Assembly: GCA_963575745.1 (NCBI GenBank)
Contig: CAUYUJ010000272.1
Location: 62,001-116,027 of the forward strand
DNA length: 54,027 bases
Direction: 5' to 3'
From: Prorocentrum cordatum
Taxonomy: Eukaryota
Below, one piece after another: positions 1 to 54,027 of the stretch. Within the stretch, counting starts at the first letter, position 1. Each line of letters begins with the position of its first letter. The notes beneath the pieces were generated by a model. That model saw nothing but the letters and a program-made list of their open reading frames with translations, did not search any database and was not told where the DNA came from. The position numbers and the translations under genes are program-made.

Positions 1-2759
1 TGTTATTAAAATCAGTACTATTAGTTTTTTATTACTAGTAGTAGCATGATTCATGGTCTTACTTTCTATTGCTATTAATGGTATGCTATATCATTATAGG
101 TATTCTCCTCCGCCTCATTATCCTCCTCGTCCTCTTCCTCTTCCTCATCCTCATCCTCCCCCCGTCCTTTGCGATCGGGGAAGGGGCTCAGCACGCGTGC
201 GACCTTTTCGACTGAGCTCCGCTGCTTTTTGGGGTCGTGCAGCAGTCGATGGATCTCGCCCAGCCGTTCCAGTGCGGTCCGCACCTCCTCCTCCTCCTCC
301 TCCTGCGGCACTGCGGGCAAGGCGGTCTGTTCCGCCGCAGCCCACGCCGCGCCCCGCGCGCCGCCGCGTTCGGCGCGACGTATTCTGGGAGCCTCTGGGC
401 AGGCGGCGGGCCGCCGCGGCCTGTCGTTACTTGTGGATCTTCATCTCCTCCCCCTCGCTCCAGCGAGGGGGCCTTCATGATGGTGAAGGGCGCGTGCAGG
501 TGATTGCTCGGGGCGATCGCGTAGCAGTTGCCGCCGTGGTCGTTCATGTGCCCATGTTACAGGCAGGTGAGGATGTCTCCAGCCCTGTCGTTTTGGCGTT
601 CGTTGTTGCCGCTGGCTGCTTGAGTTGGTCTCGTTGTGGCAGCAGTCGTTGGCGATTCCGTTGTTTTCCGAGCTGTGTGGCGACGATAATCCAGGTCGCG
701 GCTCGAGGAGCACCGCGCCTGGAGGTCCTAGCACACAGCAAAACGTGGCGTCACCAAAAATGTCGCCGAGGTGGTTGTACTCGTTCTGGTGGTGGTTGGC
801 GCTGACGATAAGTCTTCTGTTTTCGTCGTAGTAGCTGTTGTAGTGCCACCCTCTTGCTGCAATGAGAGCGTCCGCTGTACTGCGCATGACCATGCCTATG
901 ATGTCGTCGATCTCGCTTCCTCCTCCTCCTCCTCCTCCTCCTCCTCCTCCTCCGCCTCCTCCTGTTGCTTGTTGCCTGTTGGCTGGAGTGTCGTACCGAC
1001 GCAGCCCTCCTCCTCCTCCTCCTCCTCCTATTCCTCCTCCTCCTCCTCCTCTTCATCCTCCTCTTCCTCCTCCTCCTTCTCCTCCTCCTCCTCCTCCCCC
1101 TCCTCCTGCCCTCCCTCCCCGCCCCTCCCTCCCCCCCCTTCGCCGCTGGCCGTTACCTTGCGGCCCGAGCGGCAGGCGCCCAGGGGCCGCGCCGCCCCGC
1201 CGCCCCCGAGGCCTCCCCGCTCCGCCCGGGGGCAGGGCGGCCATGGGCCGGCCGCCCGGGGCGCCGCGCCGCTGCGCAGCCCCATGCGGCGAGCGGCGGC
1301 GTGGGCGCCGCGGCGGCCCGCGCCTGCCGCCGCCTCGCCGCCGGAGCCGCGCGCGCCGCCCGCCGCCGCGAGCGAGGCTCACAGTGGGCGTCACGCCGGG
1401 GAGGAAGGATGCACCCATACACCGCTAGCTTTCGCCCGTTTTTCCCTTCCCTTTTTGGGCCTCCTGGGAGGCCCTCGTCGCCACCGCTGGATTCGCCTCG
1501 AGATTCTGGTCAGAACGCACCCCAAGAGAGGTCAGAGGGGTAGCGGTAGCGGCGCTTCTTGGTTTCCCCGGTCACAGCAAGCAGTACAGTCGGACCGAGG
1601 TAACCCAGGGATGTTGTCAGTTTTGAACCCCCTTTTCATCTCTCGGCGGGAAACAACACTGGTCCACATCGTCGCGGCGGAAAGTATTTTCCCTCTACTG
1701 GGGGGTTTAAAGACTCCTAGGGAGGTCGGTTCGGGGAGGGTACCCTGATGTTTCCCGTGTTCGTTGGACGTTCTTGCGCATCCCGGGGAGGGTGCCCTTG
1801 CATGTCCTGTGTGTTTTGGCCGGCGGAGGGTCTCACATTCTTGAAGGATGTTACTCTGTCCTGGGTCCGACTGTAGATCCGTTAGTCGTTGTGGCTCAGT
1901 GGGTGTCTTGAGGCCAATCTCAGTAAGTGGCGCTCCACCGGGCCAGGCCCACCCACATCACTGAATCTTCATCTGTGGATTTCCGGCGGGAAGAAGCGGT
2001 TTAAGCTCGGGCAGTTGTGCTTCGTCTTGAGGGGAATTGGGGCTTTTCAGATGGGGTCCGAGCAGATGGGGCCAGAGGGTCGCGCCGCATCGACGATGCG
2101 TCGCCGATGCAGCTCGATGTAGAGTCCGATTTCCTCCACGCCGATGGCGCCGATGCATCGCCGACGTCGCCGATGCGGCGCGACCCTTCGACCACATCTA
2201 CTCGGACCCCATCCAGGAGGCCTTCCTGGGGAAAAGGTGCCTGCACTGCTGCCCCATACCTCTTCCTCGCCTCTCTCTGGGCCTCGTGGGAGAGGCCCTC
2301 GTCGACACCGCTGGACTCGCCGCGAAGTTCTGGCGCCAGAGGCGCGAGCGCCAGTGAGCCCCCGAAAACTCCCCTCCCTCCCCCCCGGAGGCGCGAGCGC
2401 CCCGCGGTGCGGCGCGGGCGGCGGGCGAGCCCCGCGCGGCCCGGGCCTGGGCCCCGCTGCTCGCGCCCGCCGCCCTGGCGGCGCGCAGGTCGGGGGGCGC
2501 CCCGGCCGCGCGCCCACGGCACACGTCGGCGGCGATGCGTCTTGGTTGGGCGGAAAGGGAGGGGGGCGGTGACCTAATTAGGGGGGGGGGCGGTGACCTA
2601 TATGGGGGGGGGGCATCAGGGCGTGGGCCAGGAGATCTCCCCGGATTTCACGACGCCTCTTCTTATTTCGTTGCGTCCCTGGCCCTTCTCCCCTGGGCCG
2701 CCGCGCACATGCCGCCGGCCATGATTTGCGCCCCCCCCCCTCGGAGGGCCATACTGTAC

Positions 2760-4875
2760 GCCCGCCGCCGGCTTGGTACCCTTTCTGGCGCCGAACCAAC
2801 CCATCCAGATACCAAGCCAGCGGCCGCCGGCTTGGTACCCCGCCGGCTTGGTACCCCCCCGGGGGCTCCTCCCTACCAAGCCAGCGGCCGCCGGCTTGGT
2901 ACCCCGCCGGCTTGGTACCCCTCCAGGGCCTCCTCCCTACCAAGCCAGCGGCCGCCGGCTTGGTACCCCGCGGCTTGGTACACCTACCAAGCCAGCGGCC
3001 GCCGGCTTGGTACCCCGCCGGCTTGGTACCCCTCAAGGGCCTCCTGCCCTACCAAGCCAGCGGCCGCTGGCTATGGTAACCCTGCAGGCTTGGTAACACC
3101 TGGGGGCCTCCTCCCTACCAAGCAGCGGCGCCGGATGGTTACCCCGCGGCTTGGTACCCCGCGGCTTCGTATCCTCCCGCGGCTTGGTACCCCTCCAGGG
3201 CTCCTCCCTACCAAGCCAGCGGCCGCCGGCTTGGTACCCCGCCGGCTTGGTACCCCTCCAGGGCCTCCTCCCTACCAAGCCAGCGGCCGCCGGCTTGGTA
3301 CCCCGCCGGCTTGGTACCCCTCCAGGGCCTCCTCCCTACCAAGCCAGCGGCCGTCGGCTTGTTACCCCACCGGCTTGGTATCCCCCCGGGGGTTCCTCCC
3401 TGCCAAGCCAGCGGCCGCCGGCTTGGTACCCCGCCGGCTTGGTACCCCTCCAGGGCCTCCTCCCTACAGCCAGCGGCCGCCGGCTTGGTACCCCGCCGGC
3501 TTGGTACCCCTCCATGGCCTCCTCCCTGCCAAGCCAGCGGCCGCCGGCTTGGTACCCCGCCGGCTTGGTACCCCCCCGGGGGCTCCTCCCTACCAAGGCA
3601 GCGGCCGCCGGCTTGGTACCCCGCCGGCTTGGCACCCCACCCCCCTACCAAGCCAGCGGCCCGCCGGCTCGGTACACCCGCTGGCTTGGACCCCCCGCCG
3701 GATCCGACCCTCACCACGCCAGCTGGCCGCCGGCTTGGTACCCCGCCGGCTCGGTACCCCCCCAGGGCTTTCCCCCCGCCAAGCCAGCGGCCGCCGGCTC
3801 GGTATACCCCGCCGCCGTGGGTTCGCCCCGCGCCCCCATGCCAAGCCAGCGGCCGCCGGCTTGGTACCCTGCTGGCTTGGTACCCGCCCAGGGGCTCCCC
3901 CCTGCCAAACCAGCGGCCGCCAGCTTGGTACCCCTCCGGCTTGGTACCCCTCCAGGGGCATCCTCCCTACCAAGCCAGCGGCCGCCGGCTTGGCACACCG
4001 CCGGCTTGGTTCCCCCCCCGGGGGCTCCCCCCTACCAAGCCAGCGGCCGCCGGCTTGGTACCCCCCCTGCTTCGTATCCTACTGGCCTTCGGCCCTTCCC
4101 GCCATCGTGCCTGGGTGGTGGGTCAGAGGCCTCATGGATGTTGGTTGGGATCTCGTGGTTGGCCTCTCGGGAGCCTCTTGGAGGCAGTTTTGAGGCATCT
4201 TGGGGGCTGTTTTGGAGCTTCTTGGGGCCTCTTTTGGGTCTCTTGGGAGCCTCTTTGGGGGTGTCTTGGCGGTCCTTGGGGCCTCTTCGGGGCCTCTTGG
4301 GGTCTCCTGGCGGCCTCTTGGGGCGGAAGGCTCGAGCTTTCGGTCTGTGGTCCCCCTCTGGGCCCTCTCCTGGGGCCGTCTAGACGGCCTCTTTGGCCGT
4401 CTTGGGCGCCTCCTGGGCCGCCTTGGGGCCCTCTTGGGCCGTCTTGGGGCCCTCTTGGAGGCCGTCTTGGGGCGGTCTTGGGGGCCTCTTAGGCCGTCTT
4501 GGAGCGTCGGAGAGCCGAAAAGGCGGGAGGGCCAACATCCTTCAAAAACAAATGGAAATTGTCGATTTGGACCTCTTGGGCCGCTCTTCTGAGGCCTGTT
4601 GGCGCCGAACCAACCCATCCAGATACCAAGCCAGCGGCCGCCGGCTTGGTACCCCGCCGGCTTGGTACCCCCCGGGGGCTCCTCCCTACCAAGCCAGCGG
4701 CCGCCGGCTTGGTACCCCGCCGGCTTGGTACCCCCCCAGGGCCTCCTCCCTACCAAGCCAGCGGCCGCCGGCTTGGTACCCCGCCGGCTTGGTACCCCGC
4801 CGGCCTGGTACACCGCTGGGGGGCTCCCCACTACAAAGACCAGGGCGCGGCCTGGTACCCGCCGGCTGGTACCCT
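2760..4875 (+). repeat. About 64-bp satellite (taccaagccagcggccgccggcttggtaccccgccggcttggtacc...), interrupted at about 4075-4600
   Basis: Many visible tandem units containing GCGGCCGC and GGTACC. Confidence 0.95.
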
Positions 4876-4952
4876 CCATGGCCCGCCTCCCATCATCTGA
4901 AAAAAGTGCTGTTCCGACTCTGGGGCGCCCCCAGACTCTGGGGGTTGGGGGT

Positions 4953-6424
4953 TGCTCCGACTTTGTCTCTCGTTGTCCGACTGTGTCTCCTCGCTCATAC
5001 CCCCTGCCTCCTTCTCCTGGTCCTCCTCCCTGTTTCTCTTCCTACTCCCTCTTCGCCTGCTTTTCCCAGTCCTTTTCTTCCTATTCCTCCTTTTCCTCCT
5101 CCTCCTCAACCTCCTCCCCCTCCTCCTCCTCGCCCCCAGTGCGCCCAGGAGGCTTTCAAGATGGCCCCATGACGGCCCAGGAGGCCCCAAAGACGGCCCC
5201 AAAAGGCCTCTAAGACGCCCAAGATGGCCTCCAAGACGGCCCTGAAGCGCCTCAAGAGGACCCCACATCGGTTCAGAGAGGCCCCCAAGACGGCTTCCGA
5301 CGGCGTCAGACCCGTCAGACGGGCTAGGAACGATTTAAGACTGCCAAGGAGAGGCCCCCAAGACGCCCCCACTGCCCCCAAGAGGCCTAAGGAGGCCCCC
5401 AAGAGGCTTCCGAGAGGCCCCCTGGGAAGCCCCCAGGAGGCCCCACAAGAGTGCCCCAAGAGGCTCCCAAGAGGCTTCCTCCTCCTCCTCCTCCTTCTCC
5501 TCCTCCTTCTCATCCTCTTCCTCCCTCTCCTGATCCTCCCCCTCAGCCTCCCCCAAGCGTTCCCCGAAGAGTTTCCTGAGCGGCTAGGGGGGAAAACCAT
5601 AAATCAGATAGCTTTTGGCCAAGCGGGGGCCCCAACGTTGGCCACATAGGAGCTTCTCAAAAAGGATAGGGGGCGGCGGTGATTCGCAGGAGGCGGTCTG
5701 GATCCGCAGCCCCCCTGTATTGCCACAGGTGGAACAGGCGTGCCAAGGAAATTTTGACTGCTCTTCTTATTTCAAACCTCTTCCAGTGGCCTTCGGACCA
5801 GACCGCCTGCCCTCGGATTAGGACCAGAAGGTGGGCCACATCGCCATAGACGGCCAAAAGGGCCCAAGAATGGCAACAAGATGCCTCCAAGGGCGGCTAG
5901 GATTCCCCCCCCACCCTTCTTTCCCTCTGCCTCCTCCTTCTCCTGCCCCCTCCACTCCAAGAGAGCCAAGACGGCCCATATTTTGTTTCCAAGACGGCCC
6001 AAGATGCAACCGAGGCGTTCCAAAATGGCCCCAAGATGGCCCAGGACGGCCCCAAAGGCCCCCAAGAGGCTTTTAATGCAGTCCAAGAAGCCTCCAAGGG
6101 GACCTGCAGGAAGGCCCGAAGAGGCCAAGACAGCTGATTTCACGTGGGCTCTTGATGGATTTTAACGTTTTCGCCTGCCGACGGCCCAGTGCCGCCGAAG
6201 AGACCCCACAAGTGTCAGATGGGGGCGGGGGGGGGCGGGGACGTGGGGGGGGGGGAGGGGGGTGGGGTGGCCCCCCAACAAGAAATGAGCGCCCAAGAGG
6301 CCTCCAAGACGGCCCCACGACGGCCTCCAGACGGTCCAAAAGGCCCCCAAGGCGCCTCCAAGACGGCCCACGAGAACTCCAAGACGCCCACTCGTCATCG
6401 TGGTTGTCGCCGTCATCGTCGTCG

Positions 6425-6456
<32 letters not shown>

Positions 6457-8658
6457 GTGGTCGTCAAACCTCTTCCAGTTTCCTAATCAAACCCCTCTCC
6501 CTCTCCCTCTCCCTTCCCCCTCCACCAACCCCCCCACCCCCCCTCCACCCCCCCCTCCACCACCCACCTCAGCCCCCCCTCCACCTCCCCCTCCACTCCC
6601 CGTCCACCTCCTCCTCCACCCCTTCGGATGTCCCTTGGAACCTTTTTGGGAGCACCCAGGGGGCTCCAGAGGGCCCCAAGAGGGCTCCAAGACGCGCCCC
6701 AGAGACCACTGAGAGGTCTCATCCAGACGCGCTGATCGATGACACCTACTAGCGGTTTCTGAGGTCTCTCTTGGGCCCCTCTTGGGCCCGTTTGGGGGCC
6801 CTCTTAGGGCCTTCTTGGAGCCATCATGTGGGCCAACAAGGGGCCCAAGAGGGCTCCAAGAGGGCCCCAAGAGGGGCGAAACCAGGCAGATACCCGCAGC
6901 CATTGGTACATCTTCCTGGGCCTGTTGCGAGCCCTCTTGGGGCCCTCTTGGGCCCTCTTAGGGCCCACCCGGGGCTCGTGCCCCAAAGGCTCCAAGAGGG
7001 CCTTTCAGAGGGCCTTCAGAGGAGCCCCAAGAGTGATAACCACGGCAGCTGGTTGGTACATACTTCCTGGGGCGTTCATTGGGGCCCGCTTAAAGTCCAC
7101 GGGGCCCTGCAAGAGGGTTCCAAGAGGGCCCTCAGAGGGCCCCAAGAGGGCCCCAGGAATTATGTACCAGCGGCCGCTGGATTGGTACATAATTCCTGGG
7201 GCCTTTTGGGGGCCCTCCTAGGGCCAACCAGGGGCCCAAGAGGGCTCCAAGAGGGCACTCAGAGGGCCCCAACAGGGCCCTAGGAGTTATGTACCAGCCC
7301 AGTCTTAGGGACCCCTTAGAGCCATCTTATGGGCCGATGTCCCACGGGGACCACCAGGTAACTCCGATGTCCCACGGGGGATACCGGGCAACTCCGATGT
7401 CCCACGGGCCGATGTCCCACGGGGACCACCGGGTAATTCCGACGTCCCACGGGGGACACCGGGTAACTCCGATGTCCCACGGGCCGATGTCCCACGGGGA
7501 CCACCGGGTAACTCCGATGTCCCACGGGGGACACCGGGTAACTCCGATGTCCCACGGGGGGGCACCAGGTAAATCGTGCCCAGACCCCCCTTTGCAAGGT
7601 CGAGTTACCCGATGTCCCCCGAGGGACACCGGGTAACTCCGATGTCCCACGGGCCGATGTCCCACGGGGACCACCGGGTAACTCCGATGTCCCACGGGGG
7701 ACACCGGGTAACTCCGCTGTCCCACGGGCCGATGTCCCACGGGGACCACCGGGTAACTCCGATGTCCCACGGGGGACACCGGGTAACTCCGATGTCCCAC
7801 GGGCCGATGTCCCACGGGGACCACCGGGTAACCCGATGTCCCACGGGGGGACACCGGGTAACTCCGATGTCCCACGGGAGGCCACCCGGTAACCATGCCC
7901 AGACCCCCCTTGCAATGTCGAGTTACCCGATGTCCCCCGGGGGACACCGGGTAACTCCGATGTCCCACGGGCCGATGTCCCACCACCGGGGACTCCGATG
8001 TCCCACGGGGGACACCGGGTAACTCCGATGTCCCACGGGCCGATGGCCCCGGGGACACCGGGTAACTCCGATGTCCCACGGGGGACACCGGGTAACTCCG
8101 ATGTCCCACGGGCCGATGTCCCACGGGGACCACCGGGTAACTCCGATGTCCCACGGGGGACACCGGGTAACTCCGATGTCCCACGGGAGGCCACCGGGTA
8201 ACCATTCCCAGACCCCCCTTGCAATGTCGAGTTACCCGATGTCCCCCGGAGGACACCGGGTAACTCCGACGGGCCGATGTCCCACGGGGACCACCGGGTA
8301 ACTCCGATGTCCCATGGGGGTCCACCGGTTTACTGAATAATGCCGAATGCGCCCCTTGCAAGGTCGACTTACTCGACGCCCCTCGGGGGACACCGGGCAA
8401 GTGGGGGGGGGTGGAGCGCACCCCCCGCTTACCCGATGTCCCCCAGGGGACACCGGGTAACTCATGCCCGACTCCCCCCCGTGCAAAGTCGAGTTACCCG
8501 ATGCCCCCCCCTCGCCACCGGGTAACCCGTGCCTAACACCCCCCCCTGCAAGGTCGAGTTACCCGATGTCCCCTGGGGGACACCGGGTAAGTGGGGGGTG
8601 TGGAGCGCACCCCCCAGTTGCCCGATGCTCCCAAGGGGGGGCGCCAAATAACTTATGC

Positions 8659-8692
<34 letters not shown>

Positions 8693-8821
8693 TGTCGCCG
8701 GTCGTCGGTCGCGGGCCGGAAAAATTTGAGGCTTCGGATCCGTTTCGGGGCCCCCCTGGGCCCCGAGGGCTCCAAACCCCTGGGGAAAAGCAGCAGCAAA
8801 ACTTACCACTCCAGGTCGACG

Positions 8822-8855
<34 letters not shown>

Positions 8856-11800
8856 TGCGGGTCGAGAGCTCCAGGATGGGGCCGAAAGCTCCGGGTTGGG
8901 GTCGGGAGCTCCTGGACGGGGTCGAGAGCTCTGGGGTCGAAACAGGGGCCAGGAAATTTGGTCCAAGTATCGCTGCTTGGTCCTGCAGGGGCTGGGTAAG
9001 GGTGCGTTTACACCTCCTCGTCGTCGTCGTCGCCGAGGAGGAGGAGGAGGGCCCCAGGAGTTCTGTACCACCGGCCGCTGGGTTGGTACATAATTCCTGG
9101 GGCCTTCTTGGAGCCCTCTTGGCGCCCTCTTGGCGCCCTCTTGGGGCCCTCTTGGGGCCCTCTTGGGGCCCTCTTGGGGCCCTACAGGGCCAACCAGGGG
9201 TCCGAGAGGGCTCCGAGAGGGCCCTCAGAGGGTCCCAAGAGGGTTCAGGAGTTCTGTACCAGCGGCCGCTGGATTGGTACATAATTCCTGGGGCCTTCTT
9301 GGGGCCCTCTTGGCGCCTTCTTGGGGCCCTCTTGGGGCCCTTTTGGGGCCCTCTTGGGGCCCTCTTAGGGCCCTCTTGGAGCCCTCTCATGGGCCAACCA
9401 GGGGCCCAGGAGGGCTCCAAGAGGGCCCTCAGAGGGCCCCAAGAGGGCCCCAGGAGTTATGTACCAGCGGCCGCTGGGTTGTTGCACAACTCCTGGGGCC
9501 CTCTTGGGGCCCTCTCGGAGCCCTCTTGGGGCTCTCTTGGGGCCCTCTTAGGGCCCTCTCGGGGCCATCTTATGGACGGCGACGACAACGACAACGACGA
9601 CGACGATGACGACGACGACGACGACAACGACGACGACGACGACGACCACGACGATGGTGGTGACGACGACGACCACGACGACGACGATGACAACGACGAC
9701 CACGATGACGACGCGCCCGAAATCAGCCGACAAAGCGACCTAGTAGTTAAACCGACAAGGTGTCCTTCTTTTGGCGCAGCGGCTCCGAGACAGCCTGCAG
9801 GGCAGCCTCTTTTTGGCCGCATCGGCTCCGAGAAGCCTGCAGCTCGGCCTCCGGTGACATTTTTTCGGCCCGCCCTTCCGGTGGTCCCCGTGGGACATCG
9901 GCCCGTGGGACATCGGAGTTGCCCGGTATCCCCCGTGGGACATCGGAGTTACCTGGTGGTCCCCGTGGGACATCGGCCCATAAGATGGCTCTAAGGGGTC
10001 CCTAAGACTGGGCTGGTACATAACTCCTAGGGCCCTGTTGGGGCCCTCTGAGTGCCCTCTTGGAGCCCTCTTGGGCCCCTGGTTGGCCCTAGGAGGGCCC
10101 CAAGAAGGCCCAGGAATTATGTACCAATCCAGCGGCCGCTGGTACATAATTCCTGGGGCCCTCTTGGGGCCCTCTGAGGGCCCTCTTGGAACCCTCTTGG
10201 GCCCCTGGTTGGCCCTAAGAGGGCCCCAAGAAGGCCCCAGGAATTATGTACCAACCCAGCGGCCGCTGGTACATCACTCTTGGGGCCCTCTTGGGGCCCT
10301 CTGAGGGCCCTCTTGGAGCCCTCTTGGGGCCCGGGTTGGCCCTAAGAGGGCCCCAAGAGGGCCCCAAGAGGGCTCCAAGAGGGCCCCAGGAATTATGTAC
10401 CAACCCAGCGGCCGCTGGTACATAACTCCTGAACCCTCTTGGGGCCCTCTTGGAGCCCTCTTGGGCCCCTTGTTGGCCCACATGATGGCTCCAAGAAGGC
10501 CCTAAGAGGGCCCCCAAACGGGCCCAAGAGGGGCCCAAGAGAGGCCTCAGAAACCGCTAGTAGGTGTCATCGATCAGCGCGTCTGGATGAGACCTCTCAG
10601 TGGTCTCTGGGGCGCGTCTTGGAGCCCTCTTGGGGCCCTCTGGAGCCCCCTGGGTGCTCCCAAAAAGGTTCCAAGGGACATCCGAAGGGGTGGAGGGGGA
10701 GTTGGACGGGGAGTGGAGGGGGAGGTGGAGGGGGGGCTGAGGTGGTGGTGGAGGGGGGGTGGAGGGGGGGTGGGGGGGTTGGTGGAGGGGGAAGGGAGAG
10801 GGAGAGGGAGAGGGGTTTGATTAGGAAACTGGAAGAGGTTTGACGACCACGACGACGACGACGACGACGATGACGACGACGACGATGACGGCGACAACCA
10901 CGATGACGAGTGGGCGCCTTGGAGTTCTCGTGGGCCGTCTTGGAGGCGCCTTGGGGGCCTTTTGGACCGTCTGGAGGCCGTCGTGGGGCCGTCTTGGAGG
11001 CCTCTTGGGCGCTCTTGGGGCCATCTTGGGGGTCTCTTCGGCGGCACTGGGCCGTCGGCAGGCCGAAAACGTTAAAATCCATCAAGAGCCCACGGGAAAT
11101 CAGCTGTCTTGGCCTCTTCGGGCCTTCCTGCAGGTCCCCTTGGAGGCTTCTTGGACTGCATTAAAAGCCTCTTGGGGGCCTTTGGGGCCGTCCTGGGCCA
11201 TCTTGGGGCCATCTTGGAACGCCTCGGTTGCATCTTGGGCCGTCTTGGAAACATATTGGGGCCGTCTTGGGCTCTCTTGGAGCGATCCTAGCCGCCTTGG
11301 AGGCATCTTGGTGGCCATCTTGGGCCATTTGGGCCGTCTTAGTGGCGATGTGGCCACACCTTCTGGTCCTTCCGAGGGCAGGCGGTCTGGGCCGAAGGCC
11401 ACTGGGAAGGGTTTGAAAATAAGAAGAGCAGCAAAATGTCTGGCACGCCGTCCACCCCTGTGGCAAGCACAGGGGGCGGCGGATCCAAGACGCCTACGGC
11501 GAATCACCGCCGCCCCCAGCCTTTTTGAGAAGCGCCTATGTGGCCAAACGTTGGGCCCCAGCTTGGCCAAGCTATCTGATTATGTATTCCCCCAGCCGCT
11601 CCGGAAACTCTTCGGGGAACACTTGGGGGAGGCTGAGGGGGAGGATCAGGAGAGGGAGGAGGAAGAAGAGGAGGAGGAGGAGGAGGAGGAGGAGGAGGAG
11701 GAGGAGGCCTCTTGGGAGCCTCTTTGGGCACTCTTGTGGGGCCTCCTGGAGGCTTCCCGGGGACCTCTTGGAAGCCTCTTGGGGGCCTCCTTAGGCCTCT

Positions 11801-12185
11801 TGGGGGCCGTGGGGGCGTCTTGGGGGCCTCTCCTTGGCCGTCTTGAAGCGTCCCTGGCCCGTCTGACGGGTCTGACGCCGTCGGAAGCCATCTGGGGGGC
11901 CTCTTTGAACCGATGTGGGGTCCTCTTGAGGCGCTTCAGGGCCGTCTTGGAGGCCATCTTGGGCGTCTTAGAGGCCTCTTGGGGAGGAAGGAGGGGGAGG
12001 AGGAAGGAGGAGGGAGGAGGGCAGGAGGAGGAGGAGGAGGAGGAACAGGAGGAAGAGGAAGAAAAGGACCTGGAAAAGCAGGCGAGGAGGGAGTAGGAAG
12101 AGAAATAAGGAGGAGGACCAGGAGAAGGAGGCAGGGGGTAGGAGCGAGGAGACACAGTCGGACAGCGAGAGACAAAGTCGGAGCA
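4953..12185. repeat. Large inverted duplication: arms about 4953-7432 and 9878-12185
   Basis: tgctccgactttgtctctcg (4953) versus cgagagacaaagtcggagca (to 12185). gacgcgctgatcgatgacacctactagcgg (about 6727) has its reverse complement at about 10555. Confidence 0.9.
7330..8600 (+). repeat. Minisatellite of ccgggtaactccgatgtcccacggg and gggccgatgtcccac subunits
   Basis: Dozens of visible tandem copies. Confidence 0.95.
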
Positions 12186-13530
12186 CCCGGTACTCATCGG
12201 GCCCCGCCTCCAAGAGAGCACCCAGTACTCCAAAGCCTCCGATGCCAGAGAGGCCCCTTCGAAGTTGCATTAAAAAAGAATTCCGCCTCCAAGAGAGCAC
12301 CCAGTACTCAACCGGCTCCGTCTCCAAGAGGGCGCCCAGTACTCAGCAGGCCCCGTCTCCAAGACAGCACTCGGCACTCAACAGGCCCCGCCTCCAAGAG
12401 AGCACCCAGCACTCCACGGCCTCCGATACCAGAGAGGCCCCTTTCGAAGATGTATTCAAAAAGGAATCCGCCTCCAAGGGAGCACCCAGTACTCAACAGG
12501 CCCCGTCTCCAAGAGGGCACCCAGTACTCAACAGGCCCCGTCTCCAAGACAGCACCCGGCACTCAACAGGCCCCGTCTCCACGAGAGCACCCGGTATTCC
12601 ACAGTCTCCTGCACCAGAGAGGCCCTTTCGAAGTTGTATTAAAAAAGAACTCCGTCTCCAAGAGAGCACCCAGTACTCAACGGGCCCCGTCTCCAAGAGA
12701 GCACCCGCTACTCAACAGGCCCCGTCTCCAAGACAACACCCGGTACTCAGCAGGCCCCGCCTCCAAGAGAGCACCCAGTATTCCACAGCCTCCGATACCA
12801 GAGAGGCCCCTTCGAAGTTGTATTTAAAAAGAAGCCGGCTCCAAGAGAGCACCCAATACTCGACAGGCCCCGTCTCCAAGAGAGCACCCAGTACTCAACA
12901 GGCCCCGTCTCCAAGACAGCACTCGGTACTCAACAGGCCCCGCCTCCAAGAGAGCACCCATTACTCCACAGCCTCCGATACCAGAGTTGCCCCTTCGAAA
13001 TTGTATTAAACGAGAAGTCCGCCTCCAAGAGAGCACCCAGTACGCAACAGGCTCCGTCTCCAAGAGGACGCCCAGTACTCAACAGGCCCCATCTCCAAGT
13101 CAGCACTCGGTACTCAACAGGCCCCGCCTCCAAGAGTGCACCTAGTATTCCACTGCCTCCGATACCAGAGAGGCCCCTTCGAAGTTGTATTAAAAAAGAA
13201 ACCCGGCTCCAAAAGAGCACCCAGTACTCGACAGGCCCCGTCTCCAAGAGAGCACCCAGTACTCAACAGGCCCCGTCTCCAAGACATCACTCGGTACTCA
13301 ACAGGCCCCGCCTCCAAGAGAGCACCCAGTACTCCACAGCTTCCGATATCAGAGAGGCCCCTGCGAAGTTGCATTAAAAAAAAAATCGCCTCCAAGAGAG
13401 CACCCAGTACGCAACAGGCTCCGTCTCCAAGAGGGCGCCCAGTACTCAACAGGCCCCATCTTGAAGACAGCACTCGGTACTCAATAGGCCCCGCCTCCAA
13501 GAGAGCGCCCAGTACTCGACAGCCTCCGGT
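12186..13530 (+). repeat. 35-bp satellite (ctccaagagagcacccagtactcaacaggccccg) in a 184-bp higher-order repeat
   Basis: Marker ccagagaggccccttcgaag recurs at about 12245, 12429, 12614, 12798, 12981, 13165 and 13349. Confidence 0.92.
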
Positions 13531-13829
13531 ACCAGCGATGCCAGGAGGGAGGGGGATGGGGAGGGACAGGAGGAGGAGGAGGAGGAGGAGGAGGAGGAGG
13601 AGGAGGAGGAGGTGGAGGAGGCTGGGGAGGGGGGAGCAGGAAGAGGAGGAGGAAGAGGATGAGGAAGAGGAGGAGGAAGAAAGGATGAGGAGGTCGGGGG
13701 GGGGAGGAGGAAGCGGAGGAGGGGGAGGATGAGGGGGATGAGGAGGCGTGGTGGTGTTGCATGTGTGGCGTGGTGCGGTGGTGCTTCAGGGAGCGCGCGG
13801 GCGCCCGCCCGCCCGACTCGCCGCCCGCC

Positions 13830-14190
13830 CGTGTTAGGGCCCCGCCCGTCGCCCGACTCGCACGCCCGTTAGGGTCTCTCGCCCGACCCGACCCGCCCGT
13901 TAGGGTACGCACGTGCCAACTCGATGATGCATCATACTTTAATGTTCCACCCGCCCGACCCGACCCGCCCGTTAGGGTACGCACGTGCCATTTCGATGGG
14001 GCATCATAATTTAATGTCCTGCCCGCCCGACCCGACCCGCCCGTCAGGGTGCGCACGTTCCAACTCGATTATGCATCATATTTTATTGTCCACCCGATCG
14101 ACCCGACCCGCGCGTTAGGGTACGCACGCGCCAGCTCGATGATTCATCATACTTTAACGTATCGCCCGACCCGACCCGCCCGTTAGGGTA
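13830..14190 (+). repeat. About 72-bp tandem repeat (gcccgacccgacccgcccgttagggtacgcacgtgcc...catcatactttaat)
   Basis: 4-5 copies at about 72-bp spacing. Confidence 0.9.
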
Positions 14191-14194
14191 TGCC

Positions 14195-16135
14195 TGTGTG
14201 GTACCCCGCCGGCTTGATACCTCCCCCGGGGCCCCCTTACCAAGCCAGCGGCCGCCGGCTTGGTACCCTCGCAGGCTTGGTACCCCCACAGGGGATCCCC
14301 CCTGCCAAGCCAGCGGCCGCCGGCTTGGTACCCCGCCGGTTTGGTACCCTCCTCCCCCCCAGGGGCATCCCCCTACCAAGCCAGCGGCCGCCGGCTTGGT
14401 ACCCCGCCGGCTTGGTACCCCCGCAGGGGGCTCCCCCCTACCAAGCCAGCGGCCGCCGGCTTGGTCCCCCCCCCCAGGGGCTCCCCCCTACCAAGCTCAC
14501 CCCTACCAAGCCAGCGGCCGCCGGCCTGGTACCCCGCCGGCTCGTACACCCCCAAGCGCTTCCCCCCCACCAAGGCCAGGCGGCCGCCGGCTTTGGTACC
14601 TCGCCGGCTTGTAACCCCCCCCCCAGGGGCCCCCCTACCAAGCCAGCGGCGCGCCGCCGGCTTGTACGCGCCCCACCCCGCCGGCTTTGGTACCCCCCCC
14701 CCCCCCCCCCCCCCCAGGCCCCCCAGGGGCTCTCCCCTACCAAGCCAGCGGCCGCCGGCTTGGTACCCCGCCGGCTTGGTACCCCCGCAGGGGCTCCCCC
14801 CTATCAAGCCAGCGGCCGCCGGCCTGGTATCCCCCCCGGGTTTCCCCCCTACCAAGCCAGCGGCCGCCGGCTTGGTACCCCGCCGGCTTGGTACCCCCCC
14901 AGGGCCCCCCACCTACCAAGCCAGCGGCCGCCGGCTTAGTACCCCCGAGTGCTTGGTACCCGCCCCAGGTTCCCCCCTACCAGCCAGCGGCCGCCGGCTT
15001 GGTACCCCGCCGGCTTGGTACCTCCCCAGGGTCTCCTCTTACCAAGCCAGCGGCCGCCGGCTTGGTACCCCCCAGGTGCTCCCCCCTACCAAGCCAGCGG
15101 CCGCCGGCTTGGTACCCCGCCGGCTTGGTCCCCCTCCAGGGCCCCCCCCCTACCAAGCCAGCGGCCGCCGGCTTGGTACCGCCCCCGCCGGTCTGGCAAA
15201 ACCCCCAAAAAAAGCGCTCCCCCCTACCAAGCCAACGACCGCCGGCTTGGTATCCCCCCCGCGCGTGGTACTCTTCCGGGGGCTCCTCCCCTACCAAGCC
15301 GCGGCGCGCCCGTCTTGGTACCCCGCCGGCTTGGTACCCCCCAAGGTGCTCCTCACCCTACCAAGCCAGCGGGCCGCGCGGCTTGGTAATCCCCCAGTGC
15401 CTCTCCCTACCAAGCCAGCGGCCGCCGGCTTGGTACCCCGCCGGCTTGGTACCCCCCCAGGGGTTCCCACCTACCATGCCAGCGCCGGCTTGGTAGCCCG
15501 CCGGCTTGGTATCCGGGAACCCCTCCCCCCCCCCTCCCGCCCTCCCACGATGCCGCCGGCTTGGTACCCCGCCGGCTTGGTACCTCCCCCCGCCGCCCGC
15601 CCCCTACCAAGCCAGCGCCGGCTTGGTACCCCGCAGGCTTGGTATCCGGGAGCCATTCCCCCCCTCCCGCGCTCCCGCTATGCCGCCGGCTTGGTACCCC
15701 GCCGGCTTGGTACCCCCCGCAGCTCGCCCCCTACCAAGCCAGCGCCGGTTTGGTACCCCGCCGGCTTGGTATCCGGGAGCCCTTCCCCCCCCCTCTCCCG
15801 CCCTCCCACGATGCCGCCGGCTTGGTACCCCGCCGGCTTGGTACCTCCCCCCGCCGCCCCCGCTACCAAGCCAGCGCCGGCTTGGTACCCCGCCGGCTTG
15901 GTATCCGGGAGCCCCTCCCCTCCCTCCCGCGCTCCCGCGATGCCGCCGGCTTGGTACCCCGCCGGCTTGATACCCCCCGCAGCCCACCCCCTACCAAGCC
16001 AGCGCTGGCTTGGTACCTTGCCGGCTTGGTATCCGGGAGCCCTTCCCCCTTCCTCCTCCCGCCCTCCCACGATGCCGCCGGCTTGGTACCCCGCTGGCTT
16101 GGTACCCTTCCGCCGCCCCTCCCCTACCAAGCCAT
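14195..16135 (+). repeat. Second array of the same 64-bp satellite; a variant subunit appears after about 15480
   Basis: Same unit, same orientation. Confidence 0.95.
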
Positions 16136-16510
16136 CGCCCGGCGTACACTCTGCGGAGGGCACCCCGGCCGCGCGCCCACGGCACAATTCGGCGGCGAGC
16201 GAGGGGGATCGAAGAAGAGAAAACGCCATAAACATAAACTTTTGGCGCTCAGCCCGGAGCGCCAAAAGTTTATGTTTGTGGCGCTTTTTCTTTCGCTAGG
16301 GGGGGATCGTCGAGGGCCAACGTACCCCGAACCCTGATAGCACGATGAAGATGTGGCCTCGCTGAGGTCCCCGTCTTCGCATTGGGGATCATGGATCTGC
16401 GCGGTTTGGCCTGCTACATCTGTAGAGAAGACCCCCGTATCCTTCACATTCTTGCCCCTCCCAACGGAGGTTCCCTCCCAAACGGTTAGGGGTACTTTTG
16501 TTGCCTGTCA

Positions 16511-16985
16511 GGGGAAGTGAGAAAGAGAAGGCCTTCTCAGGAAGTCCCTCCCGGTTTTCTGGGAAGTGTTCTGGCAGCCTTCCCCGAAGAGACGCAGAGA
16601 GCGTTTCTGAGAGGGCGCGAGGGCCTCTGACAAGTCCCGCCGCCTTCTGAGAGGGCCGTCTCCCAGCGGGCGAAGAAGCGTAACCTGTTCCGCCGTCGGG
16701 GGCGCCTGCCCCCCCGGCAGCTGGAAAGTTCACACCCCCATGTGGCGCCGCAGGGATATCAACTTCGCAGCCGCCCGGGTGGCAGGCGTCCCCGATGGCG
16801 GAAAAGCCTATGTTATACCGTTCTTCGCCGCTGAGAGAAGGCCTGCTCAGAGGATGGCGGGACTTTTCAGAAGCCCTCGTGCCCTCTCAGAAGTGTTCTC
16901 CGTGTCTCTTCGGGGAAGGCTGCCAGAAAACTTCCCAGAAGGCCGGGGGGACTTCCTGAGGGGGCCTTCTCCTTCTCGCTTCCCC
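16511..16985. mobile_element. Foldback/MITE-like element with about 230-bp imperfect inverted arms
   Basis: ctggcagccttccccgaagagac (about 16571) versus gtctcttcggggaaggctgccag (about 16904). Short loop near 16740-16752. Partial copy at about 31980-32105. Confidence 0.75.
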
Positions 16986-18088
16986 CCCTCGCTCGCCGCC
17001 GAGCATTTAATGCGTGCGTTCGCCGATGCTGCCCTGAGACCTGGGCGCTGCAGCTTTTTGGTTCACCGCGCGTTCTCGGTCGGTCTCGGGCCCTGGGGGA
17101 CCCTCACGGATCGATCTGGCAGCTGGCGCATGCAGATGGGGTCTACAATCAAGTCGGGCGTGTCCTTCTACAGGAGGAATATTCAAAAATAGTCAAAAAT
17201 AGTCTGGGGACGATTCTTTTACTATTTTTGATTATTTGGGAGCATTTTTTGACTATCAAAAGCCGCCTGTAGGGGGACATGCCCGATCTAAGTCTACAAG
17301 GCGGCGGTTGTGTTTTTGGGCGATACTGCATGTTTGCCGCAACGTCGGTTGCTTGTGGTGTTCCCGGTTTGCCTGGCGACCTCTCGATTCGCACAGCGGT
17401 CGAGTCGCCGAGTCGGGTGGAGTTCCGTGGTCGCGCTCCTTCGTCCTTTTCCTCGGCAATTTTTTTCTGTCCGCAACAGCCTCAGGGGAGGGCCAGTTGA
17501 GACAACCGTCGGTGGACATTGCGGATCAGCCCGAGCGGGCGGCGGGGCCGTCGTCGGCAGTCGGCGATGGGGCTCATGGCGAAGCCCGCCGCAGGCGCCG
17601 ACCCGCCTTCGTCAAGGCAACGTGGGTCGGTCGCGGGGTGGGTCGCGATCATTTTCGAAACCCAGACCTGATCGCGTCGGAACAAAAATCAGGACGGGAG
17701 GTTTTTGGTCGTTTTCGGCCTCGGGGGGCCCTCGCCAGGCCTCAGGACCGTCAAAAAACGGCTCAGGATGAAAAATTGGTCTTGGGGAAAGGGTGGGTCG
17801 CGGGTGGGTGGCGGGGTGGGTCGCGGTATGGGTCACGGGTCGGTCGCGGGGTGGGTCGCGGATCCGTCGCGGGGGGGACGGCGACAATAATGACAGCAAT
17901 CATTTAAGATTGTTCGTTCTCGTCTGCTCGCGTGTCAAGTAACGCTTACGTCAAAAACCCTCGATATCCGCCCTCGTCGTCTTCGATCGTGCCCCACTTG
18001 GAGGTCTTCTTTCCCTGTTAAGTGTAGTTGGCGCAGCCACTAAAGCAGGAAGAAGAGGGAGACAGGATTGTGATCGTTTTCGTATTCA

Positions 18089-18295
18089 TTGTTCTGCCGA
18101 TCGGCGCGGGCCCTCGCACCTCCTCCGTCCCCCACGGAGTAGATCTTGGCTGCTTGGGGGGCGCCTGCTTCAGGCGGGTGGAGTCTCCCCCCATAGGATG
18201 CGCGGCCCCAAGCAGTCGCACCAAGCAGAGGGTTGGAGCCGGACCCCGCCCCTCCCCTCCCCTGTCGTTCAATGTCGAGACGCCGAGTAAGAAAG
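18089..18295 (+). mobile_element. About 200-bp dispersed SINE-like repeat, copy 1 (copy 2 at about 40250-40450)
   Basis: Colinear similarity from tgccgatcggcg to caatgtcga.acgccgagt followed by an A-rich end. Confidence 0.6.
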
Positions 18296-18321
18296 CGTTC
18301 GCAAAAAGATGCATATATATG

Positions 18322-18354
<33 letters not shown>

Positions 18355-20632
18355 CGACGTGTCACGCTGCCACGTGCCACGCGTAGTTGGCGCAGCCCCT
18401 AAACGGGAAGAAGAGAGAGAGAGAGAGAGAGAGATAGGAAAAGAGAGAGAGAGAGAGCGGACAGGGGTGCGGGAGAGGAGGCCACGAAGGGCCTCGACGG
18501 GACCGCGGACGGCGATATTGCGGAGCCACGAGTCGAGTAGGAGATCGGCTTCAGGAATAATTTGCCCCAAAATCGATGTTCGCGTCGGATCTTCAGCAAG
18601 AGTACGTCGAATGCTCGTAGATCTACGCTCGTTCTGCGCAGTCTGAGTGGACTCGAGGAGAATAAAAACAGATAATACCAGGGCACGTCGATTCTGTAGT
18701 CGATCCCCTGCTCGAGCGAAGGGCGATGGGCAGCGAGGGGCGGCTGCGGTCCCCTGACGGGCGGGTCGGGTGGGCGGACCCCGACGGGCGGGTCGAGCGG
18801 GCGGTTCGCTGAAGGGCGAGGGTCCCGCGTGGCAGAGGGGTCGCCAGAGGTTTCCAGCGATGGCGCGATTGTCAGGCAAATCGTGGGGAAGCCCACGGCG
18901 AGAGCGTGATTCCTGAAAGCCGATGGGCGCGGCGTGTGAGCAAGCCACTGGGAGGTCCCTGCGCGAGGGCGCGGTTCCTTGGTGAGGCGTATGGAAGTCC
19001 CGAGCGGGAGCACGATTCTTCAACAACTTGTGAGGAAGAATCAGGCGGGAACCGTTGTTGTTGATGCAGTTCGGGGCCTTTCTCTGCATCTGACGTGCAA
19101 TACTTTCCCATATTGAAAACCGGGTGTGAGCCCCGAGGGTGCCGTTTCGGTTGAAAAAGCCCGAGGGGGGAATTAGCAGCTATTCTCTGGAGATGACAAC
19201 AAGAATCTGCGCCGCGGACTCCCGCTTCAGCCACGCACCCAGGGATGGTGTAAGACTGTTCGGTCCCCTCACTCTGATCAGATCTGCCTGCGCCGATTCT
19301 GGGCGAGCCTGGGGCCTCAGAGGACGGCCGGTTGAGGCACGGTTGGTTCGCCTGCGGGGCCCCCGTGTCGCCGCGGCCAGACGCAGCTCGGGACGCTTGG
19401 TACGTATAGACCGCTGGGGGAGGTCTGGGGATCGATTTTGGCCTGCCGTTGCCTCGGCGCCCTGCTCCGAGGGCCAGTCGGTAAAGCTCTGGTATTCCCT
19501 GACTCTGGATTTGCCGTACCTGTTTGACAAGTTCGTAAGTAGGGCGGAAAGGTCCGCACTACTTTTCAGGCTTCGTTTGATGCCGGTTCCCGCACTGCTT
19601 TGCCGTCGCTGTCTCCACCGTGCTCTTGCGGAGATCTCCGCCCCAAATGTTTCTGAGGCGGAAATGTTCGCCCCATTTGTTCGCACCTGTTGGGTTGCAT
19701 TTCCGGCACAGTGCTAGGTCGGAAAATCAACCATAGTACGGCGGATCCAGAGTCAGGGTTCAGGAGCGAGCGGAGGACGTAGATGCATTGAAGGGGTTCC
19801 CAGATGGATTTTCACCCTGGAGCGGTTCCGGGGTGGAAATCCATCTGGGCGCTCCCGACACTGGGCGGGAGGGCCCAGCCGCGAGGAAGACCGTCAATGA
19901 GAGATGACATGTGGAAAATGCCAATTTGGGGGGCTCGCTCGGGCACCCCCCCCCTTATCCACGAGAGCGCGGTTTTGCACACGAGCCCACATCGGTCTCG
20001 AGAGCACGCGCTGCGCGAGCATTCGTGACACGAGGCTGGCCTCGCGGACGGGGGGGGCAGCGTTGGTGCGTGGCCGGGAGGCGCGCGTCCTCCCCGTGCG
20101 CTCCCTGAGGGTGGGGCCTCAGGAGGAGGAGGTGGAGAAGGAGGAGGAGGAGGAGGTGGAGGTGGATGAGGAGGATGAAGCGAGGAGGGGGAGGAAGAGG
20201 AGGAGGAGGAGGAGGAGGAGGAGGAGGAGGAGGAGGAGGAGGAGGAGGCGGTGGCGGTGGGCGGTGGCGGTGGAGGTGGGTGAGGAGATGAAACGAGGAG
20301 GGGGAGGAAGAGGCGGAGGAGGAGGAGGGGGAGGAAGAGGCGGAGGAGGAGGAGGAGGAGGAGGAGGAGGAGGAGGAGGAGGAGGAGGAGGAGGAGGAGG
20401 AGAAGGGTCGGCGCGGGTCTGTGGCCTGGCGCCCTCCGGGCAGGGCCGGGCGCGGGGCTGCCCGGAAGCGGGCCTCGCGGCGGTCGGGGCAGCAGGTGCC
20501 GCGCTCGTGCGGCGAGGGTGGCGGCGCCGCGCCGGGGGATGCCGCGCCGGCGGCGGTGGCCGTCGGGCAGGGCCCTGCGCCTGTGGCACCTCCTCCTCCT
20601 CCTCCTCCTCCTCCTCCTCCTCCTCCTCCTCC

Positions 20633-21683
20633 AACCACAAAGGCGCCGACTGGTACCAGGAAGCCGAGGAGACCACGCAGAGGACCGAGCCGCTTGCGAT
20701 CGGCGAGGTGGTGCAGACCCTCGGCGGGCAGGCCCTCTCCGAGGCCCAGAGGCAGGCGCTCCAGCAGCTCGAGAGCGCCTTCGCCCCGCCGGCCCCTGCA
20801 GAGCGCCCCGCGCTCCTGGAGGAGGGCATCCAGCGGGCGGCCGCGGCGGAGAGGGCTGCTCGTCGGGAGCTGGAGAAGCGTGCCAAGCAGCTGGCCGACG
20901 CCAAGCTCTGGCTCGACGAATGCCAGGCTCGATCTGATGCGGCAGCTGACGCCCTGGTGGGGGCTGAGGTCAAGCTGGCGCAGGAGAAGAAGGCGTTGGC
21001 GTCTCCAGGCAAGGACCCTCAGCCTGAGGGGACGGACCAACAAGGGCGGCGGGGTCATCAACCTCTCTGCCTTGTTGGGCGAAGGAGAGGCCAGTTTTGT
21101 CATCGAGGACGGCCCCCTCTTCGACCTGGAGGGGCTGGATATCACATCCGAGCAGCGGCAGCAGTTCAACAAGCTCAAGCAGACCTTCGAGGCGTCGGTG
21201 CAGCAGGCGGTCCGCACGCACTTCGGGCCAGGGGCTGACGTCCTCAAGTCCCAGCGCGAGCAGCTCAAAGAGATCAGGATGCTCCGCGAGACCTTCAAGA
21301 AGCGCAGGCGGGAGCACCCCCCTGCGGCCGCGGCGGCAACAGAGGCGTCATCGCCCCAGACCCCCGAGGGGAGCCCGCCGCAGGCGCCTGCCCAGGCCAA
21401 GCGCGAGGACCCTCCTGCGGAGGCGGCGGCTGCAGAGGCGCCAGCGGCCCAGAGCCCCGAGGGGGGCCCGCCGCAGGCGCCAGCCCAGGCCTCCCAGGAG
21501 GCCCAGCAGGCTGCCCAGCCCGCCGCGGAGCCGCAGGGTGCCCAGGGCGCTTCGCCTGGCGCTGCCAGCTCTGACGCTGGCCCTGACGCTGGTCGTGAAG
21601 CCGCTGGCAAGGAGCTGGCGGAGGCCTTGCAGCGCGCCAGGGCTCGCAGGGCGGAGGCAGTCGCCAAGCCAGTACCTCTTTAG
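20633..21683 (+). pseudogene. LINE ORF1-like coiled-coil protein, 5'-truncated, frameshift near 21035
   Basis: Ala/Glu/Gln-rich helical sequence (EAQRQALQQLESAF..., QRQQFNKLKQTFEASV...) immediately upstream of the pol ORF; ends CTT TAG. Confidence 0.65.
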
Positions 21684-24600
21684 CCCGCACGGGCTCGGCA
21701 GCCTGGCCTCCACGGCTGCAGGTACCAGTACACAATGCTCTACATGGTCGGGTTCATGGCATGAGCCCAGCACGTCGCAGGAGCCAGAACCTTTCAGAGG
21801 GTCTCCTCCTGACGCAGTCAGTACATCATTCTCTACATGGTCAAGTTCACCGAAGGCGAGCCCTCCACGTCGTCGAGGCAAGGGCGGCACGCGCAACGTG
21901 GGGCTCGAGTTCATAGGCTTCAACTGTTCATCTTGGGCGCAGGCTATTGATGTCTTGGATGAGGCCGCTACAAGGAAGATCGTGGGCCCCATGCATATCA
22001 CGTTCCTTCAGGAGCATAGGCTGACCGCGCCCATTGCCAAGGACATCGAGGCGGCCAGCTTCAACAGGCACTACACGGCAGCACTGGTTCCAGCTGTCAG
22101 CGGCCCAGGCGGGCGGCCGACTAGTGGAGTTGGGTTCCTCGTGCCAAGGAATGTTGGCCTCACACATCTTGAAGGCATGAATACGTTTGATATCTCACCT
22201 CCTGGGTCGCCTGGCCGCGTGGCAGTGGGCTGGTGCTCTGCTGGACAGAAGGGTGGCCTCATGATTATCACGGCATATTTTTGGACACGGGAAGGTTGGA
22301 CGATTCGAAATTTGTCAATTCTGGAGTCCATTGCAACGGTCATCAAGCAGTATGACATACCGTGGGTATTCCAAGCAGACTTCAACGAGACGGGGGAGTC
22401 TTTACTCAATACGGGTTGGTGCCAAGATGTGGGTGGAGTTGTGCGACTCCCTTCCACTACCACGTGTGCAGGAGTCGGCGGTGGCAGTATCATCGATTTC
22501 TTTGTGCTCGACGCCCGCATCCAGCATGCTTTCGGAGACACGGTAGAAGTATTAGACACCGCAGCCGCACCTCACTCGCCCGTTCGCCTAGTCATGCAGT
22601 CCAGGATGCGAGCAAAAGGCGGCTGGAGGCTTGCCAAGCCCAGACCTTTCCCAATGGAGAGGCCGTGCGGACCAGTCCCGCAGCCTGCACAGTGGCCAGA
22701 TTTCGATCATCAGGACGATTTAAATGGCACCCAGCTTGACCAGCTTTGGAAGCAGATTTCACACGTGCTGAAACAGAGCTGGTGAATCTCCTGGGCGTGG
22801 AAGAACCCCAATCCTACCCCGGTCGGGGCGATCCTCCTCGGTGGACCTGGGCCCCCCTCGCTGGTCCTCAATCGCACGCACGCCCCAGGGGAACGCCTAG
22901 CTCCCGAGCTTGGCGGTGGGTCGCCGCACGAGCCAGTGATTTTATTTTCCTCGCACAAGCTGCCCAGCAGGAAGGTACCTGGATGCATGCACGCGCGCGA
23001 CGAGCAAAGCTCGAGCGCCGCATCGAAGGAGGAAGGAGTCGGTTGGTTCACGACTTGGGGGAGGAGGCTGAGCACGTAATCGCCCAGTTTGAACGATACC
23101 GCGCTTTTTGTCTCGAGGGCCCAGCGCTCATGGAGCAGGCCCCCGAGATCATGGGTCTCCAGCGACGAGCTGTAGCCAACGCTCAGACCATCGAGCGGCA
23201 GCAGGCAGCCACACGGTCAAAAGAATGGCGAGAACGTTTGAAGACGGAATCGGCAGCAGGCTCTTCTTTCATCCACAGGATCAGCAAGTGGCGTACCCTC
23301 CTCCCCCCGTCACGGGTTGCTCCGTCTCCAACCTCGAGCTTGCTGATCCTCAGGAAGCGGCCGACAGGGCTGCGCAAGAGTGGTTTGACGTTTGGGGCCC
23401 CCATGGACAGGAAAGCACGGGTCCCTCAGACCGACCCTGGGAGGCCGCTCGTTTCGCCCATCCGTTGGTTCACCTGGACCGCCAGCTGTTTACCAAAACA
23501 TGTTTGGGTTTTCCTGCCAGGACGGGAATAGGCTCCGACCACTGGCACCCACGCTGGTGGGCTTGGATTTCGGACGAAGGCAAAGACTGCCTCATTCAGC
23601 TAGTGATGTTTATCTCTCGCACGGCACAGTTCCCATCGCAGGTAAGGTACATCATATACTTCCTACTTTCGAAGGAGTCGGGAGGCACACGGCCGATTGG
23701 GCTCCTCCCCTTCCCTCATGCGTGTAGTAGAACGAGCTCACTCTGGCCTCTTTCACGACTGGGAGCGCTCTGCCAAGCGCAAATATGACTTCGGGGGCCC
23801 TGGAGGGGGCTCCGAAGAGGCAGCATGGCACCAGATGGTGCACGATGAGGGGACGCGCGAGGGGGAGGTGTCGGTGACGGGGGTGCTGGATATGTCGCGT
23901 GCTTTTGAACATGTAACCATGAATGCTCTGTGGGTCGTAGCCCCTCTTTGCGGCTTCCCACAGCAGCTAGCCAAGCTTCTCACCAGCATCTACACGTCCA
24001 CCAGGCTGGTTGCCTTTCGAGGGGTCCTAGCCAAGAAGTCGATTCAAACTTTTTCGGCCGTTGTGGCTGGCTCGATCGGTGGCACCAGGGCGCTCAAGAT
24101 GGTGGTGCTGCAGGTCACAGATGCAATGCATCAAGCCTGGGGGGCTCGCCTCCAGATGAAATTATTCGTCGACGATCTCAGCATTCAGGTCCGAGGAGCG
24201 TTGCGATGTCTCAATGTTCTGCAGGCTGCTGTCACGTTCTATATCCGTGAGATTGAAGGTACCTGGCGCACCCCTGTCTCCCGTGGTGCCCGCGGCAAAG
24301 GGTACATCCTCGTCGCCTCGGCCTCGGCTCGGAATCGCTGCGCTGCTTGGGCCAAAGACCTGGGTCTTGCCATCACCGACACCAGCTCACAGCTGGGAGT
24401 GGACAGCGCTGGAGGCGCCGTAGTTCGCAAAAGAAAGAAAATGCAGAAGCGATTTAAATACGCATGCCAGCGCAAGTCAAAATTAAAAGCCCTCTCAAAG
24501 CAAGGGGCCCGCCTCGCCAGGGTTGTCCGCCAAGGGGTGATCCCGTCCGTGACCTACGGGTCGAGCTGTTTAGGAGTCTCGCCTGTTTCTCTGAACAGAA

Positions 24601-26168
24601 TGCGTGTCATGGTTTCGGGCAGCCTGGGCGGTAGTGCGATTGGTCGAGACAGGGTTCTCCGACTCTGGACGTATCAAGTTGATCCTGTGGTCGAGGGATC
24701 GCAGAGGCCGCTATGCATGTGGGCCACGCAGGCCTGGAATGGAGTGCATCAGGTAGACATGGCCAGGGCCTGGCGCAGGGAAATGTCACGCGAAGCGGCC
24801 AGACGGAGTCGGGCGCTAGATCGCCCCTGGAGCCAAGTTCGAGGGCCAGCTTCTGCTTGTAATCTCACGCTGCAGAGGCTGGGCTGGTCCTGGCCTAGCT
24901 GGCACACCATCCGCATTCACACTGGTGAAATGTTTGACATGCGCCGATCGGCGCCCAGCACGCTGCGCAAGTATATTTACCTTCGTTTAGAGGATCAAGA
25001 GCTCACCGACTGGGCAACGCATCGAGGCATGCCCTTTCGGAAGCCCTTCCTCGAGCCTTGTCGCGCAGCAGTCAGGACAAAAAAGAAAAAGGGCCAGAAG
25101 CAGTCGGCTATGCTAGCTTTCCTGCGCAGCGATTTTTGGACGCAAGATAAAGTGTGGAGAGCAGGCCACTCGGAAGATCGAAGTTGTCAAAAGTGCGGGC
25201 ACGCCATCGGAAATCAGCACCATAGATTTTGTAGGTGTCCAGCTTTTCAGGAGCAGCGCCAGGCTGCAGGTGAATCTTATCCTGATATAATCCACCGTGC
25301 CTCCTCCTCGTCCTCCTCCTCCCGTCTCTTCTCCAGGGCTCTCGCGCCTCACCCACTGGGGGACCCCTTCCAGGACGTCACGCCCAGCATTGAGACCCTG
25401 GGCCCCGAGTACGGGGACGATCCCCTTCTCTCGGGCCTGGCCTATTCGGATGGGTCGGGGGTCGGGGTCTCTGGGTTGAAAACGTTCGGTTGGGGCCTCT
25501 GCTTTGTTGACCAGCACGGCAATGTACGCAAAGCGATGCATGGCACGGTTCCAGGAGTAAGGCAGGCACAAAGTGTGCTTAGAGCTGAATTGTATGGTTT
25601 CTTGAATGTTCTTCGTCACGGCACAGCCCCTCTGCAGGTAGGGATCGATAATTCCACAGTCGTTCGGGGCTTCAGGCGAGGCCCAGTTTGGTGCCGCCAA
25701 GCCAGGCGACCGCATGCCGATTTATGGCACATGATTTGGAATGCGATTGAGGATTCGTTCTCGGGGGAGGGGGGCCTCGTCGTCGCCAAGGTCAAAGCGC
25801 ATTCCAAAAAAGCTCAGGCCCAGCAGCTCGAGGGACTCGAGCTGTGCAACTACCTAGGGATTCAATGCGCCGACCTTCAAGCGAAGGAGGGAGCCAAGCT
25901 AGACGCCATCCCGCCTCACACTCGTGACGCGTGGGTGTCTAGGTTCAAGGAGGTTTGTGCTGTTCTCGGGCTCGTCGGTGACATGACTTGTAAGATAGGC
26001 ACGTTTGACGACACCACAGGCCGTCTCCAGAATGCCCCCCAGCCCCCTGGCCCTCGGCCGCGCCGTTCGGTGCTGCCTCCTCCAGAGTCTCGGCACGTCC
26101 TGGAGTGGGATAGGGGGTCTTGGAGGTGTGCTTGTTGTGCTAGACGGGCCCACAGCTATAAGGCCAAG
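21684..26168 (+). pseudogene. LINE ORF2: AP-type endonuclease, reverse transcriptase, CxxC-H-C zinc knuckle, RNase H, C-terminal CxxC; frameshifts near 22760, 23330 and 23715
   Basis: APE: FN, LQEH, GVGFLV, QADFN, IDFFV, HSPV. RT: TRPIGLLP, LDMSRAFEHV, VVAGS, LFVDDL. Zn: CQKC...HHRFCRCP. RNase H: YSDGS, AELYG, IDNSTV, HADLW, KVKAH, ADLQAK. Confidence 0.9.
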
Positions 26169-26268
26169 NNNNNNNNNNNNNNNNNNNNNNNNNNNNNNNN
26201 NNNNNNNNNNNNNNNNNNNNNNNNNNNNNNNNNNNNNNNNNNNNNNNNNNNNNNNNNNNNNNNNNNNN
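26169..26268. other. Assembly gap (100 N)
   Basis: Run of N. Confidence 0.99.
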
Positions 26269-26679
26269 GGCGGCAGGCTTCTTCGGCAATTTTCTGTAAA
26301 GTCCGACGGATGAGGATGAGGAGGAGGAGAATGAAGAAGACCACTGTAAATTCAAGAGTCACCAACGATGTTGGAATAAACCATCCCCCCAAGCTCCGTC
26401 TTCATAGGCCCCTACAACGGTTCATGTTCACTGAGGGAACTGCCTCGTTGGAAGACAACCGTTTAAAGACCCTGAAGCATGCCAAAACATTGTTCTCGGG
26501 ATTCCAACGCCACGGATCATACCGACAGTTGCGTCTTGACGATCCTGAGTCGTGCCAGAACGCCATTCTTGGGACTTCAACACCGCGAATTATCATAACT
26601 GTTGCGCCCTCATAATCGCGAATCCTTCCAACATACCATTTCTGGTAAGTCGATCATGGGAATCCGCGATTGTCAGCGT

Positions 26680-27420
26680 TTAACAAAAATGTGCGCGGCG
26701 CTGAGGCGAGAGCTACATTGTGAAGAGGAACCGCCCTCAGCCCGTGATACTCTTGCAAAGTTTTTATATCTAAAAAAGAATGTGCGCGACGCTAAGGCGA
26801 GAGCCACATTTTGAAAAGGAGCCGCCCTCAATCCGTGAAGCTCTTGCAATTTTCTCAAAACGAATGTGAGCGGCGCTATAGCGAGAGCCACATGTTGAAA
26901 ATCACCCGCCCTCAGCCCGTGAAATTCTTGCAAAGTTTTCAGTCGAATATGCGCGGCGCTAAGGCGAGAGCCTCATTTCGAGAACCACCCGCATTCAATA
27001 TGTGATGCTCTTGCACATGTTGAAATCGAATGTGCGCGGCGCCAAGACGAGAGTTACATTTTGAAAACCACCCGCCCTCAATCCGTGAAATTCTTGCAAA
27101 GTTTGCAATCGAATGTGCGCGGCGCGATGACGAGAGCCACATGTTGAAAACCGCCTGCTGTCATTCCGAGAAACCTCTGCAATTTGTTAAACGAACGTGA
27201 GCGGCGCTAAGGCGAGAGCCACATGTTGAAAACCACCCGCCCTCAATCCGTGAATTTCTTGCAACGATTGCAATCGAATGTGAGCGGCGCGATGACGAGA
27301 GCCACAGTTTGAAAACCACCTGCTGTCAATCCGAGAAACTTTTGCAATGTTTTCAAACGAATATGCTCGGCGCTAGGGCGAGAGCCACAGTTTGAAAACC
27401 ACCCGCCCTCCAACTGCGAA
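26680..27420 (+). repeat. About 83-bp tandem repeat (aatgtgcgcggcgctaaggcgagagccacat...gaaaaccacccgccctcaatccgtgaa)
   Basis: About 9 copies. Diverged reverse-strand copies at about 49200-49430, 51715-51880 and 52370-52430. Confidence 0.9.
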
Positions 27421-27803
27421 GCTGTGGTCAATGTTTAAGTTTCAGAATCAGAAATGGTGAGGAAGTCTGAGGCGGAACGCCCGGCCCGCCCTACAAAATG
27501 TGCTTCGGGTTGCGACAGGGAGAAGCTATTTATAAGGAGAAGGAATGGAGGAGGAGGAAGAAGAAGAAGGAGAAGAAAGGGGGAGAGAGGGAGGGAGGGA
27601 GGGAAGGAAGAAAGGAGGGAGGGGGGGGAGGGGCAGTGCGGAGAAGGAGGAAGGGAGGAGGGAGGGGGGGAGGGGCAGGGCGGAGAAGGAGGAAGGGAGG
27701 AGGAGGAGGAGGAGGAGGAGGAGGAGGAGGAGAAGGACGACGACGTGTCGGAGGAAGGCCAGGAGGAGGAGGAGGAGGAGGAGCAGCAGAGAGGAGGAGG
27801 AGG

Positions 27804-27834
<31 letters not shown>

Positions 27835-28190
27835 AGAAAAGAAGAGTAGCAGCAACAAGAAGGGAGGAGAAAGAGCAACAGCAATGAGGACGACCATTTG
27901 AAAACAGCATAAGTTGCAAGAGTGTCGTCAAGGCATGCTTATCCTCCTCCTCCTCCTCGCCCTCATTCTCCTCCTCCTCCTCCTCCTTCTCCTCCTGCTC
28001 CTCTCCCTCCTGATCCTCACCTTGCTCTTTATCCTCATCATCATCGTCGTCGTCACACTGCCCCTCCCACTCCTCCCACTCACTCCTCTCCCCGCTTACG
28101 CTCCTCCCTCTCGACCCCCTCCTCCCATGCTCCTCCCCCTCCTCGCCCCCCCCCTGGCGGGGGCTGGGGTCGTTTTCGAGCTGCTCGGAG

Positions 28191-28330
28191 GTAATTCTTT
28201 TCGTGCAGTTCGACGACCTGAAGCGGAAAGTGGCCGCGGCGCTCGCGGAATTCGGGGTGCCCAGCGTCACGCTGCACGGCAGCGTCTCGCAGCGCGGATC
28301 TATCATCAACGATTGGCAGAACAACGCGGG
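28191..28330 (+). CDS. SNF2/Rad5-like helicase, C-terminal (HELICc) exon A
   Basis: AG|G acceptor (28189-28190). Reads VILFVQFDDLKRKVAAALAEFGVPSVTLHGSVSQRGSIINDWQNNAG, matching SNF2 motif IV and the G..S..QR..I..F/W segment. Phase-2 GT donor at 28331. Confidence 0.85.
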
Positions 28331-28921
28331 GTCACCATTAGATTGCCTCCTCCTCCTCCTCCGCCTCCTCCTCCTCATCCTCCTCCTCCTCTTTCTCAAA
28401 CTCCTCGTCTTCTCCCGCCCCCCGCCCCCCCCTGGGCAGGGCGGCATAGAAATGCAGCCAAGACTGCTGTGTCAACGGGTCGCCCCAGGCGGCATCGTAT
28501 CCCCCCGTCCCTCGGCTCGGAGGCTCGCTTCGTCCACTCCAACCCCCCCGCCCCTCGCAGGGCAGGGCGGCACAAGAGCACTGCCGCGATCGCCGTGGGA
28601 GCGTAACGCTCCACCTCTGTGGCCCGCATGGGCCCCAGACCCGCAGTGTGGAGCAAGACGTTCCCTTCTCCGCCGAGTCGATCCTATCCCTCGCCCCCGT
28701 CCGCCCCCCCTCGCCCGAAGGCTCTTTTCTTCCATCCTCCCCCTCCCTCCCCCATCAGCACGGGCGCAGAAGACATGCAGCACGTGCCGCATAGCAAGTG
28801 GCAAGTGTCGCCGTCCTCTTCCTTCTCCACGCTCAGCCAGAGAGGTTCAGAGGGGGGCCAGGCAAGTAACTATAAGATTTAGTCTCCAACGGGTGGGTCT
28901 AGGACGAGGTAAAAACCGCTC

Positions 28922-29007
28922 CAGAGCGTTACGGAACGCTCTCAGAGCGTTACAGAACGCTCTCAGAGCGTTACAGAACGCTCTCAGAGCGTTCCAGAAC
29001 GCTCTGA
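28922..29007 (+). repeat. 21-bp tandem palindromic unit cagagcgttacagaacgctct, 4 copies
   Basis: Directly visible. Confidence 0.95.
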
Positions 29008-29165
29008 GAAGGCCGCGACTCCCGAGACATCCTCCAGAGCCGCCGGATCTCGGAGATTCTCGAGTTATCCTCACCCGATGTTATCCTCGCCTTGGCTTCG
29101 TCTCATTCCAGGCATTAGCATTCTCAGTCCCCCCTCGCCCCCCCACCGCACCCCGCGGACCGAAG

Positions 29166-29257
29166 GTCGTCCACCTTCGTGCTGCTGCTGTCCCTGGCGC
29201 AGAGCGCCTCCGGTACCAACCTCACCGCGGCGAGCCACGTGGTGTTCCTGCACCCCA
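29166..29257 (+). CDS. SNF2/Rad5-like helicase exon B (motif V)
   Basis: AG|G acceptor, phase-compatible with exon A. Reads SSTFVLLLSLAQSASGTNLTAASHVVFLHP (SNF2 'LLLS...G.NLT.A.HV'). The 3' boundary can slide within CCCA. Confidence 0.9.
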
Positions 29258-30312
29258 GCCGGGCCGGCCCGGCGGCTCTGCGGTCGGGAGCCTTGAGTCG
29301 GGGGTCAGTGCAAACGGGGGCCAGCCAGAGCGGCCGGTCTTGCAGGATCTTGCAGGGCCAGGGCCGCTTTGACCCGGGTTTGGGTGCAGGATCCTGCAGG
29401 ATCCTGCGCATTGACCCGGGCTCGGGCGCAGGATCCTGCAGGATCCTGCAAGGCCCGACTGACCCGGGTCTGGATTGACCCGGGTCAGAAGATCTCCGAT
29501 GCGGCCGTGCCAGCCCCCAGGGATGCTGGGGGCGGCCAAGGAGTGGAGTGATGACTTACTAGAGGGGTGGACATCATGGCGGGGGCCATGGTATCTCCCC
29601 AAATGTCATGGCGCCTCTTCTTATGTCGTCACGTTCCCTGGCCCCGCCCCCCCCATGGGCCGCGCACGCGCTTCGGGCCATGAGTTGCGCACCCCCCCTC
29701 TTGGCGAAGCCCCACTCTTGGACGCCCCCGAGAATGGAGGCCTCGGAGGGCACCCGTCATTGCCCCGAAGGCCCAACGAGGGGAGGCCCCGGGAAGCACC
29801 CCGCAGGAATTCCCGGGAGGCCCTCCGGAAGGGGAGAGGAGGCGAAGGAGGCGAAGGAGGAGGACGAGGAAGGGAAGTGGGAGGAGGCAGGAGGGCGAAG
29901 GACCAGCAGGAGGAGGAGGAGGAGGAGGAGCAGGGGGCTTGAACTTACTTGCTTCAGGCCTGCGTCGATTCGAAGTTGTGGCGCTACCTGAAGCCTGAGA
30001 CCTGAGGAGGAGGAGCAGGAGGAAGAGAAGTGCGAGAAGAAGGAAGAAGGCGAGGAGGAAAGGAGGAAGGCGAAGGAGGAAGAGGAGGAGGAGGAGGAGG
30101 AGGAGGGCGAGGAGGAGCAGGAGGGGCAGGCGGGAAGGGAGGAAGAGGAGGAGGATAGAGGAGCAGGAGGAGGAGGTGGAAGGTGGGAAGGCAAGCGGTG
30201 GAGGTGGAGGGGTGGAGGTAGGAGGAGGAGGAGGAGGAGGAGGAGGAGGAGGAGGGGGAGCCGGGGGGCTGGCGGTCGGCCGTCGGCCGTCCGCCGAGCC
30301 GGCCCGCGCCCA

Positions 30313-30356
30313 TGCTCGCCGAGACCGCCGACGTGGCGGTGGGCTACGAGGAGCAG
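30313..30356 (+). CDS. SNF2/Rad5-like helicase exon C
   Basis: (HP)MLAETADVAVGYEEQ continues exon B toward motif VI. GC donor at 30357; the acceptor is non-canonical. Confidence 0.75.
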
Positions 30357-33300
30357 GCGGCCGGCGGGGAGGAGCACGGAGGGCGAGGAGGGCTCGCCGT
30401 GTAGCAAGAGGATCCCGAGGGAACGGGTGCCGAGGAGCACGGCTTCAGCTCCTCCTCCTCCTCCTCCTCCTCCTCCTCCTCCTCCTCCTCCTCCTCCTTC
30501 TCCTTCTTCTCCTTCTTCTCCTTCTCATCCTCCTCCTCCTCCTGCTCCTCCTTCTCCTCCTCCTGCTCCCCGTTCTGGGCCTCTGGGGCCCTCCCAGGGC
30601 CGCAGGGCTGTCAGAGAACAGCTCGGGACGAAGAGCGGGTCATGGGTCCTCGGCGATGTTCCGGCCACGGGATGCAGTCTAGCAGTTACGCCTCGTTGGG
30701 AGCGCTGCGGGAGTACCCGACTCGTCCCGAACGACCGCTGGAGACCCGAGCTATGACCCGAATACCAGACGAGGATCACCAAGGGTGCCCGCGGTTCGAT
30801 CGGTGTTGCTGCGTCACAGTCGGTTCGGTTCGGTTGGTTGCTGTGTCGTTGCTGTGCCGTTGTTGCGTCGATGTGCCCTTCTTGGCTGCATGTGCAGTGG
30901 CCAATCGGTTTGGGTCGGTTTCGGTCTCGCTCAGGAGCAGCAGGAGGAGAAGCATGAGGATGATGAGGAGTTGGAGGAAGGGAAGGAGAAGGGGCACTGG
31001 TAAGAGGAGGAGGAGGAGGAGGAAAGGGAGTAGGTGGAGGAAGGGGAAGAGAGCGGGAATGACAGGGGATATTTATAAGGAAGAGGAATGGAGGAGGAGG
31101 AGGAGGAGGAGGAGGAGAAGGAGGAGGAGGAAGAGGAGGAGGATCAGGTGGAGGAGGAGGCGCGGATCGGGGCAGGCCGTTGGGCGACGTGGGCCCCGCT
31201 GGGGCAGCAGACCGGCCGAGGGGCGGCGGTGCCGGCAGGACACGAGCACCCGATGCATGATGTGGGGCGGGGCGCCCCGCAGAGTCGCTGGGGGCTCCGC
31301 CGTGTGGCGTGGGCGGCAGAGGGAGCAGAAGACGGGGAGGAGGACGAGGAGGAGGAGGAGGAGGAGGAGGAGGAGGAGGAGGAGGAGGAGGACGAAGAGA
31401 GGGAGGAGGAGCGAGACGGAGGCGAGGAGGGACGAGGAGAGGAGGAGGAGGAGGAGGAGGAGGACGAGGTGGAGGAGGGGGAGAACGAGGAGAACGAGGA
31501 GAAGGAGGCGGACCAGAGGGGGGCAAGTCGAGACAGCGGCCGCTCCTTCCCGGGATCCTCCGTTGTCTTTGGGGGGCCTCGTGAAGGCTTCTCGCCGCCA
31601 CGGACAGATAACCGCCGCGGACGGCGGGTCGAGGTGGACCCCGCGAGGGATCCGGAGGCCGATCTTGAGCGGAGGTGGGCCGGGCGGAAAAGCCGCCGTT
31701 GTCTCAATGAGCCCTCCTCCGAGAGGAGGAGGCGGAGGAGGAGGAGGAGGAGGAGGAGGAGGAGGAGGGAGGAGGAGGAGGAGGAGGAGGAGGAGGAGGG
31801 GAGGGAGGAGGAGGAGGAGGAGGAGGAGGAGGAGGAGAGGAGGAGGAGGAGGAGGGAGGAGGAGCAGGCGATCGACAGAGCAGGCGGATGGCAGCACGCA
31901 CAGTCGAATACATCGAATCGTGGACCTCCTCCTCAGATCGGCGACGAACCAGTGGGAAGTGAGGAGAGGCGGGCCTGCTCGGAAGGCTCGGAAGTTCCCT
32001 CTGCCTTCTGAGAAGTCTTCTGAGCCGTCCCCGAAGACACAGAAAATCCCGCCGCCTTCTGAGAAGGCCTTCTCCTTCTCACTCCCCCCCTCGCTCGCCG
32101 CCGATCAGAGCTAAGAGCTGCGGACATTTGTTCCTTGCGGCAGGTGCTGCCCCAGCGCGCCCCTTTCCTCCTCGTTTTCTCCCCACCAGCGCACGGCTTT
32201 TGATGGGAGGCGGGGAGAGGCGCGCGGTATAAACGTGGGTCGCTGGCGCCCGCGAAGGGGGGGTCCTCCTCCTCCTCCTCCCCCCCCGCTCCTCCTCATC
32301 CTCCCTCCTCCCTCTCTTACACCCTCCCCCTTCACCCCTCCCCCCTCCTCCTCCTCCTCTCCTCTCCTCATCCTCCTCCTCCTCCTCCTCCTCCTCCTCC
32401 TCATCATCATCATCCTCATTATCCTCCTTGCCCTCCTCCGGAGGAGGAGGAGGGAAAGGGGGTAGGCATCCCCGGAACCCTAGAAGGCCCTTATAGAGCG
32501 CCCCCCAAAGAGGTAAAAAAGACGAGGATGGGGACGAGGGGGGGGGGGCGGGGGGAGGAAGCAAGGGAGAGAGAGAGAGAGAGGGCGCCAGACGGGCCCC
32601 TTCCGTCGAGGGGGGGGGGCCTGCGTCGCGCGGCCGGCGCGGCGTCGTCCCACCCCATCCTCGTCTCTCCTTCGGGGGGTTGCCGAAGGTGCCCCTTGCC
32701 CGAGGTGCCCCCAGCTTTTCCCTCCAGTTTGGAGCCCCCCAGGGGCCTCGTGAGGCAGTGCTGTGGAGGCCGTGGGGGGCCCTCCCTGGAAGTCCTGGGG
32801 GGCACCTTGAGCCAGGGGCACTTCCAGCAGCACCCGACTCTTCCTCTCCCCAAGGACAGAAGAAGAAGAAGAGGATGGGGAGAAGAAGAAAAAAAATAAT
32901 AAGAAGAAGAAGAAAAGGAAGAGGAAGAGGAAGAGCAATAATAAGGAGAATTAGGAGAATGAGAAGAAGACACACAAGAAGAAGAAGCAGAAGAGGAAGA
33001 CGAAGAGGATGGGGGAACTCCCCCCAAGAAGAAAAGAAGAGGAGGGCGGGGCAGGAAGGGAGGCATACAATTCCTCCTCCTCCTCCTCCCCCTCCCCCTC
33101 CCCCCCATCCTCCTCCTCCTCCCTCCTCCCTCCTCTCATCCTCCTCCTCCTCCTCCTCCTCATCTCCTCCTCCCCCTCCCTCCTCCTCCTCCCTCCCCCA
33201 CTCCTTCCCCACTCACTCCTTCCTCATCTCCTCCTGCTTTCCCCCACGCATCCTCTCTCCTCCTCCTCCTCCCCTCTCCTCCTCCCCCTCCTCCTCCCCT

Positions 33301-33446
33301 CCTCCATCCTACTCCTCCTCCTCCCGCCCCTCCTCTCTCCTCCTCCGCACTCTCCTCCTCCTCCTCCCTTCCTCCAAAGGGCGCCGCCGCCCTCTCGCCC
33401 TCCCCCACCCGACCCCACCCGCCGCCCAGGCACCCGGCCCGTCGGC

Positions 33447-34583
33447 ATGGACGCCGTTGCCGAACACCTGTGGCGCCCGCGGCGCCGCCCGCCGCACCCC
33501 GCGGCCGCCCGCAGGGCCCAGTACCTCCGGGCGGAGGCGCGGGTCGCGGAGCACCTGCTGCGCTGCTTCGGGGAGCTGGCGCAGCACCGAGGCAGACAGC
33601 CCACGCGGCTGGCCACGGCCTTGGTGAAGGCGCTGGCCAAGCGCGCGGACCCAGCCGGCGACGGCCCTGGCGAGCGCGAGCCGCCGTCCGAGGCGCACGC
33701 GGAGGCGCTGGCCCGAGAAGCGTTGGCGGCCGCCCGCGCGCCAGGACCAGGGCACGACTTGCTGGAACGGCTAAGGCAGGAGGCCCGCGCCGAGCGGCAG
33801 GCGGAGGCCGCGCGCGGCGCGGACGGCACATCGGGGGCTGAGCTCAGGCCCGAGGCGCCGGCCGAGCAGCAGGCCGCGACTGCCGAGGCGCTGGCGGCCG
33901 CTCGCGCCGCGGGGCTTGAGCAGCACCTGGAGACCGAGCGGCTGGCGGAGGCAGCGCAGGGCGCCGAGGCCGAAGCCTCGCGCCCGACGGAGGCGGAGCA
34001 CACGGCCGCCGAGGCCGCGCCCCACGGGAGCCTGCCACGAGCGGCCAGCGCCGCGGAGCGGGCCAGGCCAGAAGACGCCGCGCTGGCGACCCGAGCCCAC
34101 GCCTCGGGCGGAGCGGCCAGAGACGCCAGCGGAGGACAAGAGCCGACCTATCAGGAGCTGCACGCCAAGGACCAGCTGGCGAGGTTGCAGGCCGCCGAGC
34201 AGCGGGCCACAGGGCGGCGGCGCCGAGCAGCACCGCTGGCCAAGGCGCGCGCCCCCTGGACCCGAGCGCCGCCGACCGCCGACGGCGAGGAGGTGCCCGC
34301 GCGCGGCGGGCCGAAGGCCGAGCGACTGGCTGACGCGCGGCGCCGCGCCGCAGACGCCCGCGCTCAGCTGGCCGCGGTGCAAGCGGACGCCCTCGCAACG
34401 GAGACCGCGTCGCGGACGGCGCAGGACGCACTGCTGCGGGCGGCGGCCGCGCGCCAGTGGGCGGCTGAGGCCGCGAAGGAGGCCGAGCTCGACACGGAAG
34501 CGGGGGCGCAGGACGAGAGGGCGGGCGAGGAGAAGGACGGAGCGGACGCCGTCCAGAGCTGCAAACTTTGGGGAGCCCGTTGA
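33447..34583 (+). CDS. Intronless Ala/Glu/Arg-rich predicted coiled-coil protein (378 aa) of unknown function, nested in the helicase intron
   Basis: ATG at 33447 with GC3-rich codons. Non-repetitive N-terminus RRAQYLRAEARVAEHLLRCFGELAQHRGRQPTRLATALVKAL. Confidence 0.5.
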   Translation: MDAVAEHLWRPRRRPPHPAAARRAQYLRAEARVAEHLLRCFGELAQHRGRQPTRLATALVKALAKRADPAGDGPGEREPPSEAHAEALAREALAAARAPGPGHDLLERLRQEARAERQAEAARGADGTSGAELRPEAPAEQQAATAEALAAARAAGLEQHLETERLAEAAQGAEAEASRPTEAEHTAAEAAPHGSLPRAASAAERARPEDAALATRAHASGGAARDASGGQEPTYQELHAKDQLARLQAAEQRATGRRRRAAPLAKARAPWTRAPPTADGEEVPARGGPKAERLADARRRAADARAQLAAVQADALATETASRTAQDALLRAAAARQWAAEAAKEAELDTEAGAQDERAGEEKDGADAVQSCKLWGAR

Positions 34584-35439
34584 GAAATCGGGCACACCCA
34601 GGGGAGCGGCCAGGGGCCGAGCGCACCGCCAGCGACGCCCGAGCGCGGCCGCCCCATACCCTGGACGGGAGCCCCTTGAGAATGGGGGCACATTTGGGGG
34701 AAGGGCAAGCGCTGCGGGCGTCGCCGCCACGACGCTGGCGGCACGAAACCGCTGGAAACCGCTCCTCCTCCAAGATCGAGGCCCTTGGTGACCCCTGCCC
34801 CACGAAGCCACCCAACCCTGCCCGCCAGCGAGCCAGGGACTGGCTCTCTGTAGGCAGGCACCCAGCACCTGGGAACAGGCGTCCACTACCCCATAAAAAC
34901 ATGTAATTGCTTCGTTTTGCTATGTTTATTGGGTTGGGTGTATCGTTGTCATCAACCCTCTCCCAGTATTCCAGTATTATATAGTCGTTGCCCCGTTCTC
35001 GCATGATTCGCCGTTCTATGATGCGTCATGCGTCCTCCTCATCCTCCTCCTCCTCTCCTTCCTCTCCTCCTCCTTTTTGCCTCCCTCCTCTCCTCCTTCA
35101 TCTTTCCTCCTCCTCCCTTCCTCCCCCCCCCCCCCTCCCTCCTACCCCTTCTCCTCCTCCTCCCCTCCTCCTCTTCCTCCTCTTCCTCCTCCGCCTCCTC
35201 CGCCTCCTCCTTCTCCTCCTCCTCCTCCTCCTCCTTCTCCTCCTCCTCCTTTCCGAGTGCGTGGAGGTGCCCTCCTCCCCCGACATAAGATGCTACTGCG
35301 GCCCATTGGTTGTTACTGCGGCCCGGTGGGTGTTAGCATAGCCAGGGTTCCTCCGGAGTGTATCATTCAATGAGTATGGTGAAGGGGGGGGCTCCATCAA
35401 GCTCCCCTCCCCCCCTTCACCGAAGAGCCTCTCGGAAGA

Positions 35440-35660
35440 GCCTCTGGCGCTCTCCCAAGAGCCTCTTGGAGCCGCCGAAGACCTTGCAGCCGCCGAAGAG
35501 CCTCTTGGGCTCGCCGAAGAGCCTCTTGGGCTCTCCGAAGAGCCTCTTGGGCCCTCCGTAGAGCCTCTCAGGGCCTCCGAAGAGTTTCTTGGGCTCTCCG
35601 AAGAGCCTCTTGGGGCCGCCGAAGAGCCTCAGCCGCCGAAGAGCCTCTTCGAGCGGCCGA
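35440..35660 (+). repeat. 21-bp tandem repeat (ccgaagagcctcttgggctc..)
   Basis: About 9 copies. Confidence 0.9.
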
Positions 35661-35904
35661 AGAGCGTGGTGTGGTGTTGTTTGTTGTTGTTGGTGGTGCT
35701 GTTGGTGTTGTTGTTGTTGTTGGTGGTGTTGGTGTTGGTGTTGGTGTTGTGGTTGTGGTTGTGGTTGTGGCTGTTGTTGCTGGTGGTTTGTTTGTTTGTT
35801 GTTGTTGTTGTTGTTGTGGGTATGGTGTTGTTGTTTGTTCGTTTGTTTGTTAGTGCGTTTTGTTGGTATTGTTTGTGTGTTGCTGTTTTGAGATTTTCTG
35901 CCCC

Positions 35905-36370
35905 AGACACCCTAGGACCCCCCCGTAGCAACCCCTGGGTCTAGTAATCCCTAGGACGAGTAATCCCTATGATTAGAGGTCCTTAGGACGAATACTCCCC
36001 AGGTCTAGTAATCCCTACCATCGGTAATTCCTATGGCTAGTATCCCCTAGGACATATATTCCATAGGACAAGTACTCCTTAGGACTAATACGCCCAAGGA
36101 CTAGTGCCCCCTTGCCCCTTGCACTAGAATCCCTAGGACTAGTACTCCCTAGGGGTAATAATCCCTAGGACTAGTACTCCCTAGGGCTATCACTCCCAAG
36201 CGCCAGTACTTCCTTGGGGTAGCACTCCCTCGGACTAGCACTCCCTAGGACGCCGCAGCACGAGTAGTCCCTAGGACTAGTACTCTCCTAGGACTGGTAC
36301 TCCCTAGGGCTAGCACTCCCTACAGCTAGTACTCCGTAGGACGAGTACGCCCTATGAGTGGTATTCCCTA
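35905..36370 (+). repeat. About 17-bp degenerate tandem repeat ccctaggactagtact
   Basis: Repeated CCTAGG/ACTAGT/AGTACT palindromes. Confidence 0.85.
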
Positions 36371-36410
36371 ACAAGGCATTGGTCGCAACGAGGCATCCTC
36401 CATGAGCCGT

Positions 36411-36426
36411 CTTGAGCCAAACATGG
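36411..36426 (-). other. Isolated spliced-leader relic
   Basis: Minus strand CCATGTTTGGCTCAAG equals the SL 3' portion CCATTTTGGCTCAAG with one inserted G. Confidence 0.55.
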
Positions 36427-36499
36427 TTTTTGGAAGAGGGAGAGGGAGGGGCAGGGAGAGGGGGAGGGGAAGGGGTAGGGAGAGGGAGGAGGAGGAAAG

Positions 36500-36514
36500 G
36501 CTGCTACTACTACG

Positions 36515-36588
<74 letters not shown>

Positions 36589-36621
36589 CACGACTACTAC
36601 TACTACGACTACTACTACGAT

Positions 36622-36662
<41 letters not shown>

Positions 36663-36674
36663 ATACTACTACCA

Positions 36675-36706
<32 letters not shown>

Positions 36707-37477
36707 GCTGCTGCTGCTGACTGCTGTTACTACTATACTAACCTTATTAATATACTACTATACTACTTATAATATACTTACTACTACTACTACTACTACT
36801 ATACTACTACTACTACCACTACTTACCACTACTAATACTACTACTACTCCACTACTATACTACTACTACTACTACTAACTACTGAATACTTACTACTACT
36901 AACTACTACTCTACTACACTCCTACTTCCTACTACTTACTGGACTAATCGATAATACAGACTACTTAACTACTACTCACTATTACTACTACTACGACGAC
37001 TTACGACTTACGATACGGGACTACGACTACTACTACGAACTACACTACTACTACTACGACTGACTACAATACTAGTATGTCGAAATTAAATTTAATACTA
37101 CGACGACGACACGACGGACGGACGACGACGACGACTACTACTACTACGACTACTACTACTTTACTATCCTATTACTACTTACTCACTACTACACTACTAC
37201 TACTACTTACTACTACTACTACTATAAATTACTTACTTACTCACTACTACTATTACTACTACTACTAATACTACTACTACTATACTACTACTTACTACTT
37301 ACTACTATACTACTACTACTTACTACATACTACGGAATTACTACGATACTACACTACTACTACTACTACTACTAACCAACTACTACTACTACTGCTTACA
37401 CTACTACTTACTACGACTTACGAACGGATTACGACTACGACTACGAACTTCTACCAACTACTAATACTACTACTACT

Positions 37478-37548
<71 letters not shown>

Positions 37549-37553
37549 GACTG

Positions 37554-37585
<32 letters not shown>

Positions 37586-37609
37586 ACTTACTTAGCAGTA
37601 GTAACTACT

Positions 37610-37643
<34 letters not shown>

Positions 37644-37658
37644 TACTGCTGCTACTAT

Positions 37659-37694
<36 letters not shown>

Positions 37695-37898
37695 AACTAC
37701 TACTACTACTCGTACTACTACTCGTACTACTACTCGTGTTATTACTAGTACTACTACTAGTAGTACTACTACCAGTACTAATACTACTAGTACTAGTACT
37801 ACTACTAGTAGTAGTAGTAGTAGTAGCAAAAATAATAGGAGTAGTAGTAGTAGTGGTAGCAGTAGAGGTTGTTGTAGTAGTATTAGTACTACTACTAC

Positions 37899-37932
<34 letters not shown>

Positions 37933-37992
37933 TCTACTACTACTACTACTACTACTACTATTATTACTACTACTACTACTACTACTACTACT

Positions 37993-38087
<95 letters not shown>

Positions 38088-38088
38088 C

Positions 38089-38142
<54 letters not shown>

Positions 38143-38150
38143 GCTACCAC
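36500..38150 (+). repeat. About 1.65-kb (CTA)n microsatellite with (CGA)n and inverted (GTA)n blocks
   Basis: Directly visible. Confidence 0.97.
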
Positions 38151-39359
38151 TGCGCTTTTGCCAGGTGGGAGTTACTGTGGCCACTTTTGCTTGCGCGGGA
38201 GTGCATTCCCTTAAAGGGTTGCGAATTTCTCCAGATCTAACATGAGATACCTTTACATATTACTTTTCATTGAACGGCCAGCGCGGGCCACAGTAACTCC
38301 CATCCGGCCGCGCGACGGGCCACACTAACACCCAACGGGCCACACTAACACCCAACGGGCCACAGTAACAACCAGTCGCCTCCTCCCCCCCCCTCTGCCG
38401 CCCCGCCCCACTGGGGCAGCCGCGGCGGGACCGGCTCCTGCTCAGGAGCGCCATGCTTCTGGGGGCCTTCGGCGGCTCCATCGGAGGTATGCACTAGCCG
38501 GGCCAGGGGGAGTTCCAAAGCAAGTTCGCTTAATACTCATGGGCGATGTCGCTTCTCTTCCCTGGGCCCGGAATTTCTTCCATCTCGACATCCTCGACGC
38601 GTCGTTCCCAGCCGAGATTTGGAAGGGCCATCACCCTGGCGACCTTCTGTTCTGACAGCACGCCTGCGCCCAAACAAATCGTCCCCACTCTCTGTGATCC
38701 GCTGCTTTTGGGTGCACCGAATTCATGGACGACCTTGCGTGGTGGATGGCGCCCGAAGTCCTCATCCAAGGGGCCTTTGGGAGCTTAAGCCCCCGATCCC
38801 AATCGAGCAGGTGGTCCAGCGGTGCCTTGTTTGTGCGCTTCTTGTCGGGCTTCGCACCAGAGCCCACTGAGACAAAGAGAAGGCAGGCTCGGGTGAGGGA
38901 GGGAGACTGCTTTGGACAATGCGCTGAGCGTTGCGAGTCCCCCCTGCGCCTATGAACCTCATCGATAGGGCGGGGGGGGGCGGTTGATGGAGAGGACCGA
39001 GGGGTGTGCCCCTCCCGAGGGAGCGAGGCCAACTCCCCTGGGTCCACCCACCCATTCGCGCAGGGCGGCCAGGCTTGGTTCGGATGCCCGCGTAGGTGTG
39101 CAGTCTTGTTTCCTCTCCAGGCGTCCTGGCCTCGCCGACGGGTCATCAGGTTGTCGAGCGCGGCGTTGGGGGACGCGCTGGTATACGATGCAAGTTGCGC
39201 AGACCCACTGGTCTCACCGGCAGTCCAGGGTGGTGGCGCCACGAGTGATAGCTGCACCGCCTCAGCGGTTGCCCTCTCTTTGCCTTCGGCCTTGTGTGGA
39301 GACCTTTCTGCAGGTCATCCAAGGACACGCCGTTAGCCTTCAGGTGGATCTGTTCCAGG

Positions 39360-40140
39360 TCATCGATCGTCGGACCAGCGGCACGCAGCAGCACGCAGCC
39401 AGGCGCGCCGACACGCACGTTCGCCCAGGCTGGCCTCTGCTGCCTCGGGCTGGGTTCCGGCGTCGGCCGTCTCGTCCCGGTGAGCCCCGAGGTCGGGCTG
39501 CAGGACGTCACAGGCGTGGTCCAGGTCAGTCTCAGCTTCCTCGTTCTCGGCGAGAGTGACCTGGCACGTTCTGCTCCAAAGCTGCTCGCCGTCCAAGTGG
39601 ACGACAGCCTTCTGCGACGCCTCCTCGGTTGCGAAGTGGATCAAAGGGTAGCCCCCGCAGAGCTGGATAGTTGTGACGGGGCCGAACAGGCTGAAGGTGG
39701 CCTGGACGCCGCCCATGTCGAGGGCCTCTTCGTGGTCCTCGACGCGGATGGTCCTGCGAGAAGTGGTTTCTCGAAGGGCGTCCGTCCGCGGCGACGAGGA
39801 GCACGCGGCCTCTTGGACCCTGACGTTGTTGTCGGGGCCGCGGGACGCGCTGCTCTTTCTGGCTGAAGCCGGGTCCTGCACCGCCTGCGGTCCACTGGCC
39901 TCTCGGGGCCAGCGCCCTGGGGGCCGCCCTGGGTCTTCCTCTGCTGAGGTGCCCACCTTGGACAGTGCTGCCAGGGCAGCACGGGCTTTCTTCAGGTCTT
40001 CGCTCTTGGCGGCGGCGTCGGAGTTGCCGAGCCCGGCCTCCCCCTCGAGCTCCTTGCCGTTGCCGGCGCCCGCGAGGCTGGCGCCCGCCCCGAGCTCGCC
40101 GCCCTCGCGGGGCTCGGCGAGCGCGGTCCAGCGAGCCTGC
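39360..40140 (-). pseudogene. Degraded ORF containing an RRM-like domain (about 39545-39760)
   Basis: TIRVEDH...VQATFSLFGPVTTIQLCGGYPLIHFATEEASQKAVVHLDGEQLWSRTCQVTLA fits RRM topology (F..FG.V, RNP-1-like GYPLIHF, A..A...LDG). Coding-like sequence continues in shifted frames to about 38530. Confidence 0.6.
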
Positions 40141-40249
40141 CTGCTGCGCGAGCGGCAGCTTCCGCAGCCTGCGCGACGCTGCCAGCCGCGGGGCACGCGA
40201 CGGCAGCCTTGGGGAGACAGTGCGCGGGGCGGTGATTGTTTGTTATTCC

Positions 40250-40450
40250 TTGTTTTGCCGATCGGCGTGGGCCTTCGCACCCCCCCCTCCCCCCCCTCCA
40301 TGGAGTAGATCCTGGCCGTCTTTGGCGCCTGTTTCAAGCAGGTGGGGTCTCACCCACAGGACGCACGGTCCCAAACAGTCGCACTCAGCAGAAGTCCGGA
40401 GCCAGACCCCCCCCCTTCCGCCCAATGTCGAAACGCCGAGTCAAAAAAAA
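40250..40450 (+). mobile_element. About 200-bp dispersed SINE-like repeat, copy 2
   Basis: Matches 18089-18295; ends in A8. Confidence 0.6.
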
Positions 40451-41694
40451 TCGTGCACGTGCCCGCTGCCCGAGAGCAACACGCGCTCGGCCCTGATGGT
40501 GTGGAAGCCCCCCCGCAGCTGCTGGTCGGTTCGTCTCGGCTGCTGCCGCGGCGATGGTGGGAGTGGGCAAGAGTGGCGTCGCCTCCTGCCGCAAAGTACA
40601 TGTCTGCGTTGCGCAAGCAGCCAGGGCTTGCTTCCCGCCCTCGTGCTGCTAGTTGTCGGAACACTTCTCGTCCCAGTCCCCTTCCACGCGCCAGTCTGAG
40701 TACCAGCTGTCCAAGTACGGGTCGTTGTAGAAGCGATGCCAGGAGCCACCCATGAGTTGCAGGATACTTGCGACATCTGCGGGCGATGGCGGCAGCGCCT
40801 TCCGAGCCGCATGGACCAGGCCGTTGAAGGCTGCAGGCTGATACACACATCAGACATCTTAAGAAAACGCGTCGACATCCATGGACCCAGATTTCGCTTC
40901 CTGCAATTAAGAATCCGGGCTGGACCCTGGGCGCTTTCGTGGAGCCTTGTTTCTTCGTCGAATGTTCGTGCACGTGGACCTGGACTGCTGGTCAAGATGA
41001 CGCTTCGAGCAGCGCCCGCTTTCTCAGCCCAAAGATCTTCATCCAGAGCGCCGGGGTGTGAGTGGGTGTGCGTCTCCACGACGGTCCTTTAATCTCGGCT
41101 GATGGACGCCAGCCGATGGGGTAGGCGCAATAGTTCATGCAATAGTTGGTGCTTGGATGCAATAGTTTGCGGCGTGGATGCAATAGTTCCGCGCGGGTGT
41201 TGCTTCGTCTTGTTTCGTGCGCAATAGCTCAGGCGGTTTGCAATAGTTCGTGCCCCCTCGCAATAGTACGCGCGCAATAGTTCAGGCAAACGAACTATTG
41301 CACCTACTGCCGTCCCCCCTTTTGTGTTCCCCCCATCGCTCCATCGTAAAAGGTGGCCGGCCCGAGGCCATGGCGCGAATCCTGCGGGCGCCACGCCCGG
41401 GCGTCGCCGCGAGAGGGCGGGCGGGCGCGCCCCGATCTCTCGGGCGCAGTCGCCTGGGCCTGCTCCTCCCCCTCCTCCTCCTCCCTCCGAGAGGAGGGCG
41501 AGGCGGAGGGGGAGGGGGACAAGCTAGGTGCGCTCGCGTCATATCTGACGTCCTACCCCTCCCTCCCATCCCTTACCATGGCGCTGATTTTCTCTATCCG
41601 CGGACGCGTGTCGTAGCGGACTTGTGGCTCCGCGCGCGCGTGCGTAGTGGGCGGTGGTGCGCGTGCGTGCGTGTGTGCGTGCGTGTGTGGTTGT

Positions 41695-41853
41695 GGTGGT
41701 GCTGGTGCTGGTGCTGGTGCTGGTGCTGGTGCTGGTGCTGGTGTTGGTGCTGGTGCTGGTGTTGGTGCTGGTGCTGGTGCTGGTGCTGGTGCTGGTGCTG
41801 GTGCTGGTGCTGGTGCTGGTGCTGGTGCTGGTGCTGGTGGTGGTGGTGGTGGT
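41695..41853 (+). repeat. (TGGTGC)n hexanucleotide repeat
   Basis: Directly visible. Confidence 0.95.
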
Positions 41854-42382
41854 GCGGCGCGGTGGTGGCGGGCGGATGGGCGCGCGAGAAAGAGGACCGC
41901 GCTGCGGCGAGAACGCCATCCTCAACGACGGAGGCCAAACACCGATCCGAAAATGAGGCCCACGCTGATTCGGAACGATTCGGGAGCAGAAATGAGGCCG
42001 GCGCCTCAGCGAGAGCAGCATTTTGGGGGGGGGGGGGAACAAAAAAAAAAAAAAAAACGGAAACCCGTTTCCCGGGAATCCTGTGTGTAAAAAACAATAC
42101 GCGGGGGGGTGTCGGATATCTTCGGGACGCCATCAGGGGAAGTGGGAGAGTATTTTCATATTGTGTAATTGTGGAGAGGAATAAGGAGGCCGGGGAAGAG
42201 GAGGACTGAGGAGGAGGAGGAGGAGGAGGGAGGAGGAGGAGGAGGAGCGGGGAGGAGGAGGAGGAGGAGGAGGAGGAGGGAGGACCATCGCATGCTAATG
42301 AGGAAGGCTAAGGTTAGGCCGACCCGACCCTAACCGAAGCCTGTGGGTTACATCCGCTTTCCCCTTACGCTCGCTTTCGTCA

Positions 42383-45300
42383 CTACGTCGCCCCTCCTTC
42401 CTTGAGGAGCTGGGCCGCAGGGATGGGCAGGGAAAGTCGGGGGCGGGCCTTCATACTACTCTTGGGATGACGGCCGCTTGCCAGGAGGGACCACGCACCT
42501 TGGGAGAACTTGCTTTGGAAGCGCTCCTTGCATTCACCTTTGAGACCTTTGAGGTTGCTTTCGCTGTAGCGGCCGCACCTCTTACAAACGACTAGGAAGG
42601 ACTCGACATCAAGGTAATCGCATATCATTAAATGGTGCTTCTGGGGGTCCCTAGTTAGCTTTGACAACATGACTGAATTACCTGGGCATGCTTCACGCAT
42701 GCGGGCCTTGCGGGCACTGTCCGTGCGGGCGCGGGTATGACACGCTAGGCACAGCCAATGATTATTAAGCCATGCCCACGGATGTCTGACCACGCCCGGG
42801 GGGGCACGGCACGCACGAGCACGCCGAGGACGACCCCCGGGGGGCGGGGGTGGTGCAGTCCACTCGCTGACTGCTCCCGCTGCCCCAACTGGGGGGTTGA
42901 GGCTCTGGGCGGGCTTCTCGTAGGCCTTCTTGCCCGACTTCGGAGCGAGAGGGGCCCGCAAGGAAAGCGCCTCAGCAGCATACTTCACAAGCCTCTGAAC
43001 TCGGCTACGGCATTCTTTATAATACTCGATTTCTCTCTGGGACGGGGCGGGGATTCTGGCAGCCGCTTGTTTGGCCACCTTGTCCGCCCGGTCATTTCCT
43101 TTGGCAACAAACCAGTCCCTCGAGCCGACCACCAGGGACGACAGATCCTGGTGGGCCTTTACTTTCCCGATCTCGAGGGGCGCAAAGCAGCTCTGGGTCC
43201 TGGCCAGAACTGAAACTCCTGAGTACATTTCCCTCGGTGAGACTTCGGCGCTCTGGTGCACCGAGAGGATGCCCTTGAAATCCGTCCACGCTTTGGTGAC
43301 TCTGGGGCAGGAAGTAGCAACTAAAAACCCCAGGTGTTCGGCAGCTGGCGACGTGGGGGGGAGGCTGGCCCCCACAGGGCCTGAGAGACTGGCAACCAGG
43401 TCGCCGTCCTCGTCGATTTTGACCACGGACCAGGCGGGGGCGTCGTACACCGCGGGCCCAGGTTTCAAAACACTGCCATCGTGGAAAACTTCTCCTTGCA
43501 TGGCCACCTCCTTGGGCAGCCCATCACGAGACCAATATACAGCCTGATCTAGTCCTAAACCAGGGGGCCTCAGAGCTATGGGTTCAGGTCGAAGTTGAAA
43601 TCCTAACACATATGGAAATCCATTCCTCGGGTCCTTGAACTCTTCGACATCTGCTTCATTTAACAGTTCCTCTCTCAAGTTGTGGGTCTGCGGGCACTCG
43701 AGGAGCCTGTGGGGGATGGAGTCCACGGGGCCCTTGCACAGCTCGCATTCGACTTCATTATGATAGCCTGCCTCGGCCATCTGTTCGTTGGACCAAATAC
43801 ACTGGCAGCCATATGAAAGCAGCGTCTTCCTTTTGTAGGCCAGCACTGTACTGTCCTGCAGCGCGTGCTGCATGACCGACGGGTCGAGCGGCTCGTCGAA
43901 ACCGAGCTTCTGCCCCGCCTTCGCGTCTAACTGCAACTGCCACTGGGATTGAAACAGCTTCTTGATGAGGGCAGGGGAGGTAGCGATGAGAGGGTAGCCC
44001 TGGCCTTGCGAGTCTCGAAAGACGAGCGGGTCGGGCATGGGCCACCCCAGACAGCTCAAGCTGAGAAGCGTTGCCCCTAAGGGCCCTCGGATCTGGCACC
44101 ATTTCGTCGGGGGCTTGTGGGGGACCTGGAGGGCTTGTTCGCGGAGACCCACCAGAGAAAAGCCGATCGTACCAGGATAATGAGCAACTCTCCAGATCAG
44201 GTTGGCCCAATAACAGGCCGGCCCCAGAGCAGCACTCCACGTCGGGCCCCTCAATATCGATAATGCCAGGGACCTGGATCTTGTAGCACAGCGGGGCCCT
44301 ACAATCTTGAGGTAGAGGGACTGGGCTTCGTGCAACTCAGGGTTGGTGAGGCTGACGACCTCGGCGCCATAGTAGGCGGCTGCTTTCAAACCTGTCTGAT
44401 AGACCTTCCGCATATTCGCACCTGCTCGCCTAATCTGGGCCATGCGGTGGAGTCGACGTTTCATATTGGAGGTTCGCTTCGCCAGAGTTTTTCTGGCCTT
44501 CTTCGAAACCCTATTGCCCATGGTGAAATCGACTCCGAGGTTTGGCGCAGACTGTGCTTGGTTGACTCCATCTGGCCCACTGTACTTGCCTAGAGCTTTG
44601 GCCAGGCGATGCCGCACTGCAGCAGACGAGCCCAGCACTGCAGCCTTGTGCAAGGCGACCGAGCAGTCGAGGTCCTCCTCGATTAAATCTAGCATGCTGT
44701 CGGAGGCCTGCGCCAGGTCCGACACCAACAGGCGAACGCTTGTGTTGTTGCTTGTCAACATCTATGAAGATTGAGGGGTCCACGGTGGGGAATTTCGGAA
44801 CCCAGGAGTCCACGGGGGGAACCGTATACATCTGGACGTTGTAAGTCGCAAACGAGCAGCCAGCAGGGAAGCCTTTGATAGCACACCCCGCGTAGGTAGC
44901 CAATGTTCTGGTTGCGACAGCCCTGGGACCCCCATACTGATTCATCATAATACACGTGAGCGTCTCCGAAAATCCAGAAGAGATCGCCCGAGATGTCCAT
45001 TTCTCCCGATTGACATTCTCATTATAGTTAGATAAATCCCATAAAACCCACCAGTGTGGACAGCTTGATAGCCAGCAAGTTCAGCCTTCAAGGCCCGAGC
45101 ATAAACAGTTTCAAGCACACCTCGACCGGACTGATGAGCAAGATAAGGCCTCTTGTTGGCCCTTTCCCACCGACGAGCTTCCCCCTGGCGAATTTTGGAC
45201 CGCGCCCTCCAGAGGGCAGGGAGCAGACCGATACCACGGTACGAGGGGCCCTCAGACTGGTCAGGCTTGCGCTTCTCAATCAGCGTGATAATGACCCCAC

Positions 45301-47040
45301 GGATGGCTGTCGGAAATGCTCCAATCTCCTCGATCGCTGCCAAAAGCTTACACACATGTCCCAGTTCAACATAGCTGAGATCAGCCAAGTGACGAGGGTG
45401 AAACCCATCACAAGTCTGGCTGGTAGATTTTGGGAATCTTTTGGCAGCTGATCTGATCTGGCCAGGCGTGATGGGCCCCAAGCGGTCACGCTCGGCCGAC
45501 GGCAAGTTAAAGTCGTGCCCCTGCGGCGCGGCCTGCCACAATCCTGCGAGGCGGGCTGCCTCGGACTGGAGCAACTCTGAAGGCCGACCTGAAAATTTCT
45601 GCAGCTCGGGGCGCCAAATTTTCTGAGGTTGCCAGGATGTGAGCTTTGAGGTCCAGCGATGGGCCCAACCAACTCCCCGAGACATGGCCTCCTGGACCCA
45701 GTTGTTCCAAGACGTTGTTTCACTTTGTCGGTCCTTGGCCTCCTCAGCTTGGAGCGCGTGATCAACTGCATCATCGAGCTCTTCAAATACCTTCAACACG
45801 AGCTTGGGATCCATCTGGCCATTGTCCTGGTCCTGGGCAGCAGCGCCTAGAGCAGTCCTAACACTGGCGAGCAAACGGGCAAACTCCTCGGTACCTTCGA
45901 GCTCTGGGGGTGGCGACTGGATGCTGGTCAAAATCTCCGAAAGGTACAACTCCCCCTTGGAATAAACCCGTCGGATGACATCCATAACTTTGTTTTCAAC
46001 CACCGAATCGGAATTGATAGACTCCTCCAACTGGCCCTGGGTTCCACCTCTCGAGCGGCCCCCGGTGCCCAGCGGATCTTTGGGAGGCCCACTCGCGGGG
46101 CAGTGGGCGACTTGATCGGAGTGTCCGTGCGAATACTGATCGTCTTTGCCATGTCCGAGGCGAAGTACTGGCACGCCGAATCTAGGGCCAGCAAGCGGGC
46201 CTCAATCCCAGACTCTCGATCAATGACCTGGTCCAGGAATTCCAAGGCGGCCTCCGCACGGCCCCAAGACGGCACATAGTTTGTCGGCCCATAAGGCCTG
46301 GAAGTAGCGAGTGGTTGGGGCTTCTCCAAGACTGGCACCATGAAGGGCTCCCCGCAGCGCAGCTGGAACAGCACGGGCCTATGCGGGCTCATGGGGTACT
46401 CGTCCAGAACAGTGGCCCCTGAGAGGTCCTGGTCGAAACACGACGAGGCGAGAACGAAGTCGATGATGGACTCAGAGTTCTTCATCTTACATGTTGGTTT
46501 GGTCGGGGCCAAAATCTTAAAGCCTGCTCTCAGCGAGTAGTTCGACTCGATAAGCTTACTCGCCGGAACATTGAAACCCCCAGCAATGATGAGTGGCTGT
46601 CGTACAGCGTCCTGAATTGTTGCGACCCCAGCTAAGAGCTCTAAGTTGTACTGGTTTAGGCCCACCCCGTCGGCCAAGTAGAGAGATTCTAGTACGAATG
46701 GACGATGTCCAGGAAGCTCAAGTGAAACCGCTGTGCACCGTGACTCTGCTACCCCTGCAGGCACTGGCACACGAGATACTCCAAAGTCATGCCCGTCACG
46801 AATCAAAATCCCTGTCCCTTGGACAGGGTACCCTTTCTCACTGAGCACGGCTGGAGAGAGCATCGCATTCCACCCCTCTCGCTCACACCATTGTACGATG
46901 AAAGGGAGCGCATCCTTCAATACCCGAACTTCTTGACAGCAGATCATGTCCACCGTCTCGGCTGCTTTTGACTCCAGAAACTTCCGAATGGATCTCCAGC
47001 AGCTTCCATTGATAGCGGCGAACCTGACCGCGTTACCCAC
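42383..47040 (-). pseudogene. LINE ORF2: APE, RT, zinc knuckle, RNase H, two C-terminal Cys/His motifs; frameshifts near 46075, 45045 and 44759
   Basis: APE: AIN, CQEVR, GTGILI, SLYL, GGFN, IDFVL, HRPV. RT: YRGIGLLP, WDLSNY, GFPAGC, FID(D)L. Zn: CELC...HRLLECP. RNase H: FHDGS, AEHLG, TDFKG, KVKAH, GNDRADKVAK. C-terminal: WLCLAC, VCKRCG. Confidence 0.9.
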
Positions 47041-48247
47041 ACGGCGTCCCGTCCGCCCCCTTGCCGCCCTTGCCCTTGTTGGCCAGGCAGAGAGCCTTCG
47101 CGCTGGACTGGAGCGCCGCGTTGGCCATCTGCTGCTGGGGCGTGAGCGCCGAGTTCTGGCCGTTGGTGTTCAGAACCTGGTCGGTCGCGTCGCCTACACG
47201 CTTCATGCCCTGGCCCCGCTTGTCTGCCTCGTCTAGGTCCAGCTGCATGGCCTCGGCCTCGACGTCCAGGCTGGCAGCCAGCTCAGGGCTGACGTCTCCC
47301 GATGGGGTGGCGGCGGCGGCCTGGGACGGCTGGCATGTGCCATCCGCGGCCAGCGACGGCGCCGTCGGGTCGGCAGCGGCTGCGGCCGGGCCTGCGGCCA
47401 CCTCCGCGGCGCCCGTCTGAGACGCCGCCGCCACCTGGGGCGCCGTCTGGGCCTGCTGAGAACTGGCCTGGGTTGCCTGGGCTGCCTGCCACTCGTCGCG
47501 TAGCTTCGCCGACAGCTGAATGACGGCCTGCTTCACCTCAGCGGGCGGCGCGAGCCCAGGCGGGAACTGGCTGATGATGTACGTCTCCAGCGAGGGGGCC
47601 GAGGTGCTGACGTGCTCCTTCAACGCCTGCTCCACTGCCATCTTGCGCTGGGTCTCTAACTGCTGCGTCTCCGCTGACAGGTCGGCGACGAGCTTGCACT
47701 GGTTGGTGTAGTCATTGGCCAAGGTGACCATGGCCTCACACGTTTTGTCACAAGTCTGTTGGACACTGAGCAGCTTCTTCTTGGCGACTTCGAGCTGGTC
47801 GTGCAGCGACTTCCGCTGCTGGTCCCATGGTTTTGCTGCTAGTGTCGATGTTTTCACTGCTTTTAACTCCTCCACGGCCTGCAGGTAGTGACTCCCTCTG
47901 ATGCCTTCCATGTTCTTCCAGAACTGAACAGCTGCCGAGCACACAGCAACTGGATCACGATCTGGCTCATCGGGTTCACGTACAACTGCAGCTCCTTTTT
48001 GGTGGCCCTTCGGCGCTGGGCTGGACGAGCGCCTGCGCCACCTGTTGGGAGTGCCGCCTGATGTAGTCTGTGACTCGGGGGCCGAAGCAGGCTGTCCTGT
48101 CTTTCGTCCTATGAAGGCTGAGCCACACTGACCACAATACTTGAACGGTTTGTCCGCCCATGTCCATCCTTTGCATCCACCAGACTGGCAGCAGAGGTAC
48201 TTACGTCCGTCTCCCCTGCCACGGCTTGGCTGTCGCTGGCCGCCCAT
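47033..48247 (-). CDS. LINE ORF1 (404 aa): N-terminal Cys zinc-finger-like motif, coiled coil, Ala-rich tail
   Basis: Intact ATG-to-TAA ORF. Contains LCCQSGGCKGWTW...YCGQCGSAF and a heptad-like region (KSLHDQLEVAKKKLLSVQQ). Lies directly upstream of ORF2. Confidence 0.8.
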   Translation of the reverse strand: MGGQRQPSRGRGDGRKYLCCQSGGCKGWTWADKPFKYCGQCGSAFIGRKTGQPASAPESQTTSGGTPNRWRRRSSSPAPKGHQKGAAVVREPDEPDRDPVAVCSAAVQFWKNMEGIRGSHYLQAVEELKAVKTSTLAAKPWDQQRKSLHDQLEVAKKKLLSVQQTCDKTCEAMVTLANDYTNQCKLVADLSAETQQLETQRKMAVEQALKEHVSTSAPSLETYIISQFPPGLAPPAEVKQAVIQLSAKLRDEWQAAQATQASSQQAQTAPQVAAASQTGAAEVAAGPAAAAADPTAPSLAADGTCQPSQAAAATPSGDVSPELAASLDVEAEAMQLDLDEADKRGQGMKRVGDATDQVLNTNGQNSALTPQQQMANAALQSSAKALCLANKGKGGKGADGTPCG

Positions 48248-48379
48248 GTCTGATGGAACGAGGGAGGCCCCAGGTTTGGCTGCTGACCTGGGGTTGCGCT
48301 TCTGATTGGCGAGAAAGCAGGCGCCACCTGCCTACGGTAGGCTGGAAAGATGGAAGCAGGCGCCACCTGCCCACGGTAG

Positions 48380-48406
48380 GCTTTGAGCCAGAGCGGCCTG
48401 AGCCAA
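48380..48406 (-). other. Tandem dinoflagellate spliced-leader relics at the LINE 5' end
   Basis: Minus strand TTGGCTCAGG-CCGCTCTGGCTCAAAG versus DinoSL DCCGTAGCCATTTTGGCTCAAG. Confidence 0.65.
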
Positions 48407-48635
48407 GGAGGAGGAGGGAGGAGGAGGAGGAGGAGGAGGGGGAGGAGGAGGAGGAGGAGGAGGAGGAGGAGGAGGAGGGGGAGGAGGATGAGGAGGAGGA
48501 GGAGGAGGCGGAGCGGGGAGGCGGAGAGAGGAGGAGAAACAAGGAGGCCAGGAAGGAGGAGGAGGAGGAGGAGGAGGAGGAGGAGGAGGGGGACTGGGGA
48601 GGAGGAGGCGGAGGAGGAGCAGCAGCAGCTGCCAG

Positions 48636-48710
48636 GCGATCGGAAGAGCGGCCCGGCACGGGCAGCAGCGGGACGTGGTGCACGTGTGGCGCTTCGTCAC
48701 CGAGGGCACG
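48636..48710 (+). CDS. SNF2/Rad5-like helicase exon D (motif VI)
   Basis: CAG|G acceptor. Reads AIGRAARHGQQRDVVHVWRFVTEGT, giving QAIGRxxRxGQ when joined to exon C. GC donor at 48711. Confidence 0.9.
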
Positions 48711-50279
48711 GCCGCCCGGGGGGGCCTTGGCATCGCTCGGACGTGTGCGTTTTTCGACTACTCGTAAGAGTGGCCCTTCGCCGGAGTGACCTTTGGTGCG
48801 GGCCCATTGGGGTCCCCGATCGCCGAACGCGAGGCGGCAGTGGCGTCTTGCGCGTTTGTGTTTGGCCCCCCCCCCGCGGCCCCCAAAAAGCGGCGCACCA
48901 AAGGTCACTCTTACCCAGGGTCACTCTTACCCAGGTTACGCGTAGCCGAGTTTTTTTCCCCGGCAGGGACCATAGAGGAACTTGTTGGGTCCTCTTGCGA
49001 AGCAGTGCACGCGCGACAAGCCGAAAAACCCACGGAGAAGGAGCGTCCGAGCGACGGCCAGGGCGGGAGGGGGAAGGGCGGTTTTGCAAGGGCGTAGTAG
49101 CTGTTCCTCCACCCCGCTGCCTTCTAAAAAGCGTGTCGCCCCCCCCCCTGACGTGTCGATAGGGCGGGCCGGGCGTTCCGCCCAAGACGTGCTCACCGTC
49201 TGTGATCCTGAAGTTTGAAAGCTGCAGCAGCTCCAAGGATATGGCGGAGCCTTGTCAAAATTGAGCTCTCGCTTCAGCGGCGCGCGCATTCGTTGTTTTT
49301 CCATGTGCAACAGTTTCAATGATGGACGGCGGTTGGTTTTCACTATGTCGTTCTCGCTTTAGCGCCACGCACAATCGTCTTAAAAGTTGTAGCAGCTTCA
49401 AAGATGAAGGGCGGTTGGTTTTCAAAGTGTAGCTAGGGGAACGAAAAGTGGCATGAACATAAAAACTCGGAGGTCCGCGCGGATTTCTAGGATCCGCGTT
49501 GGACCCCTCTCCATGGCGCGCGGAGCGCGCCAGGAGTGGCGCCGGAGGCGCCGCCAGGGGGCCCCAGCGCCGATCCGAGAAATCTGCGCGGACCTCCGAG
49601 CTATTTAATCGCTTCGCTCATTCCGCCGGCCCATAATGTCGCACCGTGGTCGCCTGTCCGAGTGGTCGTTTGCAGTGTGGAGCTGCGGCGTCGGGAGCTG
49701 TGTAGTTGTCGATAAATTTGTTCATGTTTTTTCATGGGGCTTCTAGGTGTTTGCAGTTTTTTGACGGCTTTGGTGCCATCGTGGGGGCGTGTTACCCGTG
49801 GTATCCCGCTGTGGGGCCGTTCGAGCCGGGGGAAGAGACATCTTATGCGATAGGGGAACCCTCGTGTCGGAGGGTGGCGGGCTTTGAATGCTAACATTGG
49901 CTCTGTTATCGTCCTGATGCCCTCTGGCGTTGCGGACACGGGTGTGAAGGAACACTTTCTTGTGGCGTTTCTCTTACCATCTCTTTTCTAATTGGACCGG
50001 AGGAGGAGGAGGAGGAGGAGGAAGAGGACGACGACGACAAGGAGGAGGAGGAGGAGGAGGAAGAGGAGGAGGAGGGAGGAGGAGGAGGAGGAGGAAGGAG
50101 GAGGGGGATGAGGAGCGATGAGGAGCGCCTTTGTCGTCGTCGTCGTCGCCGCCGCCGCCGCCCGCCGCCGCCGCCGCCCGCCGGCGTCGTCGTCGTCGTC
50201 GTGGAGGGTCGAGGCTCGAGGCTGGAGGCCGAACGCGGGGGAGGAGGACCACCCCGACCCGCGTTTCCCAAGTCGCGTC

Positions 50280-51520
50280 TGGCTGGAGTCTTGGAGGCGT
50301 CCTGGGGGCCTCCTGAGGGTTTTTTGGAGGCCTCCAGAGGGCCTTTTGGAGGCCTCTGCCTCTTGAGGGCCTCTTGGGGGCCTCTTGGGGTCTTTGGGGG
50401 CGTCTTGGGGCCTCCCGGGGGCCTCTAAGGGCCGAGAGCTCGAAATTCTGTTTCGTGAACCCCCTCTTGGGGCGTTCTTGAAGCGTTCTTAGGGGCCCTC
50501 TTGGGCCGTCTTGGAGGCCTCTTGGGCCGTCTTGGAGCCGTCCTGGGCCATCTTGGAGCCCTCTTGGGGGCCTCTTGGGCCCTCTTGGGGCGATCTTGGA
50601 GGCCTCTTGAGCCGTTTAGGGGCGTCGGGGAACCGAAAAGGTTGAAACGCCCAAATCTGTCCAAAACCTATGGAAAGCATTGTTTGTTTGCCTCTTGGGG
50701 CCCTCTTGGGAATGCACTTGGAGACCTCCTGGGGATCTTGGAGGCTTCTTGGGTCATTTTGGAGACGTCTTGGGCCGTCTGGAGGCCATCTTGGGCGTCG
50801 TGGAGCGATTTTCGGGCGTCTCGGACCTCTCTTGGATTGTGTTGGGGGCGTTCTTGGGGCCCTCTTGGGCCGTCCTGGAGGCCTCTGGGGCCGTCTTGGA
50901 GCCGTCTTGGGCCGTCTTGGGGCCCTCTTGGGGGCCTCTTGGGCCCTCTTGGGGCGATCTTGGAGGCCTCTTGACCGTTTAGGGGCGTCGGGGAACCGAA
51001 AAGGTTAAAACGCCCAAATATGTCCAAAACCAAGGGAAAAGCAGAGTTGTTTGCCTCTTGGGGCCCTCTTGGGAGTGCTCCTGGAGGCCTCGTGGGGCAT
51101 CTTGGAGGCTTCTTGGGCCATCTTGGAGACGTCTTGGGCCGTCCGGAGGCCCTCTTGGGCCGTCTTGGAGGCCTCTGGGGCCGTCTTGGAGCCGTCTTGG
51201 GCCGTCTTGGGGCACTTTTGAGGGCCTCTTGGGCCCTCTTGGGGCGATCTTGGAGGCCTCTTGAGCCGTTTAGGGGCGTCGGGGTGAAACGCCCAAATCT
51301 GTCCAAAACCTAAGAAAAAAGCATTGAGTTTTGCCTCTTGGGGCCCTCTTGGGAGTGCTCCTGGAGGCCTCTTGGGGCATCTTGGAGGCTTGTTGGGTCA
51401 TCTTGGAGACCTCTTGGGCCGTCTGGAGGCCATCTTGGGCGCCGTGGAGCGATCTTCGGGCGTCTCGGACCTCTCTTGGATTGTGTTGGGGGCCTCTTGG
51501 GGCCCTCTTGGGGCGATCCT
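50280..51520 (+). repeat. 'cctcttgggg/ccgtcttgga' decamer-based repeat family with 280-360-bp higher-order units (same family at about 4150-4590, 5150-7300 and 9050-12000)
   Basis: aaacgcccaaat.tgtccaaaacc recurs at about 50645, 51008 and 51288. Confidence 0.85.
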
Positions 51521-51964
51521 GGAGGATCTGGGGGAGTGTCCCGGGCGTGTCTCGGGCGTGTCCCGGGCTCCTCTCGGGGTATTTTTGATCCAGGGACCCC
51601 CAGGGGCCGCCCCGCGCGCGCGAACCAGAAATACTGTTTACCAGTTACCGGAGATCTTAGCACGGTTCTGGCCCGTTGGGCTGGCGAATTATGTTTATGT
51701 CATTGTTCGTTCCCCTAGTAGCTCTCGCCCTAGCGCCGCCCGCATTCGTTTGACAAGCTTGCATCTGTTCCAAGGATGCAGAGTTGGTCCTGTTCAAACT
51801 GTGGTTCTCGCTTCATCGCCAGCGCCGCGCACATCCGTTTTAAAAGCTTGCAGCAGCTTTCGCCGAGCGCATTCCACTACTCCCAAAGTGCCTACTCGCA
51901 AACGTCAGAAAAAAAAAAAACATACGCCTGCCTTTGTGTAATGATACCGGGGAAAGCCCAATCA

Positions 51965-52190
51965 TGGCTATAGGGCTAGGGGGCTATAGGGCGACTGAGC
52001 TATAGGGCTATAATAGAGCTACAGGGCTATAGAGTTGTAAGGCTATAGGGCTATTGGGCTATTGGGCTATAGGGCTTCGGGCACCCCCGGGCACCCCAGG
52101 GCACCCCCGGGCACCCGGGCACCAGAGCACCCCCGGGCACCCCCATGGGCACCCGGGCCCCAGGCACCCCCGGGCACCCGGGCACCCAGG
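51965..52190 (+). repeat. Adjacent (gggctata)n and (gggcaccc)n minisatellites
   Basis: Directly visible. Confidence 0.9.
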
Positions 52191-53867
52191 CGTGCAGCGA
52201 AAATCGGCGACAAACTTAACCTAACCATATGAATCTGCTAGGAGCCCCACAGAGGCAAGCTCTGATTGGGGAACGTGTCGGGCGGCGGATCCAGGCCATT
52301 TGCGAGTAGCTACTTTGCGAGTAGTAGAACGCGCTTGTCTAAGCTTCACGGATGCAATGCGGGTCCGTTGGAGAATGTGGCTCTCGCCTCAGCGTCACGC
52401 ACATCCGTGCAGCAGTTGTGAAGGATGCGTATGGTTGATGCCCCAAGAGCTGTGTCCTGGCACTCTACAGGGCTGTCAGGACGCAACGGTCACGTTGACT
52501 CGCGGTGTTGAAGTCCAAGGGCTTCTTTTCTGGTACAATTTCGGATTGCCAGGACACAACGGTCACGTTGATTCGCAGCGCTGAAGTTCCAGGACTGGTC
52601 TTCTGGCACGTTTGAGGATATTCATACGGTTGTCTTTCAATGGAGCATGTCCCGCAAGATGCAATTCTTGCACGGCCCTATGCAGAGGGAATGTGGAGAG
52701 AGGGTCTGTTGCAACATCGTTGACGCGTCTTGGGTTTAATCTGGTCCTCCTCCTCCGCCCTCCTCCTAGCCTCCCTCCCCGTTCCTCCATCCTTCCTCTT
52801 CCTCCTTCCCCTGATCATCAGCATCATCATCGTCATCATCATCACCAGCAGCAGCAACACATCAGCGTCATCATGGTCATCAACATCATCATCAGCATCA
52901 TCAGTCTCATCATCAGCATCATCAGATCGTCGTCGTCATCACTATCATCGTCATCCTTCATCCTGCATCCTGGATCCTCCTCATCCTCCTCCTCCTCCTC
53001 TCCCCTCATCCCTCCTTCCTCTCCTGCTGCACCTTCCTTCTCTTCCTCCTTCTCCTCCTTCTCCTACTCCTCGTCCTCCTCCTCCTCCCCCTCCTCCTCG
53101 TCCTCCCTCATCTTTTCTCCCCTGTCCTCCTCCCTCCCTCCTCCCTTCTCTCTCGTTCTCCTTCAGGTGCTGATCCTCCTTCTTCTACTACAATCAGTCC
53201 TCTCATCCTCCTGATCATCATTCTGCCTCCACATCATCCCTCCTCGTCCTCCCTCCCTGCTCCTCATCATCGTCAGCATCAGCATCATCATCATCATCAT
53301 CATCATCATCAGCATCATCATCATCATCATCAGCATCACCATTATCACTATTATCACAATCATCATCAGCAGCATCATCATCACCATTATCATTTCATCA
53401 GCATTGTAATTCCCTCGTTATCCCTCCTCCTCCTCCTCCTTCCCCTCCTCATCATCCTCCGCCCTCTGCATTTGTCTTGTCCTGCTTCAGCTCATCCTTC
53501 CTCCGTGCATCTCATCCTCACCATCTTCCATCCTTCCCTGCGTCCCTCCCTCCCCCCTTGGAAACCTTCGAAGATGTCCGAGAACTAATCAGAATTGCAT
53601 CGCATCAGTCCTCCCCTCTTCCCCCTCTTCCTCAAAATGATCCCTTTTCTTCCTCACCATCATCATCGCCAGCAACAGCATCATCATCCTTATCAGTATC
53701 CCGATTCTCGGTATCACCCTCCTCCTCCCCCTCCACCCTCGCCCCTTACCCCTCTTCACCCTCCCCCCTTTTCGCTCGCCATCCCCCCATCGATCTTCCC
53801 GCCCATTTCACCCCCATCGACGACCACCGCGGCCGCCACCGCCGGAGACGACGCCGCCGCCGCCGAG

Positions 53868-53918
53868 GTCGAGCAGACCATCTCGGACCGCAACATGGCG
53901 GCCATGGCGGCCCGCGAG
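53868..53918 (+). CDS. SNF2/Rad5-like helicase exon E (3' end uncertain)
   Basis: GAG|G acceptor. Reads VEQTISDRNMAAMAARE, completing the conserved 'GTVE..I'. Possible GC donor at 53919. Confidence 0.7.
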
Positions 53919-54027
53919 GCAGCTGGTCACCGGGCGTCCGCGCCGGCCGCGACACGGGCGCGGCAAGGGCGCTGCAAAGGCCGCGGCAGAGGCGCCTCCT
54001 CCCCCTCCTCCTCCTCCTCCTCCTCCT

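What the first reader, a model, noticed from the sequence alone, without database searches (positions are those of the whole stretch)
29254..30312. Non-canonical, transposon-like (introner) intron with TIRs and a CCCA direct repeat in a conserved helicase gene
Seen: exon B ends ...TTC CTG CAC CCC A and exon C resumes CCC ATG CTC GCC, so protein continuity (FLHP-MLAETADVAVGYEEQ-AIGR) requires removing 1055 nt. The 4-bp direct repeat CCCA (29254-29257 and 30309-30312) lets the junction slide, but all five registers give non-canonical ends (CC-CG, CC-GC, CA-CC, AG-CC, GC-CA). Just inside are 16-bp inverted repeats with one mismatch: CGGGCCGGCCCGGCGG (29260-29275) and CCGCCGAGCCGGCCCG (30291-30306). 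The other three introns of this gene are G[T/C]-AG. Established: non-canonical introners with short inverted and direct repeats are described in the parasitic dinoflagellate Amoebophrya. Inference: a structure-defined, non-GT-AG intron coexisting with ordinary introns in one gene, implying a second splicing or excision route.
Basis: partly seen in the sequence, partly recalled or inferred. Interest (0 to 1): 0.85.

Follow-up and report, generated by a model that had tools for sequence, protein, structure and literature searches.

The report
Hairpin-bounded odd intron in dinoflagellate helicase
A 1,055-base insert in a conserved dinoflagellate helicase gene lacks normal intron ends, is bracketed by a 4-base repeat and a strong hairpin, and is missing exactly from the messenger RNA, as in a rare intron class known so far only from a parasitic relative.

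Summary
CCCA stands at 29254-29257 and 30309-30312. A 16-nt inverted repeat (15 of 16 complementary) lies 2 nt inside each copy. All five junction registers lack G[T/C/A]..AG.

The gene is the 3' part of a dinoflagellate SNF2-RING helicase.

In 4 of 4 public runs laid, from four studies and one on record as poly-A RNA, one contig per run joins 29253 to 30309. Each joint skips 1,055 nt, with 0 mismatches and no extra letters. The same contigs splice the neighbouring 835-nt GT..AG intron.

All 13 orthologues fetched have the same spacing across the joint. A Symbiodiniaceae-like genomic contig has no intron at this site.

Best reading (about 0.6): RNA-level removal of an Amoebophrya-type "introner element" intron. 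Its ends are brought together by a stem of about 23 bp.

Main rival (about 0.3): the RNAs come from a gene copy or strain without the insert. No DNA run of this organism could be laid, so this is not excluded.

Which enzyme removes the insert is not shown.

Novelty: a new member of a known kind, in a core, free-living dinoflagellate.

The parts
28191..28330 (+). Exon A of the SNF2-RING helicase (Helicase_C part). It is preceded by an AG|G acceptor at 28189-28190.
   Evidence: Contig pieces cover 28189-28329 with 0 mismatches in 4 of 4 runs. tblastn of P0001 matches here. Sequence read.
28331..29165 (+). Ordinary 835-nt GT..AG intron with a 4-nt repeated boundary (GGTC). It serves as the positive control.
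   Evidence: Joint 28329->29165, 'GT..AG (cut +1)', both=4, in 4 of 4 runs. Best end inverted repeat is only 6 nt.
29166..29257 (+). Exon B (…SSTFVLLLSLAQSASGTNLTAASHVVFLHP, plus one base).
   Evidence: Contig pieces cover 29165-29253 with 0 mismatches. Translation.
29254..29257 (+). Direct repeat copy 1 (CCCA).
   Evidence: One search reports 'both = 4' for the joint.
29258..30312 (+). The 1,055-nt non-canonical intron or insert, given here in the GC..CA register. It could equally be 29254-30308, or any register between.
   Evidence: Joint 29253->30309 skips 1,055 nt in 4 of 4 runs, with no letters between the pieces.
29260..29275 (+). 5' arm of the inverted repeat. It is itself partly palindromic.
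29284..29500 (+). Dispersed, transcribed repeat inside the intron. Its limits are not the intron ends.
   Evidence: Many other contigs match at 90-95% identity, starting at 29284 and ending near 29500, with unrelated loose ends. Six small ORFs, P0043-P0048, are 65-82% identical.
29830..30260 (+). GGA-rich low-complexity filling of the intron.
30291..30306 (+). 3' arm of the inverted repeat.
30309..30312 (+). Direct repeat copy 2 (CCCA).
30313..30356 (+). Exon C, 44 nt (…MLAETADVAVGYEEQ).
   Evidence: Contig pieces cover 30309-30359 with 0 mismatches. P0001 residues 121-137 are 100% identical.
30357..48635 (+). 18,279-nt GC..AG intron with repeated boundary CAG|GCG. The same position holds an intron in the Symbiodiniaceae-like contig L010.
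48636..48710 (+). Exon D (AIGRAARHGQQRDVVHVWRFVTEGT; helicase motif VI).
   Evidence: P0001 residues 136-161 are 100% identical.
48711..53867 (+). 5,157-nt GC..AG intron.
53868..53993 (+). Exon E (VEQTISDRNMAAMAAREAAG…). It is followed by a further GC donor at 53994.
   Evidence: P0001 residues 162-203 are 100% identical. Sequence read.

Best explanation
The 1,055 nt are a real intron of the transcribed gene and are removed from the pre-mRNA, although no register gives G[T/C/A]..AG ends.

The two ends pair. The 16-nt inverted repeat extends to about 23 bp, and 3 further bp form between the flanking exons. This places the two CCCA copies opposite each other in a small internal loop at the foot of the stem.

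Cutting and joining at equivalent points of the two copies leaves one CCCA and restores the conserved reading HP|ML.

The intron is lineage-specific, since the site is uninterrupted in a Symbiodiniaceae-like genome. It has the anatomy of the 'introner elements' of Amoebophrya.

My preferred enzyme is inferred, not shown. I favour the dinoflagellate spliceosome, using GC at 29258-29259 as donor, as three other donors of this gene do. The stem would then hold the non-AG end CA|T at 30311-30312 in the place of the acceptor. A separate, structure-reading endonuclease and ligase route is about equally possible.
For: Shown:
1. One contig in each of 4 of 4 runs laid, from four studies, joins 29253->30309. 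Run X7 is on record as poly-A RNA. There are 0 mismatches in the three exon pieces and no letters between them. The same contigs splice the 835-nt GT..AG intron, so they are processed RNA.
2. A metatranscriptome protein, P0001, is 100% identical over exons A-E and reads straight across the joint.
3. All 13 orthologues fetched have 14 residues between FLHP and the Q that in 12 of them precedes AIGR/AIAR (the P0038 gene model reads ASCD after it). The exact removal therefore restores a conserved helicase segment.
4. The contig L010 encodes FLHPMLAPNAERAVGYEMQ without interruption and shares the next intron position. The odd intron is therefore a lineage-specific gain.
5. The direct and inverted repeats at the ends are far beyond chance. 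They are absent from the gene's other three in-window introns.

Inferred:
6. The start GCCGGG resembles this gene's other GC donors, GCGGCC, GCCGCC and GCCTCC.
7. No other transcribed contig at 90% identity or more covers 29258-29283 or the 3' arm. This argues against a young, high-copy, recently active element, and so against a very recent private insertion.
8. The locus keeps five exons identical to the RNA across 26 kb, so it is the expressed gene or a very recent copy of it.
9. Introns with inverted repeats of 8-20 nt plus direct repeats of 3-5 nt are reported for 2.4% of introns of a GC-rich free-living dinoflagellate (supplement of PMC10666404, passages read).
Against: - No DNA run holding this stretch was served. 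All 20 holders carry only about 0.07-0.13 of the words (0.12-0.13 in 18 of them), roughly what exons A and B alone would give. It is therefore not shown that the organisms that made these RNAs have the insert in their DNA.
- Removal between two copies of a target-site-like repeat is exactly what RNA from an insert-free copy would look like.
- No contig retaining either intron boundary was seen.
- Two protein searches for read-through products found none. One search returned nothing. In one search, 0 of 6 hits hold the exon-intron junction.
- Core dinoflagellates are reported to have 'nearly universal AG' acceptors (PMC12584245, passage read).
- The full-length RNA fold does not use the terminal stem in its minimum-energy structure. 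Folds of 1.1 kb are unreliable, however.
Confidence: 0.6

Rival explanations
1. The difference is in DNA. The assembled locus carries a transposon-like insertion, with target-site duplication CCCA and terminal inverted repeats, that is not spliced. The RNAs come from an insert-free paralogue or from strains without the insertion.
For: - The joint is exactly one repeat copy, as an empty site would look.
- No DNA holder of the organism could be laid.
- No intron-retaining contig or protein was found.
- The runs carry three different organism labels plus environmental samples, so they need not be the assembled strain.
- Dinoflagellate genes are often multi-copy (recalled).
Against: - Five exons over 26 kb are identical to the RNA, so the copy would have to be very young.
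- The insert nevertheless looks composite. It holds a nested dispersed repeat and GGA expansions, and its inverted repeat is imperfect, with the outermost 2 nt unmatched.
- No second copy of its ends is seen in the window or in four transcriptomes.
- Vegetative dinoflagellate cells are haploid (recalled). An unspliced insert in the only copy would therefore truncate a conserved helicase.
Confidence: 0.28
2. The joint is a reverse-transcription artefact. The mRNA keeps the insert, and reverse transcriptase jumps across the stable stem between the two CCCA copies during library preparation.
For: Short direct repeats, non-canonical ends and a strong stem of -49 kcal/mol are the known signature of template switching (recalled, not read here).
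Against: - The joined form is the only form assembled in 4 of 4 runs from four studies, at contig depths 8-26. There is no contig across either boundary. Artefacts are normally a minority.
- The gene is conserved and would otherwise be truncated.
Confidence: 0.05
3. The intron only looks non-canonical because of an assembly or base-calling error. The true 3' end would be an AG, or the insert is a misassembly.
For: - The four bases 30309-30312 cannot be checked by the RNA contigs, because the repeat makes them ambiguous.
- The scaffold has a 100-N gap at 26169-26268.
Against: - Two adjacent substitutions would be needed to turn the assembled 3' end into an AG in the right register.
- A misassembly would not create a 15-of-16 inverted repeat exactly at the two joints.
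Confidence: 0.03

Closest known systems
Non-canonical introner elements (IEs) of Amoebophrya A25 and A120 (Farhat et al. 2021, PMC7789003; passages read)
   Same: - The ends are not GT..AG.
- A 16-nt inverted repeat lies between the 5' and 3' ends; their range is 8-20 nt.
- A 4-nt direct repeat overlaps the exon/intron borders; their range is 3-5 nt.
- As in their A120 pattern, the repeat lies just outside the arms, within 2 nt.
- The hairpin is predicted to join the exon ends.
- The position is lineage-specific.
- Canonical introns coexist in the same gene.
   Different: - The host is a core, free-living, GC-rich dinoflagellate, not a syndinian parasite.
- The intron is 1,055 nt. Their analysis window was 40-1,000 nt.
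- Family membership, meaning repeated copies, could not be tested here.
- The ends are GC-rich, not the TTA… or TAT… motifs of their families.
- Here RNA and DNA are not shown to come from one strain.
Introner elements or ILEs annotated in free-living dinoflagellates and Symbiodiniaceae (PMC10666404 with supplement; bioRxiv 10.1101/2020.10.14.339549; passages read)
   Same: - Short direct repeats, often 4 nt, plus inverted repeats at the intron ends.
- Intron gain by insertion.
- GC donors are common.
   Different: - Those introns were defined on gene models restricted to G[T/C/A]..AG, and they recruit a proper splice site from the duplication (GHNN or AGGH) or from the element end.
- Here the duplication is CCCA and the 3' end is not AG.
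Identically repeated intron boundary (IRIB) of dinoflagellate introns (Mendez et al. 2015, PMC5032977; sections 11 and 15 read)
   Same: - The last 4 nt of the exon equal the last 4 nt of the intron, and the repeat stays once in the mRNA.
- The neighbouring ordinary introns show the same feature: GGTC, CAG|GCG and G|G.
   Different: The IRIB as described always holds GG or AGG at the splice point. CCCA holds neither.
Nonconventional introns of euglenids (as summarised in PMC11282704; passages read)
   Same: - Non-canonical junctions.
- Duplication-like repeats at the borders.
- Terminal pairing that brings the ends together.
- They coexist with spliceosomal introns.
- The AG..CC register fits their pyrimidine|purine rule at both junctions.
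   Different: - The lineage is unrelated.
- Their characteristic CAG/CTG pairing positions were not compared here.
- Excision as circular RNA was not tested here.
Non-canonical introns of Fritillaria borealis (as summarised in PMC11282704; passages read)
   Same: Transposon-derived introns with non-GT..AG ends are removed by an adapted U2 spliceosome.
   Different: Those are animal introns with dominant AG..AC and AG..AT ends. No role of a terminal stem is described in the passages read.

Membership tests
Amoebophrya-type non-canonical introner element | Splice-site dinucleotides differ from the canonical motif, with the junction supported by RNA. | tested here: met
   Five registers, none G[T/C/A]..AG. 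The joint is present in 4 of 4 RNA-run contig sets.
Amoebophrya-type non-canonical introner element | An 8-20 nt inverted repeat between the 5' and 3' ends of the same intron. | tested here: met
   16 nt, 15 of 16 complementary, starting 3 nt inside the GC..CA register. Duplex energy is -49.0 kcal/mol.
Amoebophrya-type non-canonical introner element | A 3-5 nt direct repeat overlapping the exon/intron boundaries. | tested here: met
   CCCA occurs twice. One search reports both = 4.
Amoebophrya-type non-canonical introner element | Repeated: member of a family of similar introns in the genome. | not testable with these tools
   No whole genome is held. Within the window and four transcriptomes there is no second copy of the ends.
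Amoebophrya-type non-canonical introner element | Insert present in the DNA of the same strain whose RNA lacks it. | not testable with these tools
   No DNA holder was served.
Canonical dinoflagellate spliceosomal intron | G[T/C/A] donor. | tested here: inconclusive
   Met only in one of five registers (GC at 29258-29259).
Canonical dinoflagellate spliceosomal intron | AG acceptor, usually followed by G. | tested here: not met
   No register ends in AG. The next exon base in the GC..CA register is T. The other four acceptors seen in the window are AG|G.
IRIB-type dinoflagellate intron boundary (Mendez 2015) | A 2-9 nt identical repeat at both boundaries, kept once in the mRNA. | tested here: met
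   4 nt.
IRIB-type dinoflagellate intron boundary (Mendez 2015) | The repeat contains GG or AGG at the splice point. | tested here: not met
   CCCA holds no G.
DNA-transposon-derived introner (ILE) with co-opted splice sites | Target-site duplication directly flanking terminal inverted repeats, in a multi-copy family. | tested here: inconclusive
   The direct and inverted repeats are present, but 2 unmatched nt lie between them. Copies are not testable.
Self-splicing group I/II intron or IRE1-type (Hac1/Xbp1) intron | Match to the RNA family model. | tested here: not met
   Rfam scan of 28100-30500: 0 of 13 listed matches reach a gathering score. The bZIP/Hac1 match (24.2 bits against 41) is internal and on the minus strand.

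The most novel reading that the evidence does not exclude
Core, free-living dinoflagellates, and not only the parasite Amoebophrya, may remove a class of introns whose ends are defined by a terminal stem and a short direct repeat rather than by G[T/C/A]..AG. This would happen alongside ordinary splicing in the same transcript.

Dinoflagellate gene finders accept only G[T/C/A]..AG, so such introns would have been missed or mis-modelled genome-wide.

The route would then be old (dating to the dinoflagellate ancestor) or easily evolved. Its enzyme could be found in a culturable alga.
Probability: 0.5. Interest if true: 0.8.

Novelty: new member of a known kind. Interest (0 to 1): 0.7.

Why it matters
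If the removal is at RNA level, structure-defined non-canonical introns extend from syndinian parasites to core dinoflagellates. That has three consequences.

1. It bears on how introner insertions at sites without a usable splice motif can survive in conserved genes.
2. It bears on whether the dinoflagellate spliceosome tolerates non-AG acceptors or a second excision route exists.
3. It bears on annotation. Pipelines limited to GT/GC/GA..AG would break this gene model and others like it.

The case is also a clean test object. It is one conserved gene, with ordinary introns beside the odd one as internal controls.

Tried and rejected
- **Whole genome.** None is held, so no genome-wide scan for sister elements was possible.
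- **Six-frame Pfam scan by long references.** It was replaced by 115 ORF references, which gave only a weak reverse-transcriptase hit, below Pfam's cut-off.
- **My first guess for the exon after D.** I placed it at 48967 (TIEELV…). This was wrong: P0001 puts it at 53868.
- **Canonical rescue.** A GC donor at 29258 with the AG at 30297-30298 would leave 14 extra nt and shift the frame, and it is not seen in the contigs. A micro-exon is excluded, because the contig pieces abut.
- **IRE1-type and bulge-helix-bulge reading.** The only CNG|NNGN-like site at the 5' junction would cut one base too far right for the observed mRNA. Rfam gave nothing.
- **Read-through (intron-retaining) proteins.** One search returned none. 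One search returned 6 hits, all to the interior repeat and none with the junction. This is weak evidence either way.
- **Parts of the stretch without contig cover.** The unique parts of both introns are uncovered. This says nothing about whether they are absent from DNA.
- **Earlier findings of the scan.** There were none for this genome or this sequence. The five findings under the words 'dinoflagellate intron' concern other things.
- **Full-length fold.** The fold of 1,091 nt does not use the terminal stem. I do not weigh it.

Full report
**1. What is in the sequence**

The window is GC-rich (about 0.55-0.74 in most 1-kb bins) and full of GGA/CCT microsatellites and dispersed repeats.

At the finding's coordinates the description is exact:
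- CCCA stands at 29254-29257 and at 30309-30312, 1,055 nt apart.
- The arms 29260-29275 and 30291-30306 are complementary at 15 of 16 positions.
- The five possible registers give the ends CC..CG, CC..GC, CA..CC, AG..CC and GC..CA.

**2. The gene**

The open frames on the plus strand around the finding encode the C-terminal helicase part of an SNF2-family protein.

A search with exon A (46 aa) found 42 proteins. Nearly all come from marine metatranscriptomes and dinoflagellate transcriptomes. Named ones include Effrenium voratum and Symbiodinium natans. Their domain order is SNF2_N, RING finger, Helicase_C. The organism is therefore a dinoflagellate.

Its GC content resembles the 59.7% reported for Prorocentrum cordatum (bioRxiv 10.1101/2022.07.25.501386, passage read). 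That is only a resemblance, and I do not name the species.

P0001 is a 246-aa protein from a metatranscriptome contig. It is 100% identical to the window over exon A from VILF on (P0001's three residues before it, TAK, belong to an upstream exon not found in the window), over all of exons B to E, and it reads straight across all joints.

Exon and intron map:

| Part | Coordinates | Length / ends |
|---|---|---|
| Exon A | 28191-28330 | |
| Intron | 28331-29165 | 835 nt, GT..AG |
| Exon B | 29166-29257 | |
| Odd intron | 29258-30312 | 1,055 nt |
| Exon C | 30313-30356 | |
| Intron | 30357-48635 | 18,279 nt, GC..AG |
| Exon D | 48636-48710 | |
| Intron | 48711-53867 | 5,157 nt, GC..AG |
| Exon E | 53868-53993 | followed by another GC donor |

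All four ordinary acceptors seen in the window are AG followed by G. The exon upstream of A was not found in the 28 kb of window before it.

**3.

A search of public runs with 28181-29800 found 20 holders from 8 studies. Each holds only about 0.07-0.13 of the sampled words, roughly the share that the exons alone would give. No run holds half or more.

I laid four runs from four studies on 28150-30420. X3, X9 and X12 have no library kind on record. X7 is poly-A RNA-Seq. In each of the 4 runs, one contig of 386 to 3,786 nt lies on the stretch in three abutting pieces:
- 28189-28329
- 29165-29253
- 30309-30359

There are 0 other letters and 0 gaps (table 8).

Table 5 lists two joints in all four runs:
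- 28329->29165, 'GT..AG (cut +1)'.
- 29253->30309, 'skips 1055, CC..CG', with 4 letters that fit either side.

The pieces are consecutive in contig coordinates. There is thus no micro-exon and no use of the AG at 30297-30298. The contigs remove the ordinary intron as well, so they are processed RNA whatever the library label.

**4. Conservation**

All 13 orthologues fetched have exactly 14 residues between FLHP and the Q that in 12 of them precedes AIGR/AIAR. P0038, a genome-derived model, runs on into the next intron after that Q. This independently marks that intron position.

L010 is a 23.7-kb metagenome contig whose best protein matches are Symbiodiniaceae. It encodes …GTNLTAASHVVFLHPMLAPNAERAVGYEMQ in one uninterrupted exon, then has a GA..AG intron at the same place as the window's 18-kb intron.

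The odd intron's site is therefore empty in a relative. The intron is a lineage-specific gain, and its exact removal restores a conserved segment between helicase motifs V and VI.

**5. Is the end structure more than chance?**

- Among 19,296 random position pairs in the window, 74 had an inverted repeat of at least 15 of 16 within 30 nt of both ends. 164 had a 4-nt direct repeat, and 1 had both.
- The 16-mer, with up to 2 mismatches, occurs nowhere else in the window.
- The two ends form a duplex of -49.0 kcal/mol: 2 + 9 + 6 + 6 bp of intron stem, plus 3 bp between the exons (29250-29252 with 30313-30315). The CCCA copies sit in the internal loop at its foot. 0 of 997 random windows paired as well with the 5' end.
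- The three ordinary introns have best end inverted repeats of 6, 6 and 7 nt. The row for the 18-kb intron was computed with its start set 2 nt too far right, which does not affect a 40-nt search window materially.

A short repeated boundary is not special in itself. The ordinary introns here have GGTC, CAG|GCG and G|G. Such 'identically repeated intron boundaries' are described for dinoflagellates in general, but always around AGG or GG (PMC5032977, sections 11 and 15 read).

**6. What the insert is made of**

- Only 29564-29698 has another, 77% identical, copy in the window.
- In the RNA runs, many other contigs match 29284-29357 and 29428-29500 at 90-95% identity. They have unrelated sequence beyond those limits (tables 7 and 8).
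- Six small ORFs in a public proteome, P0043-P0048, are 65-82% identical to the read-through frame of that stretch. None contains the exon-intron junction.
- The interior thus holds a dispersed, transcribed repeat, followed by about 430 nt of GGA-rich filling.
- The 26 nt at the 5' end and the 3' arm are not covered by any other contig. Whether the ends belong to a transposon family cannot be told without the genome.
- Rfam gives nothing at gathering level.

**7. How it most likely works**

Shown:
- The RNA lacks the 1,055 nt exactly.
- The neighbouring introns are ordinary.
- The ends can pair strongly.
- The site is empty in a relative.

Inferred: the removal is at RNA level, guided by the stem, which puts the two repeat copies side by side.

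I lean to the spliceosome for two reasons:
- The GC..CA register starts with GCCGGG, like this gene's other GC donors (GCGGCC, GCCGCC, GCCTCC).
- The only nearby AG (30297-30298) is buried in the stem.

A non-AG acceptor is unusual, however. A. carterae splice sites are described as having 'nearly universal AG' acceptors (PMC12584245, passage read). A separate structure-reading route has been discussed for Amoebophrya and for euglenids (PMC7789003; PMC11282704; passages read). I consider it about as likely.

**8. Rivals**

*Insert-free DNA copy or strain.* This is the serious rival. Removal between two target-site-like repeats is exactly what an empty site looks like. I could not lay DNA reads of the organism (the caps are used).

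Against it:
- The locus is identical to the RNA in five exons over 26 kb, so it would have to be a very recent copy.
- The insert looks composite and its inverted repeat is imperfect.
- No other copy of its ends is expressed.
- Vegetative cells are haploid (recalled).

I give it about 0.28.

*Reverse-transcriptase template switching.* It has the same signature (recalled). It should be a minority product, whereas here the joined form is the only one in four studies. I give it about 0.05.

*Assembly error at the acceptor.* It would need two adjacent substitutions. I give it about 0.03.

**9. Comparison with what is known**

The anatomy meets three of the defining features of Amoebophrya introner elements: non-canonical ends with RNA support, an inverted repeat of 8-20 nt, and a direct repeat of 3-5 nt at the borders. 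The geometry also resembles their A120 pattern (PMC7789003, passages read). Two further features could not be tested: family membership, and DNA and RNA from one strain.

Introns with such direct and inverted repeats have been counted in free-living dinoflagellates. They make up 2.4% of introns in P. cordatum (supplement of PMC10666404, passages read). Those counts were made on gene models built with tools that admit only GT/GC/GA donors and AG acceptors. The Symbiodinium and Polarella introner-like elements recruit proper splice sites from GHNN or AGGH duplications (bioRxiv 10.1101/2020.10.14.339549, passages read).

My four searches and the passages I read turned up no report of non-AG, hairpin-bounded introns in a core dinoflagellate. 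That is a limited search of an open-access library, not proof of absence.

**10. Verdict**

- Observation: confirmed.
- Interpretation: partly supported. The junction is real in RNA. The RNA-level mechanism and the transposon nature are not yet shown.
- Novelty: a new member of a known kind, in a new lineage.
- Interest: 0.7.

Noticed in passing
window 30357-30420: In all four runs the depth just past the exon C donor exceeds what the spliced contig alone gives (table 2, my arithmetic). A second contig may therefore read on into the 18-kb intron. That frame stops at 30402-30404. This could be intron retention, an alternative 3' end, or low-complexity cross-matches.
   Followed up: partly
window 1-28190: The exon upstream of exon A (P0001 residues 1-44) was not found anywhere in the 28 kb before it. 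The preceding intron is therefore longer than 28 kb, or the exon lies in the 100-N gap at 26169-26268, or the scaffold is rearranged.
   Followed up: partly
window 23646-26615 (+): A long open frame, broken by the N gap, has a weak reverse-transcriptase match (RVT_1, E 4.4e-4, 20.4 bits, below the 29.6 cut-off). It is probably a LINE-like element inside the upstream intron. Long open frames on the minus strand at 42386-48331 had no Pfam match.
   Followed up: partly
window 28920-29010 (in the 835-nt intron): A tandem repeat of about 21 nt. It is matched at 90-95% identity by other transcribed contigs in the runs and gives only sub-threshold miRNA-like Rfam hits.
   Followed up: no
window 2764-4102 and 14199-16144; 4950-7432 vs 9878-12188: There are large internal repeats. 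One is a tandem or dispersed array shared by 2.8-4.1 kb and 14.2-16.1 kb (71-77% identical). The other is an inverted duplication, 84-93% identical.
   Followed up: no
P0043-P0048 (hits to window 29284-29440 frame): Six small ORFs carry a prasinophyte label in their source, yet match a repeat that sits in a dinoflagellate intron at 65-82% identity. The cause could be a shared repeat, contamination or mislabelling.
   Followed up: no
window 30357, 48711, 53994: Three of the four ordinary donors seen in this gene are GC (GCGGCC, GCCGCC, GCCTCC), and all four ordinary acceptors are AG|G. L010 uses GT and GA donors at its introns.
   Followed up: partly
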